Both the position numbers and the translations under genes were made by a program. Below are positions 1 to 64,000 of a stretch of DNA of 64,000 nucleotides, in pieces. Each line of letters begins with the position of its first letter. The stretch's first letter is position 1. The DNA comes from an uncultured virus (IMG/VR IMGVR_UViG_2061766007_000472) (Duplodnaviria > Heunggongvirae > Uroviricota > Caudoviricetes): IMG/VR virus record IMGVR_UViG_2061766007_000472. One strand, written 5' to 3'. Below the pieces are notes generated by a model, which searched no databases, was not told the origin of the DNA, and worked only from the letters and a program-made list of their open reading frames with translations.

Positions 1-344
1 CCCTAACTCAAATGAACCTAAAGGAGAAATCCCTTACTGTTTCCGCAATAAGGACAAAATGGCTAAACTACTACTATCTCGAAAAGAGCAACCTCAAGAG
101 AATAAAAGCCAAAAAAGACGAAATAATAAAATCCAAGCTTGGCGCTGGAGTCGGAAAATCCGTCCTTCAAATGAAAAACGTGGACAAGATTTCACAAGAA
201 GACGAAACCCTCAGAAAACTAGACGCAATGAACGAAATAGTCAAAACCAATATAGACTTCCTTGAACACGCCATGAATATCCTGAACGATTTTCCGTTCA
301 CGATAAAGAACTCGATTGACTTGTTGAAGCTCGAGAGGATGTGA
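1..344 (+). CDS. UvsY-like recombination mediator (5' truncated by window edge)
   Basis: Helical basic protein (NLKEKSL..IRTKWLNYY..L..I) of UvsY size, near a UvsW helicase as in T4-like phages; ends TGA. Confidence 0.45.
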   Translation, partial: LTQMNLKEKSLTVSAIRTKWLNYYYLEKSNLKRIKAKKDEIIKSKLGAGVGKSVLQMKNVDKISQEDETLRKLDAMNEIVKTNIDFLEHAMNILNDFPFTIKNSIDLLKLERM

Positions 345-460
345 GGTATGCTCAAAAACCCGAGACATGTGAATCATAATCTGCTGAAGTATTCGGAACT
401 TGAAAGACCAGACTACATCCCAGACGGAAAAGTATTCAGGATTCTTTTCGNNNNNNNNNN

Positions 461-1243
461 CCCATATTGGCAGCTGTGTACTTCTATGCCATGCTCACGA
501 AATGGCCCTTCATGTCAGACAAATATGAACGTGAAAGGAATTTATCTACTATATCATCAGCCGTTATATTTTTCCCGAAAGCATTCAGGATTNNNNNNNN
601 NNTCGGAAGTTACGCCATCTTTCGAATAACTCCCCACTATTATTTCATTTAAAGTTCTAGTGGATTTTCTAACATCTACTGGGTCTTTAAATATGACATT
701 TTTTAATTTTTCCTATGAATTTACATCGAAATTACATACTTCATTAATATAGTCAATAAATTCTTCTAGTTGTTTGGCCTCATATGTCACATCTGGCGAT
801 AAAACATTTTGTGATATCGAATCTATCTTCCACGGTGAGAACATAAAATCTTTTATTGAAACATTTCCTTTTGTCTTATCAAAAATATCCGACGTAGATG
901 ATATGTCTTCGGCTGTAGGAGATATAGTATACGATGTATATGTAAAATTATCCAGTGAATTATTGTAATAAGGAAGTTTTGCCGCGTAGCAAACCCCTCC
1001 TCCGTTGATAATCTCGTAAACGGAATTGTAAAAATACTTCTCCGCCTCGTTCGTTGGATTCCCGTAAGTCCTGACAAACGTGTTCATGGTGTTAATCCAC
1101 CTCACGGTATAGTCGTCCCCTTTGTCCGCAAAACCGAATACCAGGGTGGTTGTTCCTATCGTACTGTTGTCGACCGTATGTTCGTAACTTGAACGGTCTA
1201 TTTCGTTTACTTCTATACCAGGTGCGTTTATTCTACGTGCCAT
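461..1243 (-). CDS. tail sheath protein, N-terminal part (TAG read-through; 3' end lost in gap)
   Basis: N-terminus MARRINAPGIEVNEIDRS...VFGFADKG...FVRTYGNP matches the sheath PG(V/I)xxxE-D motif. The frame stays open past the TAG at 713-715 (EKLKNVIFKDPVDVRK...); a compatible open frame continues beyond the 10-N gap to ~461. Confidence 0.7.
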
Positions 1244-1821
1244 GACTAAAATNNNNNNNNNNNNNNNNNNNNNNNNNNNNNNNNNNNNNNNNNNNNNNNN
1301 NNNNNNNNNNNNNNNNNNNNNNNNNNNNNNNNNNNNNNNNNNNNNNNNNNNNNNNNNNNNNNNNNNNNNNNNNNNNNNNNNNNNNNNNNNNNNNNNNNNN
1401 NNNNNNNNNNNNNNNNNNNNNNNNNNNNNNNNNNNNNNNNNNNNNNNNNNNNNNNNNNNNNNNNNNNNNNNNNNNNNNNNNNNNNNNNNNNNNNNNNNNN
1501 NNNNNNNNNNNNNNNNNNNNNNNNNNNNNNNNNNNNNNNNNNNNNNNNNNNNNNNNNNNNNNNNNNNNNNNNNNNNNNNNNNNNNNNNNNNNNNNNNNNN
1601 NNNNNNNNNNNNNNNNNNNNNNNNNNNNNNNNNNNNNNNNNNNNNNNNNNNNNNNNNNNNNNNNNNNNNNNNNNNNNNNNNNNNNNNNNNNNNNNNNNNN
1701 NNNNNNNNNNNNNNNNNNNNNNNNNNNNNNNNNNNNNNNNNNNNNNNNNNNNNNNNNNNNNNNNNNNNNNNNNNNNNNNNNNNNNNNNNNNNNNNNNNNN
1801 NNNNNNNNNNNNNNNNNNNNT

Positions 1822-3334
1822 TTGCAGGGAACCAAAGCTTTTAGAGTGCATGAGGGACGCGTTCTCTGACGACAACGCGTCGTATTTTTACGTTTCCCTT
1901 CATGGATACGACATAGACAAGAAAGTGTATCTTATAAACCAGTTCGGGTATTTCAAGCCTGGTTTGTTCTTCGACGTGGCGGCTTACATAAAAAACCATT
2001 TTGGAAACATGGACTGCCTTTACATGTCAAACCAGTTCAGGGAATACGTCTCGGACTACATCATACCGCTACGGAAATACGTTAAAAACATCGACAAGGA
2101 CTCTTTCGAGGTCATGAACATATGTGATGACAGCGGAAGGAACGAAAAACACCCTGGTGAAGAGATAAAAATGAGGGATTACCAGGAAGAGGGAGTTAGA
2201 AAAGCCATTTTTGAAGGATACGGAAGGGGTCTGGTCGAGCTTCCGACTTCAGCTGGAAAAAGCCTTGTCATCGCGAATTTCATATACACGATGGAAAAAA
2301 AGGTCCTAAGCGGACTTAAGTACCTTATATTTGTTCCAAACACTCAGCTCGTATCCCAGTTCTACAAAGACCTTATAAATTACGGATTCAATCCAAAAGA
2401 CGTGACCCAGCTCGTCACCAAAACCAAAGGCGGGGTTAAATTCGACCCGTCTGCAAAGGTCATAATATCCAACAGGCAGTACCTTTTCAAGAACAAAGAC
2501 AAGATTCCACANNNNNNNNNNNNNNNNNNNNNNNCAATAGAGATAGTAGACGGAATGGACTGCAAGATAAAGCTCGGGTTTTCCGCAACTCTTCCAAGGG
2601 GAAAATACGAGAGGCTGTCCCTTGCTGGCTCGTTCGGAAAGGTCCTGTTCGTCGAAGACATCACGAGCTTGCAGAAGAAGGGGTATATCTCAAAACTAGA
2701 GATTAACCTAGTTAAAATCAGAGACAAGTACGTCGCGTCAAACAGAAATCTCACGTTCAACGAGGATTCCGTCGTTAAATTCAGCCTGAACAACCCAATC
2801 GGAATAAAGTTCAACGAGGCTTTTGACGATGAAATTGCGTATATAAACGAAAATTACGGAAAACTCTACTCCCCGATAATATCCGAGATGGTGAACCTGG
2901 AAGGGAACACGCTAGTCCTGTTCGACAGGCTTGAGTTCGGAAAGAACATGTACGAGCTCACAAAGGGAATCTCGTTCGGAAGAGGCGTCTACTACATAGA
3001 CGGACAGACACCAGTGGAACAAAGGGAAGAAGCTAGGTCCAGACTAGAAAAGACGAACGACAACATCCTGTTCGGACAATGTTCAATCCTGTCGACTGGA
3101 ATAAACATAAAAAATCTTACGAATCTCGTGATGCTCGTTTCCACGAAGTCCTTTTCCAGGGTCATCCAGAGCATAGGAAGAACCCTCAGGCTCCACAAAG
3201 ACAAGGATACGGCAAGGTTGTTCGACATATCCTTCAACTTCAAGTACTCACAGAAGCATCTTGGGGAAAGGCTCAGGATTTACAAGACCATGTACCACAA
3301 GACGCCAGACACATCCCGCGTCATCGAGGTTTGA
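1822..3334 (+). CDS. uvsW: UvsW-like SF2 DNA helicase (start in gap)
   Basis: MRDYQ Q-motif, LPTSAGKS Walker A, GFSAT motif III, STGINIKNL, QSIGRTLR motif VI. Confidence 0.9.
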
Positions 3335-3340
3335 TAAAAC

Positions 3341-3371
3341 AAAAGAGGCCGCTATCCACGGCCTCTTCTTT
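3341..3371. terminator. bidirectional intrinsic terminator
   Basis: aagaggccg-ctatcca-cggcctctt hairpin with A/T flanks between convergent genes. Confidence 0.7.
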
Positions 3372-3392
3372 CAGAGAGAAAACCAGATTTTA

Positions 3393-4328
3393 TTACTTGA
3401 AGTACTTTTTGTTGGCCTTCACGAACTTCTTGATTGCCTGAATAGACTCGTTGAGCCTCTTGGTCTCGTCGTCTTCATCCTGGCACTTGGACTCTGGGAT
3501 GCGTCCGTTGTGCTGTCCTCCGTTAAGCGGGTCGTCTTCGTTGCACTCTCGTGACTCGCCCTCATGGATATCGTCTCCTCCGTTCATGAGCTCCCTTATT
3601 GGCCTACCCTTATTTTCGTCAACCTTTTCTTTCTCTCCGCCATCGGTTTTCTAGTCGTCGCTTTTGGTTTCTGGCTCAGAATCTTCGGTCTTTTCTGGCT
3701 CTTTGGTCTTGGCTGGTTCGAAATCCTCGCCTTCGGTCTTTTCTGGCTCTTCCGTTTTCTTTTCGCCTTCGTCGCCTTCGCCTGAATCTGCCTCTGCGAA
3801 AATTTCGCTTGCGCTCATTTTAGTGTTTTCAGCAGAATCTTCCTTGATTTCTCCCTTGTCCTTGATNNNNNNNNNNNNNNNNNNGCCGAAAAATTCCTTT
3901 ATCTCTTTCTCTGCATCGCCCTTTCCGTCCGAAACTTCCCCGTCATCTCCTTTGTCCTTAGATTCTGGGATGTGTCCGTTGTGCTGTCCTCCGTTAAGCG
4001 GGTCGTATTCGTCTACCTGCTCGCTTCCATCACCACCAACGCCTTTGCCATTTTCCTCTTCGTCGTTTTGTTCGCCGTCGGTCATTTTAAGAAATTCGTC
4101 TTTAGACAGCATTTTCTTCGCCGTCTTTCCGTCTTCGCTTTCACCCTCGTCAAATTCGAATTTCCCCTTGTCACACCCCTCATCGACTTTTTCTCCTCCG
4201 CATTCTGGGCAGTCTTTCTTGCCGCAGTCACAGCTCTCTCCTATGAGCTTTTTGTAGATACTGTCAAGTCTCTTGCTCTCAGAGATTGTCATTTTGTCGT
4301 ATTCTTTCAGAATATCAAGATACTTCAT
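3393..4328 (-). CDS. acidic low-complexity protein, probable internal head/prohead-core protein (TAG at 3651-3653 read through)
   Basis: ORFs 3651-4328 and 3393-3587 are in one frame separated only by a TAG. Duplicated motif DPLNGGQHNG(H/R)IPESK; GTAAATA motif upstream at 4363-4369. Confidence 0.6.
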
Positions 4329-4389
4329 GATTTTTTTTCCTTTAGTGGTTTGCTCTGATTGGTATTTACACAGAAAAAATATTTTTTCG

Positions 4390-6057
4390 TCATGTCAGCT
4401 TTATAATCTGCTGTTTTTTGTTTCCGAGACGGCAGTAAAGATTGTCGTTTATGGATACTAGAACGGTGTTAGACTCTCTGAATTTGTAGAAGCACTGACC
4501 ATTCTTGTTCTGTGTCGGACCGTCAATAGTTGTAGTCGTCAGCGAGTTCAGGCATTCCTCTATTTCACCCTTGGTTATCTCTTGGTCTTCGCATATCCTA
4601 CACGCCCTGTTGTCGAAGTTTACAAAATACAGTGCGTTATCGGTGGATTTCAGGTATTGAAGCCCAGAAGCCACAAGATTCTCGGATATCACCCTTTCGT
4701 CTTCTACGGTTGTGAGCTTGAAGCACATTTCCCTGCTGTCGACGTAATATAGTTCATATCCGTCAGTCACCAACATACATCCATCATGGAACTGGAATAT
4801 CTCAATCCACGAACCATCGTCTATGAATATGTTCCTTTCGTTCTTGGCTGGGTCGACCGCCCTTCTGTCGTGGTTTTTTATCTCCCTGTCATATCCGCCA
4901 TACACAGCGTCGTTTTCCGTTTCATCGTAGTTCGCTATTTTCCTCGCTATCTCCTCGTCGGCGTTGTTCAGGAAATCGATTCCTTCCTTAATCCTCTCGT
5001 CGTCTTCGTTTAACTCTGGGACTCCGTCGTCGTTGTCTATCCTTCTTTTTGCTTTGCATAGCCAAACGTATTTCCCCAGAAGTGGATTTATTCCGTCATT
5101 CGTTATTCTTTTGTCCGTACATTCAGTTATTTCGTACTGCTGTCTCGATTCCTGGTTCGGGAATCCTATGGTGACGACATCCCCCACGTCTGGATGTATC
5201 AGGTCCATGTACTTTCCAGTTTTTGTCGTGTCGTTAAAAAGTACCCCTCCGTGAAGTTTTCCATGAAGAATGAACTTGAATTCTCCGTCTCCGACTGGTA
5301 TTCTCTTGACTCTGTACGTCAGGAACAGTATGGTGTCCAGGAACCTGTCATTCTGAATCTTCCTCTTGAACGAATTCGCCGTATATACGTTCGTAGGAAT
5401 TTCTACCATTGCGTCTCCGTGTTCCAGGACGTTGCAAAGGACCGTTTTCTCATCGGACATTCCAGTCTATTCGTCAATCACATATGGACCTATTACGACA
5501 GAGAATCTTCCAGTAAGTATTTCGGTTTCAAACACATTCGGAAAGTTGAAGTCCACCGCATACGGGAATATGTCGTCTGAAAGACTGTATGTCCATTCCT
5601 CTCCTTCGTAGTTATACACAACTGCATCTGACAGGTTTTCTGGAACTTCCATTGAAAATTCTGTTTCTTTTACCTTGTATTCCTTAAGCTGGCCCATCTT
5701 GTTTGCAAGACAACATGCGAAATCCTGTCTGTCAAACCAGAAATTGACCGTCGTATTCGGTATTATTCCGTATTTGTCAAGCTGCAACAGGTCGTCCTGA
5801 ATCTCCATGTACGCTATCATCTTCGAGGAAATGGAATAATCTGGCTCCTCCTCGTATCCATAAGCATGTCTCAAGACCGTATTTTCGTCGACTATGGTCT
5901 TGAATTGCTCCATATACGGTATCTTGAGCTTGTAGTAGTTCACATCGACCCCGTACTGGCGTATGATGTCCCTGTAATAGTTTCCTATTACCGTCTGCTC
6001 CCTCTCCGTGTTGTTGAGATACCTTATTTCCCTGTTATTGTCTTGATACAGTGCCAT
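4390..6057 (-). CDS. neck/head-closure protein (T4 gp14-like N-terminus), 555 aa with TAG at 5467-5469
   Basis: YRDIIRQYGVDVNYYK resembles gp14; the two track ORFs are in frame across one TAG (VIDE*TGMSDEK). Confidence 0.6.
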
Positions 6058-6064
6058 TTAGGGA

Positions 6065-6098
6065 TATTTACCCCCGCAAAAACCATTCCGTATAATAT
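6065..6098. promoter_or_regulatory. back-to-back GTAAATA (- strand) and GTATAATAT (+ strand) promoter motifs
   Basis: tatttac at 6065-6071 and gtataatat at 6090-6098; the same arrangement recurs at 8535/8556, 38813/38833 and 63937/63965. Confidence 0.6.
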
Positions 6099-6129
6099 TT
6101 CAAAACTCACAAACCAGGAGAATGACAAC

Positions 6130-6640
6130 ATGAAGAATATTCTAATGACAATCGTTGCAGCTCTCGCCATGCTTTTTGCGGGATGCACCAAGGAACCAAC
6201 AGTAGAAGAGATGACTACAACCTCGACGGCGGTGGGCCGAGCGGCTGGATTTGTCGCAAACCAGACGAAAATCGACGACAAGTCCAGGGGGGTTGTAATC
6301 GAAATCGTTACGAAGGCGTCGGAAGTCACTCCGAAGGAAGACCAGTCTTTTGTGGACGCGTGGTCTCCAATAGCAAAGGAAGTGACCGACAAGCTTGTCG
6401 CAGAAGGCAAGATTGACCAGGGACAGGCAATCCTAGTGAACGGTGCTTTTGCAGTGGCCTGCAAGGGACTTGACTACCTCGTCACCGTAAGATACCCAAA
6501 GGTGAAGAAGTACGAGAATCTCGTTTCAGCTGGGGTCAAGGGATTCACTGNNNNNNNNNNNNNNNNNNNNNNNNNNNNNNNNNNNNNNNNNNNNNNNNNN
6601 NNNNNNNNNNNNNNNNNNNNNNNNNNNNNNNNNNNNNNNN
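6130..6640 (+). CDS. lipoprotein (end in gap)
   Basis: Signal peptide with lipobox MKNILMTIVAALAMLFAGC; caggag RBS upstream. Confidence 0.7.
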
Positions 6641-6643
6641 NNN

Positions 6644-6677
6644 AAAAGAAAGAGGCCAGGAATCCCTGGCCTCTTTT
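6644..6677. terminator. bidirectional intrinsic terminator
   Basis: aaagaggccagg-aatc-cctggcctcttt hairpin between convergent genes. Confidence 0.7.
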
Positions 6678-6701
6678 GATATATTTTAGACACTTTATAT
6701 A

Positions 6702-7382
6702 TTAGTAGTTTATCCCAGAAAGGTATGCTCCATACATGAGTTCCTTCAAATACAGGTCCCACGGTATGATTGCGAATCCCTTAGCACCCCATTTCCCCCA
6801 CTGATTCATGACATACGCTCCACGTTGGTCATACCCAACTATGTTCACGGCATGTCCGCCAAGCGTAGGACCGTAGCTTTTTAATACATAGNNNNNNNNN
6901 NNNNNNNNNNNNNNNNNCAGGAATCCGACCTGAAGGAAATCGTATTTATGTATTAGAAATTTCGTTTTCTCTATAGTATCCTGGTTTCTTCCGTTGGCAA
7001 ACGTCTCTATGCTTGCGTTTCTTAGGAAATCGAAGTCACATAACTCAAGAGCCGCCCTAAGAGCCGTCTCAAGGTACGTGCCGTCCATATCAATTTGTCC
7101 GTCAAGCTGCTTGGCCCTTGCATAAACCTGCTTCGAGTCAAGCTGTATCAGCTTGCCAGTCATCTTCCAGTACATCGATTCTATCAACGTACATGCGGAA
7201 TAACCAGCGCATGCTGGATAGTTCTCCTGGTTGTCGGTAGGTGCCATGAGGTGTTTGTTGTCAATCTTAAGTGGATTGACTATTCCATCGATTACTATCC
7301 CCTTGCTGTCGGTGTAATATGTTTTTATTATTACGCTGTCGTTTTTATACTTCCTCACCAGCTCTTCATTTACGCTTGACAT
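6702..7382 (-). CDS. papain-like (C1) cysteine peptidase
   Basis: NQENYPACAGYS (oxyanion Q, catalytic C), GGHAVNIVGY (H), MNQWG (N). Confidence 0.8.
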   Translation of the reverse strand: MSSVNEELVRKYKNDSVIIKTYYTDSKGIVIDGIVNPLKIDNKHLMAPTDNQENYPACAGYSACTLIESMYWKMTGKLIQLDSKQVYARAKQLDGQIDMDGTYLETALRAALELCDFDFLRNASIETFANGRNQDTIEKTKFLIHKYDFLQVGFLXXXXXXXXXYVLKSYGPTLGGHAVNIVGYDQRGAYVMNQWGKWGAKGFAIIPWDLYLKELMYGAYLSGINY

Positions 7383-7385
7383 GTA

Positions 7386-7598
7386 TTACCTCGCATTCTC
7401 TACCCTGTTGGTTGAAAAAATGAAGCTCTCCCACACATACACTTCCTCGTTGAATCCAGTTTGGGTCAATCCATTTGTTGGAGACTGGTAGTACTTGCCC
7501 CCGTCTCCATTGCCGTTTCCGTCAAAACCGATTTTGCACCCACACATCAGAAATGCGGAAAACGCAAAAACGGCAATAAATTTGAATATTTTTTTCAT
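7386..7598 (-). CDS. small lipoprotein
   Basis: MKKIFKFIAVFAFSAFLMCGC lipobox. Confidence 0.65.
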   Translation of the reverse strand: MKKIFKFIAVFAFSAFLMCGCKIGFDGNGNGDGGKYYQSPTNGLTQTGFNEEVYVWESFIFSTNRVENAR

Positions 7599-8082
7599 TA
7601 TTTCACCTCCACTCCAATTTCAGCACATCTGAAAAGCAACGACAAATCAGAAAGATGTTGCTGTTCTTCGTAAAGACACCTGAGAAGAAGCGGTTGAAGT
7701 TCATCAAACAACCACTCGTCGTTCAACGCCTCCTCGAATGATTTAATGGCCTCAAGTTCCCCTTCTATAGCAGCCTGGATGTAGTATAAAGCATTCNNNN
7801 NNNNNNNNNNNNNNNNNNNNNNNNNNNNNNNNNNNNNNNNNNNNNNNNNNNNNNNNNNNNNNNNNNNNNNNNNNNNNNNNNNNNNNNNNNNGACATGTTC
7901 ACCCAATGGTCGTTTATCTCATCAGACGCTATTTCCTTGAACTTCTTCTCTATAAGATACCTCTGCTCTGGCTTAACGCTTACTATCGCCCCATTGTATA
8001 AATTTGCGGCAACAACTTCCTCGGAAATCAGCTTATTCAGAATCTTCTGGGTGTTTTTTATGAGTTTTTCTTCGTCTTCCAT
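7598..8082 (-). CDS. ferritin-like di-iron four-helix protein
   Basis: SEEVVAANLY...DEINDH...ELEAIKSF...EEQQH carboxylate/His pattern; split by an N gap. Confidence 0.6.
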
Positions 8083-8083
8083 G

Positions 8084-8293
8084 TTATTTCTCCACTTTCT
8101 TCAGCAACCTGTACATCGTTCCATTTGACAGAACCCAAATTTGCTATCCTCTTTTTAGTTCTATCCCGTCCGTTTTTTCCTTAAATTCATTTACTGTGGA
8201 GTAACGTCCCTCCCAAGGTTCCACAGTAGGAACCTAAACAGATGTACAGCCGCACAAAATAGATAAAATTGCAATACAGATAATTTTTTTCAT
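8084..8293 (-). CDS. small lipoprotein with two in-frame TAGs, o-spanin candidate (absent from ORF track)
   Basis: MKKIICIAILSILCGC-TSV*VPTVEPWEGRY...KRG*QIWVLSNG...VEK-TAA; start overlaps the stop of the upstream gene (ATGA). Confidence 0.65.
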
Positions 8294-8530
8294 AGATTTA
8301 TCAAATCCTCCACCGTTCCGTTGTCACAAGCGTCTTTTATTTTCTCGTTTTCCTGTTTAAGCTCCTGTTTTTCCTTTTCCTTTTTCATCTCCTCCTTTTC
8401 CTCTTTTTTCTCTTCCCTTAGAAAATTCATGTACTTGAGGAATTCCTTCAGGACAGACATAAGGCCGAGAAGGACATTGCTTAGTTTAGCACCAAGAGCG
8501 TTTATCAATGTGATTACTACGTTTTTCACA
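8290..8530 (-). CDS. small protein with hydrophobic N-terminus and coiled coil, i-spanin candidate
   Basis: VVITLINALGAKLSNVLLGLMSVL followed by an E/K-rich coiled coil; GTAAATA at 8535-8541; start codon uncertain. Confidence 0.45.
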
Positions 8531-8591
8531 TTCTTATTTACCTTGCATTGTTTTTGTATAATATTCAAAGAAACGAAATTCAGGAACAAAC

Positions 8592-10229
8592 ATGGCAAAA
8601 ATAATCAACTACAATACTGATTTCCACAACAAGATTCTTGACGGAATAGACAAGGCCGAGAGATGCGTATGCTCCACCCTTGGTCCGTCTGGGCGTCCAG
8701 TCCTCATGAACGACGGAAGACAGACAAGGCTCACAAAGGACGGAATAACGGTTTTCAATTCAATAGAACTTGACGACCCAATAGAAAATTCAGCAGTAAC
8801 GGCACTAAGGGAAGCCTCGTCTAAGGTCGCAAAGGAAGCTGGCGACGGAACTACAACCGTAACCGCTCTAGGTGCCGCAATCTACAGGAAGGGCCTTAAG
8901 TACACCTCAATGAGCGCAAACCCAATCCAGATAAAGAACGGAATCGATAAGGCTGCTAGGAAGGTAATAGAAATCCTAAAGGCGAAGTCAACCAAAATAT
9001 CCTCCAAAGAAGACATAAAGAAGGTGTGCCTTATTTCGTCAAATGGAGATGAAAAGGTTTCCGACGTCATTTCAGAGGTGTTCACAAAGCTCGGGACCGA
9101 CGCAACAATACAAATTGAGGAATCTGGCTCTGAAATCGGATACGAGATAGTTGACGGTTTTCAATTGCAGAATTCTGGATATCTTTCCCCGTTCTTCTGC
9201 ACGTCCGACGACATGACATGCAACTTCACGAACGCATACGTCCTAATAGTCGACGGAAAGATAACTAACATCAACAGTATCCTTCCCACGTTGCAGGCAG
9301 TGATTGAGGACAAAATCCCTTTACTAATCATAGCTGACTCGGTTGAATCGGAAGTTATGTCCATGCTCATCATGAACAGGATACAACGCGGACTTCAGGT
9401 TTGCTGCATAAAGGCACCCAGTTACGGAGAGTACAGGAAGGCAATCTACAGGGATATCGCCGCCCTCACAAATGGTCGTGTTGTTTCTGAAGAGACTGGA
9501 ATTTCTTTCGACGAAGCCGTTCCAAGCGATACAAATCCAGTCCTCGGAGTCGCAAAGATGGTTTCTGTGTCAAAGGAAGCAACTACAATCGTTGGGTGTG
9601 GAGACAACAAAGACGAGCTCGAAAACTACATAAAGGGATTGAAATCCCAGATTGACATGAGCAAAGACGACTTTGAAATAAAGAAAATGACCGAAAGATA
9701 CGCAAGGCTCACCAACGGAATAGGAAAGATATGCATTTCCGCTCCGAGCGAACTGGAACTCAGGGAACTTCACGACAGAACAGAGGACGCATTCTGTGCG
9801 GCCAAGGCGGCGATAGCGGAAGGAATTGTTCCAGGCGGAGGCTCTTCCCTCCTACTTGCGAAGAAGGAGCTCGAAAACTGGAAGGAGCTCGGAACGTTCG
9901 GAAACGTCACCGAAGACGAAGCCATAGGCATAAACATACTTCTGGATTCATTGGAGGCACCTTGCAGGAGAATCCTCGAGAACGCTGGGCTCGACTCTTC
10001 GTACATAGTCTCCAAGATTATTGAGACCACAGGAATAACGAACATAGGTTACAACGTATTGACCAAAAACCTCGCCGACATGGTATCCGACGGAGTGATA
10101 GACCCGTGTTTAGTAGAGTGTTCAGCCGTCCTCAACGCGGCATCCGTGGCTGGACTACTTCTTACATCGTCTGCATGCATAGTAAGGAAACCAGAGAAAC
10201 CCAGCACTCAAGGTTTCCAGAATACCTAA
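8592..10229 (+). CDS. groEL: chaperonin GroEL
   Basis: TLGPSGR, TKDGITV, AGDGTTT, GIVPGGG, GVIDP motifs; 545 aa. Confidence 0.95.
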   Translation: MAKIINYNTDFHNKILDGIDKAERCVCSTLGPSGRPVLMNDGRQTRLTKDGITVFNSIELDDPIENSAVTALREASSKVAKEAGDGTTTVTALGAAIYRKGLKYTSMSANPIQIKNGIDKAARKVIEILKAKSTKISSKEDIKKVCLISSNGDEKVSDVISEVFTKLGTDATIQIEESGSEIGYEIVDGFQLQNSGYLSPFFCTSDDMTCNFTNAYVLIVDGKITNINSILPTLQAVIEDKIPLLIIADSVESEVMSMLIMNRIQRGLQVCCIKAPSYGEYRKAIYRDIAALTNGRVVSEETGISFDEAVPSDTNPVLGVAKMVSVSKEATTIVGCGDNKDELENYIKGLKSQIDMSKDDFEIKKMTERYARLTNGIGKICISAPSELELRELHDRTEDAFCAAKAAIAEGIVPGGGSSLLLAKKELENWKELGTFGNVTEDEAIGINILLDSLEAPCRRILENAGLDSSYIVSKIIETTGITNIGYNVLTKNLADMVSDGVIDPCLVECSAVLNAASVAGLLLTSSACIVRKPEKPSTQGFQNT

Positions 10230-10309
10230 CATTTCCACGAAAGCCATCGTTTGGAATCCTTCAAAGCGTCGNNNNNNNNNNNNNNNNNNNNNNNNNNNNN
10301 NNNNNCAAA

Positions 10310-13300
10310 ATGAACTTCCATAAGATAATAGTATCATCGGACTTGCACTACGGACTTGGGAAAAACTCCAAGAAAAAACTTTCAATACTCAAGGACTGCG
10401 TAGAACCAGCAATATTAAGCGAACTCAGGGACAACCAAGGAGGGAAGAACCTGTTCGTGATATGCGGAGACCTGTTCCACGAAATGGTTTCAGTAAGAAC
10501 AGACATTTACAAAGAAGCAAGGACATTCGTAGAAAACTGCGCAAAGATATCAAAGGTTATAATTCTCGCTGGAAACCACGACTGTTTCGAAGACACCACT
10601 GACATAACGTCGATAGAGCTTTTTGACCAACTTGAAAACGTTGAGGTCATAAGGTTTCCAGAGGAGAGAACATACAACGGTAATAAGTTCCTATTTCTCC
10701 CGTGGTCTGACAACAACGAATGGTCTTTCNNNNNNNNNNNNNNNNNNNNNNNNNNNNNNNNNNNNNNNNNNNNNNNNNNNNNNNNNNNNNNNNNNNNNNN
10801 NNNAAAATGAGTTCCACCGAAAAGAATGCCAGAATTATAAACAGCGAAAAGCTCCTAGACTCGGGTCTTGAAAAAATAGACTTTTCAGACGGAAGCGAGA
10901 ACAACAAATCTGTGGCGAACTTGGATTCCGTCAGAAAATTAATAAACATAGTCAAATACGGTGGAGCCATTTTCGCTGGACACATACACAGGCACAGCGA
11001 ATCTGTCATAATGGGCAGAAGATTCTGCTTCATAGGTTCGCCGTACCAGACGACGTCGGAGGAGATTAACAGCAGGAGCGGATACTACAAGATTCAAGAA
11101 AACGGAACATTCGACTTCATAGACATAAAAACACCAGAATACATAAAGATAAAATTCAGTGACATAAAGAAATATGGAATAGAACGCTATGACTTTTCAA
11201 AAGTCACAGGAAATATCGTGCAGTTCGACGGAGATGACATAATATCTGTAGAGCTTGAATCTATGTTAAAGAGGTCCGTCATAGACGCGAGGCCATTCGA
11301 AATNNNNNNNNNNNNNNNCCTAGTAGTCGAACAAAATTCGGTAAAGAACTCCGAAAAATACCAGAAGGCGTTTTCATCTTCCCCAAAAAAATGCGTCGAC
11401 ATGTTCATAAAGAACATGAAAGAAGACGTGTTCACTGGTGAAAACGTCTCAAAAAAGAAAATTCTCGAGACGTTCGACGCGTTGTATGACCTAATAGACA
11501 GGAGAAACGGCTCCGTCCCGTCAGATGGAGGTGCCAACATAAAATACAAGAAGATGGTGGCAAGAAACTTCCTGTCCTACGACCTCCTTGAATTCGATTT
11601 CCAGAAATACGGAGGGCTAACTCTGATTTACGGAAACAACCTTGACAATCCAGGTGCTACAAACGCGTGTGGAAANNNNNNNNNNTTTATTCCCTTTTCG
11701 GAAGATTCCCGAAAAAGGTGAAGAAGGAGAATATGAGCCAATGGGACAATCCATCAAAGGACGTTGACGTCACCATTTTCCTGGAGTCGAACGGAACAAA
11801 CTATAGGATAGAATCTGGAATCGCAAAGAAGGCGAAAGAAGCATACCACAGGGTATTCAACGAGGACACGAAAGAGGAACTGACAAAGAAACAACTCGCG
11901 GAGACGAGGAAATTCATAGAAAACGAAATCCTCCACTGCAGTTTCGACATGTTCATGAAGACGACAGTTCTAACTTCGTCCGAGATATTCAACTTCTACT
12001 GCATGAAAAAGGACGAAAAGGACGACTACCTGAATACGATATTCGGGACGAAGACACTAAACGAGGTTAGAGAGCAGATAAAGGCGTATCTCAAGGACAA
12101 CAGGGCTGTCTACATGGAGAACAGCAGGCTCATAGAAAGCAAGGAACACGATATAGAGCTGAACAAAGAGGCGAGCGAAAGATTCGAATCCAACAGAAAG
12201 AAGAACATTTCCGACATTGAGTCCGAGATACGTTCTATTGAAGACGAAATCTCGGAACTCAGGAAATCAGAGACCTCAGAAAAGACGGAAGAGACGTTAA
12301 GGCTTGAGAAAGAGTCTGACAATCTTAATTCAAGGATAAACGAGATAAACTCAAAACTTAAGAAAACACGCTCGGATATTACAAAACTTTCGGCGGAAAC
12401 TCAGAAAGACTCATCAACGATAAAAATCTTAACTTCTGAACTTGAGAAACACAGAGACGTTCTCCCAAAACTCTGCGACGACTGCAAGAAGATTGTAGCA
12501 AAAGGATACAACCTTTCTAATTACGCAAGGAAGATTAAGTCGTCAAAGGAGAATTCCGAAAAAAACAATGAATTCATAAGAAAACTGTCTACTATGTCGG
12601 AAGAACTTGAGAAAGAGTTGGACCCTCTCGTCAGGCAGTCGATGAAACTAGATGTTGAAATCAGGGAATCCAAGTCGAATTCTGGAAAAATCTCTAGACT
12701 TGAGTCGTCGATACGCTCAAAAAAGTCCACTATTGAATACATCCTGAATCAGGAGAATCCGAACGACAAGATAATAGAGTCCCTTGAATCCGACAAAAAG
12801 GAACTTGACAGGATAACGAATGAAATACTGGCAAAAATAAGGTGTTTGGATTTCATACAGCTAAAGGTAGTGTCGCAGGACGTCATAACCAACCTTCTGA
12901 CATCCAATTTCATAAAACAGCTGAATGAACGGATAAGATACTATCTTCAGCGCCTTGGACTGAACCTCGGGGTCGAATTCGACAACGACTTCCACTACGA
13001 ATTCATACGTGGCAACGGAGCCAGACCAGAGTTCAACTGCCTTAGCGGAGGGGAAAGCCTGAGGATAGTAATAGCAACAAGCTTCGCGTTCAAGGACTTC
13101 CTCGAAAGCAGGAGGAACATATCGTCCAACATACGATTCCTAGACGAATTCTTCGAAAAAGACACAGATAACCTTGGAATGAACAGCACAATTTCAATTC
13201 TTAAGGATTTCTCCAGGATTATGAACCAAAACGTATTTCTGATTTCCAATAAATTGAAAGAAATAGACGGAAACGAGTTCGACAATACTCTCGTTGTGAA

Positions 13301-13358
13301 CATAGAAAATTCAAGGAGCTTCGTGGTTGAAGACAACGTTTCTAACAACAGGTCCTGA
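10310..13358 (+). CDS. fused Mre11/SbcD nuclease and Rad50/SbcC ATPase (T4 gp47+gp46-like)
   Basis: SDLHYG, CGDLFH, AGNHD, AGHIH phosphoesterase motifs, then without a stop NFLSY...GNNLDNPGATNACGK (Walker A), coiled coil with CDDC hook, LSGGE signature and FLDE Walker B. Frame changes coincide with N gaps. Confidence 0.85.
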
Positions 13359-13417
13359 AATAAGTATAATATTCAGTGTGGAAATCAGTCAAAAATTTTT
13401 TCAGAAGGGTTTTCGGA

Positions 13418-14061
13418 ATGCAGATTATACCTACAGCGCCTAACCTGAACTCTAGAATGAGGAAGTTCAGGTTCATAGTAGTCAACAACGGACCAGACGG
13501 GCAGATGAGCATGAGGGAGCAGCCCCAGATAGGAATAGCCCCAAACCCACAGTATCTTGTCCAGCTGTATGCGGCAAGCGGAGACAAAATCAGGATTCTC
13601 GAGGAGTTGCCTCCAGACGGAGAGACCAGCAACTACGGAAAAATGGACGTCTCAAAGATGGTGGGCGCGGAACAGGCGTCTGGATGGGCAGCAAAAGGAN
13701 NNNNNNNNNNNNNNNNNNNNNNNNNNNNNNNNNNNNNNAGATTAAGGCCCTTGAGGCAATGCATGGAGGAAATCAACACCCTCCAATACAGCAAAATCAG
13801 AACCAACCTCAGCAAAACATCAATCAGACACCAAATACCAATCAACAGAACAGCCAGCCGACTTACTTCAAGATTGGTAGCATCGAATGCAAAATGGAAA
13901 ACGGGAAGGTTTACCAGAAGCAGTGGATGAGGGTTAGTGAGACCGAGCTTGCCAACTACAGGCTTATCTCCGACAAGAACAACAAGATTCTTCCAATGAC
14001 TGGAAAGCACCTCGAGGTACTCAAGTGGGCGATTTCCGAAGACGACCCAACTGGAAACTGA
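13418..14061 (+). CDS. hypothetical protein with Q/N-rich linker
   Basis: Open frames on either side of an N gap, downstream of GTATAATAT at 13364. Confidence 0.5.
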
Positions 14062-14065
14062 AAAC

Positions 14066-14806
14066 ATGACATTTCACTTTACGATAGTTTCAAAGGACGA
14101 CGAGTTCTGCCTTCCGAAGGAATCCATAAACGGGTTCCTTCAAAAACATCCAGGTTCGTCCATAACGAAGTACGCCAACAACAAAGAGAAGATTACCATA
14201 TTGTACAACAAGGAAATCGAGAGTTCCATCAAGTCTGGATATGATTTTTCCGTAATGATGCACGCGGACGTGAACGTGGACCTCGACAGCATGGTTTCAC
14301 ATATAGAAAAGTGTTCTGGCAAGTACGACGTAATGGGATTGTGCGGGTGCGAGAAAATCTCCGTGTCGGAATCACCCCTGAACTGGTTCTGCGGTTCAAG
14401 TAAGTTCCCGCACGGAAGATGGGGATGCGTAACACACGGAGAACTGAACAACTCAACGTCCTTTTTCAATTTTGACAGAAAGAATGTAACGGACCACCAG
14501 GTATCTTGCATAGACGGATTATGCATAATACTGTCGAAAAAATCAATGGAGTCTGGATTAAGGTTCGACGAAAACCTTAGTTTCAACTGCTACGACACCC
14601 AGATTTCATTTGACTCAATCATCAACTTTAAATTAAGATTGGGCGTAATAGTCGAACCAAGCCTTATACACTTTTCCGTGGGGAGGTCCATTTTGCAGGA
14701 TTCATTCCTGGACGAGGAAATTATCCTCAGGAAAAGGTTTGGATTTGATGTTCCAAAAGGTTCAAGGCTTGAATCCAGAATACTCAACGGGGAAATTTCC
14801 GTATAA
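14066..14806 (+). CDS. GT-A fold glycosyltransferase-like protein
   Basis: YNKEI...MHADV...IDGLCIIL...RFDENLSFNCYDTQIS resembles the Glyco_tranf_2_5 family. Confidence 0.6.
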   Translation: MTFHFTIVSKDDEFCLPKESINGFLQKHPGSSITKYANNKEKITILYNKEIESSIKSGYDFSVMMHADVNVDLDSMVSHIEKCSGKYDVMGLCGCEKISVSESPLNWFCGSSKFPHGRWGCVTHGELNNSTSFFNFDRKNVTDHQVSCIDGLCIILSKKSMESGLRFDENLSFNCYDTQISFDSIINFKLRLGVIVEPSLIHFSVGRSILQDSFLDEEIILRKRFGFDVPKGSRLESRILNGEISV

Positions 14807-14818
14807 TAAGAGACTGTC

Positions 14819-15613
14819 ATGGCCAAAGAAAACATACAAATAAGGGATTTTGAGCTACTGTACGACATAATCAAGTCGCTGACAAAGGTAGCAGACGGAC
14901 TAAAGATGTCCTTGGACTGCAACGGACTTGTCGTATATACAAAAAACGATTACTCAAAATGCAATCTTACGTCGAACGCAGCGTACTCGACCAATCCTAT
15001 AGAATTCTGCATAGGGGAATTGTCAATGTTCCTCAAGATACTCACGACTGTAAAGGACATGTACAAGGACGACTACAGTTCAGTATCCATGTCGTACGAC
15101 AAGCCGTTTCTGAAGATAGAATCTGGAAAGTTCAGAACCAAGATTACAACGTGCGACGAGCAGCGTGTCCAGAAATTCATAGCATCGAAGATAAAGACAG
15201 AGCTTACGCCAATGCTGGAATTCACCACAAGCTCGGCGTTAATCAAGACGATAAACAGCCACTCGTTCATATTCCAGAACGCGTCTGAAGCACGACTCTA
15301 CATAACAACGGAAAGCGGGATGCAGAACAACACCATATTCGCCACAATCGGAGACGAGGGAAACGACCTGGCGAATTCCGTTACCCTAGAACTAGGGCTC
15401 GTGAACAGCGGAACGCTTGTCCGTCAAGACGGAACCCAAGCCAAGATAATACTCGATTTCAACAGACTGAACGTATTGAACATGGTTCCTTCCGACGAAA
15501 TAAAAGTCATGGTCGCAAAAGAAAGGCCAGTCCTCGTATCGGACGTTACCAAAAACGGGAAAAACGAATCGTTCTTCAATATTAGGATATGTTCGTTCAT
15601 GATGGTGAAGTGA
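14819..15613 (+). CDS. putative sliding clamp (PCNA/gp45-like)
   Basis: 264 aa; N-terminus FELLYDIIKSLTKVADGLKMSLDCNGLVVY resembles PCNA-type clamps; replication gene context. Confidence 0.45.
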   Translation: MAKENIQIRDFELLYDIIKSLTKVADGLKMSLDCNGLVVYTKNDYSKCNLTSNAAYSTNPIEFCIGELSMFLKILTTVKDMYKDDYSSVSMSYDKPFLKIESGKFRTKITTCDEQRVQKFIASKIKTELTPMLEFTTSSALIKTINSHSFIFQNASEARLYITTESGMQNNTIFATIGDEGNDLANSVTLELGLVNSGTLVRQDGTQAKIILDFNRLNVLNMVPSDEIKVMVAKERPVLVSDVTKNGKNESFFNIRICSFMMVK

Positions 15614-16113
15614 TGGACGCGGAAGAACTGATATCACTGCTTGCGAAATCCAAGAACAGGTTTCTGGTCGGAATGTCCTCCCAGCTCAGGGGGAACGTTG
15701 ATATGGACCAAAACGTATCGAAAAGCGTACTTGGATTAGGCGAGGACATACCAATCAAGGCAAAACTCGAGAGACTCCTGTCGTCTTCAATAGTGAACAT
15801 GAAGCACGACGGGGTTCCATACCTACTTTCTTCCAACGTTCTTCTAATGCACCATCTCGAGAAAAGGAGAAATCCAAAAAACAGGAATTCGGTGGTGAGT
15901 GCAATAGGACGTTCTTCTAAATTCAATTCCATCCTAAGAAGCAGGAACCAGAACATAGTCAGGACGTGGGATTTGGTCCTTAACGATAAACACACAATAA
16001 AGCTCGACTCAAAGTGGAGCATACTCGGTTGGATACTCGTGTCTTCAGACAATTTCGAGCTGCTCGGAGACAGCATAAACTACATAATTTCAAAGGGGAA
16101 TCTCGTAAAATGA
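15613..16113 (+). CDS. hypothetical protein
   Basis: ORF coupled to the upstream stop (TGATG). Confidence 0.5.
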   Translation: MDAEELISLLAKSKNRFLVGMSSQLRGNVDMDQNVSKSVLGLGEDIPIKAKLERLLSSSIVNMKHDGVPYLLSSNVLLMHHLEKRRNPKNRNSVVSAIGRSSKFNSILRSRNQNIVRTWDLVLNDKHTIKLDSKWSILGWILVSSDNFELLGDSINYIISKGNLVK

Positions 16114-16313
16114 GCGGCCTAGAGATGCGTTCAGTTTCTTACAGAGCGCCGTTTAAGGTCGTCAAGACTAATGACGGTCGTGGTTTTTACAACATAGTCG
16201 ACCGAAATGGTCTTGGCGTTGCGAGTTTCGGGATAGACAAGACCGCAGCAGAGGTTTTCTGCGAATCAGCAAACGTTTTTTCAAAAAGGGTTCTCGATGA
16301 ACATAGAGCTTAG
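16110..16313 (+). CDS. small hypothetical protein
   Basis: ATGA overlap with the upstream gene. Confidence 0.4.
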   Translation: MSGLEMRSVSYRAPFKVVKTNDGRGFYNIVDRNGLGVASFGIDKTAAEVFCESANVFSKRVLDEHRA

Positions 16314-17280
16314 AGACTGGATAAACCAGGAAATCCTGCCATACCTTCCTACCGACAGGGTCAGGCAGGGTGACAAAATCATGTTCAGGTGCCCAATATG
16401 CGGAGATTCCAGAAAAAACTCGACAAAGAAAAGGGGATACTACTATCTTAGAACGGCAAGTTACCACTGCTTCAACTGCGATGCGAATCTAACTGGAATG
16501 AAATTTCTACAGGTCATGTCTGGAGAGGATTACGACGACATAAAGGGAAAATTCTTCAAGACCATGTTCGACGGAAGGCATTTCAATTCGCTTTCGTCTC
16601 ATTCGTACACCGAATATAAAGAAAAAGACGACAGCATACTTAGATTCAAAAGCTCGTNNNNNNNNNNNNNNNNNNNNNNNNNNNNNNAGCTGTCTGACAG
16701 GGCCAGGAACTATCTGTCTGACAGGTTTGTTCTGTCGGCACCATTTCTGAAAGAACGGTTTTTCTCGTATTATCCAAGGAACGGTGGAGAATATATCCTG
16801 ATACCGTGGAGAATAAACGGAGTCGACGCGTATTTCCAGCTGAATGACTTCCTCAAAATAAGGGAAGGCGGAATGAAATACGTTTTTCCAAAAAACATCG
16901 ACAAACTGGTCTACGGACTGGACAATGTAGACATGTCTTTTCCGTATTTGCTGTGTTTCGAGGGAGTATACGACAGCCTTTTCGTCCCGAACGGAATAGC
17001 AATAGGCGGAAAAAACCTTACAGAGCTTCAGGGGAAAATTCTCCGAAAAAGGTTTCCAAACCACAGGGTCGTGTTTGCGTTGGACAATGACAAACCTGGC
17101 CTCATCGCGACGTCAAGAACACTTTCCAGGAATTCAGAATCAAGNNNNNNNNNNNNNNNNNNNNNNNNNNNNNNNNNNNNNNNNNNNNNNNNNNNNNNNN
17201 NNNNNNNNNNNNNNNNNNNNNNNNNNNNNNNNNNNNNNNNNNNNNNAGATGTGGCTTGCTAGAAACGGGTATTTGACGGA
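16297..17280 (+). CDS. DNA primase (T4 gp61-like); 3' end approximate
   Basis: RCPICGDS...KRG...HCFNC zinc finger; FEGVYDSLF and LDNDKPG Toprim motifs. Confidence 0.9.
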
Positions 17281-17282
17281 AA

Positions 17283-17732
17283 ATGGTGAGAATAAACAAA
17301 ACTGGAAGAAGGGGAAAATACAACAACGCCCACACTGGGACTTTCACCCCAGTAAATCCCCAGAAGTTCAAGGGGAAATACAGACCTGTATATAAATCCG
17401 CCCTTGAACTTANNNNNNNNNNNNNNNNNNNNNNNNNNNNNNNNNNNNNNNNNNNNNNNNNNNNNNNNNNNNNNNNNNNNNNNNNNNNCTGGACAAGTCG
17501 GAAAAACCAGAGAAGATAAGGAACTATCACATAGACTTCGTGATTTACGCTAAAGTAGGGGATTGCATAAAGAAGATGTGGGTGGAGATTAAGCAGTCTT
17601 CCGAAACTAGAAAGCCAGTCAATGAAAGCGACGTAATGGGGTGGAAAACCTGGATTNNNNNNNNNNNNNNNNNNNNNNNNNNNNNNNNNNNNNNNNNNNN
17701 NNNNNNNNNNNNCCGAAGAACAGCTCGACTGA
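17283..17732 (+). CDS. head completion nuclease (T4 gp4-like, TnsA-type)
   Basis: GTFTPVNPQKFKG..YKSALE, YHIDF, VEIK, C-terminal EEQLD. Confidence 0.75.
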
Positions 17733-17749
17733 GGGGTAAATATTTCAGT

Positions 17750-18808
17750 ATGGAAATCCACAGTTATAATCAGGAGCTTGCCATAGCGAGCACTTAGTTC
17801 AAGCGTTTCTTCAACAACATCTCTATAATGAGGGATGGCAAGGAAACCAAGTTCGGATGCGTCATAGGAAACAGGTCAAGGGTATTCAAAAATCTGGAAA
17901 ACCCAAACAAAAACGGCGAGTACAATCTTCCGATGATTATAATACAGAGGACTGGTATAACCAAAAACAACGACAGGCTCACAAACATAAACAACGAAGT
18001 CAAATATGCAACTCATTCTGGACGCCTGAATTACAACCTGTACACTCCAGTTCCAATAGACATATCTTTTTAGGTCACGATAGTGTCAAAAAGACAGGGA
18101 GATATAGACAAGGCGCTGTCGAATTTCATACCGTTCTTCAATAAAGACGCGTTCGTGAGATACCAGCACCCAAAGTTCGAAAAACTTTTCATGAAGTGTC
18201 AGGTGATAATGGACGATACGATAACCGAAGAGCATCCAGAGCAACTTGACGCCTTGGATTACGATGTCGTGACCTGTACATGTAACTTTGTGTTCAAGAC
18301 TTGGATTTTCTGCGGCAACGACAAATCGGCTGGAAAGAACGGAGAAAGGATACACCACATAATATCCACATACGTCGACCCAGACGGAGACGGAATATCT
18401 GATGTCATTTCTGTCATAACAGATACGGAATACGACGGATTCCTACCTACTATAAGGCAGATAAACGTCGGATTCTATCCAGTTCCAATCATTTCAGATT
18501 ACCTGCAGCACATGGAGTGGGTAGATTCCCTCTGGCCAGCTGGATACGACGACCACCCATTCGTTGACAGGCTTATATGGAAAATAGACGAAAGCGGTGA
18601 AATTACAGGACAGGTCGGAAACTCATACCACTATCCTCATTATTCATCCGAATATCTGTCTGGATATTACGATGAAAGAAGAGTGTCTTGTGACGGGTTC
18701 ATAAACGGACAGTTATCAACCTACAACTATCTTTCTGGCCCAGACGACGACCATAAGCCATACGGTCTTCCAATAATGTCGGACGACATGAACATCGACC
18801 GTGTATAA
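17750..18808 (+). CDS. tail terminator/sheath stabilizer (T4 gp15-like), 352 aa with TAGs at 17795 and 18071
   Basis: MEIHSYNQELAIAST*FKRFFNNISI...LPMIII...PVPIDISF*VTIVSK...FIPFFN; three track ORFs in one frame; GTAAATA at 17736-17742. Confidence 0.7.
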
Positions 18809-18815
18809 TAATTCC

Positions 18816-19568
18816 ATGGGTTGTAGAAACAGCATAACACACACGGTAATATCCCCACTTACTGACAAGAACTCCGAATTCTACGTTCCGCCAGATAAGT
18901 ATGGCGTTTTCGTCAGAAGATATTTGGTAAGGACCAAAAGGAACAATCCGCTATACAAGAAAGCCCAGTTCATATTTGTGTATAAACTCAGCGAATCGAA
19001 GAACACATACAGGCTTCTTGGAACCAACAGAAGGACGAGAAAATACGCCATTGCAGTCCTCACGGACGATAACAGGTATTTTTTCAACGAATATACTACA
19101 AAGCAGACGGTTCTGTCCGAGTTGATAGCAACGAACATGTCGAAGATTTTCCTCGACGGATACATCATCGACAATACGACCATTATCCAACTTGACAAAA
19201 GGATAAGCGTCAACAACGAACCAATTTCAATTTTTCTGTCAATTGTCGCGAGAAGCGTCGGAATATCGATAAGGAGAAGGGACATACTTGACGTGATGCA
19301 GACCCTTAACAGGATATTCGGAAAAACCGTGAACGTCAAGAATGGGGACAGAATGACATTTTACCACAAAAAATACCTTGCCAAGACTTTGGTGGAAAGC
19401 GGACAGTTGGATTTTATACCGAAAGAGCAGCTTGACGTGATAATTGACAAAAAAGAAAACAGCAGTAAAAGAAATATGTACTTCTACGCCGCGATAGGAA
19501 TTCTTTACATGTACAGGTCGAAGCTCAAAAGCGACGGCAATACAAGGAGAATGCAGTCACGTGTATAA
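18816..19568 (+). CDS. hypothetical protein
   Basis: Long basic ORF downstream of a GTATAATA motif. Confidence 0.5.
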   Translation: MGCRNSITHTVISPLTDKNSEFYVPPDKYGVFVRRYLVRTKRNNPLYKKAQFIFVYKLSESKNTYRLLGTNRRTRKYAIAVLTDDNRYFFNEYTTKQTVLSELIATNMSKIFLDGYIIDNTTIIQLDKRISVNNEPISIFLSIVARSVGISIRRRDILDVMQTLNRIFGKTVNVKNGDRMTFYHKKYLAKTLVESGQLDFIPKEQLDVIIDKKENSSKRNMYFYAAIGILYMYRSKLKSDGNTRRMQSRV

Positions 19569-19590
19569 TATTCAAACGAAGGAATGAACA

Positions 19591-20736
19591 ATGAAACTAG
19601 GCGACGCACTCAAGAATATAAGGAAAAGCACAGGGGCCAAGGCGCTCACGACATCGAAACCAACTGGCTACCTGAACACTGGTTCATACGCTCTTAACAG
19701 AGTTCTCACTGGAGACATCCACAAAGGATTCCCAGTAGGCAGAATCTCGACTCTGTTCGGACTTTCCCAATCTGGAAAATCCCTGATAGCGGCAAATACA
19801 GCCGTTAATGCCATTAAGGAAAATGCAGTAGACAAGGTAATAATATTCGACTCGGAAGGGGGATTCCCAGTCGACATATTCACCGACGCTGGAATAGAGC
19901 TAGGTGACGACGACAGCGCAGAATGCCCAGTCCAATACATAAGGGTGCATTCAGTCGNNNNNNNNNNNNNNNNNNNNNNNNNNNCGACATGCTGGTAAAG
20001 GCGCACGAGGAATGGGAGAAGGACCCAGACAACAACGACCACATAAGGGTTCTGTGCATATTGGACTCATTCGGTTTTCTCGGCTCGGACAAGCTAGTAG
20101 CCGACGCAGTCGACAAGAGCAAGATGGCAAACGACATGGGAATAACGGCAAAGCTGAAGAACAACATGCTTCGAGGGCTGGTGATGCGCGTATGCGAAAG
20201 CGACTGCACTCTTCTCGTCATAAACCACGAGTACCAGGACCCAGGTGCGATGTTTGCCAGCAAGATTCACCAGATGGGAGGAGGAAAGCTCATAGAGTAT
20301 TCCTCACACGTAGTTCTCCAGTGTGAAAAGGTGTTCGTCAAGGCAGACGACAACGATTATCTTACTGGTCTCGAGAAAGAAGACGGAAACGTAGGTTTCT
20401 ACAAAGGTAATAGGCTGAAGTTCTTCACTACAAAGAACAGGATTTCCAAGCCAATGTACGGAGCTGAANNNNNNNNNNNNNNNNNNNNNNNNNNNNTCCA
20501 AGTACGACGGGCTTATAGAGGAAGCGGTCAAGATGGGATTCCTTCAGGACACGAGGGGTGGATACATATGTCCATCGTATTCAGATAAGAGGGTCACTTA
20601 CAAGGACTTGATAACAAAAGACGAAATCTGGAACACCTTCATAGAAGATTTCAACAGAAAGAGCATAGACGCGATGAAATACTCGAACAATACGTCTAAT
20701 CAGCTCGACGAATTAGACAAGATGGAAGTGGAATGA
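19591..20736 (+). CDS. uvsX: UvsX/RecA recombinase
   Basis: NTGSYALN, GLSQSGKS Walker A, FDSEG, ILDS Walker B, VINH, MGGG; broken only at N gaps. Confidence 0.9.
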
Positions 20737-21413
20737 CGAATATGGCAAGAGGAAGAAAAACAAACAAGATAGTCCCTTTCACGAAGACAGTCCCTACGGA
20801 AGGTCTTGACAAAGTTCCAGAAACGGCTGGACTAGACGACTACGACAAGATGATTGCAAAGCTCGCAAACTCAAGCGACGACATAATCGACGGAGCATTA
20901 GACAAACTGGAAGGTCGTAAGCAAATCCAACTGAAAAGCCCAATTCAGACAAACCTCCAGGAAAAGCCAGTCGCGTCCAACGTTGACGAAAAATTCGAAG
21001 AAACGAATGTTCAAAACAATCTTGACGCGGCGAACGAGCGCATAAACTGCCTTAATTTACTGGTAGAAAAATTACAGTCTGAGAACCAAGAACTGAAAAA
21101 AGCATCCCATCCAAGCGTCCAAATAGAATCAAAAACATCAATCTTCAAGGACGAGATTGAAAAACTTACGACAAAGAACGACGACTTGATTCTCAGAAAC
21201 AGCGAACTCGAGTTTGAGATTTCAAGGCTTGGTTCTGAAAACCAAAGACTGAAACAGCAGCTTGAAAATATAATGAATTCAAGGAACCTTCCTCCTCAGA
21301 CATATACAGCGGATGGTTACACAAGACCCCCATACTCCAGTCGAGGAATAAACAATCCAAGAATAGGGAAATCTCCAGTAATGGGAATGAACGGATATGA
21401 ATCGTGGAACTGA
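20733..21413 (+). CDS. coiled-coil hypothetical protein
   Basis: 226-aa ORF with heptad-rich centre. Confidence 0.5.
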   Translation: MTNMARGRKTNKIVPFTKTVPTEGLDKVPETAGLDDYDKMIAKLANSSDDIIDGALDKLEGRKQIQLKSPIQTNLQEKPVASNVDEKFEETNVQNNLDAANERINCLNLLVEKLQSENQELKKASHPSVQIESKTSIFKDEIEKLTTKNDDLILRNSELEFEISRLGSENQRLKQQLENIMNSRNLPPQTYTADGYTRPPYSSRGINNPRIGKSPVMGMNGYESWN

Positions 21414-21458
21414 CGGTTGTATAATATTCGCCATGTATAGAACCTGGAGCAGATAGAC

Positions 21459-22835
21459 ATGGAACTCGACTTTACAAACGACTTGCTGGAGAGGGTCCTT
21501 GTCAAGAAGACTTTAGTAGACAAGAGATTCCTGAACACCATTAGCACCGTCCTCGACCAAAGATGGTTCGAGTGCTCGAAACAGCTTGGGATAATATCTA
21601 AACTAATTTTAAAGTATTACAAGGCATACGAAAGTACCCCGACTACGCAGATAGTCCAGGCGATGGTGTCCAAATACTGCCAGGTACACTCAGACGCAAA
21701 CCAGGCTGACATCCTAAAAGAGCTCACCGAAGTCGTAAGGCTCGATGTAGACCTGACGTCTGACGTGATGAAGAACAACCTCCACAGGTTCATAAAGGAA
21801 AAACTGCTCTATTACACAATACACGACAACGCCGTGGACATCATGAACCACGGCTCTCTCGACAAGTGCATAGACAAGTTCGAGAACATCCAGAAGTTCA
21901 CGTTCGAGGATGCAAACCTCGGAATGAGCTATTTCAGGAAAGAAGACCAGGAGAGGCACTGGGATTATATAAACAACCCAGAGGCGAGGATAAGCAGCGG
22001 GTTCTCTGGACTAGACAAGTACACAAACGGCGGGTTCTACAGAAGCGGAANNNNNNNNNNNNNNNNNNGCCTAGGAAAAAGCTTGTTTTTGTCTAACATA
22101 GCCGTGAATTGTCTGAAAGAAGACCTCGGAGTCGTCGTCATATCCCTTGAAATGAGCGAAAACGTTTACGCCACGAGATTCGACGCACACATATCAGACT
22201 CCAACATAAACAGGCTTAGGGAAAACGGCGACTCCGTCCTTAAGAAAATAAACGAGTTCTATTCGAAACATCCGAACTGCAACCTGTTCATAAAAGAATA
22301 TCCACCAAGGAGCATAAGGGTATCTGACATACAGGTATATCTAGACAACCTGGTCGCAAGCGGTGGCAAGTTCGACATAATCATAATAGACTACCTAAAC
22401 CTCGTCCTTCCTAACCGAAGCAGGGACAATATGTACCAGGACATTCTCGACGTTGCGGAAAAACTGAGAGCCCTTTCTTACATTTACGAAGTACCAGTCG
22501 TAACCGCGACTCAGGCCACGACCGAGGGGATGAACAACGAGAACATCGGTATGGAGCACGTTTCCGAATCAAGGGGAATAGCGCATACAGTAGATTTCCT
22601 CGCTGGGTTATATCAGATGGAGGAAGACAGGGACAACGGAAGGATAAACATGAGGTTGATAAAGAACCGTCTCGGAGGGTACACTGGAAAGGTCATTCCG
22701 TTCAAGCTTAATCCAGAGTCCCTCGTATTGAGGGACGAGACGTTCTCACCAGAGAGCTCTGTCGGAGAGTCACCCGAGGCGAATGCGATACTAAGCAATT
22801 TCCACGAACTGTCAGAAGACATAGACAGTGTTTGA
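21459..22835 (+). CDS. replicative DnaB-family helicase (T4 gp41-like)
   Basis: GKSLFLSN, ISLEMSE, IKEYP, IIDYLNL, TATQ, SESRG, KNR motifs. Confidence 0.92.
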   Translation: MELDFTNDLLERVLVKKTLVDKRFLNTISTVLDQRWFECSKQLGIISKLILKYYKAYESTPTTQIVQAMVSKYCQVHSDANQADILKELTEVVRLDVDLTSDVMKNNLHRFIKEKLLYYTIHDNAVDIMNHGSLDKCIDKFENIQKFTFEDANLGMSYFRKEDQERHWDYINNPEARISSGFSGLDKYTNGGFYRSGXXXXXXXLGKSLFLSNIAVNCLKEDLGVVVISLEMSENVYATRFDAHISDSNINRLRENGDSVLKKINEFYSKHPNCNLFIKEYPPRSIRVSDIQVYLDNLVASGGKFDIIIIDYLNLVLPNRSRDNMYQDILDVAEKLRALSYIYEVPVVTATQATTEGMNNENIGMEHVSESRGIAHTVDFLAGLYQMEEDRDNGRINMRLIKNRLGGYTGKVIPFKLNPESLVLRDETFSPESSVGESPEANAILSNFHELSEDIDSV

Positions 22836-23180
22836 AGAGGTTGAAAATGGGATATAACGAACAAGAGGAAGAATCTTTTCCAACAGATGACTGCAATGGA
22901 TTCTACTACACTAACGACAAACAGATAAGAAGGATAGACGATGCGTTCATCATGTCAAAGCTGATAGAGAAATATCCAGATTTCTCCGACAAGAGCAGTG
23001 AAAACCTTTTAAAGCAGGTTTTCATGATTATGGCAAAGGACACCAAATTCATAAAAGGAATAACCGAAAAATACGACATAACCCCGCGTGAACTGTTTGG
23101 GATAATTTATAGAAACTATTCCTTCCTGTTCGGCTCATGCTACGTGTCAAAATTGCAGAAACTAGTATCTAGGCGTTCAT

Positions 23181-23870
23181 ATGCAAGGCCACCAAAAACC
23201 ACTAAATGTAAAGACAGCAAAAGAGCTGGAANNNNNNNNNNNNNNNNNNNNNNNNNNNNNNNNNNNNNNNNNNNNNNNNNNNNNNNNNNNNNNNNNNNNN
23301 NNNNNNNNNNNNNNNNNNTTCCAGAGGTTCTACTCAGAACACAAAAAGGCTTTCGACAAGCTCCATTTCATACTCAGGAAATACTTAGTAGACGAAGACG
23401 AATTCTTAAAATACTCTCTTGACAACATAAACGTATTCACGCCAGAGTTTCTCATTAAGTCTGAGGTTTTCAGGAGATATGCGGACAAGAAAAGTAGGGA
23501 CGAGAAATACGACTACATCTTCGAGATGTATATGAAAACAGTAAGATTCGTTGCCGAGATGAGCCTTAAAATCGGAATAACCCCAAAGGAATTCCTGCTC
23601 TTGGAATTCAGCGAAAACAGGATTGCGTACGATTTCATGGCTGGNNNNNNNNNNNNNNNNNNNNNNNNNNNNNNNNNNNNNNNNNATTGGACCCTCGACA
23701 ACCTAAACAAGGACGAACTTCGTATAATATATGATGCCCTGGATGAATTACGGGTAATGGCCAACGAGTCGTTTTTCAGGAAAACTGGAAACTATCCAAG
23801 GCCAATACTGGATTCCGAGGCCGAATTGACCAAATTAAAAGAAAAACAACTAACTAAAGAAAACGAATAA
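23181..23870 (+). CDS. hypothetical protein, positionally like T4 gp59 helicase loader
   Basis: Directly upstream of the gp32-like gene; synteny only. Confidence 0.3.
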   Translation: MQGHQKPLNVKTAKELEXXXXXXXXXXXXXXXXXXXXXXXXXXXXXFQRFYSEHKKAFDKLHFILRKYLVDEDEFLKYSLDNINVFTPEFLIKSEVFRRYADKKSRDEKYDYIFEMYMKTVRFVAEMSLKIGITPKEFLLLEFSENRIAYDFMAXXXXXXXXXXXXXXXWTLDNLNKDELRIIYDALDELRVMANESFFRKTGNYPRPILDSEAELTKLKEKQLTKENE

Positions 23871-23882
23871 CAGGAGAAAAAA

Positions 23883-25001
23883 ATGTGCACATTCTGCTCA
23901 GACCTTCCAACTGATGAAAGAGGCGGCGCTGGCAAAGCGTTCATAACTCTGTTCCTAAAGCNNNNNNNNNNNNNCAGATTCAGGCTTCTTAATTTCAGGT
24001 CCCCGACGAAAAACAACAGGAGTTATCCATTCATTTCGAGATTCGTGCACAATCACTGGGGAGTAAACGACAAGGGGATAAACGTGGTAGATGACTACGT
24101 GGCATGCCCGTCATCTCCATATATAGACGCCAGGAACGACTCGGAGCTTGGATTCGTCGATGTTTTCAAGGAGCTTAAGCTCAGAGACAAGAAACCAACG
24201 TGGGACAACGTGTGTCCAATATGCAGGCACGTCGCAGAGGCGTGGAACGCCTGGAAAAGCAGCGGAAAGACCGACAAAATGGCCCTCGACAGGATTTCCA
24301 TGATGAAGAAGCAGTTCCAGGGCGTAATTCCAGTTTATGTCGTGAACGACCCGATAAACCCCAAAAACAACGGAAGGTTCAAATGCTTCATCCTAAACAA
24401 CCAGGATGAATACAAGCACCTCATCGAAGTCGTCAACATGGAGAGGGCGAAGATTAACGCATCTGGAGGAAAATACAACTGGTGCAACGGCGAAAACGCG
24501 GTCGACTTCTACATGAGGATGGAAAAGGTCCCAGTCACATACAAGAACGGCAAGCAAGGAGAAACCAGAAAAATCACCATGATGAAGTTCGGGCACACTC
24601 CGTACACGTTGAAGGACAACAACGAACGCCCAATTATCACAAAGGAGAACATAGACCGTTTCGAGTTCGACGACCAGTATTACGTCAAGAGTACAAAAAC
24701 AGAGATTGAGGAGTTCTACACCAAGTATTTCTCGCTTGTTTCAAACAACATCCCAGACGAGGACCTGTCCGACTTCGAAGAACACGTACAGCAAGTTCAG
24801 CCAGTCAAGAGCGACAAGGTTAAGATACCTCAGAACTCAGAAACCACACCAAGTAACGAGACGACAACACTCGTAAACGACCTGTTGTCTGATTCCGACG
24901 ACCTTCCAGCAACGAACATACAGGACGATGACGATGAACCGTCTGAATCCCACGCACCGACAGTTGCCGAACTCCTCGGAAGCATGGATTTCACAGACTG
25001 A
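23883..25001 (+). CDS. ssDNA-binding protein (T4 gp32-like)
   Basis: RFRLL, HNHW, ACP/CPIC zinc ligands, VYVVNDPINPKNNG, acidic C-terminal tail. Confidence 0.8.
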   Translation: MCTFCSDLPTDERGGAGKAFITLFLKXXXXXRFRLLNFRSPTKNNRSYPFISRFVHNHWGVNDKGINVVDDYVACPSSPYIDARNDSELGFVDVFKELKLRDKKPTWDNVCPICRHVAEAWNAWKSSGKTDKMALDRISMMKKQFQGVIPVYVVNDPINPKNNGRFKCFILNNQDEYKHLIEVVNMERAKINASGGKYNWCNGENAVDFYMRMEKVPVTYKNGKQGETRKITMMKFGHTPYTLKDNNERPIITKENIDRFEFDDQYYVKSTKTEIEEFYTKYFSLVSNNIPDEDLSDFEEHVQQVQPVKSDKVKIPQNSETTPSNETTTLVNDLLSDSDDLPATNIQDDDDEPSESHAPTVAELLGSMDFTD

Positions 25002-25005
25002 ATAT

Positions 25006-25042
25006 AAAAAAAAGAAAGCTGGTCTTTTTGACCAGCTTTCTT
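25006..25042 (+). terminator. intrinsic terminator
   Basis: aagaaagctggtc-ttttt-gaccagctttctt hairpin. Confidence 0.7.
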
Positions 25043-25116
25043 GTAAATACATTTTAGTGTGAATGGAAGGAACATTCCTCCAATAGCACTGGAAAGATTG
25101 ATTAACAATAACAATC

Positions 25117-25604
25117 AAAACACAGGAGAAACAGAAATGTTCGACATAATTAGAAGCAATTCCCCATGGGACGACATGTGGAAGACTATGGATGCTCTCA
25201 TGCAGTATCCATTCAAGGAAAAGACGTTGGAGACTAACGGTTTGAAGGCCCTAATTCGTAGACCCCACAATATCGTGGCCGTAAAGGACAAGGACGGAAA
25301 AATCGTGTCCCAGAGGCTCGAGGTTGTAACGACTCCTTTCGCAAAGGACGACGTAAAGGTTACGGTCTCTGACAATACACTTACCGTGGAGTGCGGAAGT
25401 GAAAACAAGGAAGAGAAGAATGAGGACGATTACATCTACAAGGGAATATCTTCCCAGACGTATTCTTTCTCGATTCGTCTTTCGGACAAGATTGACAAAT
25501 CTGCAATCAAGGCGAAAAACGTAGATGGAGTCCTGACAATATCCCTTCCGTTCAAGAAAGAAGAGCCGAAGGAAATCGGAGTCACGAAGATAGAGGTCGA
25601 GTGA
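25117..25604 (+). CDS. small heat-shock protein Hsp20
   Basis: KDDVKVTVSDNTLTV...YKGIS...IKAKNVDGVLTISLP alpha-crystallin domain. Confidence 0.9.
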
Positions 25605-25675
25605 CAAAACAAAAACTCAGTCTTTCCACAGGGGTCGACCATCAGTCGGCCCCTTTCTTTTTGTATAATATTCAC

Positions 25676-26346
25676 ATGAAAATTGAAAACGTACGTGTAT
25701 TCGGGTTCATGGACGCACTTCGCGGGANNNNNNNNNNNNNNNNNNNNNNGACAGGGGAGACTCAGACTTTCGTTATTCTGAAGAGAACGGCTCCCTTCTG
25801 TCATATAAAATAGGACCTAACGACGAAAAACTCTGCCGAGCCCTCGTCACTGGAGGAGCCCCACACAGGAAGTTCATGCGCCAGATTTTCGTTGAAATGG
25901 ACATTACAGCCCCAATGTACTGGTGGGCCGAGATGGACACTTATAAGGTTGGAACGACGAGGAACTCGTGCTCTGTCCAGCACAAGGGTTCGTCGAGGGA
26001 CTTCACGGAAGAAGACTTCACGTTCGACGAGCTTTCAGATGGGAAATACACTCCAGACGAAAGGTTTATGCTTGCAGATGACATCGGGGAAATGCTCGAC
26101 ATACTCAACAAGTGGCGTAGAAAATACGTCGAGACTAAGGACTACACGTATTTCAGGCTCATGCGGCAGTTCATGGGAAGCGGATACAATTACAAAGCCA
26201 CGTGGTCTGGGACCTACGAGAACATGTACAACATATACGAGTGGCGTCACAACCACAATCTAAAGGAGTGGCACGTTTTGTGCGACATAATAGAGAAGAT
26301 GCCTGGTATGGAGATTTTCCTGGAACGGTTTAAGAAGGACATATGA
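25676..26346 (+). CDS. ThyX-related phage protein
   Basis: HRKFMRQI..DITAPMYWWAEMDTYKVGTTRNSCS...YEWRHNHNLKEW, a common phage family resembling flavin-dependent thymidylate synthase. Confidence 0.5.
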
Positions 26347-26347
26347 C

Positions 26348-26632
26348 ATGAAGAAAGTATCGAAATATGGGAACGAGCCTATAAAGACCGAGCTGGACAC
26401 GTTTATCAGGACTAACGTGATGTACGAGACCCCTTCGAAGGAATGGCTAAAGGACGTCAAGTCAGAGATAACCAAGATTGTGAACGCGCATTTCCAGAAG
26501 AAGTACTATCAGACATTCGTCGAGGTTTACGTCGTCGGGAGCGAATTTCACTGTTTGATAGGGTTCAGGCAAATGGAGAAGGACAAGTTCTGCTTCATAA
26601 ATTGCAGCGTAACCACTGGAAACGATAAATGA
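26348..26632 (+). CDS. hypothetical protein
   Basis: 94-aa ORF within the operon. Confidence 0.45.
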   Translation: MKKVSKYGNEPIKTELDTFIRTNVMYETPSKEWLKDVKSEITKIVNAHFQKKYYQTFVEVYVVGSEFHCLIGFRQMEKDKFCFINCSVTTGNDK

Positions 26633-26633
26633 T

Positions 26634-27404
26634 ATGCCAAACCTCAAGATAATATTCAACATTTTCTATCCTCCAACCGAACAACTGAAGAAGTTCATTG
26701 AGTAGAATAAGTCGACTGACGGTGTCTATTTCCCCATAAACGGGGGTAGCCATCTCGACGACTGGTGGAGCGAAAAGTTTCTTCAGGTGGATTCCTCTGG
26801 AGACAACATATCGCATTTAAATCATCTCTTAAACGAGATGACCTCGATTTACTGGTTCTGGAAGAACGCAAATCTCCCAGATTATGTTGGTTTCTCTCAC
26901 TATAGAAGAACCTTTAACCAAAACGACATTTCCGATTATCCAGAATACGACATAATCGTATCTAAGCCTATATGGTCGTCTGACAAGATTTCCCTCGCAT
27001 ATCAATATAAATATTACCACGTCCTATCAGATTTGCAGACGTGCATAGACGTAATACGAAACGAATTCAGCTATGGGTGGGGAGAGGGGTTCAGGAAATA
27101 TCTCCTTTCCAGCGGGACGAACCTAGCACCGTGCAACATGTTCATCATGAAGAAGGGACTGTTCGATGAGTGGTGCGATTTCATTTTCCCCGTACTCCTG
27201 AAATTAAAGGAAAAAATCTGCGACTCCGATGAATTTAAGAAGAGGGATAACTACCAGAAGAGAGCGTTGTGCTTTTTAACGGAGAGGATATTCGGATACT
27301 GGTATTACCTCAAGAGGAATTCTGGCTTAAAAACAAAGGAGATAGACATAGTAGAGCATCTGGAGTACAAGCCAGCTGGTGTTAATGAGAGAGGTTCATA
27401 TTAA
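26634..27404 (+). CDS. DUF4422-like glycosyltransferase-associated protein (TAG at 26703)
   Basis: DNISHLN..NEMTSIYWFWKN, YVGFSHYRR, CNMFIMKK, FLTERIF motifs. Confidence 0.75.
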
Positions 27405-27428
27405 TTGATTATTGAATGGTAGAATAAT

Positions 27429-29600
27429 ATGAGTACCGTTATAAGAAATAGATATAAATTAAGAACGGCTCTTGTAGCCATAGCAAAAGACGAAGATANN
27501 NNNNNNNNNNNNNNNNNNNNNNNNNTTATTACATCAATCTCGGATTTAGTGATATATTCATATTTTAGCATAATTGGAAATATACGAGAAATGATATATT
27601 AAATCATAATGTACATTTTCTAGAAATCAGCGGGGAATGTATACAGTCAAAAACATATAATTATTTTATAGACAATTATTATAATTAGTTTGATTTTGCT
27701 GCATTCTTCGANNNNNNNNNNNNNNNNNNNNNNNNNNNNNNNNNNNNNNNNNNNNNNNNNNNNNNNNNNNNNNNNNNNNNNTGTTTATAAACTGGAGATT
27801 GTTCGGTGATAACGGTCTTAGCGGAAAAAACATAGATACCTATTCCGTAATAAAAAGATTTACCAGATGCGATTCTAAGCTTCATACCCNNNNNNNNNNN
27901 NNNNNNNNNNNNNNNNNNNNNNNNNNNNNNNNCATATTCTCTTAGAAAAAAATGATATGCAAACGAAGTATGTGGAGTGCAAGTCAATCGACCCAGCAAG
28001 AAAACGTGTTGTTTCTGGCGGCAATATTCCAGACAATATCGAGAATGAACCAGCAGAACTCTATCATTTCAGAAACAAGACATATGAAGAAGTTGTAAAG
28101 AGAAAAATGAACGGATGCGCATGTTTCCCAAAAAACTCACCGTACATGAAATCCTGGACCGATATGGACTAGATAAAAAAAGATTTCGACGACCATAACA
28201 AAAATGAAATCGTAAATACGAATCTTCTGCGTCTAATGAATGATAAAGTCGCCCTCGCTGCAATAGCAAAGGATGAGGACAATTATATAGAAGAATGGAT
28301 TAGATATAATCTAAAACTTGGATTCGATAAAATAATCATATATCAGAACAACTGGAGGGCAAACATTCCGACCGACATAAAAGATAGAGTAATCTTAATT
28401 GATTACGATACCAATTAGGATTTTGCCCAACAACATGCATATAACGATTGCATAAATAAATTTTACAATGATTTTTCGTGGATTGCATTTTTTGATGTGG
28501 ATGAATTTCTTGTCCTTANNNNNNNNNNNNNNNNNNNNNNNNNNNNNNNNNNNNNNNNNNNNNNNNNNNNNNNNNNNNNNNNNNNNNNNNNNNNNNNNNN
28601 NNNNNNNNNNNNNNNNNNNNACAAAAAGGTCTAAATGACCATATAAAAACAATAGTAAACACAAAAAAATGTGGGAATACACCAAGAATACACGTATGTT
28701 GCCACTGTACTGAAAAATCTTTTTCTAATAATTCTACAATATCAGTAGACAAAAAGAACTTTATTCATTCATATTCAAATAAAGAGAATCTTGAAGAATG
28801 CGAAAAAATAGCTTACCTTGCGCACTTTAGATGTAAGACAGAACAAGAATGGAATGAAAAATGCAGACGAAACGGAAGTGGAATACAAAGACGAATGGAT
28901 GAGTATAAAAACAGCGTCGAATACTTCAAACGTTTCAACATAAATGAAACAATTGACACTTCCGTCAGGGATTTCATTCTTGGAATTTCATATAAAACCG
29001 CCCTGGTTGCAATAGCCAAAGACGAAGACAACTATCTTAAAGAATGGGTAGACTACCATCTAAACTTGGGTTTTGATGAAATATACATTTATCAAAACGA
29101 TTGGAAATACAAGAACGGAGACATAAACGACGGCAGAGTCCATTTCCTGGAAATTAGTGGGCCTGGAAAACAAGTTGAATGCTATAATGGATTTATAGAA
29201 AATTATTCTGACAAATACGGATTTGCCGCGTTTTTTGACATAGACGAATTCCTATACATCAANNNNNNNNNNAGATGTTAGAAAAAATGTAAGGTTTCAT
29301 AATCCACACATTCTTTTATACCAAGGGTCCGAACTTAGAGTATGCGACCCCTCTTTGGAAAGATATACTTCTTGTGGTTGCATCCACAACAATTCGTCTG
29401 ACGAACCGTTCGAACTGTACCACTACAGAAACAAGACCTGGGAAGAGTGCTTTAAAAGAAAATGGAATACGCAGGATGCTCACTTCAAGACTCCGCTTGC
29501 TGGAAGAACGGATAAAACAACTTTAAAAAATGAATTTGTTAAATACAATAGAAATGATATTGTAAATTATTCATTATATGATTTTTCTCCTAAACTTTAA
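27429..29600 (+). CDS. protein with three tandem GT-A (GT92/GT2-like) domains, several TAGs and gaps
   Basis: Three copies of AL(V/A)AIAKDED...LGF..I.I.(Q/*)..W...AFFD; domains joined in frame across TAG 28170 and within ORF 28895. Confidence 0.65.
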
Positions 29601-29611
29601 TCTGTCTTTTT

Positions 29612-30354
29612 ATGTTTGTTACTTATAAAATACTTAATAGGATAGGGAATATATGTCTTGAAATTTACAAGACATTTCGGTATGCTCTAGAACACAAAAT
29701 AAATTTTAAAAATGTTGTATTCGAAAAGCATTACTATAGTCCTCTTTTTGAAAACATAAAAGAGAATTTTATCGATGAACGAGAATACGGTGGTATAAAA
29801 TTTGACTTCATACTACACGAAAGCTCGGACATCAACATTGTCCCGCCGTCAAATGAACAGAACGTGATGTTTACTGGCTGCAACTGGATNNNNNNNNNNN
29901 NNNNNNNNNNNNTGATTCCAAGACGCTATATAGTATGGCATTGGAAAAATATTATGACTTGTTTTCCGTTCCTACAATTGGTTATACCGTAAGAAGAGGG
30001 GATTTTGTTCATTTTCAGAATACACATAAGTTAATTTCACTCGAACAGTTAAATAACGACATAGATGAAATAATTAACAGGCATTTTGGATATATTAGAA
30101 TAATTATGACATCTGATGACGTTAATTGGTGTAAAAGTAATATAAAAAATAAATCAAAGATATTCTTCCTTGAAGACACACCAGAAATGCAAATAATAAC
30201 CCTTTCTTTTTGTGATTATGTCGTGCAAAACGGGTCGTATTACAGGAGCATAGACCATATTTGCGGAAGATACGAAAGTACATTTGGTCAAATACCCTAG
30301 ATTCTCGGAGTTTCTAGAAAATTTATGAATTACAACAACCCATTTAAGAATTAA
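29612..30354 (+). CDS. GT11-like (alpha-1,2-fucosyltransferase-like) glycosyltransferase (TAG at 30298)
   Basis: RIGN near the N-terminus, VRRGDF, SDDVNWCK, LSFCD motifs. Confidence 0.65.
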
Positions 30355-30368
30355 ACAACGGAGATACG

Positions 30369-30966
30369 ATGAAAGATAAAGCAGAATTATTCAGTTGGCT
30401 AATTAACAGGAGAAATTATAAGAAANNNNNNNNNNNNNNNNNNNNNNNNNNNNNNNNNNNNNNNNNNNNNNNNNNNNNNNNNNNNNNNNNNNNNNNNNNN
30501 NNNNNNNNNNNNNNNNNNNNNNNNNTCTCTGGAAAGTTCAGACAAATTCGATATCATATTCATAGATGGTATGCATCTCTGTGATTATGTCTACAAAGAC
30601 ATACAGAATTCACTTAAACATTTGAATGAGAACGGAATAATTTTTTGTCATGACATACTCCCATGGTCAGAGGCAATGCAAAGGAGAAACACAGAATGGT
30701 ATACAAACGGTAGAGATTTTGCGTGGAGCGGAGATTGCTGGAAGGCATTTGCATATTATCTGAAACGCTCTGAATATATGTGCTTTACGCTGGACTTCGA
30801 TTGTGGTCTAGGAGTAATAGACACTTCGAACAAGAGAAGCTCAGAACAAGACACAACTTGTTCCAAAGAAATGACAGAAATGGTATATGAAGATTATGCT
30901 AACAACAGAAACTCATGGTTGAACGTAAAGCAAAAAGACTATATATTTGAATATTTTGGTAATTGA
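30369..30966 (+). CDS. class I SAM methyltransferase
   Basis: FDIIFIDGMH...KDIQNSL..L..NGIIFCHD...WSGDCWKA. Confidence 0.7.
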
Positions 30967-30986
30967 TATATACGTATAATATTCCC

Positions 30987-31955
30987 ATGAATATAGTAAT
31001 TTTCGGTGCAAGCGGAATGCTCGGCTTCGACCTGTCCAGCTACCTTAAATCTTTACCCAATCATGGTTATAATATCGTCTGGCAAATCGCAACCCCCACG
31101 AGAAACGAAGTCGACATCTCCGATAGGATAAAGGTCCAGCACTATCTCACGACCATGAAGGCCGCTGGATACGACGTAGTGATAAACTGCGCAGCAGCCA
31201 CTGACGTGAACGGGATACAGTCGTGCGTCTCGGAAGAGACCAACTCGTATTCTATTAACGCCCTGGCACCAAAATACGTCGCAGAAGCCTGCAAAAATCT
31301 GAATATGCGCCTAGTCCACATATCCACGGACTACGTATATTCAGATAAATCCCTCAATACGTCGACATATCACGACGAGTTTCCAGCCAACATCTACGGA
31401 TACCACAAACTGATTGGAGAGCTTTTCGTAAAAAGCGCAATGCCGTCCAAATACACGATAATAAGAGTCGGATGCCTGTACGGAATGCACAGGGAAAAAT
31501 CATTCGTCCACAAGTTCCTAAAGAACGCGGCCAGTTCAATAAGGTACAAGGACTACTCCCCAACGGTCGTAAACTACTAGAAGTCGACCCCTACATCAAC
31601 GATGTTCGTGTGCGACATAATCCTAAACGTGCTCGAAAACGGAATATACGGAACCGTTACCACGTCTCCGCAAGGAGCGGCCAACAGATTCGAATTCGCC
31701 AGCAAGATAATAGAACTAGCAAACGAAACTGGGACCTTCCCAGACGAACTTAAGTCCGTTATTGTAAAGAAGGATTTTTGCGAGTTGAACCACTTTATTC
31801 CGTCTACTTCGTGCATGGGCAGAATAAACCAGACATCGCACATCGGATACGATTTTCCGTGGACATGGGAAGACGACCTGAGAAGATTCATGGAGGAAAA
31901 CTCTGAATTGTTGTCGAATTGGTTCAAGGCGCTCTTAAAGGAAAATGAGAGATGA
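30987..31955 (+). CDS. rmlD: dTDP-4-dehydrorhamnose reductase-like SDR (TAG at 31578)
   Basis: GASGMLG, VINCAAATDV, HISTDYVY, YGYHK; VVNY*KSTPT puts TAG at the conserved Q of the dQxxxPT motif. Confidence 0.8.
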
Positions 31956-32617
31956 AGTTTTGTGTCTATACGTGCATAACTGGAAACTACGACTAGCTTT
32001 CCATGATTTGTCCAGGCCAAAACCCCCAAGTGGATTTCATCTGCTTTACCGACAACCCACAGCTTGAATTCCAGTCTGGAAACTGGAACATAAGGAACAT
32101 GCCAGACGAACTTACATACCTTTCAAAAATAAAACAGCAAAGGGTTGTTAAGGTATGTCCACACAAGTATCTTTCAGAATACGAAACTACCCTGTGGATT
32201 GACGGAAACATAACCGTCATGTCCGACGTGTGGAAATTCGTCTCGAAGTACAACCTGGAGTAGATTCCCATTTGGGTCAGGAAGCATCCGTCAAGGAAGT
32301 GCATATATGAAGAGGCCAACGCCGTCCTGAAGCTAAAAAGGGATTTAAGGCAAGTTGTCGGACCACAGATGACTAAATACAAAGTAGAGAACTTTCCGAG
32401 AAGGTTCGGTCTCCATGAGACAAACATAATCCTGCGGAGGAATTGCAAAGAGATTGAAGTTTTCGGGAACATGTGGGCCAAGGAGATATTGGACCATTCT
32501 CACAGGGACCAGCTTTCATTCGACTATTGCAGATGGAAGCTAAACCAAAAGGTTGGCCTTCTCAAGATAGGCAATCTGACTAAAGACCAGAATTTCAGGT
32601 GGAGGAAACATGGATAA
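31952..32617 (+). CDS. DUF616-like glycosyltransferase (TAGs at 31994 and 32261)
   Basis: VYTCITGNYD*L, ICFTDN, LWIDGN, KHPSRKCIYEE, RDQLSF. Confidence 0.75.
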
Positions 32618-32966
32618 GGGATTCATCGAGGGACAAGTCGCCATAGTGCGGGATTAGACAGAATGGGGTGATTTCATCGTCCGAACACAGGACGGGGACT
32701 ACCACGTAGACTTCGACGACGGATACTACCACCAGTGCGTGGCGAAAAAGCTTGACGGAAAGACCGTTAGGCTCGGATATTATTCAATGGAGACGAATCC
32801 AGACGGAACGAAGTGGGTCCAGGCTGGAGACGANNNNNNNNNNNNNNNNNNNNNNNNNNNNNNNNNNNNNNNNNNNNNNNNNNNNNNNNNNNNNNNNNNN
32901 NNNNNNNNNNNNNNNNNNNNNNNNNNNNNNNNNNNNNNNNNNNNNNNNNNNNNNNNNNNNNNNNNA

Positions 32967-34250
32967 AAGTATTTTTTAAGATAATATGCGTAAATTATAA
33001 TAATTACATATATATAAAAAAGTGTTTAGAATCTGTTTTTTCTCAAACATTCAATGATTTTTTCTTAATTGTTGTTGATGACATAAGCACAGACGATTCA
33101 CCAAAAATATGTGAAATTTTCAAAAAGCGTTATCCATCAAAAATGGATTTTATAAAGTTGAAGGAAAAAAGACACGCTGGCGGCGCGAGAAACGAAGGAC
33201 TTGATTATCCGATTGAATCTGAATATACTTGGTTCATAGATAGTGATGATTATCTGTACGATAAAAATGTTTTGGATAAAANNNNNNNNNNNNNNNNNNN
33301 NNNNNNNNNNNNNNNNNNNNAAATTGTAATCGAAAAACCAGAAATATATAATATTTTAAAAAGCGGGATGCAGCCCTGGAAAAGCGTATTTCGTTCATCA
33401 ATAAAGACCAGATTCGTCGAGAAACGAGCTAAAAATAACGATATGGTGTGGGGATTCAAACTCTTTGATTCTGTTGACGACAAAAAAGTAATATCAGAGG
33501 CATATCCGTGTTATGTATACAATAAAACATCTACTACATCATGTCAGAATAATTTGTCTACGATGATAAAAAAAGAATGNNNNNNNNNNNNNNNNNNNNN
33601 NNNNNNNNNNNNAAATCATATAGAAAAATGTAGATGACATTATTTCTAGGTGGAGTAAATGGACAAAGGAAGAAATATCTATTCAGGAATTTTTCAGGAA
33701 TTCATTCATGATTACAATCGACGATTCAAAATTCCAATTTGAGATGTCGATATTCTAGTCTTTCTTCGGAAAATATAAACCAACTAAAGTTAATGGTTCC
33801 CACAACAAAAAATTAACTGGCCCCCAAAATTGTTTAATGTCTNNNNNNNNNNNNNNNNNNNNNNNNNNNNNNNNAATCTTCCGTTTGTCGTCGTTTTTGA
33901 AGATGACGCATACCCAAGAATAAATTGTGCTGAGCTTCTTGAGCAATACATAAGAATAATACCAAGAGATGCCAATATGGTTCTTCTCGGATGGTCAAAC
34001 CACATGAAACAAAGACCATAGAAATTCAACCAATTTTTNNNNNNNNNNNNNNNNNNNNNNNNNNNNNNNNNNNNNNNNNNNNNNNNNNNNNNNNNNNNNN
34101 NNNNNNNNAACCATATATAATAATGTTGGAACAACATATATATTAAATGAACCCCTATTCATCCAATATTCATCTCAAAAAAGTATGAACAAACACGTTG
34201 GGTATATTTTTTACGGGGACCACAACGAACCACCAGACGGATTTTTAAAA
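32967..34250 (+). CDS. GT2 domain followed by a GT25-like domain, probably one fusion protein across TAGs and gaps
   Basis: YIKKCLESV..Q..VVDDISTD, GGARNEGL, FIDSDD (GT2); QNCLMS...VVFEDDAY (GT25). Confidence 0.6.
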
Positions 34251-34365
34251 NNNNNNNNNNNNNNNNNNNNNNNNNNNNNNNNNNNNNNNNNNNNNNNNNN
34301 NNNNNNNNNNNNNNNNNNNNNNNNNNNNNNNNNNNNNNNNNNNNNNNNNNNNNNNNNNNNNNNNN

Positions 34366-34787
34366 CTGGAGAGAGTGCAAGTGTTTTCGCAAAGTCAAAA
34401 AGAGTAAAAGAGATATGGTGTGTTGACCCGTGGCTTCCTGGTTGGGATGATAATGCCAAAGCATCATCATCAGATTATGTAGAGGTAGAAAAAGCGTTTG
34501 ATTGTGNNNNNNNNNNNNNNNNNNNNNNNNNNNNNNNNNNNNNNNCCAGGATTTTTATGCTAATCACAAAACTTTAAAACCAGATTTTGTATACATAGAT
34601 GCAGTTCACACATACGATGCATGTAAAAAAGACATAGAAACGTCTTTAAAATGGAAAAGCCTAANNNNNNNNNNNNNNNNNNNNNNNNNNNNNNNNNNNN
34701 NNNNNNNNNNNNNNNNNNNNNAAGTTTAAAAAACCAAATAAAGTATTCAAAGAAACGTCGTGGGTCATAAATCTTAAAAAACGCTAA
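34366..34787 (+). CDS. SAM methyltransferase domain (start in gap)
   Basis: GESA...IWCVDPW...DFVYIDAVHTYDACKKDI. Confidence 0.6.
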
Positions 34788-34805
34788 ATCAGTAAATATC
34801 TTCAA

Positions 34806-36617
34806 ATGAAATGCATTTCAAAACATTTGAAGAAACTCCAGGAAGAGAAGCTGATAGCCAAGGAAGACGGAGAAGGCGGAGCTCCAGCTGGAGGGGGCGG
34901 AGACGGTGGAGTAGTCGCACCACCAGACGGCGGAGCAACATCCGATTCAANNNNNNNNNNNNNNNNNNNNNNNNNNNNNNNAACTGGACTTTCCACGACA
35001 GACATACTCGGAAAGTGCGACCACAGGAAAGACGGAGTGTTCGGGCCAGGATGCTTCCATCTTCCATGCGTGTGGTCGATTCCGTGCTATAGGCTACCNN
35101 NNNNNNNNNNNNNNNNNNNNAACCTCGTAAACGAGGAAGACCAGTTCAACCTTTTTGAAAGAGACGCCAAGTACGTAATCCAGAAGGAAATCGACAAGGC
35201 ACAGAAATGGCTTGACAGAATAGACCCAGAGATTTCCCTTGAATACACCGAAGATTACGAGTTCAACGGGGAAAAATCAGATTGGGTTGCTGCCCTTGAC
35301 CAGGAAAACCAGGAAAACATAAAGACGTTCACAGTCGCATTCAACCTTAAGGCTCTTTACGAGTTCCTGTACGAGCAGGGATTGGAAATGGATGAACTTG
35401 AACTAAACCTGTAGATAAAGGTTTCGCTTTGGCACGAAATCGGCCACGCGCTCATCAACTATTTCAGGGACATGGAGATTTACGATTTCGAGGTGTCTNN
35501 NNNNNNNNNNNNNNNNNNNNNNNNNGAGGAATTCGCAAAATACCAGATAAAGAAATTCACTGGCGTGTACAAGTCAAGGTTGAATGATTTCGTGAATGAG
35601 ATTTTCTCTAAACAGGAAGCAAACGAAGAGGAAGTTCAGGAAACAAAGGGAGATATCCTAACAGACTTCAAGCAACCGATAAACCTTGCCAATAAGAAAA
35701 GATTCCTAGGTAAGAACGACGGTCCTCTACAGGGAAAGAAATTCGTGGTTTCCGACATTCTCATTCCAGGAAGTTCAAATCTGTTTGTAAACCAGAACAA
35801 CAAGGACGTTGTCGCCGCGATAAACAGGCACGGAATGCTCTGTCTACAAGTCGAAGCCCAGCCAGAGGACGAAGACGAACAGGATTTCCTCAAGCTTTCT
35901 GTGGACGACAGGAAGAGATTTGTCGACATAATTCTGAACATCCAGAAGTACCTAGACGACCCCAAGGACGATTTCGAGCTTGACGTTGCGTCTGAATTCG
36001 AGAAAGTTTCAGAAGAAGACAGGAAAAAACTCGCTGACAGATATTCCATGCTCATAGGTGGAACAAGGCAGATATGGTACAGGCCAACTCTCATAGACGT
36101 AATAAGGATATGTCACATAGGAGGAGTCGGAAGCCTTCCCCTTGAGCTTCTTGCAAAGCTGGACGACCACGACCACCAGCACCAGAAAAGATACATCGAG
36201 TCCAATCAGCTAAACGAATCGGTTGCCGACCATTCTTTCGTGAAGGACATGTACAGGCTCCAGAGCATGAAAAGCCATTTCGCACCAGACAGATGGACGC
36301 TTCTCACGAACGACTACAAGGCAGACACAGACCTAGGTTATGACGTATACACGATAAGGCTCACGAAATCGAATGGAACTGGAACCAACTACATATTCTC
36401 GTCTGGAGTTCTCTTCGGTTACGACGAAAGCGACACAAGGTTGCAGACAGTATACTATATCGAACCGTGCGAGGTAATCTACATGCTTCAAAAAGGATAG
36501 GTCCTGAGCGGTGACGATAAAAACGTTAGCACCAGGCTCCTTTGGGCGTGTTTCCAGAATCTAGTACAGAAAAAAGCGTTCGCAGGACATGCGGACAGAA
36601 GAACTGGATACAATTGA
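34806..36617 (+). CDS. large late protein with HExxH zincin-like motif (TAGs at 35412 and 36498)
   Basis: Read-through gives LNL*IKVSLWHEIGHALINY and extends the ORF to TGA 36615-36617; GTAAATA at 34792-34798. Confidence 0.55.
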
Positions 36618-36630
36618 TTCCGTTCTTCAT

Positions 36631-36667
36631 AAAAAGAAAAGGCCAGGAGAAATCCTGGCCTTCTTTC
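36631..36667. terminator. bidirectional intrinsic terminator
   Basis: aaggccagga-gaaa-tcctggcctt hairpin between convergent genes. Confidence 0.75.
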
Positions 36668-36683
36668 GTTCTGGTCAATTCAA

Positions 36684-38252
36684 TTATATCATTCCGCCGA
36701 CTCTTCCACCAGCATCGAATATGCTCTGCACGAAGTCTGGAGTATATCCGAAGTAATCCTCGCTTGGGCGGTAGTACCAGTCGTCGTCAAGCCTACCCTC
36801 GTCTCCCCTGTCGAAATGGTAGTACCACTGAATAGGAGTCTTTGAAGCCGAGTCAAATGCCCTTCTGAGCATGGCAACGAAAACGTCGAGGTCGTCTGGG
36901 GTCTTTCCAGACATCGTCCTCAGCATCCTCTTCGTCCTCTTGAACTCCTCGTCGTCCGTTCCGATTCCCTTTGATACCTCTTCTCTTTCGGTCCCGTCGT
37001 TCTTGACAATCGTGTACTTTATCGTACCATCGCTTCCAACTTCCGTTATGGTTATCCGCTTGATTCCACGCGCCTGCGTCTCCGCGTCCTTTTTCGCCTT
37101 CTCTTCTGCGGCTTTCTTTTCATCGTCTGCGTGGTTCTTGTTCCACGAAGCCATTATCTCGGCTGGGCTCATGACCTCTCCGACCATTTCCTCCTCGCCG
37201 ACATCTCCACCCAGCTCACTCTTGTACATGGTAATCAACCTTTCGAGCTCGGCCTGGTTTATCATATCTTCCTTGCCCTTGAGCGTTTCAAGGGATGCAA
37301 GCATCTTCTTAAGCTCTGGCTTCGGGAGACCGCAGTTCAGGATATTCGTGAACGTGTCTATTATCTCCTTGCCGTTTCCATCTTCGCTTTCCCTTATGTT
37401 CCACGTAGCCGAGTCGAACTCTCCGCGCTGGTCGCGTTCTTTCTTCTTTTCGTTGCCGTCCATGTCGAATCCAGTTTCAAGCTCGTCCTTTCCGACCAGA
37501 TTCTGGAAATCCTCCCGTGTATACGCCCCGATTTTTTCTGCCATGTCCATTAGCATCCTTCCAAATCCGTCAATGCTGTACGGCGCGGAAATGTTGTCTG
37601 TTCTATTGGATATATATTGTCCGTTATTAGCTGCCATCAAAGCAAACCTAGGCCACGAGTGGTCCCTGAAGAACTTCTCACGCTTTTCCTGCGGAAGCTT
37701 CCTCATCATGTTGTATTCCTTGTCGATGAGATTTCTTACCGCGTCGTCTACTAGCTTCTTCGCCTTTGCCTTCGGAACCATCTTGTACATCGTATGGGAT
37801 TCTCCAGACTCTTCGTCATCGACATAGGTGTTCACGAACTGGAAATTTTCAGACGCATTCTTTATTTCTCTGTCAATCTCGTTGAATACGATTTTCATCA
37901 CCCTTTCGCGTTCGTAGCTTTTCACCTCATACCATTCGTCATATGCTCCGTCAGCACTGTAGTATTCCGTGTCAAAATGTGGAGGTTCGCTGTTGGAGTC
38001 GTCGAGCACTATCGTAAAATCCTCCCCACTTCCAAGAAGTGTTGCCGACCAGCTTTCAAGACGCTTTGACTTTAGCTCCTGGTTTATGCTTTTGACTATT
38101 TCCTCGAAATCTTCCTTCTTGAATCCCTGTAGCGTAGCCTCGTCTATTTGCTCTGGTCCGATTTTTTCTGTTACATACGTTCCATTTGCCTTCGCCTCTT
38201 CACTTTCGAAAAGGTTTGCCCAGTGGTTGATGATTCCCTTGTCAAGATTCAT
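36684..38252 (-). CDS. acidic hypothetical protein, possible virion internal protein
   Basis: 522-aa ORF; repeated (L/I/V)xE motifs (LFES, IDEA, IRES). Confidence 0.55.
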   Translation of the reverse strand: MNLDKGIINHWANLFESEEAKANGTYVTEKIGPEQIDEATLQGFKKEDFEEIVKSINQELKSKRLESWSATLLGSGEDFTIVLDDSNSEPPHFDTEYYSADGAYDEWYEVKSYERERVMKIVFNEIDREIKNASENFQFVNTYVDDEESGESHTMYKMVPKAKAKKLVDDAVRNLIDKEYNMMRKLPQEKREKFFRDHSWPRFALMAANNGQYISNRTDNISAPYSIDGFGRMLMDMAEKIGAYTREDFQNLVGKDELETGFDMDGNEKKKERDQRGEFDSATWNIRESEDGNGKEIIDTFTNILNCGLPKPELKKMLASLETLKGKEDMINQAELERLITMYKSELGGDVGEEEMVGEVMSPAEIMASWNKNHADDEKKAAEEKAKKDAETQARGIKRITITEVGSDGTIKYTIVKNDGTEREEVSKGIGTDDEEFKRTKRMLRTMSGKTPDDLDVFVAMLRRAFDSASKTPIQWYYHFDRGDEGRLDDDWYYRPSEDYFGYTPDFVQSIFDAGGRVGGMI

Positions 38253-38375
38253 GTCGTGNNNNNNNNNNNNNNNNNNNNNNNNNNNNNNNNNNNNNNNNNN
38301 NNNNNNNNNNNNNNNNNNNNNNNNNNNNNNNNNNNNNNNNNNNNNNNNNNNNNNNNNNNNNNNNNNNNNNNNNNN

Positions 38376-38593
38376 AAGTTGATTCCGTTTCAGACGGTAT
38401 GTCTGGAAGGGTTTTCCTCGACCCTGGGAAGGACGACAAGGAGGAAATCGGAACGGATTTCGGAAAACTCATGTCGGACGCGCTGATGTACGTGGTCAAC
38501 TCCAATGTAAAGGTAGACGAAATCGTTTTTTTATACCGAGACAGAAAATACGGTTAGATGTTCAAGAGGTTTAAGATAAATACATATGATTAA
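38376..38593 (+). CDS. C-terminal part of a hypothetical protein (TAG at 38555)
   Basis: VDSVSDGMSGRVF...KYG*MFKRFKINTYD-TAA, ending 2 nt before the tRNA. Confidence 0.45.
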
Positions 38594-38595
38594 GA

Positions 38596-38740
38596 TGCCC
38601 TATAGTGTAATGGTAGCACAGGAGTCTGGGCCGACTAGTTCAAAGGTAGAACGTCCATAAATGGAAGATTGCAGTTCAATTCTGATATTGGCCTTCCACT
38701 AAAACTCTGGGATTTGGTTCAAATCCAAATGGGGCAACCA
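38596..38740 (+). tRNA. amber suppressor tRNA (anticodon CTA, Gln-like body) interrupted by a 71-nt insert
   Basis: Acceptor TGCCCTA/TGGGGCA (U1-A72 as in tRNA-Gln) + A + CCA; D stem GTGT/GCAC; anticodon stem GGAGT/ACTCT; loop CT[insert]CTAAA; T arm TTTGG-TTCAAAT-CCAAA. Confidence 0.85.
38628..38698 (+). ncRNA. tRNA-like insert/intron lacking an anticodon loop
   Basis: Acceptor GGGCCGA/TTGGCCT + T + CCA; D arm GTTC-AAAGGTA-GAAC; short TCCA-TAAA-TGGA hairpin; T-like arm CAG-TTCAATT-CTG. Confidence 0.7.
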
Positions 38741-38745
38741 AAATA

Positions 38746-38775
38746 AAGAAAAGGTCAGTTTTACTGGTCTTTTTA
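38746..38775. terminator. intrinsic terminator after the tRNA
   Basis: aaaaggtcagt-ttt-actggtctttt imperfect hairpin with A/T tracts on both sides. Confidence 0.55.
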
Positions 38776-39190
38776 TTATTTTAAATACTTGAAATTAATG
38801 TCTAAACAAACATATTTACCCTATTCAAGAGGGTATAATATTTCATCCAAGATGGGATAAATAAGAAAGTACAGACACGATTTCAGTTATGGAACAGGAC
38901 TATCAGAGTAAGTTGGAAGAGGAGTTCAGGAGGTCTGAGAGGAACGTCGACATTCCCCTCACGCTTTTCGGAAACAAGAACACCATCGTAGGCGNNNNNN
39001 NNNNNNNNNNNNNNNNNNNNNNNNNNNNNNNNNNNNNNNNNNNNNTCTAACAAGGAGACAAAGATAACCCTTGTTGTCGGAAAGACGATAGAGAACGACA
39101 GGTTTGACTTTCTCCTCGACGGCGAGACCGTTCCAGACATGAAGGTCGTGGAAAACGTGCAGATTAACTGACATTCGAGGCATCTACATC

Positions 39191-41533
39191 ATGACAATCA
39201 TAAAGAGGAACGGAAAGACCGAACAGCTTGCGAAGAAGAAGATATCGGATTCGCTAATAAAGGCAAACAACTCCGTAAAGGACGAAGACAGGCTTACTCA
39301 GAAACAGATAAAGAGGATATCGGATTCAGTGGTCGAGTTCTGCGAGACCCTGGAAGAGCCAATAGACATAGATGTCCTGGAAGACGTCATAGAGCAGAAG
39401 ATAATGGCGAGCGGGGCGTACGAAGTCGCGAAGAAATACATCACGTACAGATACGAAAAGGAAAGAATCCGCCAGAACAAGTCCATCACCGAGAAGCTGA
39501 CCGCCGCGAACGTACAGAACCAGAACGCAAATGTTGACGAATTCTCCTTCGGGGGGAGAATAGGCGAGACCGCGTCATTCATCACGAAACAATACGCACT
39601 GGAACACCTTGTCTCGAAGATGGCGAAGCACAACCACAACAACAACGAGATATACATACACGACCTGGATTCGTACGCGGTCGGGATGCACAACTGCCTC
39701 TCCATTCCTTTTGACAAGCTTCTTAAAGAAGGATTCAACACTAGGCAGTGCGACGTTCGCCCAGCTGGTTCTATTTCAACCGCATTCCAGCTCGTAGCCG
39801 TATTATTCCAAATTCAGTCCCTCCAGCAGTTCGGAGGAGTTTCCGCGACCCATTTGGATTGGACAATGGTTCCGTATGTCAGGAAATCGTTTTTCAAGCA
39901 TTTCAAGGACGGTCTTGAGTTCATAGAAAATCTTAGTATATCAGAATTTATAGATTTCATAATTGAATGGTCTTGCCAGTCTGTAGACCAGGAAATACTC
40001 AAGTCCGATAAATTCAAGAAAATGACCCAAGACGAGAAGATGGAGTGGGGATTCAAAAACGGTTTTCTGAAAAGCGAAAACGGAAAACTCGTTTGCGGGA
40101 AAGAATATATCGAAGTTTCCATAGAGAATCCAGTGTATAAAAAATACGAAAAAACTTATGAATATGCTATAAGGATGACCGAAAGGGAACTCGACCAAGC
40201 CGTCGAAGGTTTCTACCATAACCTTAACACATTGCAATCCAGGTCAGGAGCTCAGTTGCCGTTTAGCTCTGCCAACTATGGAACATGCACCCTCCCAGAG
40301 GGAAGAATGGTGATAAAGGCAATGCTCGACAATTCCATAAAAGGAGTAGGAAAGCTCCACAAGACGGCAATCTTCCCTTGCGGAATTTTCCAATGTATGA
40401 AAGGTGTGAATCGTAAACCAGGCGACCCTAACTACGACCTGTTCCAGCTCGCCCTCAAATCCACCGCGCTCAGGCTCTATCCGAACTATGCGAACGTGGA
40501 CTGGAGCGGGAACGCTGGATACGACCCAGAGAACCCATGCACGTACTTCAGCACTATGGGATGCAGGACGGCAAACGGATGGGACATAAACTGCGACGAC
40601 CCGAAGCTCGGACAGCTCAAAGACGGACGCGGAAATATCTGTCCCGTTACGATTATCATGCCGACTCTTGCTATGCAGTCCAAGGAAAAGGATGGAGACG
40701 TTGTAGAGAACTTCATGAAACTCCTCGACAAGAAGATAAACGAGGCAAGAGACATGCTTCTCGAACGATTCGATTGGATTTGTTCACAGCCAGCGAAATC
40801 GGCAAAGTTCATGTACGAAAACGGGACGATGTACGGATACAAGCCAGAAGAGGGAATCAAGTCCGCGCTGAAACACGGGACTCTCGCAATCGGTCAGCTC
40901 GGACTTGCCGAGACTCTTCAGATTCTCATCGGGTGCGACCACACCACCAAAAAAGGAATGGAACTTGCCGAGAGAATAGAAGGTCTTTTCAAGGAAAAAT
41001 GCGCCAAGTTCAAGAAAGACCTGAAGCTCAACTTTGGAGTCTACTATACCCCAGCTGAGAACCTGTGCTACACGGCCATGAAGAAGTTCAAGGAAAAGTA
41101 CGGGGAAATCAAGGACGTTTCGGACAAGGAATATTTCACGAACTCCATGCACGTTCCAGTATGGCACAAGCTCACTCCGTTTGAAAAGGTCGACATAGAG
41201 TCGAAGCTGACTGGTTTCTCCAGTGCTGGATGCATAACATACGTCGAGATGGACGCGGAGACGAAGAACAACACCGAAGCCCTGGAAAAGCTAGTCAACT
41301 ACGCAATGGACAAGGACATTCCATATTTCGCGGTTAACGTCCCGAACGACACATGCGACGAATGTGGATTCACTGGAGACATAGAGGAAACTTGCCCAAA
41401 ATGCGGAAGCACAAAAATCCAGCGTCTTCGCCGCGTGACTGGCTACCTCACTGGCGACTACAAAACCGCGTTCAATTACGGAAAACAGCGCGAAACCGAA
41501 AACAGGGTAAAGCACAGCGGAACGGAAGCATGA
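39191..41533 (+). CDS. nrdD: anaerobic (class III) ribonucleotide reductase with ATP cone
   Basis: IIKRNG ATP cone, YIHDLD, MHNC, MGCR, TPAENL, CDEC/CPKC, RRVTGYL glycyl-radical motif. Confidence 0.97.
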   Translation: MTIIKRNGKTEQLAKKKISDSLIKANNSVKDEDRLTQKQIKRISDSVVEFCETLEEPIDIDVLEDVIEQKIMASGAYEVAKKYITYRYEKERIRQNKSITEKLTAANVQNQNANVDEFSFGGRIGETASFITKQYALEHLVSKMAKHNHNNNEIYIHDLDSYAVGMHNCLSIPFDKLLKEGFNTRQCDVRPAGSISTAFQLVAVLFQIQSLQQFGGVSATHLDWTMVPYVRKSFFKHFKDGLEFIENLSISEFIDFIIEWSCQSVDQEILKSDKFKKMTQDEKMEWGFKNGFLKSENGKLVCGKEYIEVSIENPVYKKYEKTYEYAIRMTERELDQAVEGFYHNLNTLQSRSGAQLPFSSANYGTCTLPEGRMVIKAMLDNSIKGVGKLHKTAIFPCGIFQCMKGVNRKPGDPNYDLFQLALKSTALRLYPNYANVDWSGNAGYDPENPCTYFSTMGCRTANGWDINCDDPKLGQLKDGRGNICPVTIIMPTLAMQSKEKDGDVVENFMKLLDKKINEARDMLLERFDWICSQPAKSAKFMYENGTMYGYKPEEGIKSALKHGTLAIGQLGLAETLQILIGCDHTTKKGMELAERIEGLFKEKCAKFKKDLKLNFGVYYTPAENLCYTAMKKFKEKYGEIKDVSDKEYFTNSMHVPVWHKLTPFEKVDIESKLTGFSSAGCITYVEMDAETKNNTEALEKLVNYAMDKDIPYFAVNVPNDTCDECGFTGDIEETCPKCGSTKIQRLRRVTGYLTGDYKTAFNYGKQRETENRVKHSGTEA

Positions 41534-41545
41534 GGGAGAACAGCC

Positions 41546-42052
41546 ATGAACTACGCATCTATACTCAAGTGTGACATAGCCAACGGACCTGGATTCAGGA
41601 CATCCCTTTTCGTATGCGGGTGCCTAAGGAAATGCCCAGGATGCTTCAACCAGGAGGCGCAGGACCCGAACTACGGAAAGATTTTCGACGAAAAGGCCAA
41701 GGAAAAGCTGTTCAAGGAAATGTCCATGGAATACTGCAGGGGCCTGTCTCTGCTGGGGGGAGACCCAATGTCCAAGCTCGGCGACATAAGGAAGACGGTG
41801 ATAGACGTATGCAGGGAATCGAAGGAAAGATTCCCAGAAAAGGACATATGGATGTGGACTGGATACACTTTCGAGGAACTTCTGGAAGACGACACATCGA
41901 AAGAAGTGTTCAGATACGTCGACGTCGTGGTTGACGGACCGTTCATAGAATCCCTCAAAGACGTCAATCTGGTATGGAAAGGTTCTTCAAACCAAAGAGT
42001 CATAGACGTTAAGAAGACAATTGAGACTGGTGAAATTATGATTCTGATGTAA
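41546..42052 (+). CDS. nrdG: NrdD activating enzyme
   Basis: ANGPGFR, GCLRKCPGCFN, LGGDP, VDGPF, GSSNQRVID. Confidence 0.95.
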   Translation: MNYASILKCDIANGPGFRTSLFVCGCLRKCPGCFNQEAQDPNYGKIFDEKAKEKLFKEMSMEYCRGLSLLGGDPMSKLGDIRKTVIDVCRESKERFPEKDIWMWTGYTFEELLEDDTSKEVFRYVDVVVDGPFIESLKDVNLVWKGSSNQRVIDVKKTIETGEIMILM

Positions 42053-42070
42053 ACTGTAAATATTCATTGG

Positions 42071-42145
42071 AAATTCAATTACTCGTACTAATTGGGTTTG
42101 CAAATGATTTTGTATCCCCGACTATGTACGAGATAGTCGGGGATA
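42071..42145 (+). promoter_or_regulatory. two-hairpin leader with complementary loops
   Basis: Stem 42071-42099 with loop CTCGTAC; perfect 13-bp stem 42113-42145 with loop GTACGAG. Confidence 0.55.
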
Positions 42146-42150
42146 TTATT

Positions 42151-42800
42151 ATGGAAAATAAGAAGATTAACTCAAATAAACCTAGGCATGAAATAAATTA
42201 TTGGACTAAGGAAAAAGTTATAGAAGAGGCAAAAAAGTATAAATCGAGAAGTGAGTTCTTTAAAGGATGCCAANNNNNNNNNNNNNNNNNNNNNNNNNNN
42301 NNNAATATAATTGGTTAAATGAATGTACATGGTTTTCTACACCAGTAAATTTATTTATAAATGGATATTCGATATATAAATTTGAATTCAAAGAAACAAA
42401 AAGTGTTTATATTGGGCTTACATGTAGATTAAATAAAAGAAATTACTAGCACCATACAGATTCAGAATCATCTGTTTTTAGACATTCCGTAGAAAATNNN
42501 NNNNNNNNNNNNNNNNNNNNNNNNNNNNNNNNNNNNNNNNNNNNNNNNNNNNNNNNNNNNNNNNNNNNNNNNNNNNNNNNNNNNNNNNNNNNNNNNNNNN
42601 NNNNNNNNNNNNNNNNNNNNNNNNNNTGGTGTCGGAAGTAGCTCATTGGGCTCATTGGCAAAGAAATGGACCACAAAAGAAAAGGTTCGTGAAGAAGCAC
42701 TAAAATATACTTCTAGAAGTGAATTTTAGAAAAAACGTGTTGGTGCATATATNNNNNNNNNNNNNNNNNNNNNNNNNNNNNNNNNNNNNNNNNNNNNNNN
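42151..42800 (+). mobile_element. free-standing GIY-YIG-like homing endonuclease gene with repeated small domains (TAGs at 42447 and 42727; end in gap)
   Basis: YSIYKFEF..KSVYIGLT; WTKEKVIEEAKKYKSRSEF and WTTKEKVREEALKYTSRSEF repeats; AT-rich; next to nrdG. Confidence 0.6.
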
Positions 42801-42932
42801 NNNNNNNNNNNNNNNNNNNNNNNNNNNNNNNNNNATAATAACCACACGACCAATATAAAAGAGTTGATATACGGAGTCTCTTTCGTAGAATTCTCCAAGA
42901 ACTACAACCTTGAAGTTGTATAATATACCCAA

Positions 42933-43160
42933 ATGAACAACCTACGCGACATAATATACTCGGTCAGGAACTATTCCGAGCTCTCGATGAAGCTTTCGAT
43001 AATCGGATTCCCAGTTCCGTCGAAGGACGTGTTCGACATGTGCCACCAAGACGACTGGAAGTGGGAGGTGTTATGTACAATAATGGAAGACCTGGTAGAA
43101 AGGGACATGGATTCATTCGAAGTAGACAGGCTCGTTGAAAATGCATTCAACATTGAATGA
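42933..43160 (+). CDS. small hypothetical protein (YSEL.MKL family)
   Basis: Follows GTATAATAT; motif shared with neighbouring ORFs. Confidence 0.5.
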   Translation: MNNLRDIIYSVRNYSELSMKLSIIGFPVPSKDVFDMCHQDDWKWEVLCTIMEDLVERDMDSFEVDRLVENAFNIE

Positions 43161-43163
43161 GAT

Positions 43164-43400
43164 ATGGACCAGTTTAAAGACATAGATTCATATATAGAAT
43201 TGAAGATGAAACTCGACATGCTTGGAGTTGACTATCCCCCAAAATACCTCTTCGACTTTGTCATTACGGAGAAAAAGAACATGGAGAAACACGGTCTTCA
43301 ATCAGCAACATGGTCAAGATTCTGCGAGGCGATGCAATGGAGAGTTGAAAACGGAATCCCACTATCAAAGATGAACAACCTAAATACTGGTCTCATGTAA
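43164..43400 (+). CDS. small hypothetical protein (YIEL.MKL family)
   Basis: Paralogous to 42933-43160 by eye. Confidence 0.5.
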   Translation: MDQFKDIDSYIELKMKLDMLGVDYPPKYLFDFVITEKKNMEKHGLQSATWSRFCEAMQWRVENGIPLSKMNNLNTGLM

Positions 43401-43434
43401 CTCGAATTCAAACATGAATGTATAATATACCAGA

Positions 43435-44139
43435 ATGGACAACAAAAAGTTGACATCTTATGTTTATTCAGAATTATTGACGAGGCTTTCCATTATTAGC
43501 TACCAAGTTCCATTGTTAATCTTCCTAGACGAAGACCTGAGAAAATCCTCCCAGTTCCTTACCAATTTCCACCTTGAGCACGGAATAAGGAACGCAATCC
43601 AGGTCTTGATGTGTTCCGCCTTCTATCTCGTCGGAATAAGGAACAAGACGATGTTCAGGCACTACGTGTGCAAGAAAAGATGGGACGACACCAAGTTCAG
43701 GAACTTTCCGCAGTATCCGCTCGATTCCATGCCGAAATTCTCGTATTACAACTCACAGGAGTCGAGATGGTGCAGGAAATGCTCAGACCACTACAGGCTC
43801 ATATCAGATTACCTTGGATTCATGCTCGACGAACATTGGTTTAGGTACGGACATGAACACAGACTTTGCGAAATGCACGGATTCCTGAGAACTTTTCCGA
43901 TGGAGACGTTCGTGAGACACGGTTATTCGATGCCTTCATTGAAGGACAAAAGCAAGCTACAGCTTCCGTGGAAGAACCTCCCAGTCATGTTCAGGAAAAA
44001 GGACATCATCTCTGGATACAGGAAATACTACAGGTCCATAATAGCAAGTCCACTTGACGCCTTCATCGGCACGAAAAGGGACGTTCCAGAGTTTTTGCTA
44101 GATAAAACGGACCAGCTCCAGTATAATATACAGCCATGA
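43435..44139 (+). CDS. divergent pyrimidine-dimer DNA glycosylase-like protein
   Basis: IFLDED...S...H...Q.L N-terminal pattern and DIISGYRKYY C-terminal pattern; weak. Confidence 0.35.
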   Translation: MDNKKLTSYVYSELLTRLSIISYQVPLLIFLDEDLRKSSQFLTNFHLEHGIRNAIQVLMCSAFYLVGIRNKTMFRHYVCKKRWDDTKFRNFPQYPLDSMPKFSYYNSQESRWCRKCSDHYRLISDYLGFMLDEHWFRYGHEHRLCEMHGFLRTFPMETFVRHGYSMPSLKDKSKLQLPWKNLPVMFRKKDIISGYRKYYRSIIASPLDAFIGTKRDVPEFLLDKTDQLQYNIQP

Positions 44140-44367
44140 ACACAAGGCTTGACATATCTGGGATAAACATGTATAATATAACAGTCCTCAAAAGGCTGTG
44201 GAACACGATGCCATTGGCCATGAAGACCGAGCTGGAACTAGACCTCATGGACAACATAGACAGCAACCTGGCAAGTTGTGCAATCAGGCGATAAAGGACA
44301 GTCTCTTTGGCTATGGAGGCATGTTCGAATTCAGGTTCTTCCTCGCAAAAATATGGATTGAAAGACA

Positions 44368-45240
44368 TGAACGAGAATTCAGAAAAGGAAAATGGAACAG
44401 ACAAAGTTCCAGAAATAAATCAAAACGGTAACTGGGATTGGGAAGAGCCTACGAACGAGGAGTTCGAGCTTCTCAGGAAAAACCTCACGTTCTACAGGAT
44501 TTACACGATAGTGGACGGAAAGAGCGTAAACCTATTCAAGTTCTGGCACAAGAACGAAGAGGAGGCGCTCAGGGTCCTCAACACGTTCAAGGAATGCCAC
44601 CCAAAGTACGGGGACAACTGCTTCTATTCTACGTCTGGATACGTAATGGACCCAGACGGGACAAGGCACGACACCCTGTTCGAAGACATACACGACAAAG
44701 ACGGATTCTTCACGAAGATTCACGACTTTTTCGTGTACTCCATTCCAAGATTCGTCTCTGACTTCTGGTTCAAGGTCAAGGACACAATCTATTTCATAAG
44801 ACACGACCACTCAATGAAGGAGAGCTGGTCACTGGACACCCATCTTCTTGAAGACCTGAAATTCAACCTGAAGAAACTTTCTGAAAGCCACACTGGATGC
44901 CCGAACTTCATGTGCGACAGAGCGAGGGCCGAACTCAAGAAACCAGTCAAGGACGAATGGGATTACGAAGAAGACGAAATGAAGCTGGCTTCCAAAATGT
45001 GGTCCGAAGAGCTTAACACGCTAAGGGAGAACGTACTCCTGTACGAATACTACAGCGGGTACGGAATAGTATCCGACGATGACAAAGACATGAAGCTCAT
45101 CGAAATGAAATACAAGGACACGCTTCCGTACAAGCCTGGGACGNNNNNNNNNNNNNAAGCTGAACTCCCTTGCAAAGGAACGCTGGGAAAACATCTGGAA
45201 CTGGATAAAGGAATACGGAGAAAGTCTATGGGACTAAGCA
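44368..45240 (+). CDS. hypothetical protein (end approximate, gap)
   Basis: Long open frame. Confidence 0.5.
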
Positions 45241-45649
45241 AAGAGGAAGTTGAAAGCATGCAGGAAAGACTGCGTGATTTTCAAGAAAGGCTCGGAATTG
45301 ATGATACCTGTGAAAACTCGGAAAATGGCAGAAAAAACGAAAAGGACAAAAACGAAGTTGTTCCAGAAAAACTGACGGAGCTTTTGAAAAACAACGACCC
45401 CGCTGCAAGCGGAAACGGAATTCTCGACGCCTTTTCCAGCATTCTCAAAAACGGAACTGCTCAGGAGACCAAAATCCTTGAACCGCAAAAGGAAATCGAC
45501 ACAAAGTCATATTTCAGCGACAACATGCTAAAAGAAGAGCTCTCGCTGGAAGACATAATAACAGTCTCGCACAAAGACGGAGACGGGTACAAGGCAGTGT
45601 TCGTGACCATAGGAGACATCGTAAAATTCATCAAAAACAATCTTGACAA

Positions 45650-46393
45650 ATGAAAATAGACAATTTTGACATTATTAGAGACCATCTCACTTTTGAGAAG
45701 GCAAAGAAGTTCGATGCCAAGTCAAAGAAGTTAAAAGAGCTGAACGAAACGTACGACAGGTACATAGTCCAGATTCTCAAGAGGGCAAAGGACGCTGGTG
45801 GAAAGAAACACGGAGTCAACACGGCTAACCGTCTGATAAAGACCTATGAAGTAGGTTCTCTCGAGTATTTCGACGTGAAAAGGCCGCATATCATAGACCT
45901 GTGCGAGTCCAACATGGCAAGGGCCTACATTCTTCCACAGGTTCGTTCCACATACGATTGCCTGAAGGAGATGATAAAACTCGGAGTAGACAACTTGGAG
46001 AATCCAACAATCAAGTTCCAGCACATACTCCGCTCATGCCTGTGCTCTATGCACAGGTCGAGGGACAAGAGATGGATTATTGACCTCGACAATGACGAGA
46101 TGGACGGATTCACCCTTGACGACATAGTGTCTGGAATCAAGAAAAACCTCAAGAAATGCGGGAAAAATCCAGATGACATGTACATAGTTCCGACGAGAAA
46201 CGGAAACCACATCGTGACGACCCCGTTTGACGTAATGGACGCAAACAAAAAATTCAGGATGATGTTCGAAGGCGAGAGGAAAATTCCATATGAAGTAGAC
46301 GTCGGTCCAGGCGAAATCGAAACAAGATACACGAAGAAGACTGGATGGCTCCACAAGGACGGAATGACGTTATTGTACTGTCCAGATATGTAA
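45650..46393 (+). CDS. AEP/primase-polymerase-like hypothetical protein
   Basis: WIIDLD and VPTRNGNHIVT resemble AEP motifs I and II. Confidence 0.4.
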   Translation: MKIDNFDIIRDHLTFEKAKKFDAKSKKLKELNETYDRYIVQILKRAKDAGGKKHGVNTANRLIKTYEVGSLEYFDVKRPHIIDLCESNMARAYILPQVRSTYDCLKEMIKLGVDNLENPTIKFQHILRSCLCSMHRSRDKRWIIDLDNDEMDGFTLDDIVSGIKKNLKKCGKNPDDMYIVPTRNGNHIVTTPFDVMDANKKFRMMFEGERKIPYEVDVGPGEIETRYTKKTGWLHKDGMTLLYCPDM

Positions 46394-46418
46394 AACATAT
46401 AGTTGTATAATAATAGAT

Positions 46419-46967
46419 ATGGAAAATGCAGAAGAGAAAAGCGTAGAAATGACCCTCGAAGAGGCAATCGAGCACTGCAAGGAAGTTGCATGCGATTGCA
46501 AGGCTGGAGAGAGTTGTGTGGCACAACACCTCCAACTCGCAGCATGGCTTTCAGAACTTAAAGAGCTTAGAACAAAGTACCAGTATGCAATGGCAGACAT
46601 CCAGAACATCAGGAAGCGTTTTGAACGCGAGAGGATGGACGTAATAAACCAGGCGAACAAGGAACTCCTGGAAGACATCATCGACATATACGACGACATT
46701 CTCTCCGCGCTTTCGTGTTGTCCAGACGGGGACATAAAGGACGGTGTTCTTCTCATCAAGAAGAATCTCGAGAAAATACTAGATTCCGAAGGTTGCATAA
46801 AGATAGAGTGCAAGGTCGGAGACAAATTCGATTGCAGATATCACGAAGCACTTTACGCGTGCGAAAAAGAAGGTCTTGAGCCGCATACGATTTACGAGAT
46901 AACGAGGACTGGTTGGACTCTAAACGGAAAGCTTCTTCGGCCAACTGGCGTATTTGTTTCGAGGTAA
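46419..46967 (+). CDS. grpE: nucleotide exchange factor GrpE
   Basis: ADIQNIRKR, FDCRYHEA, GWTLNGKLLRPTGV. Confidence 0.88.
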   Translation: MENAEEKSVEMTLEEAIEHCKEVACDCKAGESCVAQHLQLAAWLSELKELRTKYQYAMADIQNIRKRFERERMDVINQANKELLEDIIDIYDDILSALSCCPDGDIKDGVLLIKKNLEKILDSEGCIKIECKVGDKFDCRYHEALYACEKEGLEPHTIYEITRTGWTLNGKLLRPTGVFVSR

Positions 46968-47297
46968 ACATGGAAGAAAAACCTGACGATATTTCAATTT
47001 TGAATACCGTAAGCATGTGTTTCAACATGTCCATGAATTATTCAGAGTTCAAGATGCGACTTGACATATTTAGTCTTGACGAGAACNNNNNNNNNNNNNN
47101 NNNNNNNNNNNNNNNNNNNNNNNNNNNNNNNNNNNNNNNNNNNNNNNNNNNNNNNNNAAAATAAGTGTTAGCGGAAATGCAGACTTGGCCGAAGATATGG
47201 AAGCCCTTCATGGATTAGACATGAGTTCTGAAATTTTCAATATGATGATGTATGAAATCGGAGCGGAGATGTATCCAGAGTCCAGGGTTGGAATATA

Positions 47298-47615
47298 ATG
47301 GAAGGAAACATGAAATACACAAGAGAAAAAATAAGGGATGTCGTTTTTGACATCATTCAGGAACGAAGCAAGTATGTGTATATACCTCCGATTTTCATAC
47401 CACAAAGCGTATGCTCTGAACCAACTGAGGATTTAGACCTTATTGGGGACCTTGAGATGGACAGTCTCGACATAGTGGAGCTCGTATATAACTCCTGCTC
47501 TGTTCTAGGAATAGATGAAAGTAAACTTGACATAAAAAATCAGAATTACGATTCTCTCGAAACAATAGGTGATGTGATTGACATGATTTGGAGAACTCAG
47601 ACAAATCAAGTATAA
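47298..47615 (+). CDS. acyl carrier protein-like
   Basis: LIGDLEMDSLDIVEL...LETIGDVID (phosphopantetheine DSL motif). Confidence 0.75.
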   Translation: MEGNMKYTREKIRDVVFDIIQERSKYVYIPPIFIPQSVCSEPTEDLDLIGDLEMDSLDIVELVYNSCSVLGIDESKLDIKNQNYDSLETIGDVIDMIWRTQTNQV

Positions 47616-47645
47616 TATTTTTTGCAAACAGAGGTAATAACAAAA

Positions 47646-49768
47646 ATGGATACGATTATCAATATTGACCTTGGAACTGGATTTAGTTGCATGAGCGTTA
47701 TGGAAGGTGGAAAACCCACTGTAATTCCAAATGCAGAAGGGGCAAGAACTACCCCATCTATTGTAGCCTGGACTAAATCTGGTGAAAGACTTGTCGGGTC
47801 ATCTGCAAAGAGACAGGCAATTACAAATCCAGAAAATACCGTGTATGAGATAAAGAGATTCATCGGGAAGAAATATGATGAGTGTCTTGAAGATATAAAG
47901 AAGGTGTCTTATAAGGTAGTTAAGGCACCTAATGGTGATTGCAGGGTAAAGATAGGAGACAAGGAATATTCTCCAGAGGAAATATCTTCCTTCATTCTAA
48001 CAAAACTCAAGAAAGACGCAGAGGCATTCCTTGGGCTTCCAGAAGGTTCAATAAAGAAAGCCATTATAACATGTCCAGCGTATTTCAATGATGCACAAAG
48101 AAGCGCAACAAAGATTGCTGGTCAACTTGTTCCAGGTGGTCTTGAGGTAANNNNNNNNNNNNNNNNNNNNNNNNNNNNNNNNNNNNNNNNNNNNNNNNNN
48201 NNNNNNNNNNNNNNNNNNNNNNNNNNNNNNNNNNNNNNNNNNNNNNNNNNNNNNNNNNNNNNNNNNNNNNNNNNNNNNNNNNNNNNNNNNNNNNNNNNNN
48301 NNNNNNNNNNNNNNNNNNNNNNNNNNNNNNNNNNNNNNNNNNNNNNNNNNNNNNNNNNNNNNNNNNNNNNNNNNNNNNNNNNNNNNNNNNNNNNNNNNNN
48401 NNNNNNNNNNNNNNNNNNNNNNNNNNNNNNNNNNNNNNNNNNNNNNNNNNNNNNNNNNNNNNNNNNNNNNNNNNNNNNNNNNNNNNNNNNNNNNNNNNNN
48501 NNNNNNNNNNNNNNNNNNNNNNNNNNNNNNNNNNNNNNNNNNNNNNNNNNNNNNNNNNNNNNNNNNNNNNNNNNNNNNNNNNNNNNNNNNNNNNNNNNNN
48601 NNNNNNGTCCAATACAGTATCTGTTGAAATAAATATTCCGTTTATTTCGGCCAATGAAAACGGCCCGCAGCATTTGTTGAAAACCCTCACACGGGCAAAG
48701 TTTGAAGAGTTAACTAGAGATTTGCTAGACAGGCTCGNNNNNNNNNNNNNNNNNNNNNNNNNNNNNNNNNNNNNNNNNNNNNNNNNNCCACCAGAATACC
48801 CTCCTTACAGGAAAAGGTTAAGGAAATATTCGGAATGGAGCCAAACAAGGACGTAAATCCAGACGAAGCCGTTTCATTGGGAGCCTCCATTCAAGCTGGA
48901 ATAATAACTGGAGAAGTTAAAGATGTTCTTCTGCTTGACGTTACGCCACTCACACTTTCAATCTGCACGAACGGCCAGCTTGCAACTCCGATGGTGGAGA
49001 GGAACACGACGATTCCGTGCAAGAAGACCCAGACATTCACGAACGCATCTCCAATGCAGAGCATGGCTACAATTCTCGTAGGCCAAGGGGAGCGCAAGAT
49101 GTTCAACGACAACAAGCTCCTTGGGCAGTTCAATGTCGAGATTACTCCATGTCCAGTCGTTGGTCAAGCGCAAATTGAGGTAACTTATGACATTGACGCG
49201 AACGGAATCTTGACGGTTTCCGCAAAGGACCTCGCGCTCAATAAGCCAGCCAATATCACGATAACTAATTCCTCTGGTCTCTCAAAGGAGGAAATTGAGC
49301 GTGCAAAGGCCGACGCTGAGAGGTTCGCAGAAGAGGACAAGAAGAAGGTTGAGCTCGTTAATCTCAAGAATTCCGCCGAAAACCTCTGCAACCAGCTTGA
49401 GAAGGCAATGAAGGACGCCTCCGACAAGATTTCCGACGACGAGANNNNNNNNNNNNNNNNNNNNNNNNNNNNNNNNNNNNNNNNNNNNNNNNNNCGACCA
49501 GACGGCAATCAAGTCTGCAATGGAATCCCTGAACAACGCATGGGAGCCTCTTGTCAAGAAGATTTATCCGCAACAGGCATCTGGAAACGGAGGACAGCAG
49601 TTCTCACAGGCTGATTTCGAGAAAATGAAGAACGACCCTAACTTCATGAACCAGTTCTCCCAGATGTTCGGTGGTCAGAATCCATTTGCTGGAACTGGAA
49701 CGCCTCCTCCACAGAATGTGGATGACAAGAAGGACGACGGTCCGATAGAGGCAGAGGTCGTCGGATGA
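47646..49768 (+). CDS. dnaK: Hsp70 chaperone DnaK (gapped)
   Basis: [62 protein letters not shown] tail. Confidence 0.95.
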
Positions 49769-49770
49769 CG

Positions 49771-49801
49771 CAAAATGGACGGGTAGAACCCGTCCATTTT
49801 G
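49771..49801. terminator. bidirectional intrinsic terminator
   Basis: aaaatggacggg-taga-acccgtccatttt hairpin. Confidence 0.75.
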
Positions 49802-49886
49802 ATTTATGGACTCATGTTTTTGACATTCGAGTCTTACGTTCAATCTCTTATTTTATTGCTGCTCAGCCACCTGGTCCATTGGTTTC

Positions 49887-50290
49887 TCAGACAACTTTTA
49901 TGACGATGTCGGACACACCCCAACTACTCCAGTTTATAAATTTGTTCTTTACACTCTGCACGCTTTCCATGTCCATAAAAACCAGGCTCACAATGGTTGT
50001 GCAGCCATTGAACGCACCATCTCCAATGCTCGTGACCGAGTCTGGTATCGTGACGCTTTCAAGAGAGGTGCAGTTTGAAAACGCCCATTCTCCAATGCTC
50101 GTGACCCCGTTTCCAATCTTTATCCGAACTGGGGTCGTTATCCCCAACTGGACCATCCATCCCTATTCAAGTCTTCCAGCCAGCCTGTATTTTCCAGTCG
50201 TACCGTCCTGGAGCTCTATTTCCGTGAACTTGTCCTCAATCCACTTCCTCACGTAAGTAGGGGGTCTCCAAGATAAACTTTAGTTGCCAT
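49887..50290 (-). pseudogene. short BspA-type leucine-rich-repeat gene with a frameshift in a C5 run and a TAG at 50163
   Basis: [33 protein letters not shown]; one more C at ~50260 joins MATKVYLGDP to the LRR frame. Confidence 0.5.
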
Positions 50291-50385
50291 GTAAATTCCT
50301 TTTGCATTTATTTTATTCACCCCCTGGAAATGTTTTGTCTGCGCGTCTTTCTTGTATAATATCACCTGAAACAAAGGAAACCAAG

Positions 50386-50835
50386 ATGGGATGGAAAATG
50401 AACCATGCAATAGTCTACCCGACGGTGGACTGTGCCATATTCTACGACAACACGTATTCAAAAATATACCTGGCAAGAAAGCCAAATCAGCAGAAATGGA
50501 GATTTGTCGGCGGTTTTGTAGACCCAAATGACTTTTCGTACCAGCAGGCAGCTCTCAGGGAGGCGTTCGAGGAGACTGGCCTTGAATGCAAAATCGGGGA
50601 ATTCGTCACGTCGATGAAGATAAACGACCCAAGGTACAACTACAAGGAAGACAAGGTAATAACGACCATGTTCTCCATGTTCTCGTGGAACGACGAGAAG
50701 GCTAGGCCGATGGACGACATATCCGAGCTCAAGCTCTTTCCTTTCGACTCCCTGAACGAATACGATTTCGTTCCAGAGCACAAAGACCTGTTCATCGCCC
50801 TAAGGGACTGGGTAGACAGGAAAAAAGGATGGTAA
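50386..50835 (+). CDS. Nudix hydrolase (ADP-ribose pyrophosphatase-like)
   Basis: TVDCAI, WRFVGGFVD..AALREAFEETGL Nudix box, DPR. Confidence 0.85.
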   Translation: MGWKMNHAIVYPTVDCAIFYDNTYSKIYLARKPNQQKWRFVGGFVDPNDFSYQQAALREAFEETGLECKIGEFVTSMKINDPRYNYKEDKVITTMFSMFSWNDEKARPMDDISELKLFPFDSLNEYDFVPEHKDLFIALRDWVDRKKGW

Positions 50836-51310
50836 CATGATTGAAGTAGGAAAGAACGTATCCGTAGGAGACCTCGTTTCAGTCTGGTTCTCTCCTCCGT
50901 GGGAGAAAAGCAAGGACAAGAGCAAGAAGCCAGTGGAGTCCGAATACAAGGTCGGTGAGAGAAAAGAGAACTGGCTAAAACTGAATGCACTCGGCGGAGG
51001 TTATTCAATCATATTCGGGAAGGAGCTTCTTGAGACATGGAACGGAAGCGTAAGAAAGGCGAAATAAAGTATTTCGCCGTTGACGATGACGGAAACAAAT
51101 TTCCCATTTGCTATGGAAAAGGAATGGGAAACACCTTCTTTTCAGACAACATCGAAAAGATTGCCAGATATATAGCGTACTACACCCACAGATGGTATCC
51201 TACACTAATGGTAATCGAAAACGGGAAAACAAGAACGGCAAAAAATTCAGAACAGAGGAAATTTAACGAGGTCCTCAACTATGAATTTTTCTTCCATGAA
51301 ACCAAATAAC

Positions 51311-51338
51311 TTGACAAAAATAAAAAACAAGGTATAAT
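51311..51338 (+). promoter_or_regulatory. sigma70-type promoter upstream of pncB
   Basis: TTGACA-16 nt-TATAAT. Confidence 0.7.
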
Positions 51339-51345
51339 ATAGGGC

Positions 51346-52561
51346 ATGAAACTCAATCCAATCATAAACAGCCTAACTGAAATTGACCTTTACAAGCTTT
51401 CGATGGGCCAGTGCGCGTTCCACCAGTTCAACAAGGACAAGACGACCTGGGCCTTCAAGTGCAGGAATCCTGGTGTGTCCTTCACCCCAGAGATGGTGCA
51501 GGAAATCAAGGAGCAGATTGACCATTTCTGCTCTCTTCGATTCAAGACGGAAGAGCTTGAGTGGCTGAAGAAGAATCTTCCATGGCTAAGCGAGGACTAT
51601 ATCACGAATCTTCGCATGTGGCATCCCTGGAGAGACGAGATTTTCATCAACGACCCGACGAACATGACGTTCAACGCGTGCGGCCTGACAATCGAGGCTC
51701 GTGGTCGCTGGGTCGATACCTCGATGTATGAGATTCCAATTCTGGCAATCGTGAACGAAGTCTATTTCGCATTGAAGTACGGTCCAGGTAAGTTTAATGA
51801 AAATTTTAAGAGGAACACCGTCGCCAAGGTACAGGACTTGATTGACGGAAAATACAGGNNNNNNNNNNNNNNNNNNNNNNNNNNNNNNNNNNNNNNNNNN
51901 NNNNNNNNNNNNGAATTCATATGTCATGAATTCCTTTAAAAACCGTTTTGTGGGAACATCGAATGTCTATCTTGCCATGAAGTACGGATTGCGTCCAGTC
52001 GGGACGATGGCACACGAATATATAACTGTCGTGGGAGAGGGACATCCAGAGCACAACCCAGCGTACGCAAACCACTATGCCATGAAATATTGGGTCAAGG
52101 AGTATGAGACGAGAAATGGAATCGTCCTCACGGACCTTCTTGGGACCGATTGTTTCCTGAAGGACTTCAACTTGACGTATGCCACTCTGTTTAGCGGGGT
52201 GCGTCACGATTCTGGAGACCCATTCATCTGGGGACGGAAGATTATCGAGCACTATAAGAAACTCGGAATCGACCCGAAGACAAAGACTCTCCTATTCTCG
52301 GACAGCCTGGACTTTGCAAAGGCAACGGCGATTTACGATAACTTCAAGGATGAAACCAATGTCGCTTTCGGAATTGGAACCTATCTTAGTAACGACCTGG
52401 GTGTCGTCGAACCCCTTAACATCGTGATGAAGGTCATGTACGTGAATGGAATGCCAGCTGCAAAGCTTTCCGATGTTCCTGGAAAGGTCATGAGCCCAGA
52501 CAACGATTATGTCGAATATCTCAAGCGTTGCGTCAAGTGGCGTCTGGACAAGGAGGTTTGA
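51346..52561 (+). CDS. pncB: nicotinate phosphoribosyltransferase
   Basis: DLYKLSM, YEIPILAIVNE, GTSNV, GTMAHE, GVRHDSGDP, FSDSLD, AFGIGT, LNIVMK, KLSD.PGK. Confidence 0.93.
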
Positions 52562-52762
52562 AATGAAGATTAGAAATCCGACAAAAGAAGACCTCTGTTT
52601 CGTAATGGAGAACATCTGCAACGTCCCGAACGTATGGGCGTTTTGCCAGAAGTGGGAACAAGACCCAGAAAAGCATGAACTGTTCAACAAGTTCATGGAC
52701 ATGTGTGCATGGTTTAGGAAAGACGAATCATATCTCAATTACAAGAAAGAAATCAATAAATA

Positions 52763-53653
52763 ATGAAAATCCAGTCTCTTTCAATCGTAGTCCCGAACAA
52801 GGCTTGTATCAACAAGTGCCCGTTCTGCGTTTCGAGGATGGTCAACAGCGATGCCTACCAAAACAAGATGGACATCAACGACCCGCATTACGACATAAAC
52901 GTAAGGGAATACATCAAGCGTTTGAGGTTCGTCGCGGACAACGGTTGCCAGACGATAATCCTTACTGGAACATCCGAACCACAGCAAAACAAGCAATTTC
53001 TTGCCACGTTTGCCCTGCTACACCAGCAGATAGGTTCTCCGTTCACTAACATTGAAATGCAGACTACTGGAATGCTTCTCGAGAACAACAGGAACTATCT
53101 CAGGTTTCTCAGGAACTTCGTAGGCGTCAACACAATCGCATTGTCCCTCAACTCACTTTCAGACGAGATGAACAATGAACTCCTCGGCCACAAAATGAAG
53201 GACAAGTTCCTTAACGTAAAGAACTTGTGCGACCAGCTCAAGGAGTACGATTTCAACATCAGGATTTGCTGTAATCTAACTGGGAAGTTCGACCTGGACG
53301 ACAATCCTCTTACAGCTGTATTCAAGTATTTCAAGGACGGGCTTCATGCAGACCAAGTCACGTTCAGGAAAATGTACGCCTCCAACGACAACACGGAGCA
53401 GAGCGAGTGGCTTAAGGCTAATCCGTTCGAGAGGGACGGATATTTATCAATATATCTCCAAAGTCAGGGATACAAAGAAATCGGAAAGACGATATACGGA
53501 ACTACGATTTATGACATCCACGGAATGTCCGTCATCTACGACACAGACTGTATGGGAAAGAACCCGAACACCGAAGCGGTGAAATATCTCATTCTCCGTC
53601 CAAATTGCCACCTCTACTCTCAGTGGGACAGTCCAGCAAGTCTCGTGAACTGA
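52763..53653 (+). CDS. radical SAM protein of unknown function
   Basis: CINKCPFC (CX3CX2C), ILTGTSEP, MQTTG. Confidence 0.8.
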   Translation: MKIQSLSIVVPNKACINKCPFCVSRMVNSDAYQNKMDINDPHYDINVREYIKRLRFVADNGCQTIILTGTSEPQQNKQFLATFALLHQQIGSPFTNIEMQTTGMLLENNRNYLRFLRNFVGVNTIALSLNSLSDEMNNELLGHKMKDKFLNVKNLCDQLKEYDFNIRICCNLTGKFDLDDNPLTAVFKYFKDGLHADQVTFRKMYASNDNTEQSEWLKANPFERDGYLSIYLQSQGYKEIGKTIYGTTIYDIHGMSVIYDTDCMGKNPNTEAVKYLILRPNCHLYSQWDSPASLVN

Positions 53654-53680
53654 GTATAATATAGAAAACAGGAAAAACAA

Positions 53681-54067
53681 ATGAACGACAACAAAATAAT
53701 TTTATTGAAACTCTACAATGGAGACATGCTCATCGGAAAGAAAAAGGTTCCAGATTCAAGCGACACGACAAATCCGCAGGTATGGGGGAGGATAATATTG
53801 GGAGAGCCCAGACAGATAATGATAATCCCAATCATGACTGGAGAGGTAAAGATAGCAATAACAAAAATCTGCCATCCATTCAGCGTGAAACGTCTTGAAG
53901 ACGAGATATTCATAAACTCTACGCAAGTCATGTTCACACTTGATGAAAACGAAATTGAGAAAGAACTTCTAGACGGGTACAAATCTGAAATATCTGGGAT
54001 AAAAATCGCGTCTCCGTCGGAAACAGCTGCGTTAAACAATCCAAACGGGGAATTCATCTTACAATGA
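53681..54067 (+). CDS. hypothetical protein
   Basis: Own GTATAATAT motif and RBS. Confidence 0.5.
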   Translation: MNDNKIILLKLYNGDMLIGKKKVPDSSDTTNPQVWGRIILGEPRQIMIIPIMTGEVKIAITKICHPFSVKRLEDEIFINSTQVMFTLDENEIEKELLDGYKSEISGIKIASPSETAALNNPNGEFILQ

Positions 54068-54627
54068 GACGGGTTTTCGTAATAAGGAAAGACCTTCATC
54101 TTTCCAGCGGCAAGCTCGCGGCAATGGTTGGCCATTGCTGTGAAGCTTATTGGACAAATCTGCTTAAGATTTGCCCAGTAAAGGACAACGAGTTCGTGGA
54201 CCTTCCGTGCTATGACCCAGAACATCCAGACCACGCTGTTCTCTACAGGCATCCAGAAATTTACGAAAAGTCAAAAGAGGCTTTCCTTAAAGGAGATAAG
54301 ACTTTTAGGTGGAAGCAGGAAAATCCCAGAAAGAGCGTGACCATATCTCTGGAAATCCCAAAAAATGTCTGGGAGGATTATGTCAACGGGATTTTCACGA
54401 AAACCATATGCGAATGCAGGAATCTAAACCAGCTCAAGAAAGCTGAGGCTCTTGCAAAGGAAAACGGACTTGTCGAATGGATAGACTACGGATTCATAAA
54501 TGATAACTGCCTGACAGAACTCACCCCAGAGAACGAAGACGGAACGTGCACAATCGGGATGTGGTTCAAGCCCCTTCCAGACGAAATCGCACACAAGATA
54601 AGCNNNNNNNNNNNNNNNNNNNNTTGA
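54064..54627 (+). CDS. Pth2-type peptidyl-tRNA hydrolase
   Basis: VIRKDLHLSSGKLAAMVGH, KTIC, INDNCLTEL, TCTIG..P. Confidence 0.75.
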   Translation: MRRVFVIRKDLHLSSGKLAAMVGHCCEAYWTNLLKICPVKDNEFVDLPCYDPEHPDHAVLYRHPEIYEKSKEAFLKGDKTFRWKQENPRKSVTISLEIPKNVWEDYVNGIFTKTICECRNLNQLKKAEALAKENGLVEWIDYGFINDNCLTELTPENEDGTCTIGMWFKPLPDEIAHKISXXXXXXX

Positions 54628-54629
54628 AG

Positions 54630-55199
54630 ATGGACATTTCCAAGGATATAGAAAAACTCGAAAAAGAGTACGTTTCCGAGAAAAATAGAGAAGAGAAAAA
54701 ACTAAAGACTCTTCTCAACAAGAAGTTTCTCAGGAAGATTACCTCTCTAAAGAACAAATGTTTCCAGTGCAATCTGAACGATAGCTTTGGATATGTGCTC
54801 AACAAGAAAACCAATACCGTCAAGCGCGTCTGGGACAAAAATGCACATGGATGCAAAAAATGGAACGAGAAAAAGAACTGGATTTACGTAAGTGTCGAAA
54901 GCTACAAAAGCAGACAGGTTTCAACTGATTGCGGTTGGGGCGATTACGATGAATACGCGATGTTCCATGTCAAGGAATATTTCAGGGTATGCCCGAACTG
55001 CGGACTGATGTATAAGATTGCAGAGGATATACTCGGAGAAAGTTCAAGATGGTGCAGATGTTCCGATGATGCTGATATTCAAATGGTCAAGGCATTCATT
55101 CCAGTTGGATTCGACAATGAAAACGGAATAGTCAAATTCGAGAAACCGCCAATGGGACTTATCAAAAAATGGAAAAATACAACTTCTTTCCAAAAGTGA
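54630..55199 (+). CDS. hypothetical Cys-containing protein
   Basis: ORF with CPNC motif. Confidence 0.45.
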   Translation: MDISKDIEKLEKEYVSEKNREEKKLKTLLNKKFLRKITSLKNKCFQCNLNDSFGYVLNKKTNTVKRVWDKNAHGCKKWNEKKNWIYVSVESYKSRQVSTDCGWGDYDEYAMFHVKEYFRVCPNCGLMYKIAEDILGESSRWCRCSDDADIQMVKAFIPVGFDNENGIVKFEKPPMGLIKKWKNTTSFQK

Positions 55200-55792
55200 A
55201 CAGAAAGACGAGGGTCGGATTGTTCGGTGGAACCTTCGACCCCTGGACAAGGGCGCATCAGGCAATAGTTGACGAAGTCCTGAAAAACGACCTCGTCGAT
55301 TTCGTCGTCATTCTCCCAACCATAGTCGACTACCACAGGCCAGGAAAGGATAAGTGGCTTTCAGACACCGAGAAATTCAAGGTGATTTACGGATTTCTTA
55401 CAAAAAGTCCATACCAGGACAAAATCATGATGGATTTCCAGGAAGTCAGGATGAAAAACTCGGGGAGGATGTCGGAGAAAGAGGCCTCGGAGTGGAGATT
55501 CATCAATACAGTCGAAAGATGTCAAAATCTTTACATTGGATGTGAACTTTACGCAATAATAGGAACAGACTCGCTTAAGAACTTCAAGACATGGCACAGA
55601 TGGGAGGATATTCTGTCTAAGTGCAAGATTATCGCAGTGGAAGGAAGGGACGGGGAGAACGTCGAAACAGATATCGATTATGTTCCAGTCAGGATACCAG
55701 ACGAGTATTCTGGAATCTCCTCGTCTGGCATTCGGAAGAAATTCAAGACCTTAGAAGAATACATGGACAGCGAATTTGGAAAAACAAAATGA
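55169..55792 (+). CDS. nadD: nicotinate-nucleotide adenylyltransferase
   Basis: GLFGGTFDPWTRAH, IIGTDS...WHRWE, ISSSGIR. Confidence 0.88.
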   Translation: MEKYNFFPKVNRKTRVGLFGGTFDPWTRAHQAIVDEVLKNDLVDFVVILPTIVDYHRPGKDKWLSDTEKFKVIYGFLTKSPYQDKIMMDFQEVRMKNSGRMSEKEASEWRFINTVERCQNLYIGCELYAIIGTDSLKNFKTWHRWEDILSKCKIIAVEGRDGENVETDIDYVPVRIPDEYSGISSSGIRKKFKTLEEYMDSEFGKTK

Positions 55793-56613
55793 GAGAGAAC
55801 GAATACGACGGAAAGACAATCTTCGACTTGGTTTCGGAGAACTGGATTGGGTGGACGAAGCACAATTCAATAAACCCAACATGCAAATGGGTTATCGCGG
55901 TAAGCGGGGGAAAGGACAGCTCGGTCACGGCTGCCCTCGCAGCCAAGATTTTCGGAAAGGACAACGTGATTGGCCTTACCCTTCCGTGTGACGGACAGAA
56001 AGACTTCAACTGTTCGATGAAGTTGATAGAACATCTCGGCATAAGGCACGTCAACATCGACATTGGAGATGCGGTTTACGGAATACTCTCTGGAATAGAG
56101 AACAATTCCATAACCCCCTCGTACGACACAAAAACCAACCTTCCAGCGAGAATAAGGATGGCTGTAACATACGCCGTTGCGCAGAGCGTAGACGGAATCG
56201 TACTTAATACTGCCAATCTAACGGAATCCGTCCTCGGGTACTGCACCCTTTTCGGAGACGACTGTGGAAGCTACGCTCCCCTGAAGGGTCTTACGGTCAC
56301 AGAGGTAATACGGCTCNNNNNNNNNNNNNNNNNNNNNNNNNNNNNNNNNATAGACGGACTTCAGCCTCTCTCGGACGAAGAGAAGCTCGGAATGAAATAT
56401 TCCGAAATAGATGACTTCATAAGGTTTAACGAAGGAACAGACGAACTCAAGGAGAGAGTCGTCTCCATGTACAAAAAGAACAAATTCAAGACCGACATAA
56501 TAGACGTTCCTGGACCATCGTTCTCATGGCTCGGAAACTACTACAAAAAAGATGACAACNNNNNNNNNNNNNNNNNNNNNNNNNNNNGCAACCAAAACAG
56601 GGAATTAAAATGA
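55789..56613 (+). CDS. nadE: NH3-dependent NAD+ synthetase
   Basis: AVSGGKDSS, NLPARIRM, TANLTE..LGY.TLFGD, DEEKLG. Confidence 0.92.
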   Translation: MRENEYDGKTIFDLVSENWIGWTKHNSINPTCKWVIAVSGGKDSSVTAALAAKIFGKDNVIGLTLPCDGQKDFNCSMKLIEHLGIRHVNIDIGDAVYGILSGIENNSITPSYDTKTNLPARIRMAVTYAVAQSVDGIVLNTANLTESVLGYCTLFGDDCGSYAPLKGLTVTEVIRLXXXXXXXXXXXIDGLQPLSDEEKLGMKYSEIDDFIRFNEGTDELKERVVSMYKKNKFKTDIIDVPGPSFSWLGNYYKKDDNXXXXXXXXXXNQNRELK

Positions 56614-57111
56614 AAATTCTAATTTGCGTCGACGTACAGAACGATTTCATAGACGGTCCGCTTGGTGTCGACAAAAACAGGACAGTGACAGACAGGATTG
56701 TCAAGTACGCGGAATCCTTTAAGTCGGAAGGTGGAATAATATACGCCACGAAGGACACACACTACGACAATTACCTGAATACGTTTGAAGGCAAGAACCT
56801 TCCAGTCGTTCACTGCGTGGAGTTCACGAATGGATGGAACATTCCAGAACGTCTCGCGGACACAGNNNNNNNNNNNNNNNNNNNNNNNNNNNNNNNNNNN
56901 GAGAATCGACGAAATCGAGCTTTGCGGTTTCTGCACTTCGATTTGTGTAATCTCCAACGCTCTTCTTTTGCGGGCAAAGCTCCCAGACAAGAAAATTTCC
57001 ATTATCGAGAACTTATGCGCAGACATCGATGACGAAAGCCACAGTGCAGCTTTGAAAGTCGCAAAGAACTGCCAGATAGAAGTAAAGAGCTGGAATCCAG
57101 CTTCGGTATAA
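56610..57111 (+). CDS. pncA: nicotinamidase
   Basis: VDVQNDFIDG, TKDTH, HCVE.T.GW, CGFCTSICV. Confidence 0.85.
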
Positions 57112-57222
57112 TATTCAAGGAATTCAAGGCAAAGGACGTTCCTATCAGGCTCTAATTAGTCATCCATATACGTNNNNNNNNNNNNNNNNNNNNNNNNNNN
57201 NNNNNNNNNNNNNNNNNNNNNN

Positions 57223-59026
57223 CTGACAGAATACTTCCACAAGGGAATCGTTAGCGACGAGCTCAAGAAGATTGACTTCGCTGCCCTCAATTCAAAGGCC
57301 GTTCTCTTTGGATACGTCATCCACCCAGACTGTTGCAACGAGGCCGTAGACAAATGGCTCAACACGCTTCCGCTTGACTACAATTCAACTTTCTACAAGG
57401 AGTGGGACGACGTTCTGTCAAAGAGCAGGTTTGAACTGTTCGTTGACCAGATAATGCACTACGCTACCACGTATGGAACAGACTTTTCGCTCGGGAATGG
57501 ATATGTTCCCAATGACGGTGGAACCGNNNNNNNNNNNNNNNNNNNNNNNNNNNNNNNNNNNNNNNNNGTACGATAAGTGCATAGGAATCCTCAATTCTGG
57601 AATCGCGTTGAAGGAGACAACTGGAAACGTATTTGCAAATTTCGTGGAATTTTTCGCAAAGAAAACAGGATTTGACGAATCCACTATCATTTCAATGTTA
57701 ACCGACATCAGGGACAAGGAGGTCCAGGCAAAACTTTCTCTCAGGTTCGGGCTCCTTCCTAATGATGAATTCGGAATCCTCAGGTGTCTTATGTATAAGT
57801 ATACTGGGTCTTCCCTTCTCATAAAGAGCAGGGATATGATAAGGAATATCAAGACACTTGCAAATAAGATGTCCTACATCTCCGAACTGAAGGACGAGCA
57901 GATTTCCATCCTGTCCAGGATTTTCTACAGGTTCAAACCTCTTTTCGTGGCGATGAAGAATCCAAAAACAGCACATGTGGTGAACAAGCTACGCAGACTT
58001 GCGAAGAAAAACCACAGACCGTTCAGCATCGGGTTCTGGGAAAACATAATTTCTACAAAGCATTCCATCGAGGATGTGTGCAATCGTTTGAAGGAACTCG
58101 ATAATTTCAGGAAAGTCAGACTCCTCATGATAATCAGGGAGAGAATCATGTTCGAGACAAAATCTGGCGTCTTTAAGATTAGGAACGGGAAGATGTTCGT
58201 AAGGGAGGAATACTCCCCTAAATACGACTTGAACTGGCTAGGTGAACTGTTTCTTCTAATCAAGACATCCCTTGTCAACAGCTTGAAGAAGAAGGCGTGT
58301 TCAGTCAGGATTCCGAAGAACTTGAGCATCGCACTCCCGACATCTGAAAAGGATTTCGTGGGGAACTTCCCGTTCGGAAGCTCATTCAAGATGAGCGAAA
58401 ACAATGTCGTCGGAGTTTACTGGAGAAACGAGTGGAATACGAGAGACTACGACCTCAGCATGATTGACATGCATGGAAGGCTCCTTTCATGGAGGGGGAA
58501 CTACTATAACCAGGACAAATCACTTGTATTCTCTGGGGACATGACCAATGCTGAACCAGAGGCGTCGGAGATGTTCTTTATCAAGAACTCCGCCCCAGAT
58601 TCGATAATCAAGCTAAACAAGTTCAACGGTAATGACGATTCGAAATTCAGGTTCTTTTACGCAAACGAGATTCCAGAAGATTATAACAACCTTATGAACT
58701 ACATGGTAGACCCAAACAACATCAAGTTCGACGCCATGATTCCATTTGAAGGAAAGGGCGAGAAGACAATCGGAGTCATATTCGACAACGAGTTCTACTT
58801 CATGGATTTCGGTTCTGGAAGGAGCATCGTGTCAAACTCTGGAAAGTACGTGAACACGGTAATAGATTCCATGAAAAGGAAAGCCAAGTGCTTCATTGGA
58901 ATAAATGAAATCCTGAAAGAGGCTGGATTTTCCGTATATGATGAAGATTCAGAGAACTACGTAGAAATAGACTTCACGAATCTCGAGAAAGATACGTTGA
59001 TTAACCTTCTTTCAAACGAGGGTTGA
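57223..59026 (+). CDS. large hypothetical protein with a TerD-like C-terminal domain (start in gap)
   Basis: GVYW...DYDLS...FSGDMTNA...ASE pattern. Confidence 0.45.
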
Positions 59027-59027
59027 T

Positions 59028-60210
59028 ATGTCAAAAGACTATTATGGAATCCTCGGAGTGGAGAAATCTGCCTCCGAGGATGAACTAAAAAAGGCCTACA
59101 GGTCTTTAAGCAAGAAGTACCATCCAGACCTCCAACAGGGAAAGACAGACTCCGAGAAGAAAGATGCCGAAGAGAAGTTCAAGGAAATAAACGAGGCTTA
59201 TTCCGTACTCGGAGACCAGGAGAAGAGGAAGCAGTACGACACGTTCGGCACAGCCGAACCAGGAGGAGCGGGTTNNNNNNNNNNNNNNNCGATGGACTTT
59301 TTTCGTTCTCACTTTAGTTCTGCTTTTGGTGATTTCGGCTTCGGTTTTGGTGGCCGTCATTTCGGCGGTGGCAGGAAAAGTGACCCGAATGCTCCTAAAG
59401 ACGGCAAGGACGTTGAAATCGGCCTCAAAATATCTTTTGAGGAGGCTCTTTTCGGTACGACGAGGGAGTTCGACATAAAGTTCAACGAACGCTGCGAACA
59501 CTGCAAGGGAACTGGTTCAGACGACGGACAGGAGAAGTCATGTGACATGTGCGGAGGAACTGGAATGACGACTCAGCGCATAATGGCGAATTTCATCCAA
59601 AGCACGACATGCCCGAAATGCCACGGGCGCGGTTCGATGCCGACAACTCTATGCCATGTGTGCAATGGAACTGGAAAGTCTCCAGCCAACCACCACATAA
59701 ACATCCACATTCCGTACGGCGTGGATACTGGTGCACATCTTAGGGTCCCGAACGAAGGAGAGCATGGAATCAACGGTGGAACGAACGGAGACCTGTACAT
59801 AACCCTTGAGGTCGAGCAGAGCGAACTTTTTGAAAGAATAGGGACAGACCTTCACGTAAACGTATTCATTCCATCCGTCGGAGTGGGAATACTGGAAACA
59901 GTGGAAGTTCCAACTCCCTACGGGAAGAAGACGATAAAGATTCCAAACAAGATAGACAAGGACGGGATTTTCAGGACCAAGATTCCAAATTGTGGAATGA
60001 AGAGGTCGGTTTATGGGAGAGATAATTTCGGAAATCTTTTCGTCAACATAATACCAGAGCCAATTTTAAACCTTAAGGACTCACAGAGAAAGCTCTGCAA
60101 AAAGCTTCTCGATTCAATAGATTCGTCAAACAAATCTGAAGCTAGAAAAAACCTTGAAAAATGCGTTAAGAAGTTCGAGGACGAGAAGAAAAGGCTCGGC
60201 GGGNNNNNNN
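59028..60210 (+). CDS. dnaJ: chaperone DnaJ (stop in gap)
   Basis: DYY.ILGV, HPD, G/F region, four CxxCxGxG repeats. Confidence 0.95.
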
Positions 60211-60291
60211 NNNNNNNNNNNNNNNNNNNNNNNNNNNNNNNNNNNNNNNNNNNNNNNNNNNNNNNNNNNNNNNNNNNNNNNNNNNNNNNNN

Positions 60292-61298
60292 TAAAGATAT
60301 GAATAAAAGATAGAAATCAATTATAGTTACATGCTCAAATTGTGGAGAAAATGTAAAAAAATATGTATCTCAGATAAGGTCAGGACAAAAGTTTTTTTAT
60401 TGTTCAAATTAGTGTAGGGCCGANNNNNNNNNNNNNNNNNNNNNNNNNNNNNNNNNNNNNNNNNNNACAGAACCAAAGTAAAATTATGCATGAAAGATTT
60501 AAAGACCCAATTGCAAGATATAAAGCTGGTTCTTCTAATAGAAATAAAAAATTACCAAAAACAAGTCAAAAATTAAAAGNNNNNNNNNNNNNNNNNNNNN
60601 NNNNNNNNNNNNNNNNNNNNNNNNNNNNNNNNNNNNNNNNNNNNNNNNNNNNNNNNNNNNNNNNNNNNNNNNNNNNNNNNNNNNNNNNNNNNNNNNNNNN
60701 NNNNNNNNNNNNNNNNNNNNNNNNNNNNNNNNNNNNNNNNNNNNNNNNNNNNNNNNNNNNNNNNNNNNNNNNNNNNNNNNNNNNNNNNNNNNNNNNNNNN
60801 NNNNNNNNNNNNNNNNNNNNNNNNNNNNNNNNNNNNNNNNNNNNNNNNNNNNNNNNNNNNNNNNNNNNNNNNNNNNNNNNNNNNNNNNNNNNNNNNNNNN
60901 NNNNNNNNNNNNNNNNNNNNNNNNNNNNNNNNNNNNNNNNNNNNNNNNNNNNNNNNNNNNNNNNNNNNNNNNNNNNNNNNNNNNNNNNNNNNNNNNNNNN
61001 NNNNNNNNNNNNNNNNNNNNNNNNNNNNNNNNNNNNNNNNNNNNNNNNNNNNNNNNNNNNNNNNNNNNNNNNNNNNNNNNNNNNNNNNNNNNNNNNNNNN
61101 NNNNNNNNNNNNNNNNNNNNNNNNNNNNNNNNNNNNNNNNNNNNNNNNNNNNNNNNNNNNNNNNNNNNNNNNNNNNNNNNNNNNNNCGATAGAATAATAA
61201 CATATTCTGGAAAATGGTATGAATAGGAATTGGTTTGTAAGTTAATAGAAGATTATAAAAACGGTCTTAGGTGGAGGAATCCTTTTAAAAATGAGTAA
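60292..61298 (+). CDS. AT-rich gene fragment, possible homing endonuclease (mostly N)
   Basis: AT-rich basic fragments; reading through TAG 61224 extends the frame to a TAA overlapping the next start. Confidence 0.3.
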
Positions 61299-61863
61299 AA
61301 GATTTTTTAGTTCTGATTTTCATTTCAATTCCTGCTGCCTAATTGACAAGCACCTCCGTCCGTTCAAGTCTGTCGAGAGGATGAACGAAGTATTGATAAA
61401 GAACATCAACCAGCGCTGCTCTGAAGAGGACATCCTTATCCACCTTGGTGACTTCATCCAGTACGGAAAGGACAGGAAATGGCCTGGAATGAAGACGAAG
61501 CCATACGAGTTCATAAAGCAGATTAGGCCAATGTTCACGAACGTAGAGGGAAATCACGACTCGCACAACAACATGAAGTCGGCGTGCAGCTACATGAGAA
61601 CGTACCTTGGCAAGAAGTATCCAGTCTCCATGAGCCACTATCCCTCGAACAACCCGCTCGCACGGGGGACGTTCAGGAAGGGGGACGTTCATCTGTGCGG
61701 TCACGTACACGGAGCGTGGAAGTACCTAATCGACTTCGACAACAAGGTATTGAACATCAACGTCGGAGTGGACGTTTGGAAGTACAATCCAGTAAGCGAA
61801 ACGGAACTCATCGAGTACATAGACTCTATAATGAAGTCAAATGCTGGAATACCCAGAAAATGA
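61291..61863 (+). CDS. calcineurin-like metallophosphoesterase
   Basis: SDFHF, HLGD, EGNHD, SHYP, CGHVH, NVGVD. Confidence 0.85.
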   Translation: MSKRFFSSDFHFNSCCLIDKHLRPFKSVERMNEVLIKNINQRCSEEDILIHLGDFIQYGKDRKWPGMKTKPYEFIKQIRPMFTNVEGNHDSHNNMKSACSYMRTYLGKKYPVSMSHYPSNNPLARGTFRKGDVHLCGHVHGAWKYLIDFDNKVLNINVGVDVWKYNPVSETELIEYIDSIMKSNAGIPRK

Positions 61864-61915
61864 CGTATAATATTTATTACAGGGAACAGAATTCAAAACA
61901 TTCAAGAGATACGAA

Positions 61916-62194
61916 ATGTCTGAAATCGAAGTCAACTCGGACGACAAGCCCGAAAGCGGAAACGGATACCAAATCACCGTTGTAAACATAAAATACGGAA
62001 ACGCGTTGTCGAAGCGTATCAAGGACAGGCCAGAAATGGTCGTCTTGGACCTTCCAGACGCATTGCTTAAATCAAGGGACAAAAACGAGGAAAAGTTCTT
62101 GGATTCGGTGGAGGCATTTGCCTACAACACCGTGTCGAGGAAATACGGAGCCGAAGTATCATATTGCCAGGTATACCTTCCGCTGGAAGGCTAA
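61916..62194 (+). CDS. hypothetical protein
   Basis: Downstream of GTATAATAT at 61865. Confidence 0.5.
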   Translation: MSEIEVNSDDKPESGNGYQITVVNIKYGNALSKRIKDRPEMVVLDLPDALLKSRDKNEEKFLDSVEAFAYNTVSRKYGAEVSYCQVYLPLEG

Positions 62195-62277
62195 GNNNNN
62201 NNNNNNNNNNNNNNNNNNNNNNNNNNNNNNNNNNNNNNNNNNNNNNNNNNNNNNNNNNNNNNNNNNNNNNNNNNNNN

Positions 62278-63902
62278 ACTGTTCCAAAATACATTTTTCT
62301 ATTGTTCTGTCATAGAACTCAAGCCAAGGTCTTGATAATACTTTGTAACTTTTCTACTTGAGTCATTTGTTATTTTTAACATTTGTCCGAGGTTCACGGC
62401 ATCTGTCTATTCAACCGCGTCAGCGACGTTTTTCACGTTCTACCCATACGCGTCTATATCTCCGTATTCTACTACATATATTGTTTTTGGATTGGTTTGT
62501 CTATCATAAACGAGTTGCTCGTATTCATTCTATGATATTTTCACGACCGAAAGGTCGTTATAACCATCAACCTACTATTCATAGTTATTTATGTATATCT
62601 TGTTGTCTACATTTACACTTATCGTGTTGTACACATCATCACTAATTGCAGATATGCACGAAGATAATCCAGACAGAGAAACAGATAGACTTCCGCTTAA
62701 TTCAGAAACCCTTTCATCGAATTTAGAGTCTATTCCGACACTTACGTCCTGAACCGTCCTAAGGTTTACAGCGTCCATAGGTCCATTTGAGTCGCCTAAA
62801 TTTATTATTCGTCTTCCATATGCGTTTAAAATTTCATAGTCAACAATATATATGGTTTTTGGATTTGTTTTCTCATTATATACAAGTTGTTCATATTCAT
62901 CCTGTGTTAACCTTATTACTGAAAGGTCTTCAAAACCTTCAATGCCTTCATGTCCGTTTAATATGTATATCTTGTTGTCAACTTTTACGCTTATGGTATT
63001 ATAAACATCATCACTTAGAGACTAAACACACGATGAAATATTTTCAACTGATAAAGTCAACGAAGATAAATCCGAAGAAATTGTTGAAATCTGAGATGAT
63101 ATGCATGAAATCGAATTTGACAATTCTCCGCTCAAAAACTTAAACTTTCTATTAACATCAGCTTCAATTTCAGAACTCATGGTTTTAAGAGTACCAAGAT
63201 TTACAGCGTCCATTTCAGACGAAGCCGTTCCGACGTTTGAGACTCTTTGACCATANNNNNNNNNNNNNNNNNNNNNNNNNNNNNNNNNNNNNNNNNNNNN
63301 NNNNNNNNNNNNNNNNNGAGAAGCCTTGCGTATTCATCCAGTCCAAGTTTTACAACCGAGAGGTCTGAATAATCACTCAATCCGCAATCTGGATTTATGA
63401 TGAATATTTTCTTGTCTATCTTATCTGATACGTCCGACAAATTACAGCTTAGACCAGAAAGCTGGGAACTAATAGACGATACACAGTCACTTAACCCAGA
63501 AATCTAAGAATCAATAGACGACAGACTGTCGCTAAAATCTGATATCTATGAGTTGATTAACGTAAAATAATCACTTAGGCCAGAAATCTGGGAATCAATG
63601 GATGAAAGATGGTCCCCCAAATCAGAAAGTTCCCCTCCCAATGTAGACAATAGATTTGACAATCCGTCGATGGCTATGTTTGAAAGTTTAGAATCTACTA
63701 TGATTCCCCCACTAATAATACCATCGCGAATAATCGCATTTTCCGAGTTTACAACTCCGCTCAACTCCNNNNNNNNNNNNAACTCACCAAAAAATTTGTT
63801 TTCCCTGTTGCAGAGAATAACCTTCTGAGGGGAATGCCTGTCTTTTGTATCGACGTTAATCGATTCCTTTACCGCTCGGTTATATGGGTTGAAAGTTGCC
63901 AT
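62278..63902 (-). CDS. tail fibre/adhesin-like protein with YadA-stalk-like DAVN repeats and many in-frame TAGs (3' end in gap)
   Basis: Three modules KI(Y/F)I..DLSV....EY..L...YG....N........DAVNL separated by Ser-rich coiled coils; one frame when TAG=Gln, apart from N gaps; GTAAATA at 63937-63943. Confidence 0.7.
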
Positions 63903-64000
63903 TATTCGGTCCTATTTCTTTATTATATTCTATGAGTATTTACAGCTTCCGAGACGTCCACCTCGTATAATATAATCATGCCTGGATGCAGTAGACAGAA

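Follow-up and report, generated by a model that had tools for sequence, protein, structure and literature searches.

Several lines of evidence support the view that positions 38596-38740 of the window, by which we mean the whole 64-kb stretch of DNA analysed here, hold a phage gene for an amber-suppressor tRNA(CUA) that is split between U33 and C34 by a 71-nt insert, itself shaped like a tRNA. Our leading reading, which we favour tentatively and just short of calling it probable, is that this split suppressor tRNA carries a protein-dependent intron, which would be removed by RNase P, a cut after the CCA of the insert, and ligation of the two halves.

The window comes from a T4-like phage, with UvsY, gp32, a gp15-like sheath stabiliser, a gp46-like nuclease subunit, a primase, a DnaB-like helicase and NrdD/NrdG, besides GroEL-, DnaK-, GrpE-, DnaJ- and Hsp20-like genes. 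The sequencing runs containing the phage are labelled bovine gut metagenome, and no RNA runs were among the runs listed for it. There are 66 runs of N in the window, one of which (38259-38375) lies just upstream of the split tRNA and hides the N-terminus of the conserved small ORF that precedes it. The locus reads as follows:

38378..38593, + strand: C-terminal part of the conserved small ORF, in which TAG occurs in frame at 38555-38557; the stop codon TAA, at 38591-38593, is separated from the tRNA by 2 nt (by alignment to the relatives L087 and L088)
38596..38627, + strand: 5' exon of the outer tRNA, positions 1-33, comprising the acceptor 5' strand, D arm, anticodon-stem 5' strand, C32 and U33 (ARAGORN intron mode and script-joined sequence)
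38628..38698, + strand: tRNA-shaped insert of 71 nt between U33 and C34 (Rfam tRNA match of 30.5 bits, cloverleaf minimum-free-energy fold, D-arm 18-mer)
38699..38740, + strand: 3' exon of the outer tRNA, positions 34-76, comprising the anticodon CUA, A37, A38, anticodon-stem 3' strand, 4-nt variable loop, T arm, acceptor 3' strand, A73 and encoded CCA (ARAGORN)
38748..38784, + strand: intrinsic-terminator-like hairpin of 12 pairs followed by a T run, directly 3' of the tRNA (L087 and L088 likewise have a hairpin and T run)

When 38628-38698 is excised from 38596-38740, ARAGORN in default mode recognises the script-joined sequence as a canonical 74-nt tRNA with 7/4/5/5-bp stems, a U1-A72 pair, an encoded CCA, the loop CUCUAAA and the anticodon CUA. 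This agrees with a previous sequence-only reading of the locus, which had claimed that deleting exactly these 71 nt gives a canonical 74-nt tRNA with CTA. Across the 64-kb window itself, the program called 0 tRNAs in default mode and, in intron mode, a single 74-nt tRNA at 38596-38740 with a 71-nt anticodon-loop intron; by ARAGORN and Rfam, this is the sole tRNA-like locus in 64 kb. ARAGORN set the intron at 38629-38699, a shift of one base that gives the anticodon GTA, whereas the boundaries 38628-38698 give CTA. We favour CUA over GUA as the likely anticodon because the junction at 38628-38698 restores the loop CTCTAAA exactly and because the syntenic tRNA genes described below are CUA genes. 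Five of the six intact phage tRNA(CUA) genes at hand (those of L087 and L088 and four from IMG/VR records) have this very loop, the sixth having CTCTAAC.

The outer exons are without decay, all 21 of their 21 stem pairs being standard or G-U. The pair U1-A72 is of the Gln type, and all three reference tRNA-Gln genes compared likewise have T paired to A72; the discriminator is A in the outer tRNA and G in these reference genes. In the minimum-free-energy fold of the whole precursor (~145 nt), the outer helices are kept and the inner cloverleaf is absent, with unremarkable energy z-scores. No sigma-70-like promoter was found upstream of the tRNA on the + strand. Logan contigs of two runs (X1 and X2, from one sample and hence not independent) cover 38376-38918 with 0 differences from the record. 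As the insert is unchanged in both, the possibility that it is an assembly chimera of the IMG/VR record, initially named as a potential objection, is not borne out.

Two relatives from a protein-anchored scan of metagenome contigs, L087 and L088, allow the same slot to be compared. L087 is 92.6% identical to window positions 36000-37192, and its small ORF, of 82 aa, ends ...KYG(TAG)MFKRFKINTYD; the window ORF is 81% identical to that of L087 and 53% to that of L088. Directly after the ORF, L087 has an uninterrupted 75-nt tRNA(CUA), which shares its acceptor stem with the outer tRNA of the window and differs in the other arms, and L088 has an uninterrupted tRNA(CUA) with a long variable arm. 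Since both carry a tRNA(CUA) in the same place, we regard this as a suppressor-tRNA slot whose tRNA body is exchangeable. Together with the CTCTAAA loop and the alignment of TAG to Gln (see below), the two intact genes bear out the identification of the outer gene as an amber suppressor.

The insert is absent from L087 and L088, the only two syntenic relatives, and a further relative by small-ORF alignment, the IMG/VR record L089, has the ORF with no tRNA after it. Searching relatives for an insert at 33/34, as had been suggested, thus brought to light an intact tRNA(CUA) at the slot in two of them and the insert in none. Other anchors gave no more: the 522-aa and 607-aa neighbours have no relatives in IMG/VR, the 607-aa neighbour also has none in GenBank phages, no homologous tRNA adjoins NrdD in 80 NrdD-anchored loci (59-71% identity), and the records behind five NrdD-anchored loci gave no match below E = 0.1. 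Besides, run X4, which contains a related phage, yielded no contig over ~38590-38780, an observation that is neutral either way. Within IMG/VR, the exon-gap-exon pattern, a 24-mer of the 3' exon and a 30-mer of the insert had 0 matches, leaving the insert a singleton there. GenBank phages contained no near match to window positions 30000-50000, the 5' exon alone matching tRNA-Trp genes of Bacillus phages, and a probe for the intron-less junction had 0 matches in metagenome contigs. On this comparison, the window insert appears to be lineage-specific.

Apart from the small ORF, in-frame TAG codons interrupt several recognisable genes of the window:

17540..18808, + strand: T4 gp15-like tail sheath stabiliser whose residues 86 and 178 are both encoded by in-frame TAG (PF16724 over residues 74-278)
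30963..31955, + strand: RmlD-like reductase with 1 in-frame TAG (PF04321 over residues 9-312, unbroken at residue 206, where the TAG lies)
61837..63213, - strand: tail-fibre-like gene in which TAG occurs in frame 9 times (matches to Pfam YadA_stalk and T7 tail fibre; TAG opposite Gln in paralogous repeats)

In the repeats of the tail-fibre-like gene, TAG (#) stands opposite Gln in LTQDEYEQL vs IS#NEYEQL and in IDSQISGLSD vs IDS#ISGLSD, and the small ORF of L088 has CAG (Gln) at the site where the window and L087 carry TAG. These alignments support a reading of TAG as glutamine by this phage, and glutamine is most likely also the amino acid with which the outer tRNA(CUA) would be charged; the predicted tail-fibre-like gene is dependent on a TAG-reading tRNA. 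That virion-type genes need TAG read-through, as the sequence-only reading had it, holds for the tail-fibre-like and gp15-like genes, but TAG is also found in the RmlD gene and in glycosyltransferase genes.

No other part of the window matches Rfam at the gathering threshold; the insert does so as RF00005 tRNA over 38629-38694, with 30.5 bits (cut-off 29) and E = 0.023 when 64 kb x 4227 families are considered. Folded alone, it adopts a minimum-free-energy cloverleaf in which the acceptor has 7 bp, the D arm is GUUC/GAAC, the hairpin UCCA-UAAA-UGGA has 4 bp and the T stem, closing the loop UUCAAUU, has 3 bp. In the register set by the CCA, the acceptor has 7 pairs, two G-U pairs included, followed by a discriminator U and CCA, and the D loop contains GG; in the Rfam register, the insert retains U8, A14, G18, G19, A21, G53, U54, U55, C56, A58 and C61. 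Its +1 base (38628) and its CCA end (38698) both coincide with the splice points. The 18-mer of its D arm has 83 exact matches in reference genomes, 51 of which lie inside tRNA genes (Asn 23, Gly 13, Gln 3, Trp 2, others). Judged by sequence and predicted fold, the insert is a genuine, degenerate tRNA derivative, and the original description of a tRNA-shaped insert with its ends at the splice points stands, on the strength of the Rfam match, the cloverleaf fold and a real tRNA D arm.

The degeneracy has several marks. The T stem is weak, with 3 standard pairs, the Rfam score is barely above threshold, and ARAGORN finds a tRNA in the insert alone solely at a lowered threshold and none at the normal one, so that the check proposed for the isolated insert came out positive in the former setting and negative in the latter. 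The counterpart of the anticodon arm is a 4-bp stem with a 4-nt loop in the fold, while the Rfam alignment shows 5 bp closing a 2-nt loop. With a 4-bp tetraloop hairpin in its place, a 7-nt anticodon loop is lacking, and the expectation that the insert is unable to decode is borne out, as neither the fold nor the Rfam alignment has a 5-bp stem with a 7-nt anticodon loop. Descent from a host tRNA was considered and rejected: a 21-mer of the insert had 0 matches, and the D-arm 18-mer is generic to many tRNA types.

Known classes of tRNA intron do not accommodate the insert. Group I introns of the IC3 type in bacterial and phage tRNAs likewise sit in the anticodon loop, a 201-nt intron being placed at 33/34 of a tRNA(UCA) of L049 by ARAGORN, and likewise hide the gene from tRNA finders, but the window insert has 71 nt as compared to a catalytic core of ~200 nt or more, ends in A and not G, and has no Rfam intron match, in line with what had been argued from its length and end. 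More generally, when 38400-38900 was searched at E up to 10, tRNA was the sole supported Rfam match, which leaves neither a group I intron nor another ribozyme as a candidate. With the bulge-helix-bulge introns of archaea and eukaryotes, the insert would share the nature of a short, protein-spliced tRNA intron, if spliced as proposed below. These differ in that no such motif, with its two 3-nt bulges flanking a 4-bp helix at the splice sites, gives the right product here (on inspection, the GGCC/GGCC helix puts the 3' cut 3 nt early and yields a 10-nt loop), in that the phage context is bacterial-type, and in that 33/34 is a non-canonical position.

The nested architecture is not unique to the window. 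A scan of 20 tRNA-cluster regions from 14 IMG/VR records, with 250 tRNAs in default mode and 8 intron calls, revealed in the phage contig G023 a 76-nt tRNA(UAU) with a 73-nt tRNA-shaped insert at 36/37, which has a perfect 7-bp acceptor, discriminator G and CCA, and whose removal from +1 to CCA gives the 7-nt loop CUUAUAA. The tRNA-in-tRNA arrangement seen at first in the window alone thereby recurs. Inserts of this type (95% or more identical) are found in four IMG/VR contigs (G023, G050, G054 and G055); a fifth pattern match was discarded as a chance match within coding sequence. As in the window, the insertion is made up entirely of a tRNA shape with 7-bp acceptor, discriminator and CCA, and a 7-nt loop results once it is taken out. 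By contrast, the G023-family nest sits at 36/37 of a sense tRNA(UAU) and its insert keeps a 7-nt loop, while the window insert sits at 33/34 and has no such loop. A homology between the two inserts was tested against the family model and rejected, since the window insert scored 21.7 bits and ranked 37 of 74, reflecting generic tRNA likeness only; the tRNA nearest to the G023-family insert is tRNA-Gly(UCC) of the same phage, at 45.8 bits.

Within this family, the homologous locus of G050 carries another outer tRNA body, in which five outer pairs are changed on both sides with pairing kept. Such a number of compensated pairs was reached by 0 of 500 shuffles, and the pattern shows selection on the predicted outer helices, across four sequences that represent effectively one divergence. 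Over the same comparison, one pair of the insert is changed, on one side only. Further insert-bearing genes turned up in these phages. In G030, a tRNA-Glu(UUC) has a 121-nt insert at 36/37, with an acceptor-like strand at its start and, at its end, a T-arm-like hairpin plus the partner of that strand; and a hairpin-CAGCAA family with four members comprises additional tRNA-shaped genes with inserts.

How might such an insert be removed? In bacteria, RNase P identifies its substrates by their stacked acceptor and T arms and by an RCCA end, and the predicted features of the insert include an acceptor/T-arm stack, albeit with a weak T stem, the nucleotides of the D/T-loop elbow, a discriminator and CCA. 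As its specificity would suggest, RNase P may cut at the +1 base of the insert (38627/38628), leaving U33 with a 3'-OH and the insert with a 5'-phosphate. A second endonucleolytic cut directly after the CCA of the insert would provide C34 with a 5'-phosphate; enzymes that cut precisely behind an encoded CCA are not known to be widespread among bacteria. The halves would be held together by the outer tRNA helices and sealed by an ATP-dependent RNA ligase, so that the predicted spliced junction would consist of GGAGUCU directly followed by CUAAAACUCU. Phage T4 offers a partial precedent: in its anticodon-loop repair, which involves the nuclease PrrC, Pnkp and Rnl1, a tRNA is broken and rejoined between positions 33 and 34, Rnl1 being the ligase that seals the nick. 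The two cases are alike in the 33/34 site, in a ligase acting on 3'-OH and 5'-phosphate ends and in the T4-like phage, but T4 repair mends a nick and removes no insert, and the window has no match to Rnl1 or Pnkp.

RNA ligase families had 0 matches among the 74 window ORFs scanned, and the ligase-like ORFs of G023 and G054 have no homologue there. In the five records with sister inserts (three of them complete genomes), Rnl1 was found in 0 of 5, with the controls for Rnl1 also finding nothing, and RtcB in 0 of 5; Rnl1 was present in one of five NrdD relatives, and RtcB in 10 of 14 control genomes, Bacteroides thetaiotaomicron among them. Weak, near-threshold matches to PF09414 (RNA_ligase) occur in four of the five sister-insert records, in ORFs of 203-460 aa; two such ligase-like ORFs (449 and 458 aa) that were scanned against Pfam have a sub-threshold PHA02142 OB-fold match as well, and the ligase-like ORF has no sequence match in the PDB. 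A PF09414 match is found in 10 of 21 near-complete records, and all five records in which non-group-I inserts were found are among those 10. By our own arithmetic, the chance of this co-occurrence is ~0.012, a figure on which we do not lean, given that the records are related and the tRNA clusters of only 14 of them were scanned.

Other readings of the locus have to be weighed against this scheme. It is possible, though we find it rather doubtful, that the insertion is dead, in that a recent tRNA-derived piece inactivated the suppressor and TAG is read by another suppressor tRNA in the genome beyond the 64 kb. The genome is probably much larger than the window and may encode another intact tRNA(CUA), the tRNA(CUA) of other large rumen phages lies within extensive tRNA clusters, the slot is uninterrupted in both syntenic relatives and no splicing enzymes were found in the window; yet a gene that had simply been broken sits uneasily with intact exons whose junction restores the consensus loop to the base, with insert ends that are exactly tRNA processing ends, and with the persistence of the G023-family nest in four phage contigs along with compensatory change in the outer helices.

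An intron removed by other chemistry seems unlikely to us. Here, an endonuclease would leave a 2',3'-cyclic phosphate and a 5'-OH, a host RtcB-type ligase would join the ends, and the tRNA shape would serve as a recognition or folding module and not as an RNase P substrate. The failure to find RtcB or, with the control result given above, Rnl1 in the sister-insert records suggests that a host ligase may be needed, for which the frequency of RtcB in the control genomes would make RtcB eligible, and the tRNA-like module fills only part of the insert in L176 and of the introns of Lak megaphages. However, the 5' junction is exactly the acceptor +1 base in two independent families, inspection found no bulge-helix-bulge motif that gives a 7-nt loop, and the searches at E up to 10 found no ribozyme family.

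Still less probable is a stable RNA of double tRNA shape that is never spliced and would, for instance, divert anticodon nucleases or RNA-repair enzymes in the manner of the RNAs C and D of T4; other tRNA-shaped genes with inserts, such as the hairpin-CAGCAA family, would fit such a role, but the loop halves of the window gene make an exact suppressor loop in the slot of the relatives' intact suppressor tRNA, and the window insert is known from a single phage. Slightly less likely still is the proposal of the sequence-only reading that the function for which the intron arose is to hold back TAG read-through up to the translation of late genes, or to protect the anticodon against nucleases: most TAG codons fall in tail-type genes and splicing by a phage enzyme, if required, would bring timing with it, but the relatives' suppressors at the same slot are intron-less, analogous inserts occur in sense tRNAs (UAU, Glu-UUC), TAG is also present in the RmlD and glycosyltransferase genes, and no T4-type late-promoter signal was found, with 2 matches to TATAAATA vs 1.8 expected and 6 matches to a local variant vs 4.4 expected. 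In view of the nests in sense tRNAs and the intron-less suppressors of relatives, we abandon the idea that the insert was built to switch the code or to time its use; it probably belongs to a recurrent kind of passenger that is tolerated and may be mobile.

Comparable inserts have been described in other phages. Lak megaphages have inserts of 79-141 nt in tRNA anticodon loops that are not group I introns and whose mechanism was called enigmatic, one of which, in tRNA-Thr(UGU), has an Rfam tRNA match and 'itself may encode a tRNA'; alleles with and without intron exist (Devoto et al. 2019, PMC6784885). As phage tRNA introns, including a tRNA-encoding one, were thus published in 2019 (PMC6784885), the novelty of the nest is lower than was assumed at the outset. 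In Table S6 of that report, as read here, the tRNA-like module of the Lak introns abuts the 3' splice site, as it does in the window (PMC6784885). In Lak introns, however, a hairpin and an A-rich linker precede the tRNA-like module, the insertion point is 3' of the anticodon, the last bases are CA in place of a discriminator and CCA, and the interrupted genes are sense tRNAs (Tyr, Phe, Thr, Gly) (PMC6784885). The window insert, by contrast, splits a suppressor tRNA at 33/34. It also consists, unlike the Lak introns, of nothing but tRNA from +1 to CCA, starting directly with the acceptor stem, and the conservation of sequence across related phages that is typical of the Lak type has no counterpart here, no second genome with the insert having been found. 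In the literature listings searched, and in passages of the Borges preprint, no later paper on the mechanism was found. On these resemblances, the window nest joins a barely described kind of putative intron that was first glimpsed in Lak phages.

A broader reading, which we offer as a possibility and rate as doubtful, is that gut and rumen phages harbour polyphyletic tRNA-shaped introns whose ends would be set by RNase P at +1 and by a cut after the discriminator or CCA, and whose exons would be sealed by an RNA-repair-type ligase. Their origin could be that of an RNA-repair fossil: a mature tRNA, with its 5'-phosphate and CCA-3'-OH, may have been misligated into another tRNA whose anticodon loop had been cleaved by an anticodon nuclease of the host, and the misligated product may then have been copied back into DNA. 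Position 33/34, at which the window gene is split, is what we take to be the PrrC site.

Were this broader reading true, it would add a third way of splicing tRNAs to the two that rely on self-splicing and on the bulge-helix-bulge endonuclease. Provided that the nests are spliced, bacteria and phages would possess an uncharacterised, protein-dependent tRNA splicing assembled from existing maturation and repair enzymes, bacterial and phage RNA ligases would have a routine substrate, and the altered genetic code of the phage would depend on RNA processing. Either way, surveys of suppressor tRNAs in recoded phages are bound to undercount, since split genes are invisible to default tRNA finders, as the 0 calls in the window illustrate.

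In three related phages, one slot after the same small ORF holds three different tRNA(CUA) bodies, two of them in the syntenic metagenome relatives L087 and L088:

window 38596-38740, tRNA(CUA) with insert
L087 c533-607, tRNA(CUA)
L088 c1762-1856, tRNA(CUA)

The L087 body has a D-loop without GG and a UGCAAAU T loop, and Rfam returned no match to it at the gathering threshold.

Nested arrangements were also observed in four IMG/VR phage contigs, where a 73-nt tRNA-shaped insert with a 3' end of G plus CCA splits a tRNA(UAU) at 36/37:

L178 9188-9336 (phage G023), nested tRNA(UAU)
L194 c1487-1634 (phage G050), nested tRNA(UAU)
L198 230-378, minus strand, nested tRNA(UAU)
L200 242-390, nested tRNA(UAU)

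Across these contigs, the insert is better conserved than the outer tRNA, which occurs as two body types with compensatory changes. Besides, two ORFs of ~450 aa emerged as candidate RNA ligases of nest-bearing phages, judged from sequence matches:

L202 453-1829 (G023), candidate RNA ligase ORF
L203 c869-2218 (G054), candidate RNA ligase ORF

Both gave RNA_ligase (PF09414) matches near threshold and sub-threshold matches to the PHA02142 OB-fold, and a PDB sequence search with them found no match.

A tRNA-Glu(UUC) is interrupted at 36/37 by a longer insert, which begins with an acceptor-like strand and ends in a T-arm-like hairpin; across this insert, the outer tRNA scored 43.1 bits in Rfam:

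L176 12518-12714 (phage G030), tRNA-Glu(UUC) with 121-nt insert

Four tRNA-shaped genes from four phage records carry inserts of 42-57 nt in the anticodon region:

L073 9519-9651, hairpin-CAGCAA insert gene
L058 11461-11588, hairpin-CAGCAA insert gene
L068 8668-8791, hairpin-CAGCAA insert gene
L173 10916-11036, hairpin-CAGCAA insert gene

All four inserts share a hairpin, GTGTCT/GGTCTT...AGACAC/AGACC, with (A)CAGCAA after it. Since their predicted anticodons and insertion points differ, these genes may represent a non-decoding RNA family or a family of mini-introns. L068 also contains a match to skipping-rope RNA (RF02924; Rfam, 45.9 bits) at 10262-10409, adjoining phage tRNA genes.

ARAGORN further called three suppressor-type tRNAs, whose inserts look like putative group I introns:

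L049 c10950-11224, tRNA(UCA), 201-nt insert
L183 2411-2675, tRNA(UUA), 188-nt insert
L196 c1543-2366, tRNA(UUA), 736-nt insert

As for the remainder of the window, 66 N runs (e.g. 38259-38375, 48151-48606 and 60580-61186) leave many genes only partly readable; the ORF that precedes the tRNA, for one, has its start masked. The phage, which has a reassigned stop codon, encodes a PTH2-type peptidyl-tRNA hydrolase (54064-54627), as well as a full chaperone set (GroEL-, Hsp20-, GrpE-, DnaK- and DnaJ-like) and an NAD salvage/synthesis block (NAPRTase, cytidylyltransferase-like, NAD synthase), the latter two located jointly as follows:

window 8592-10229, 25059-25604, 46419-49614, 59028-60302 and 51346-56613, chaperone set and NAD block
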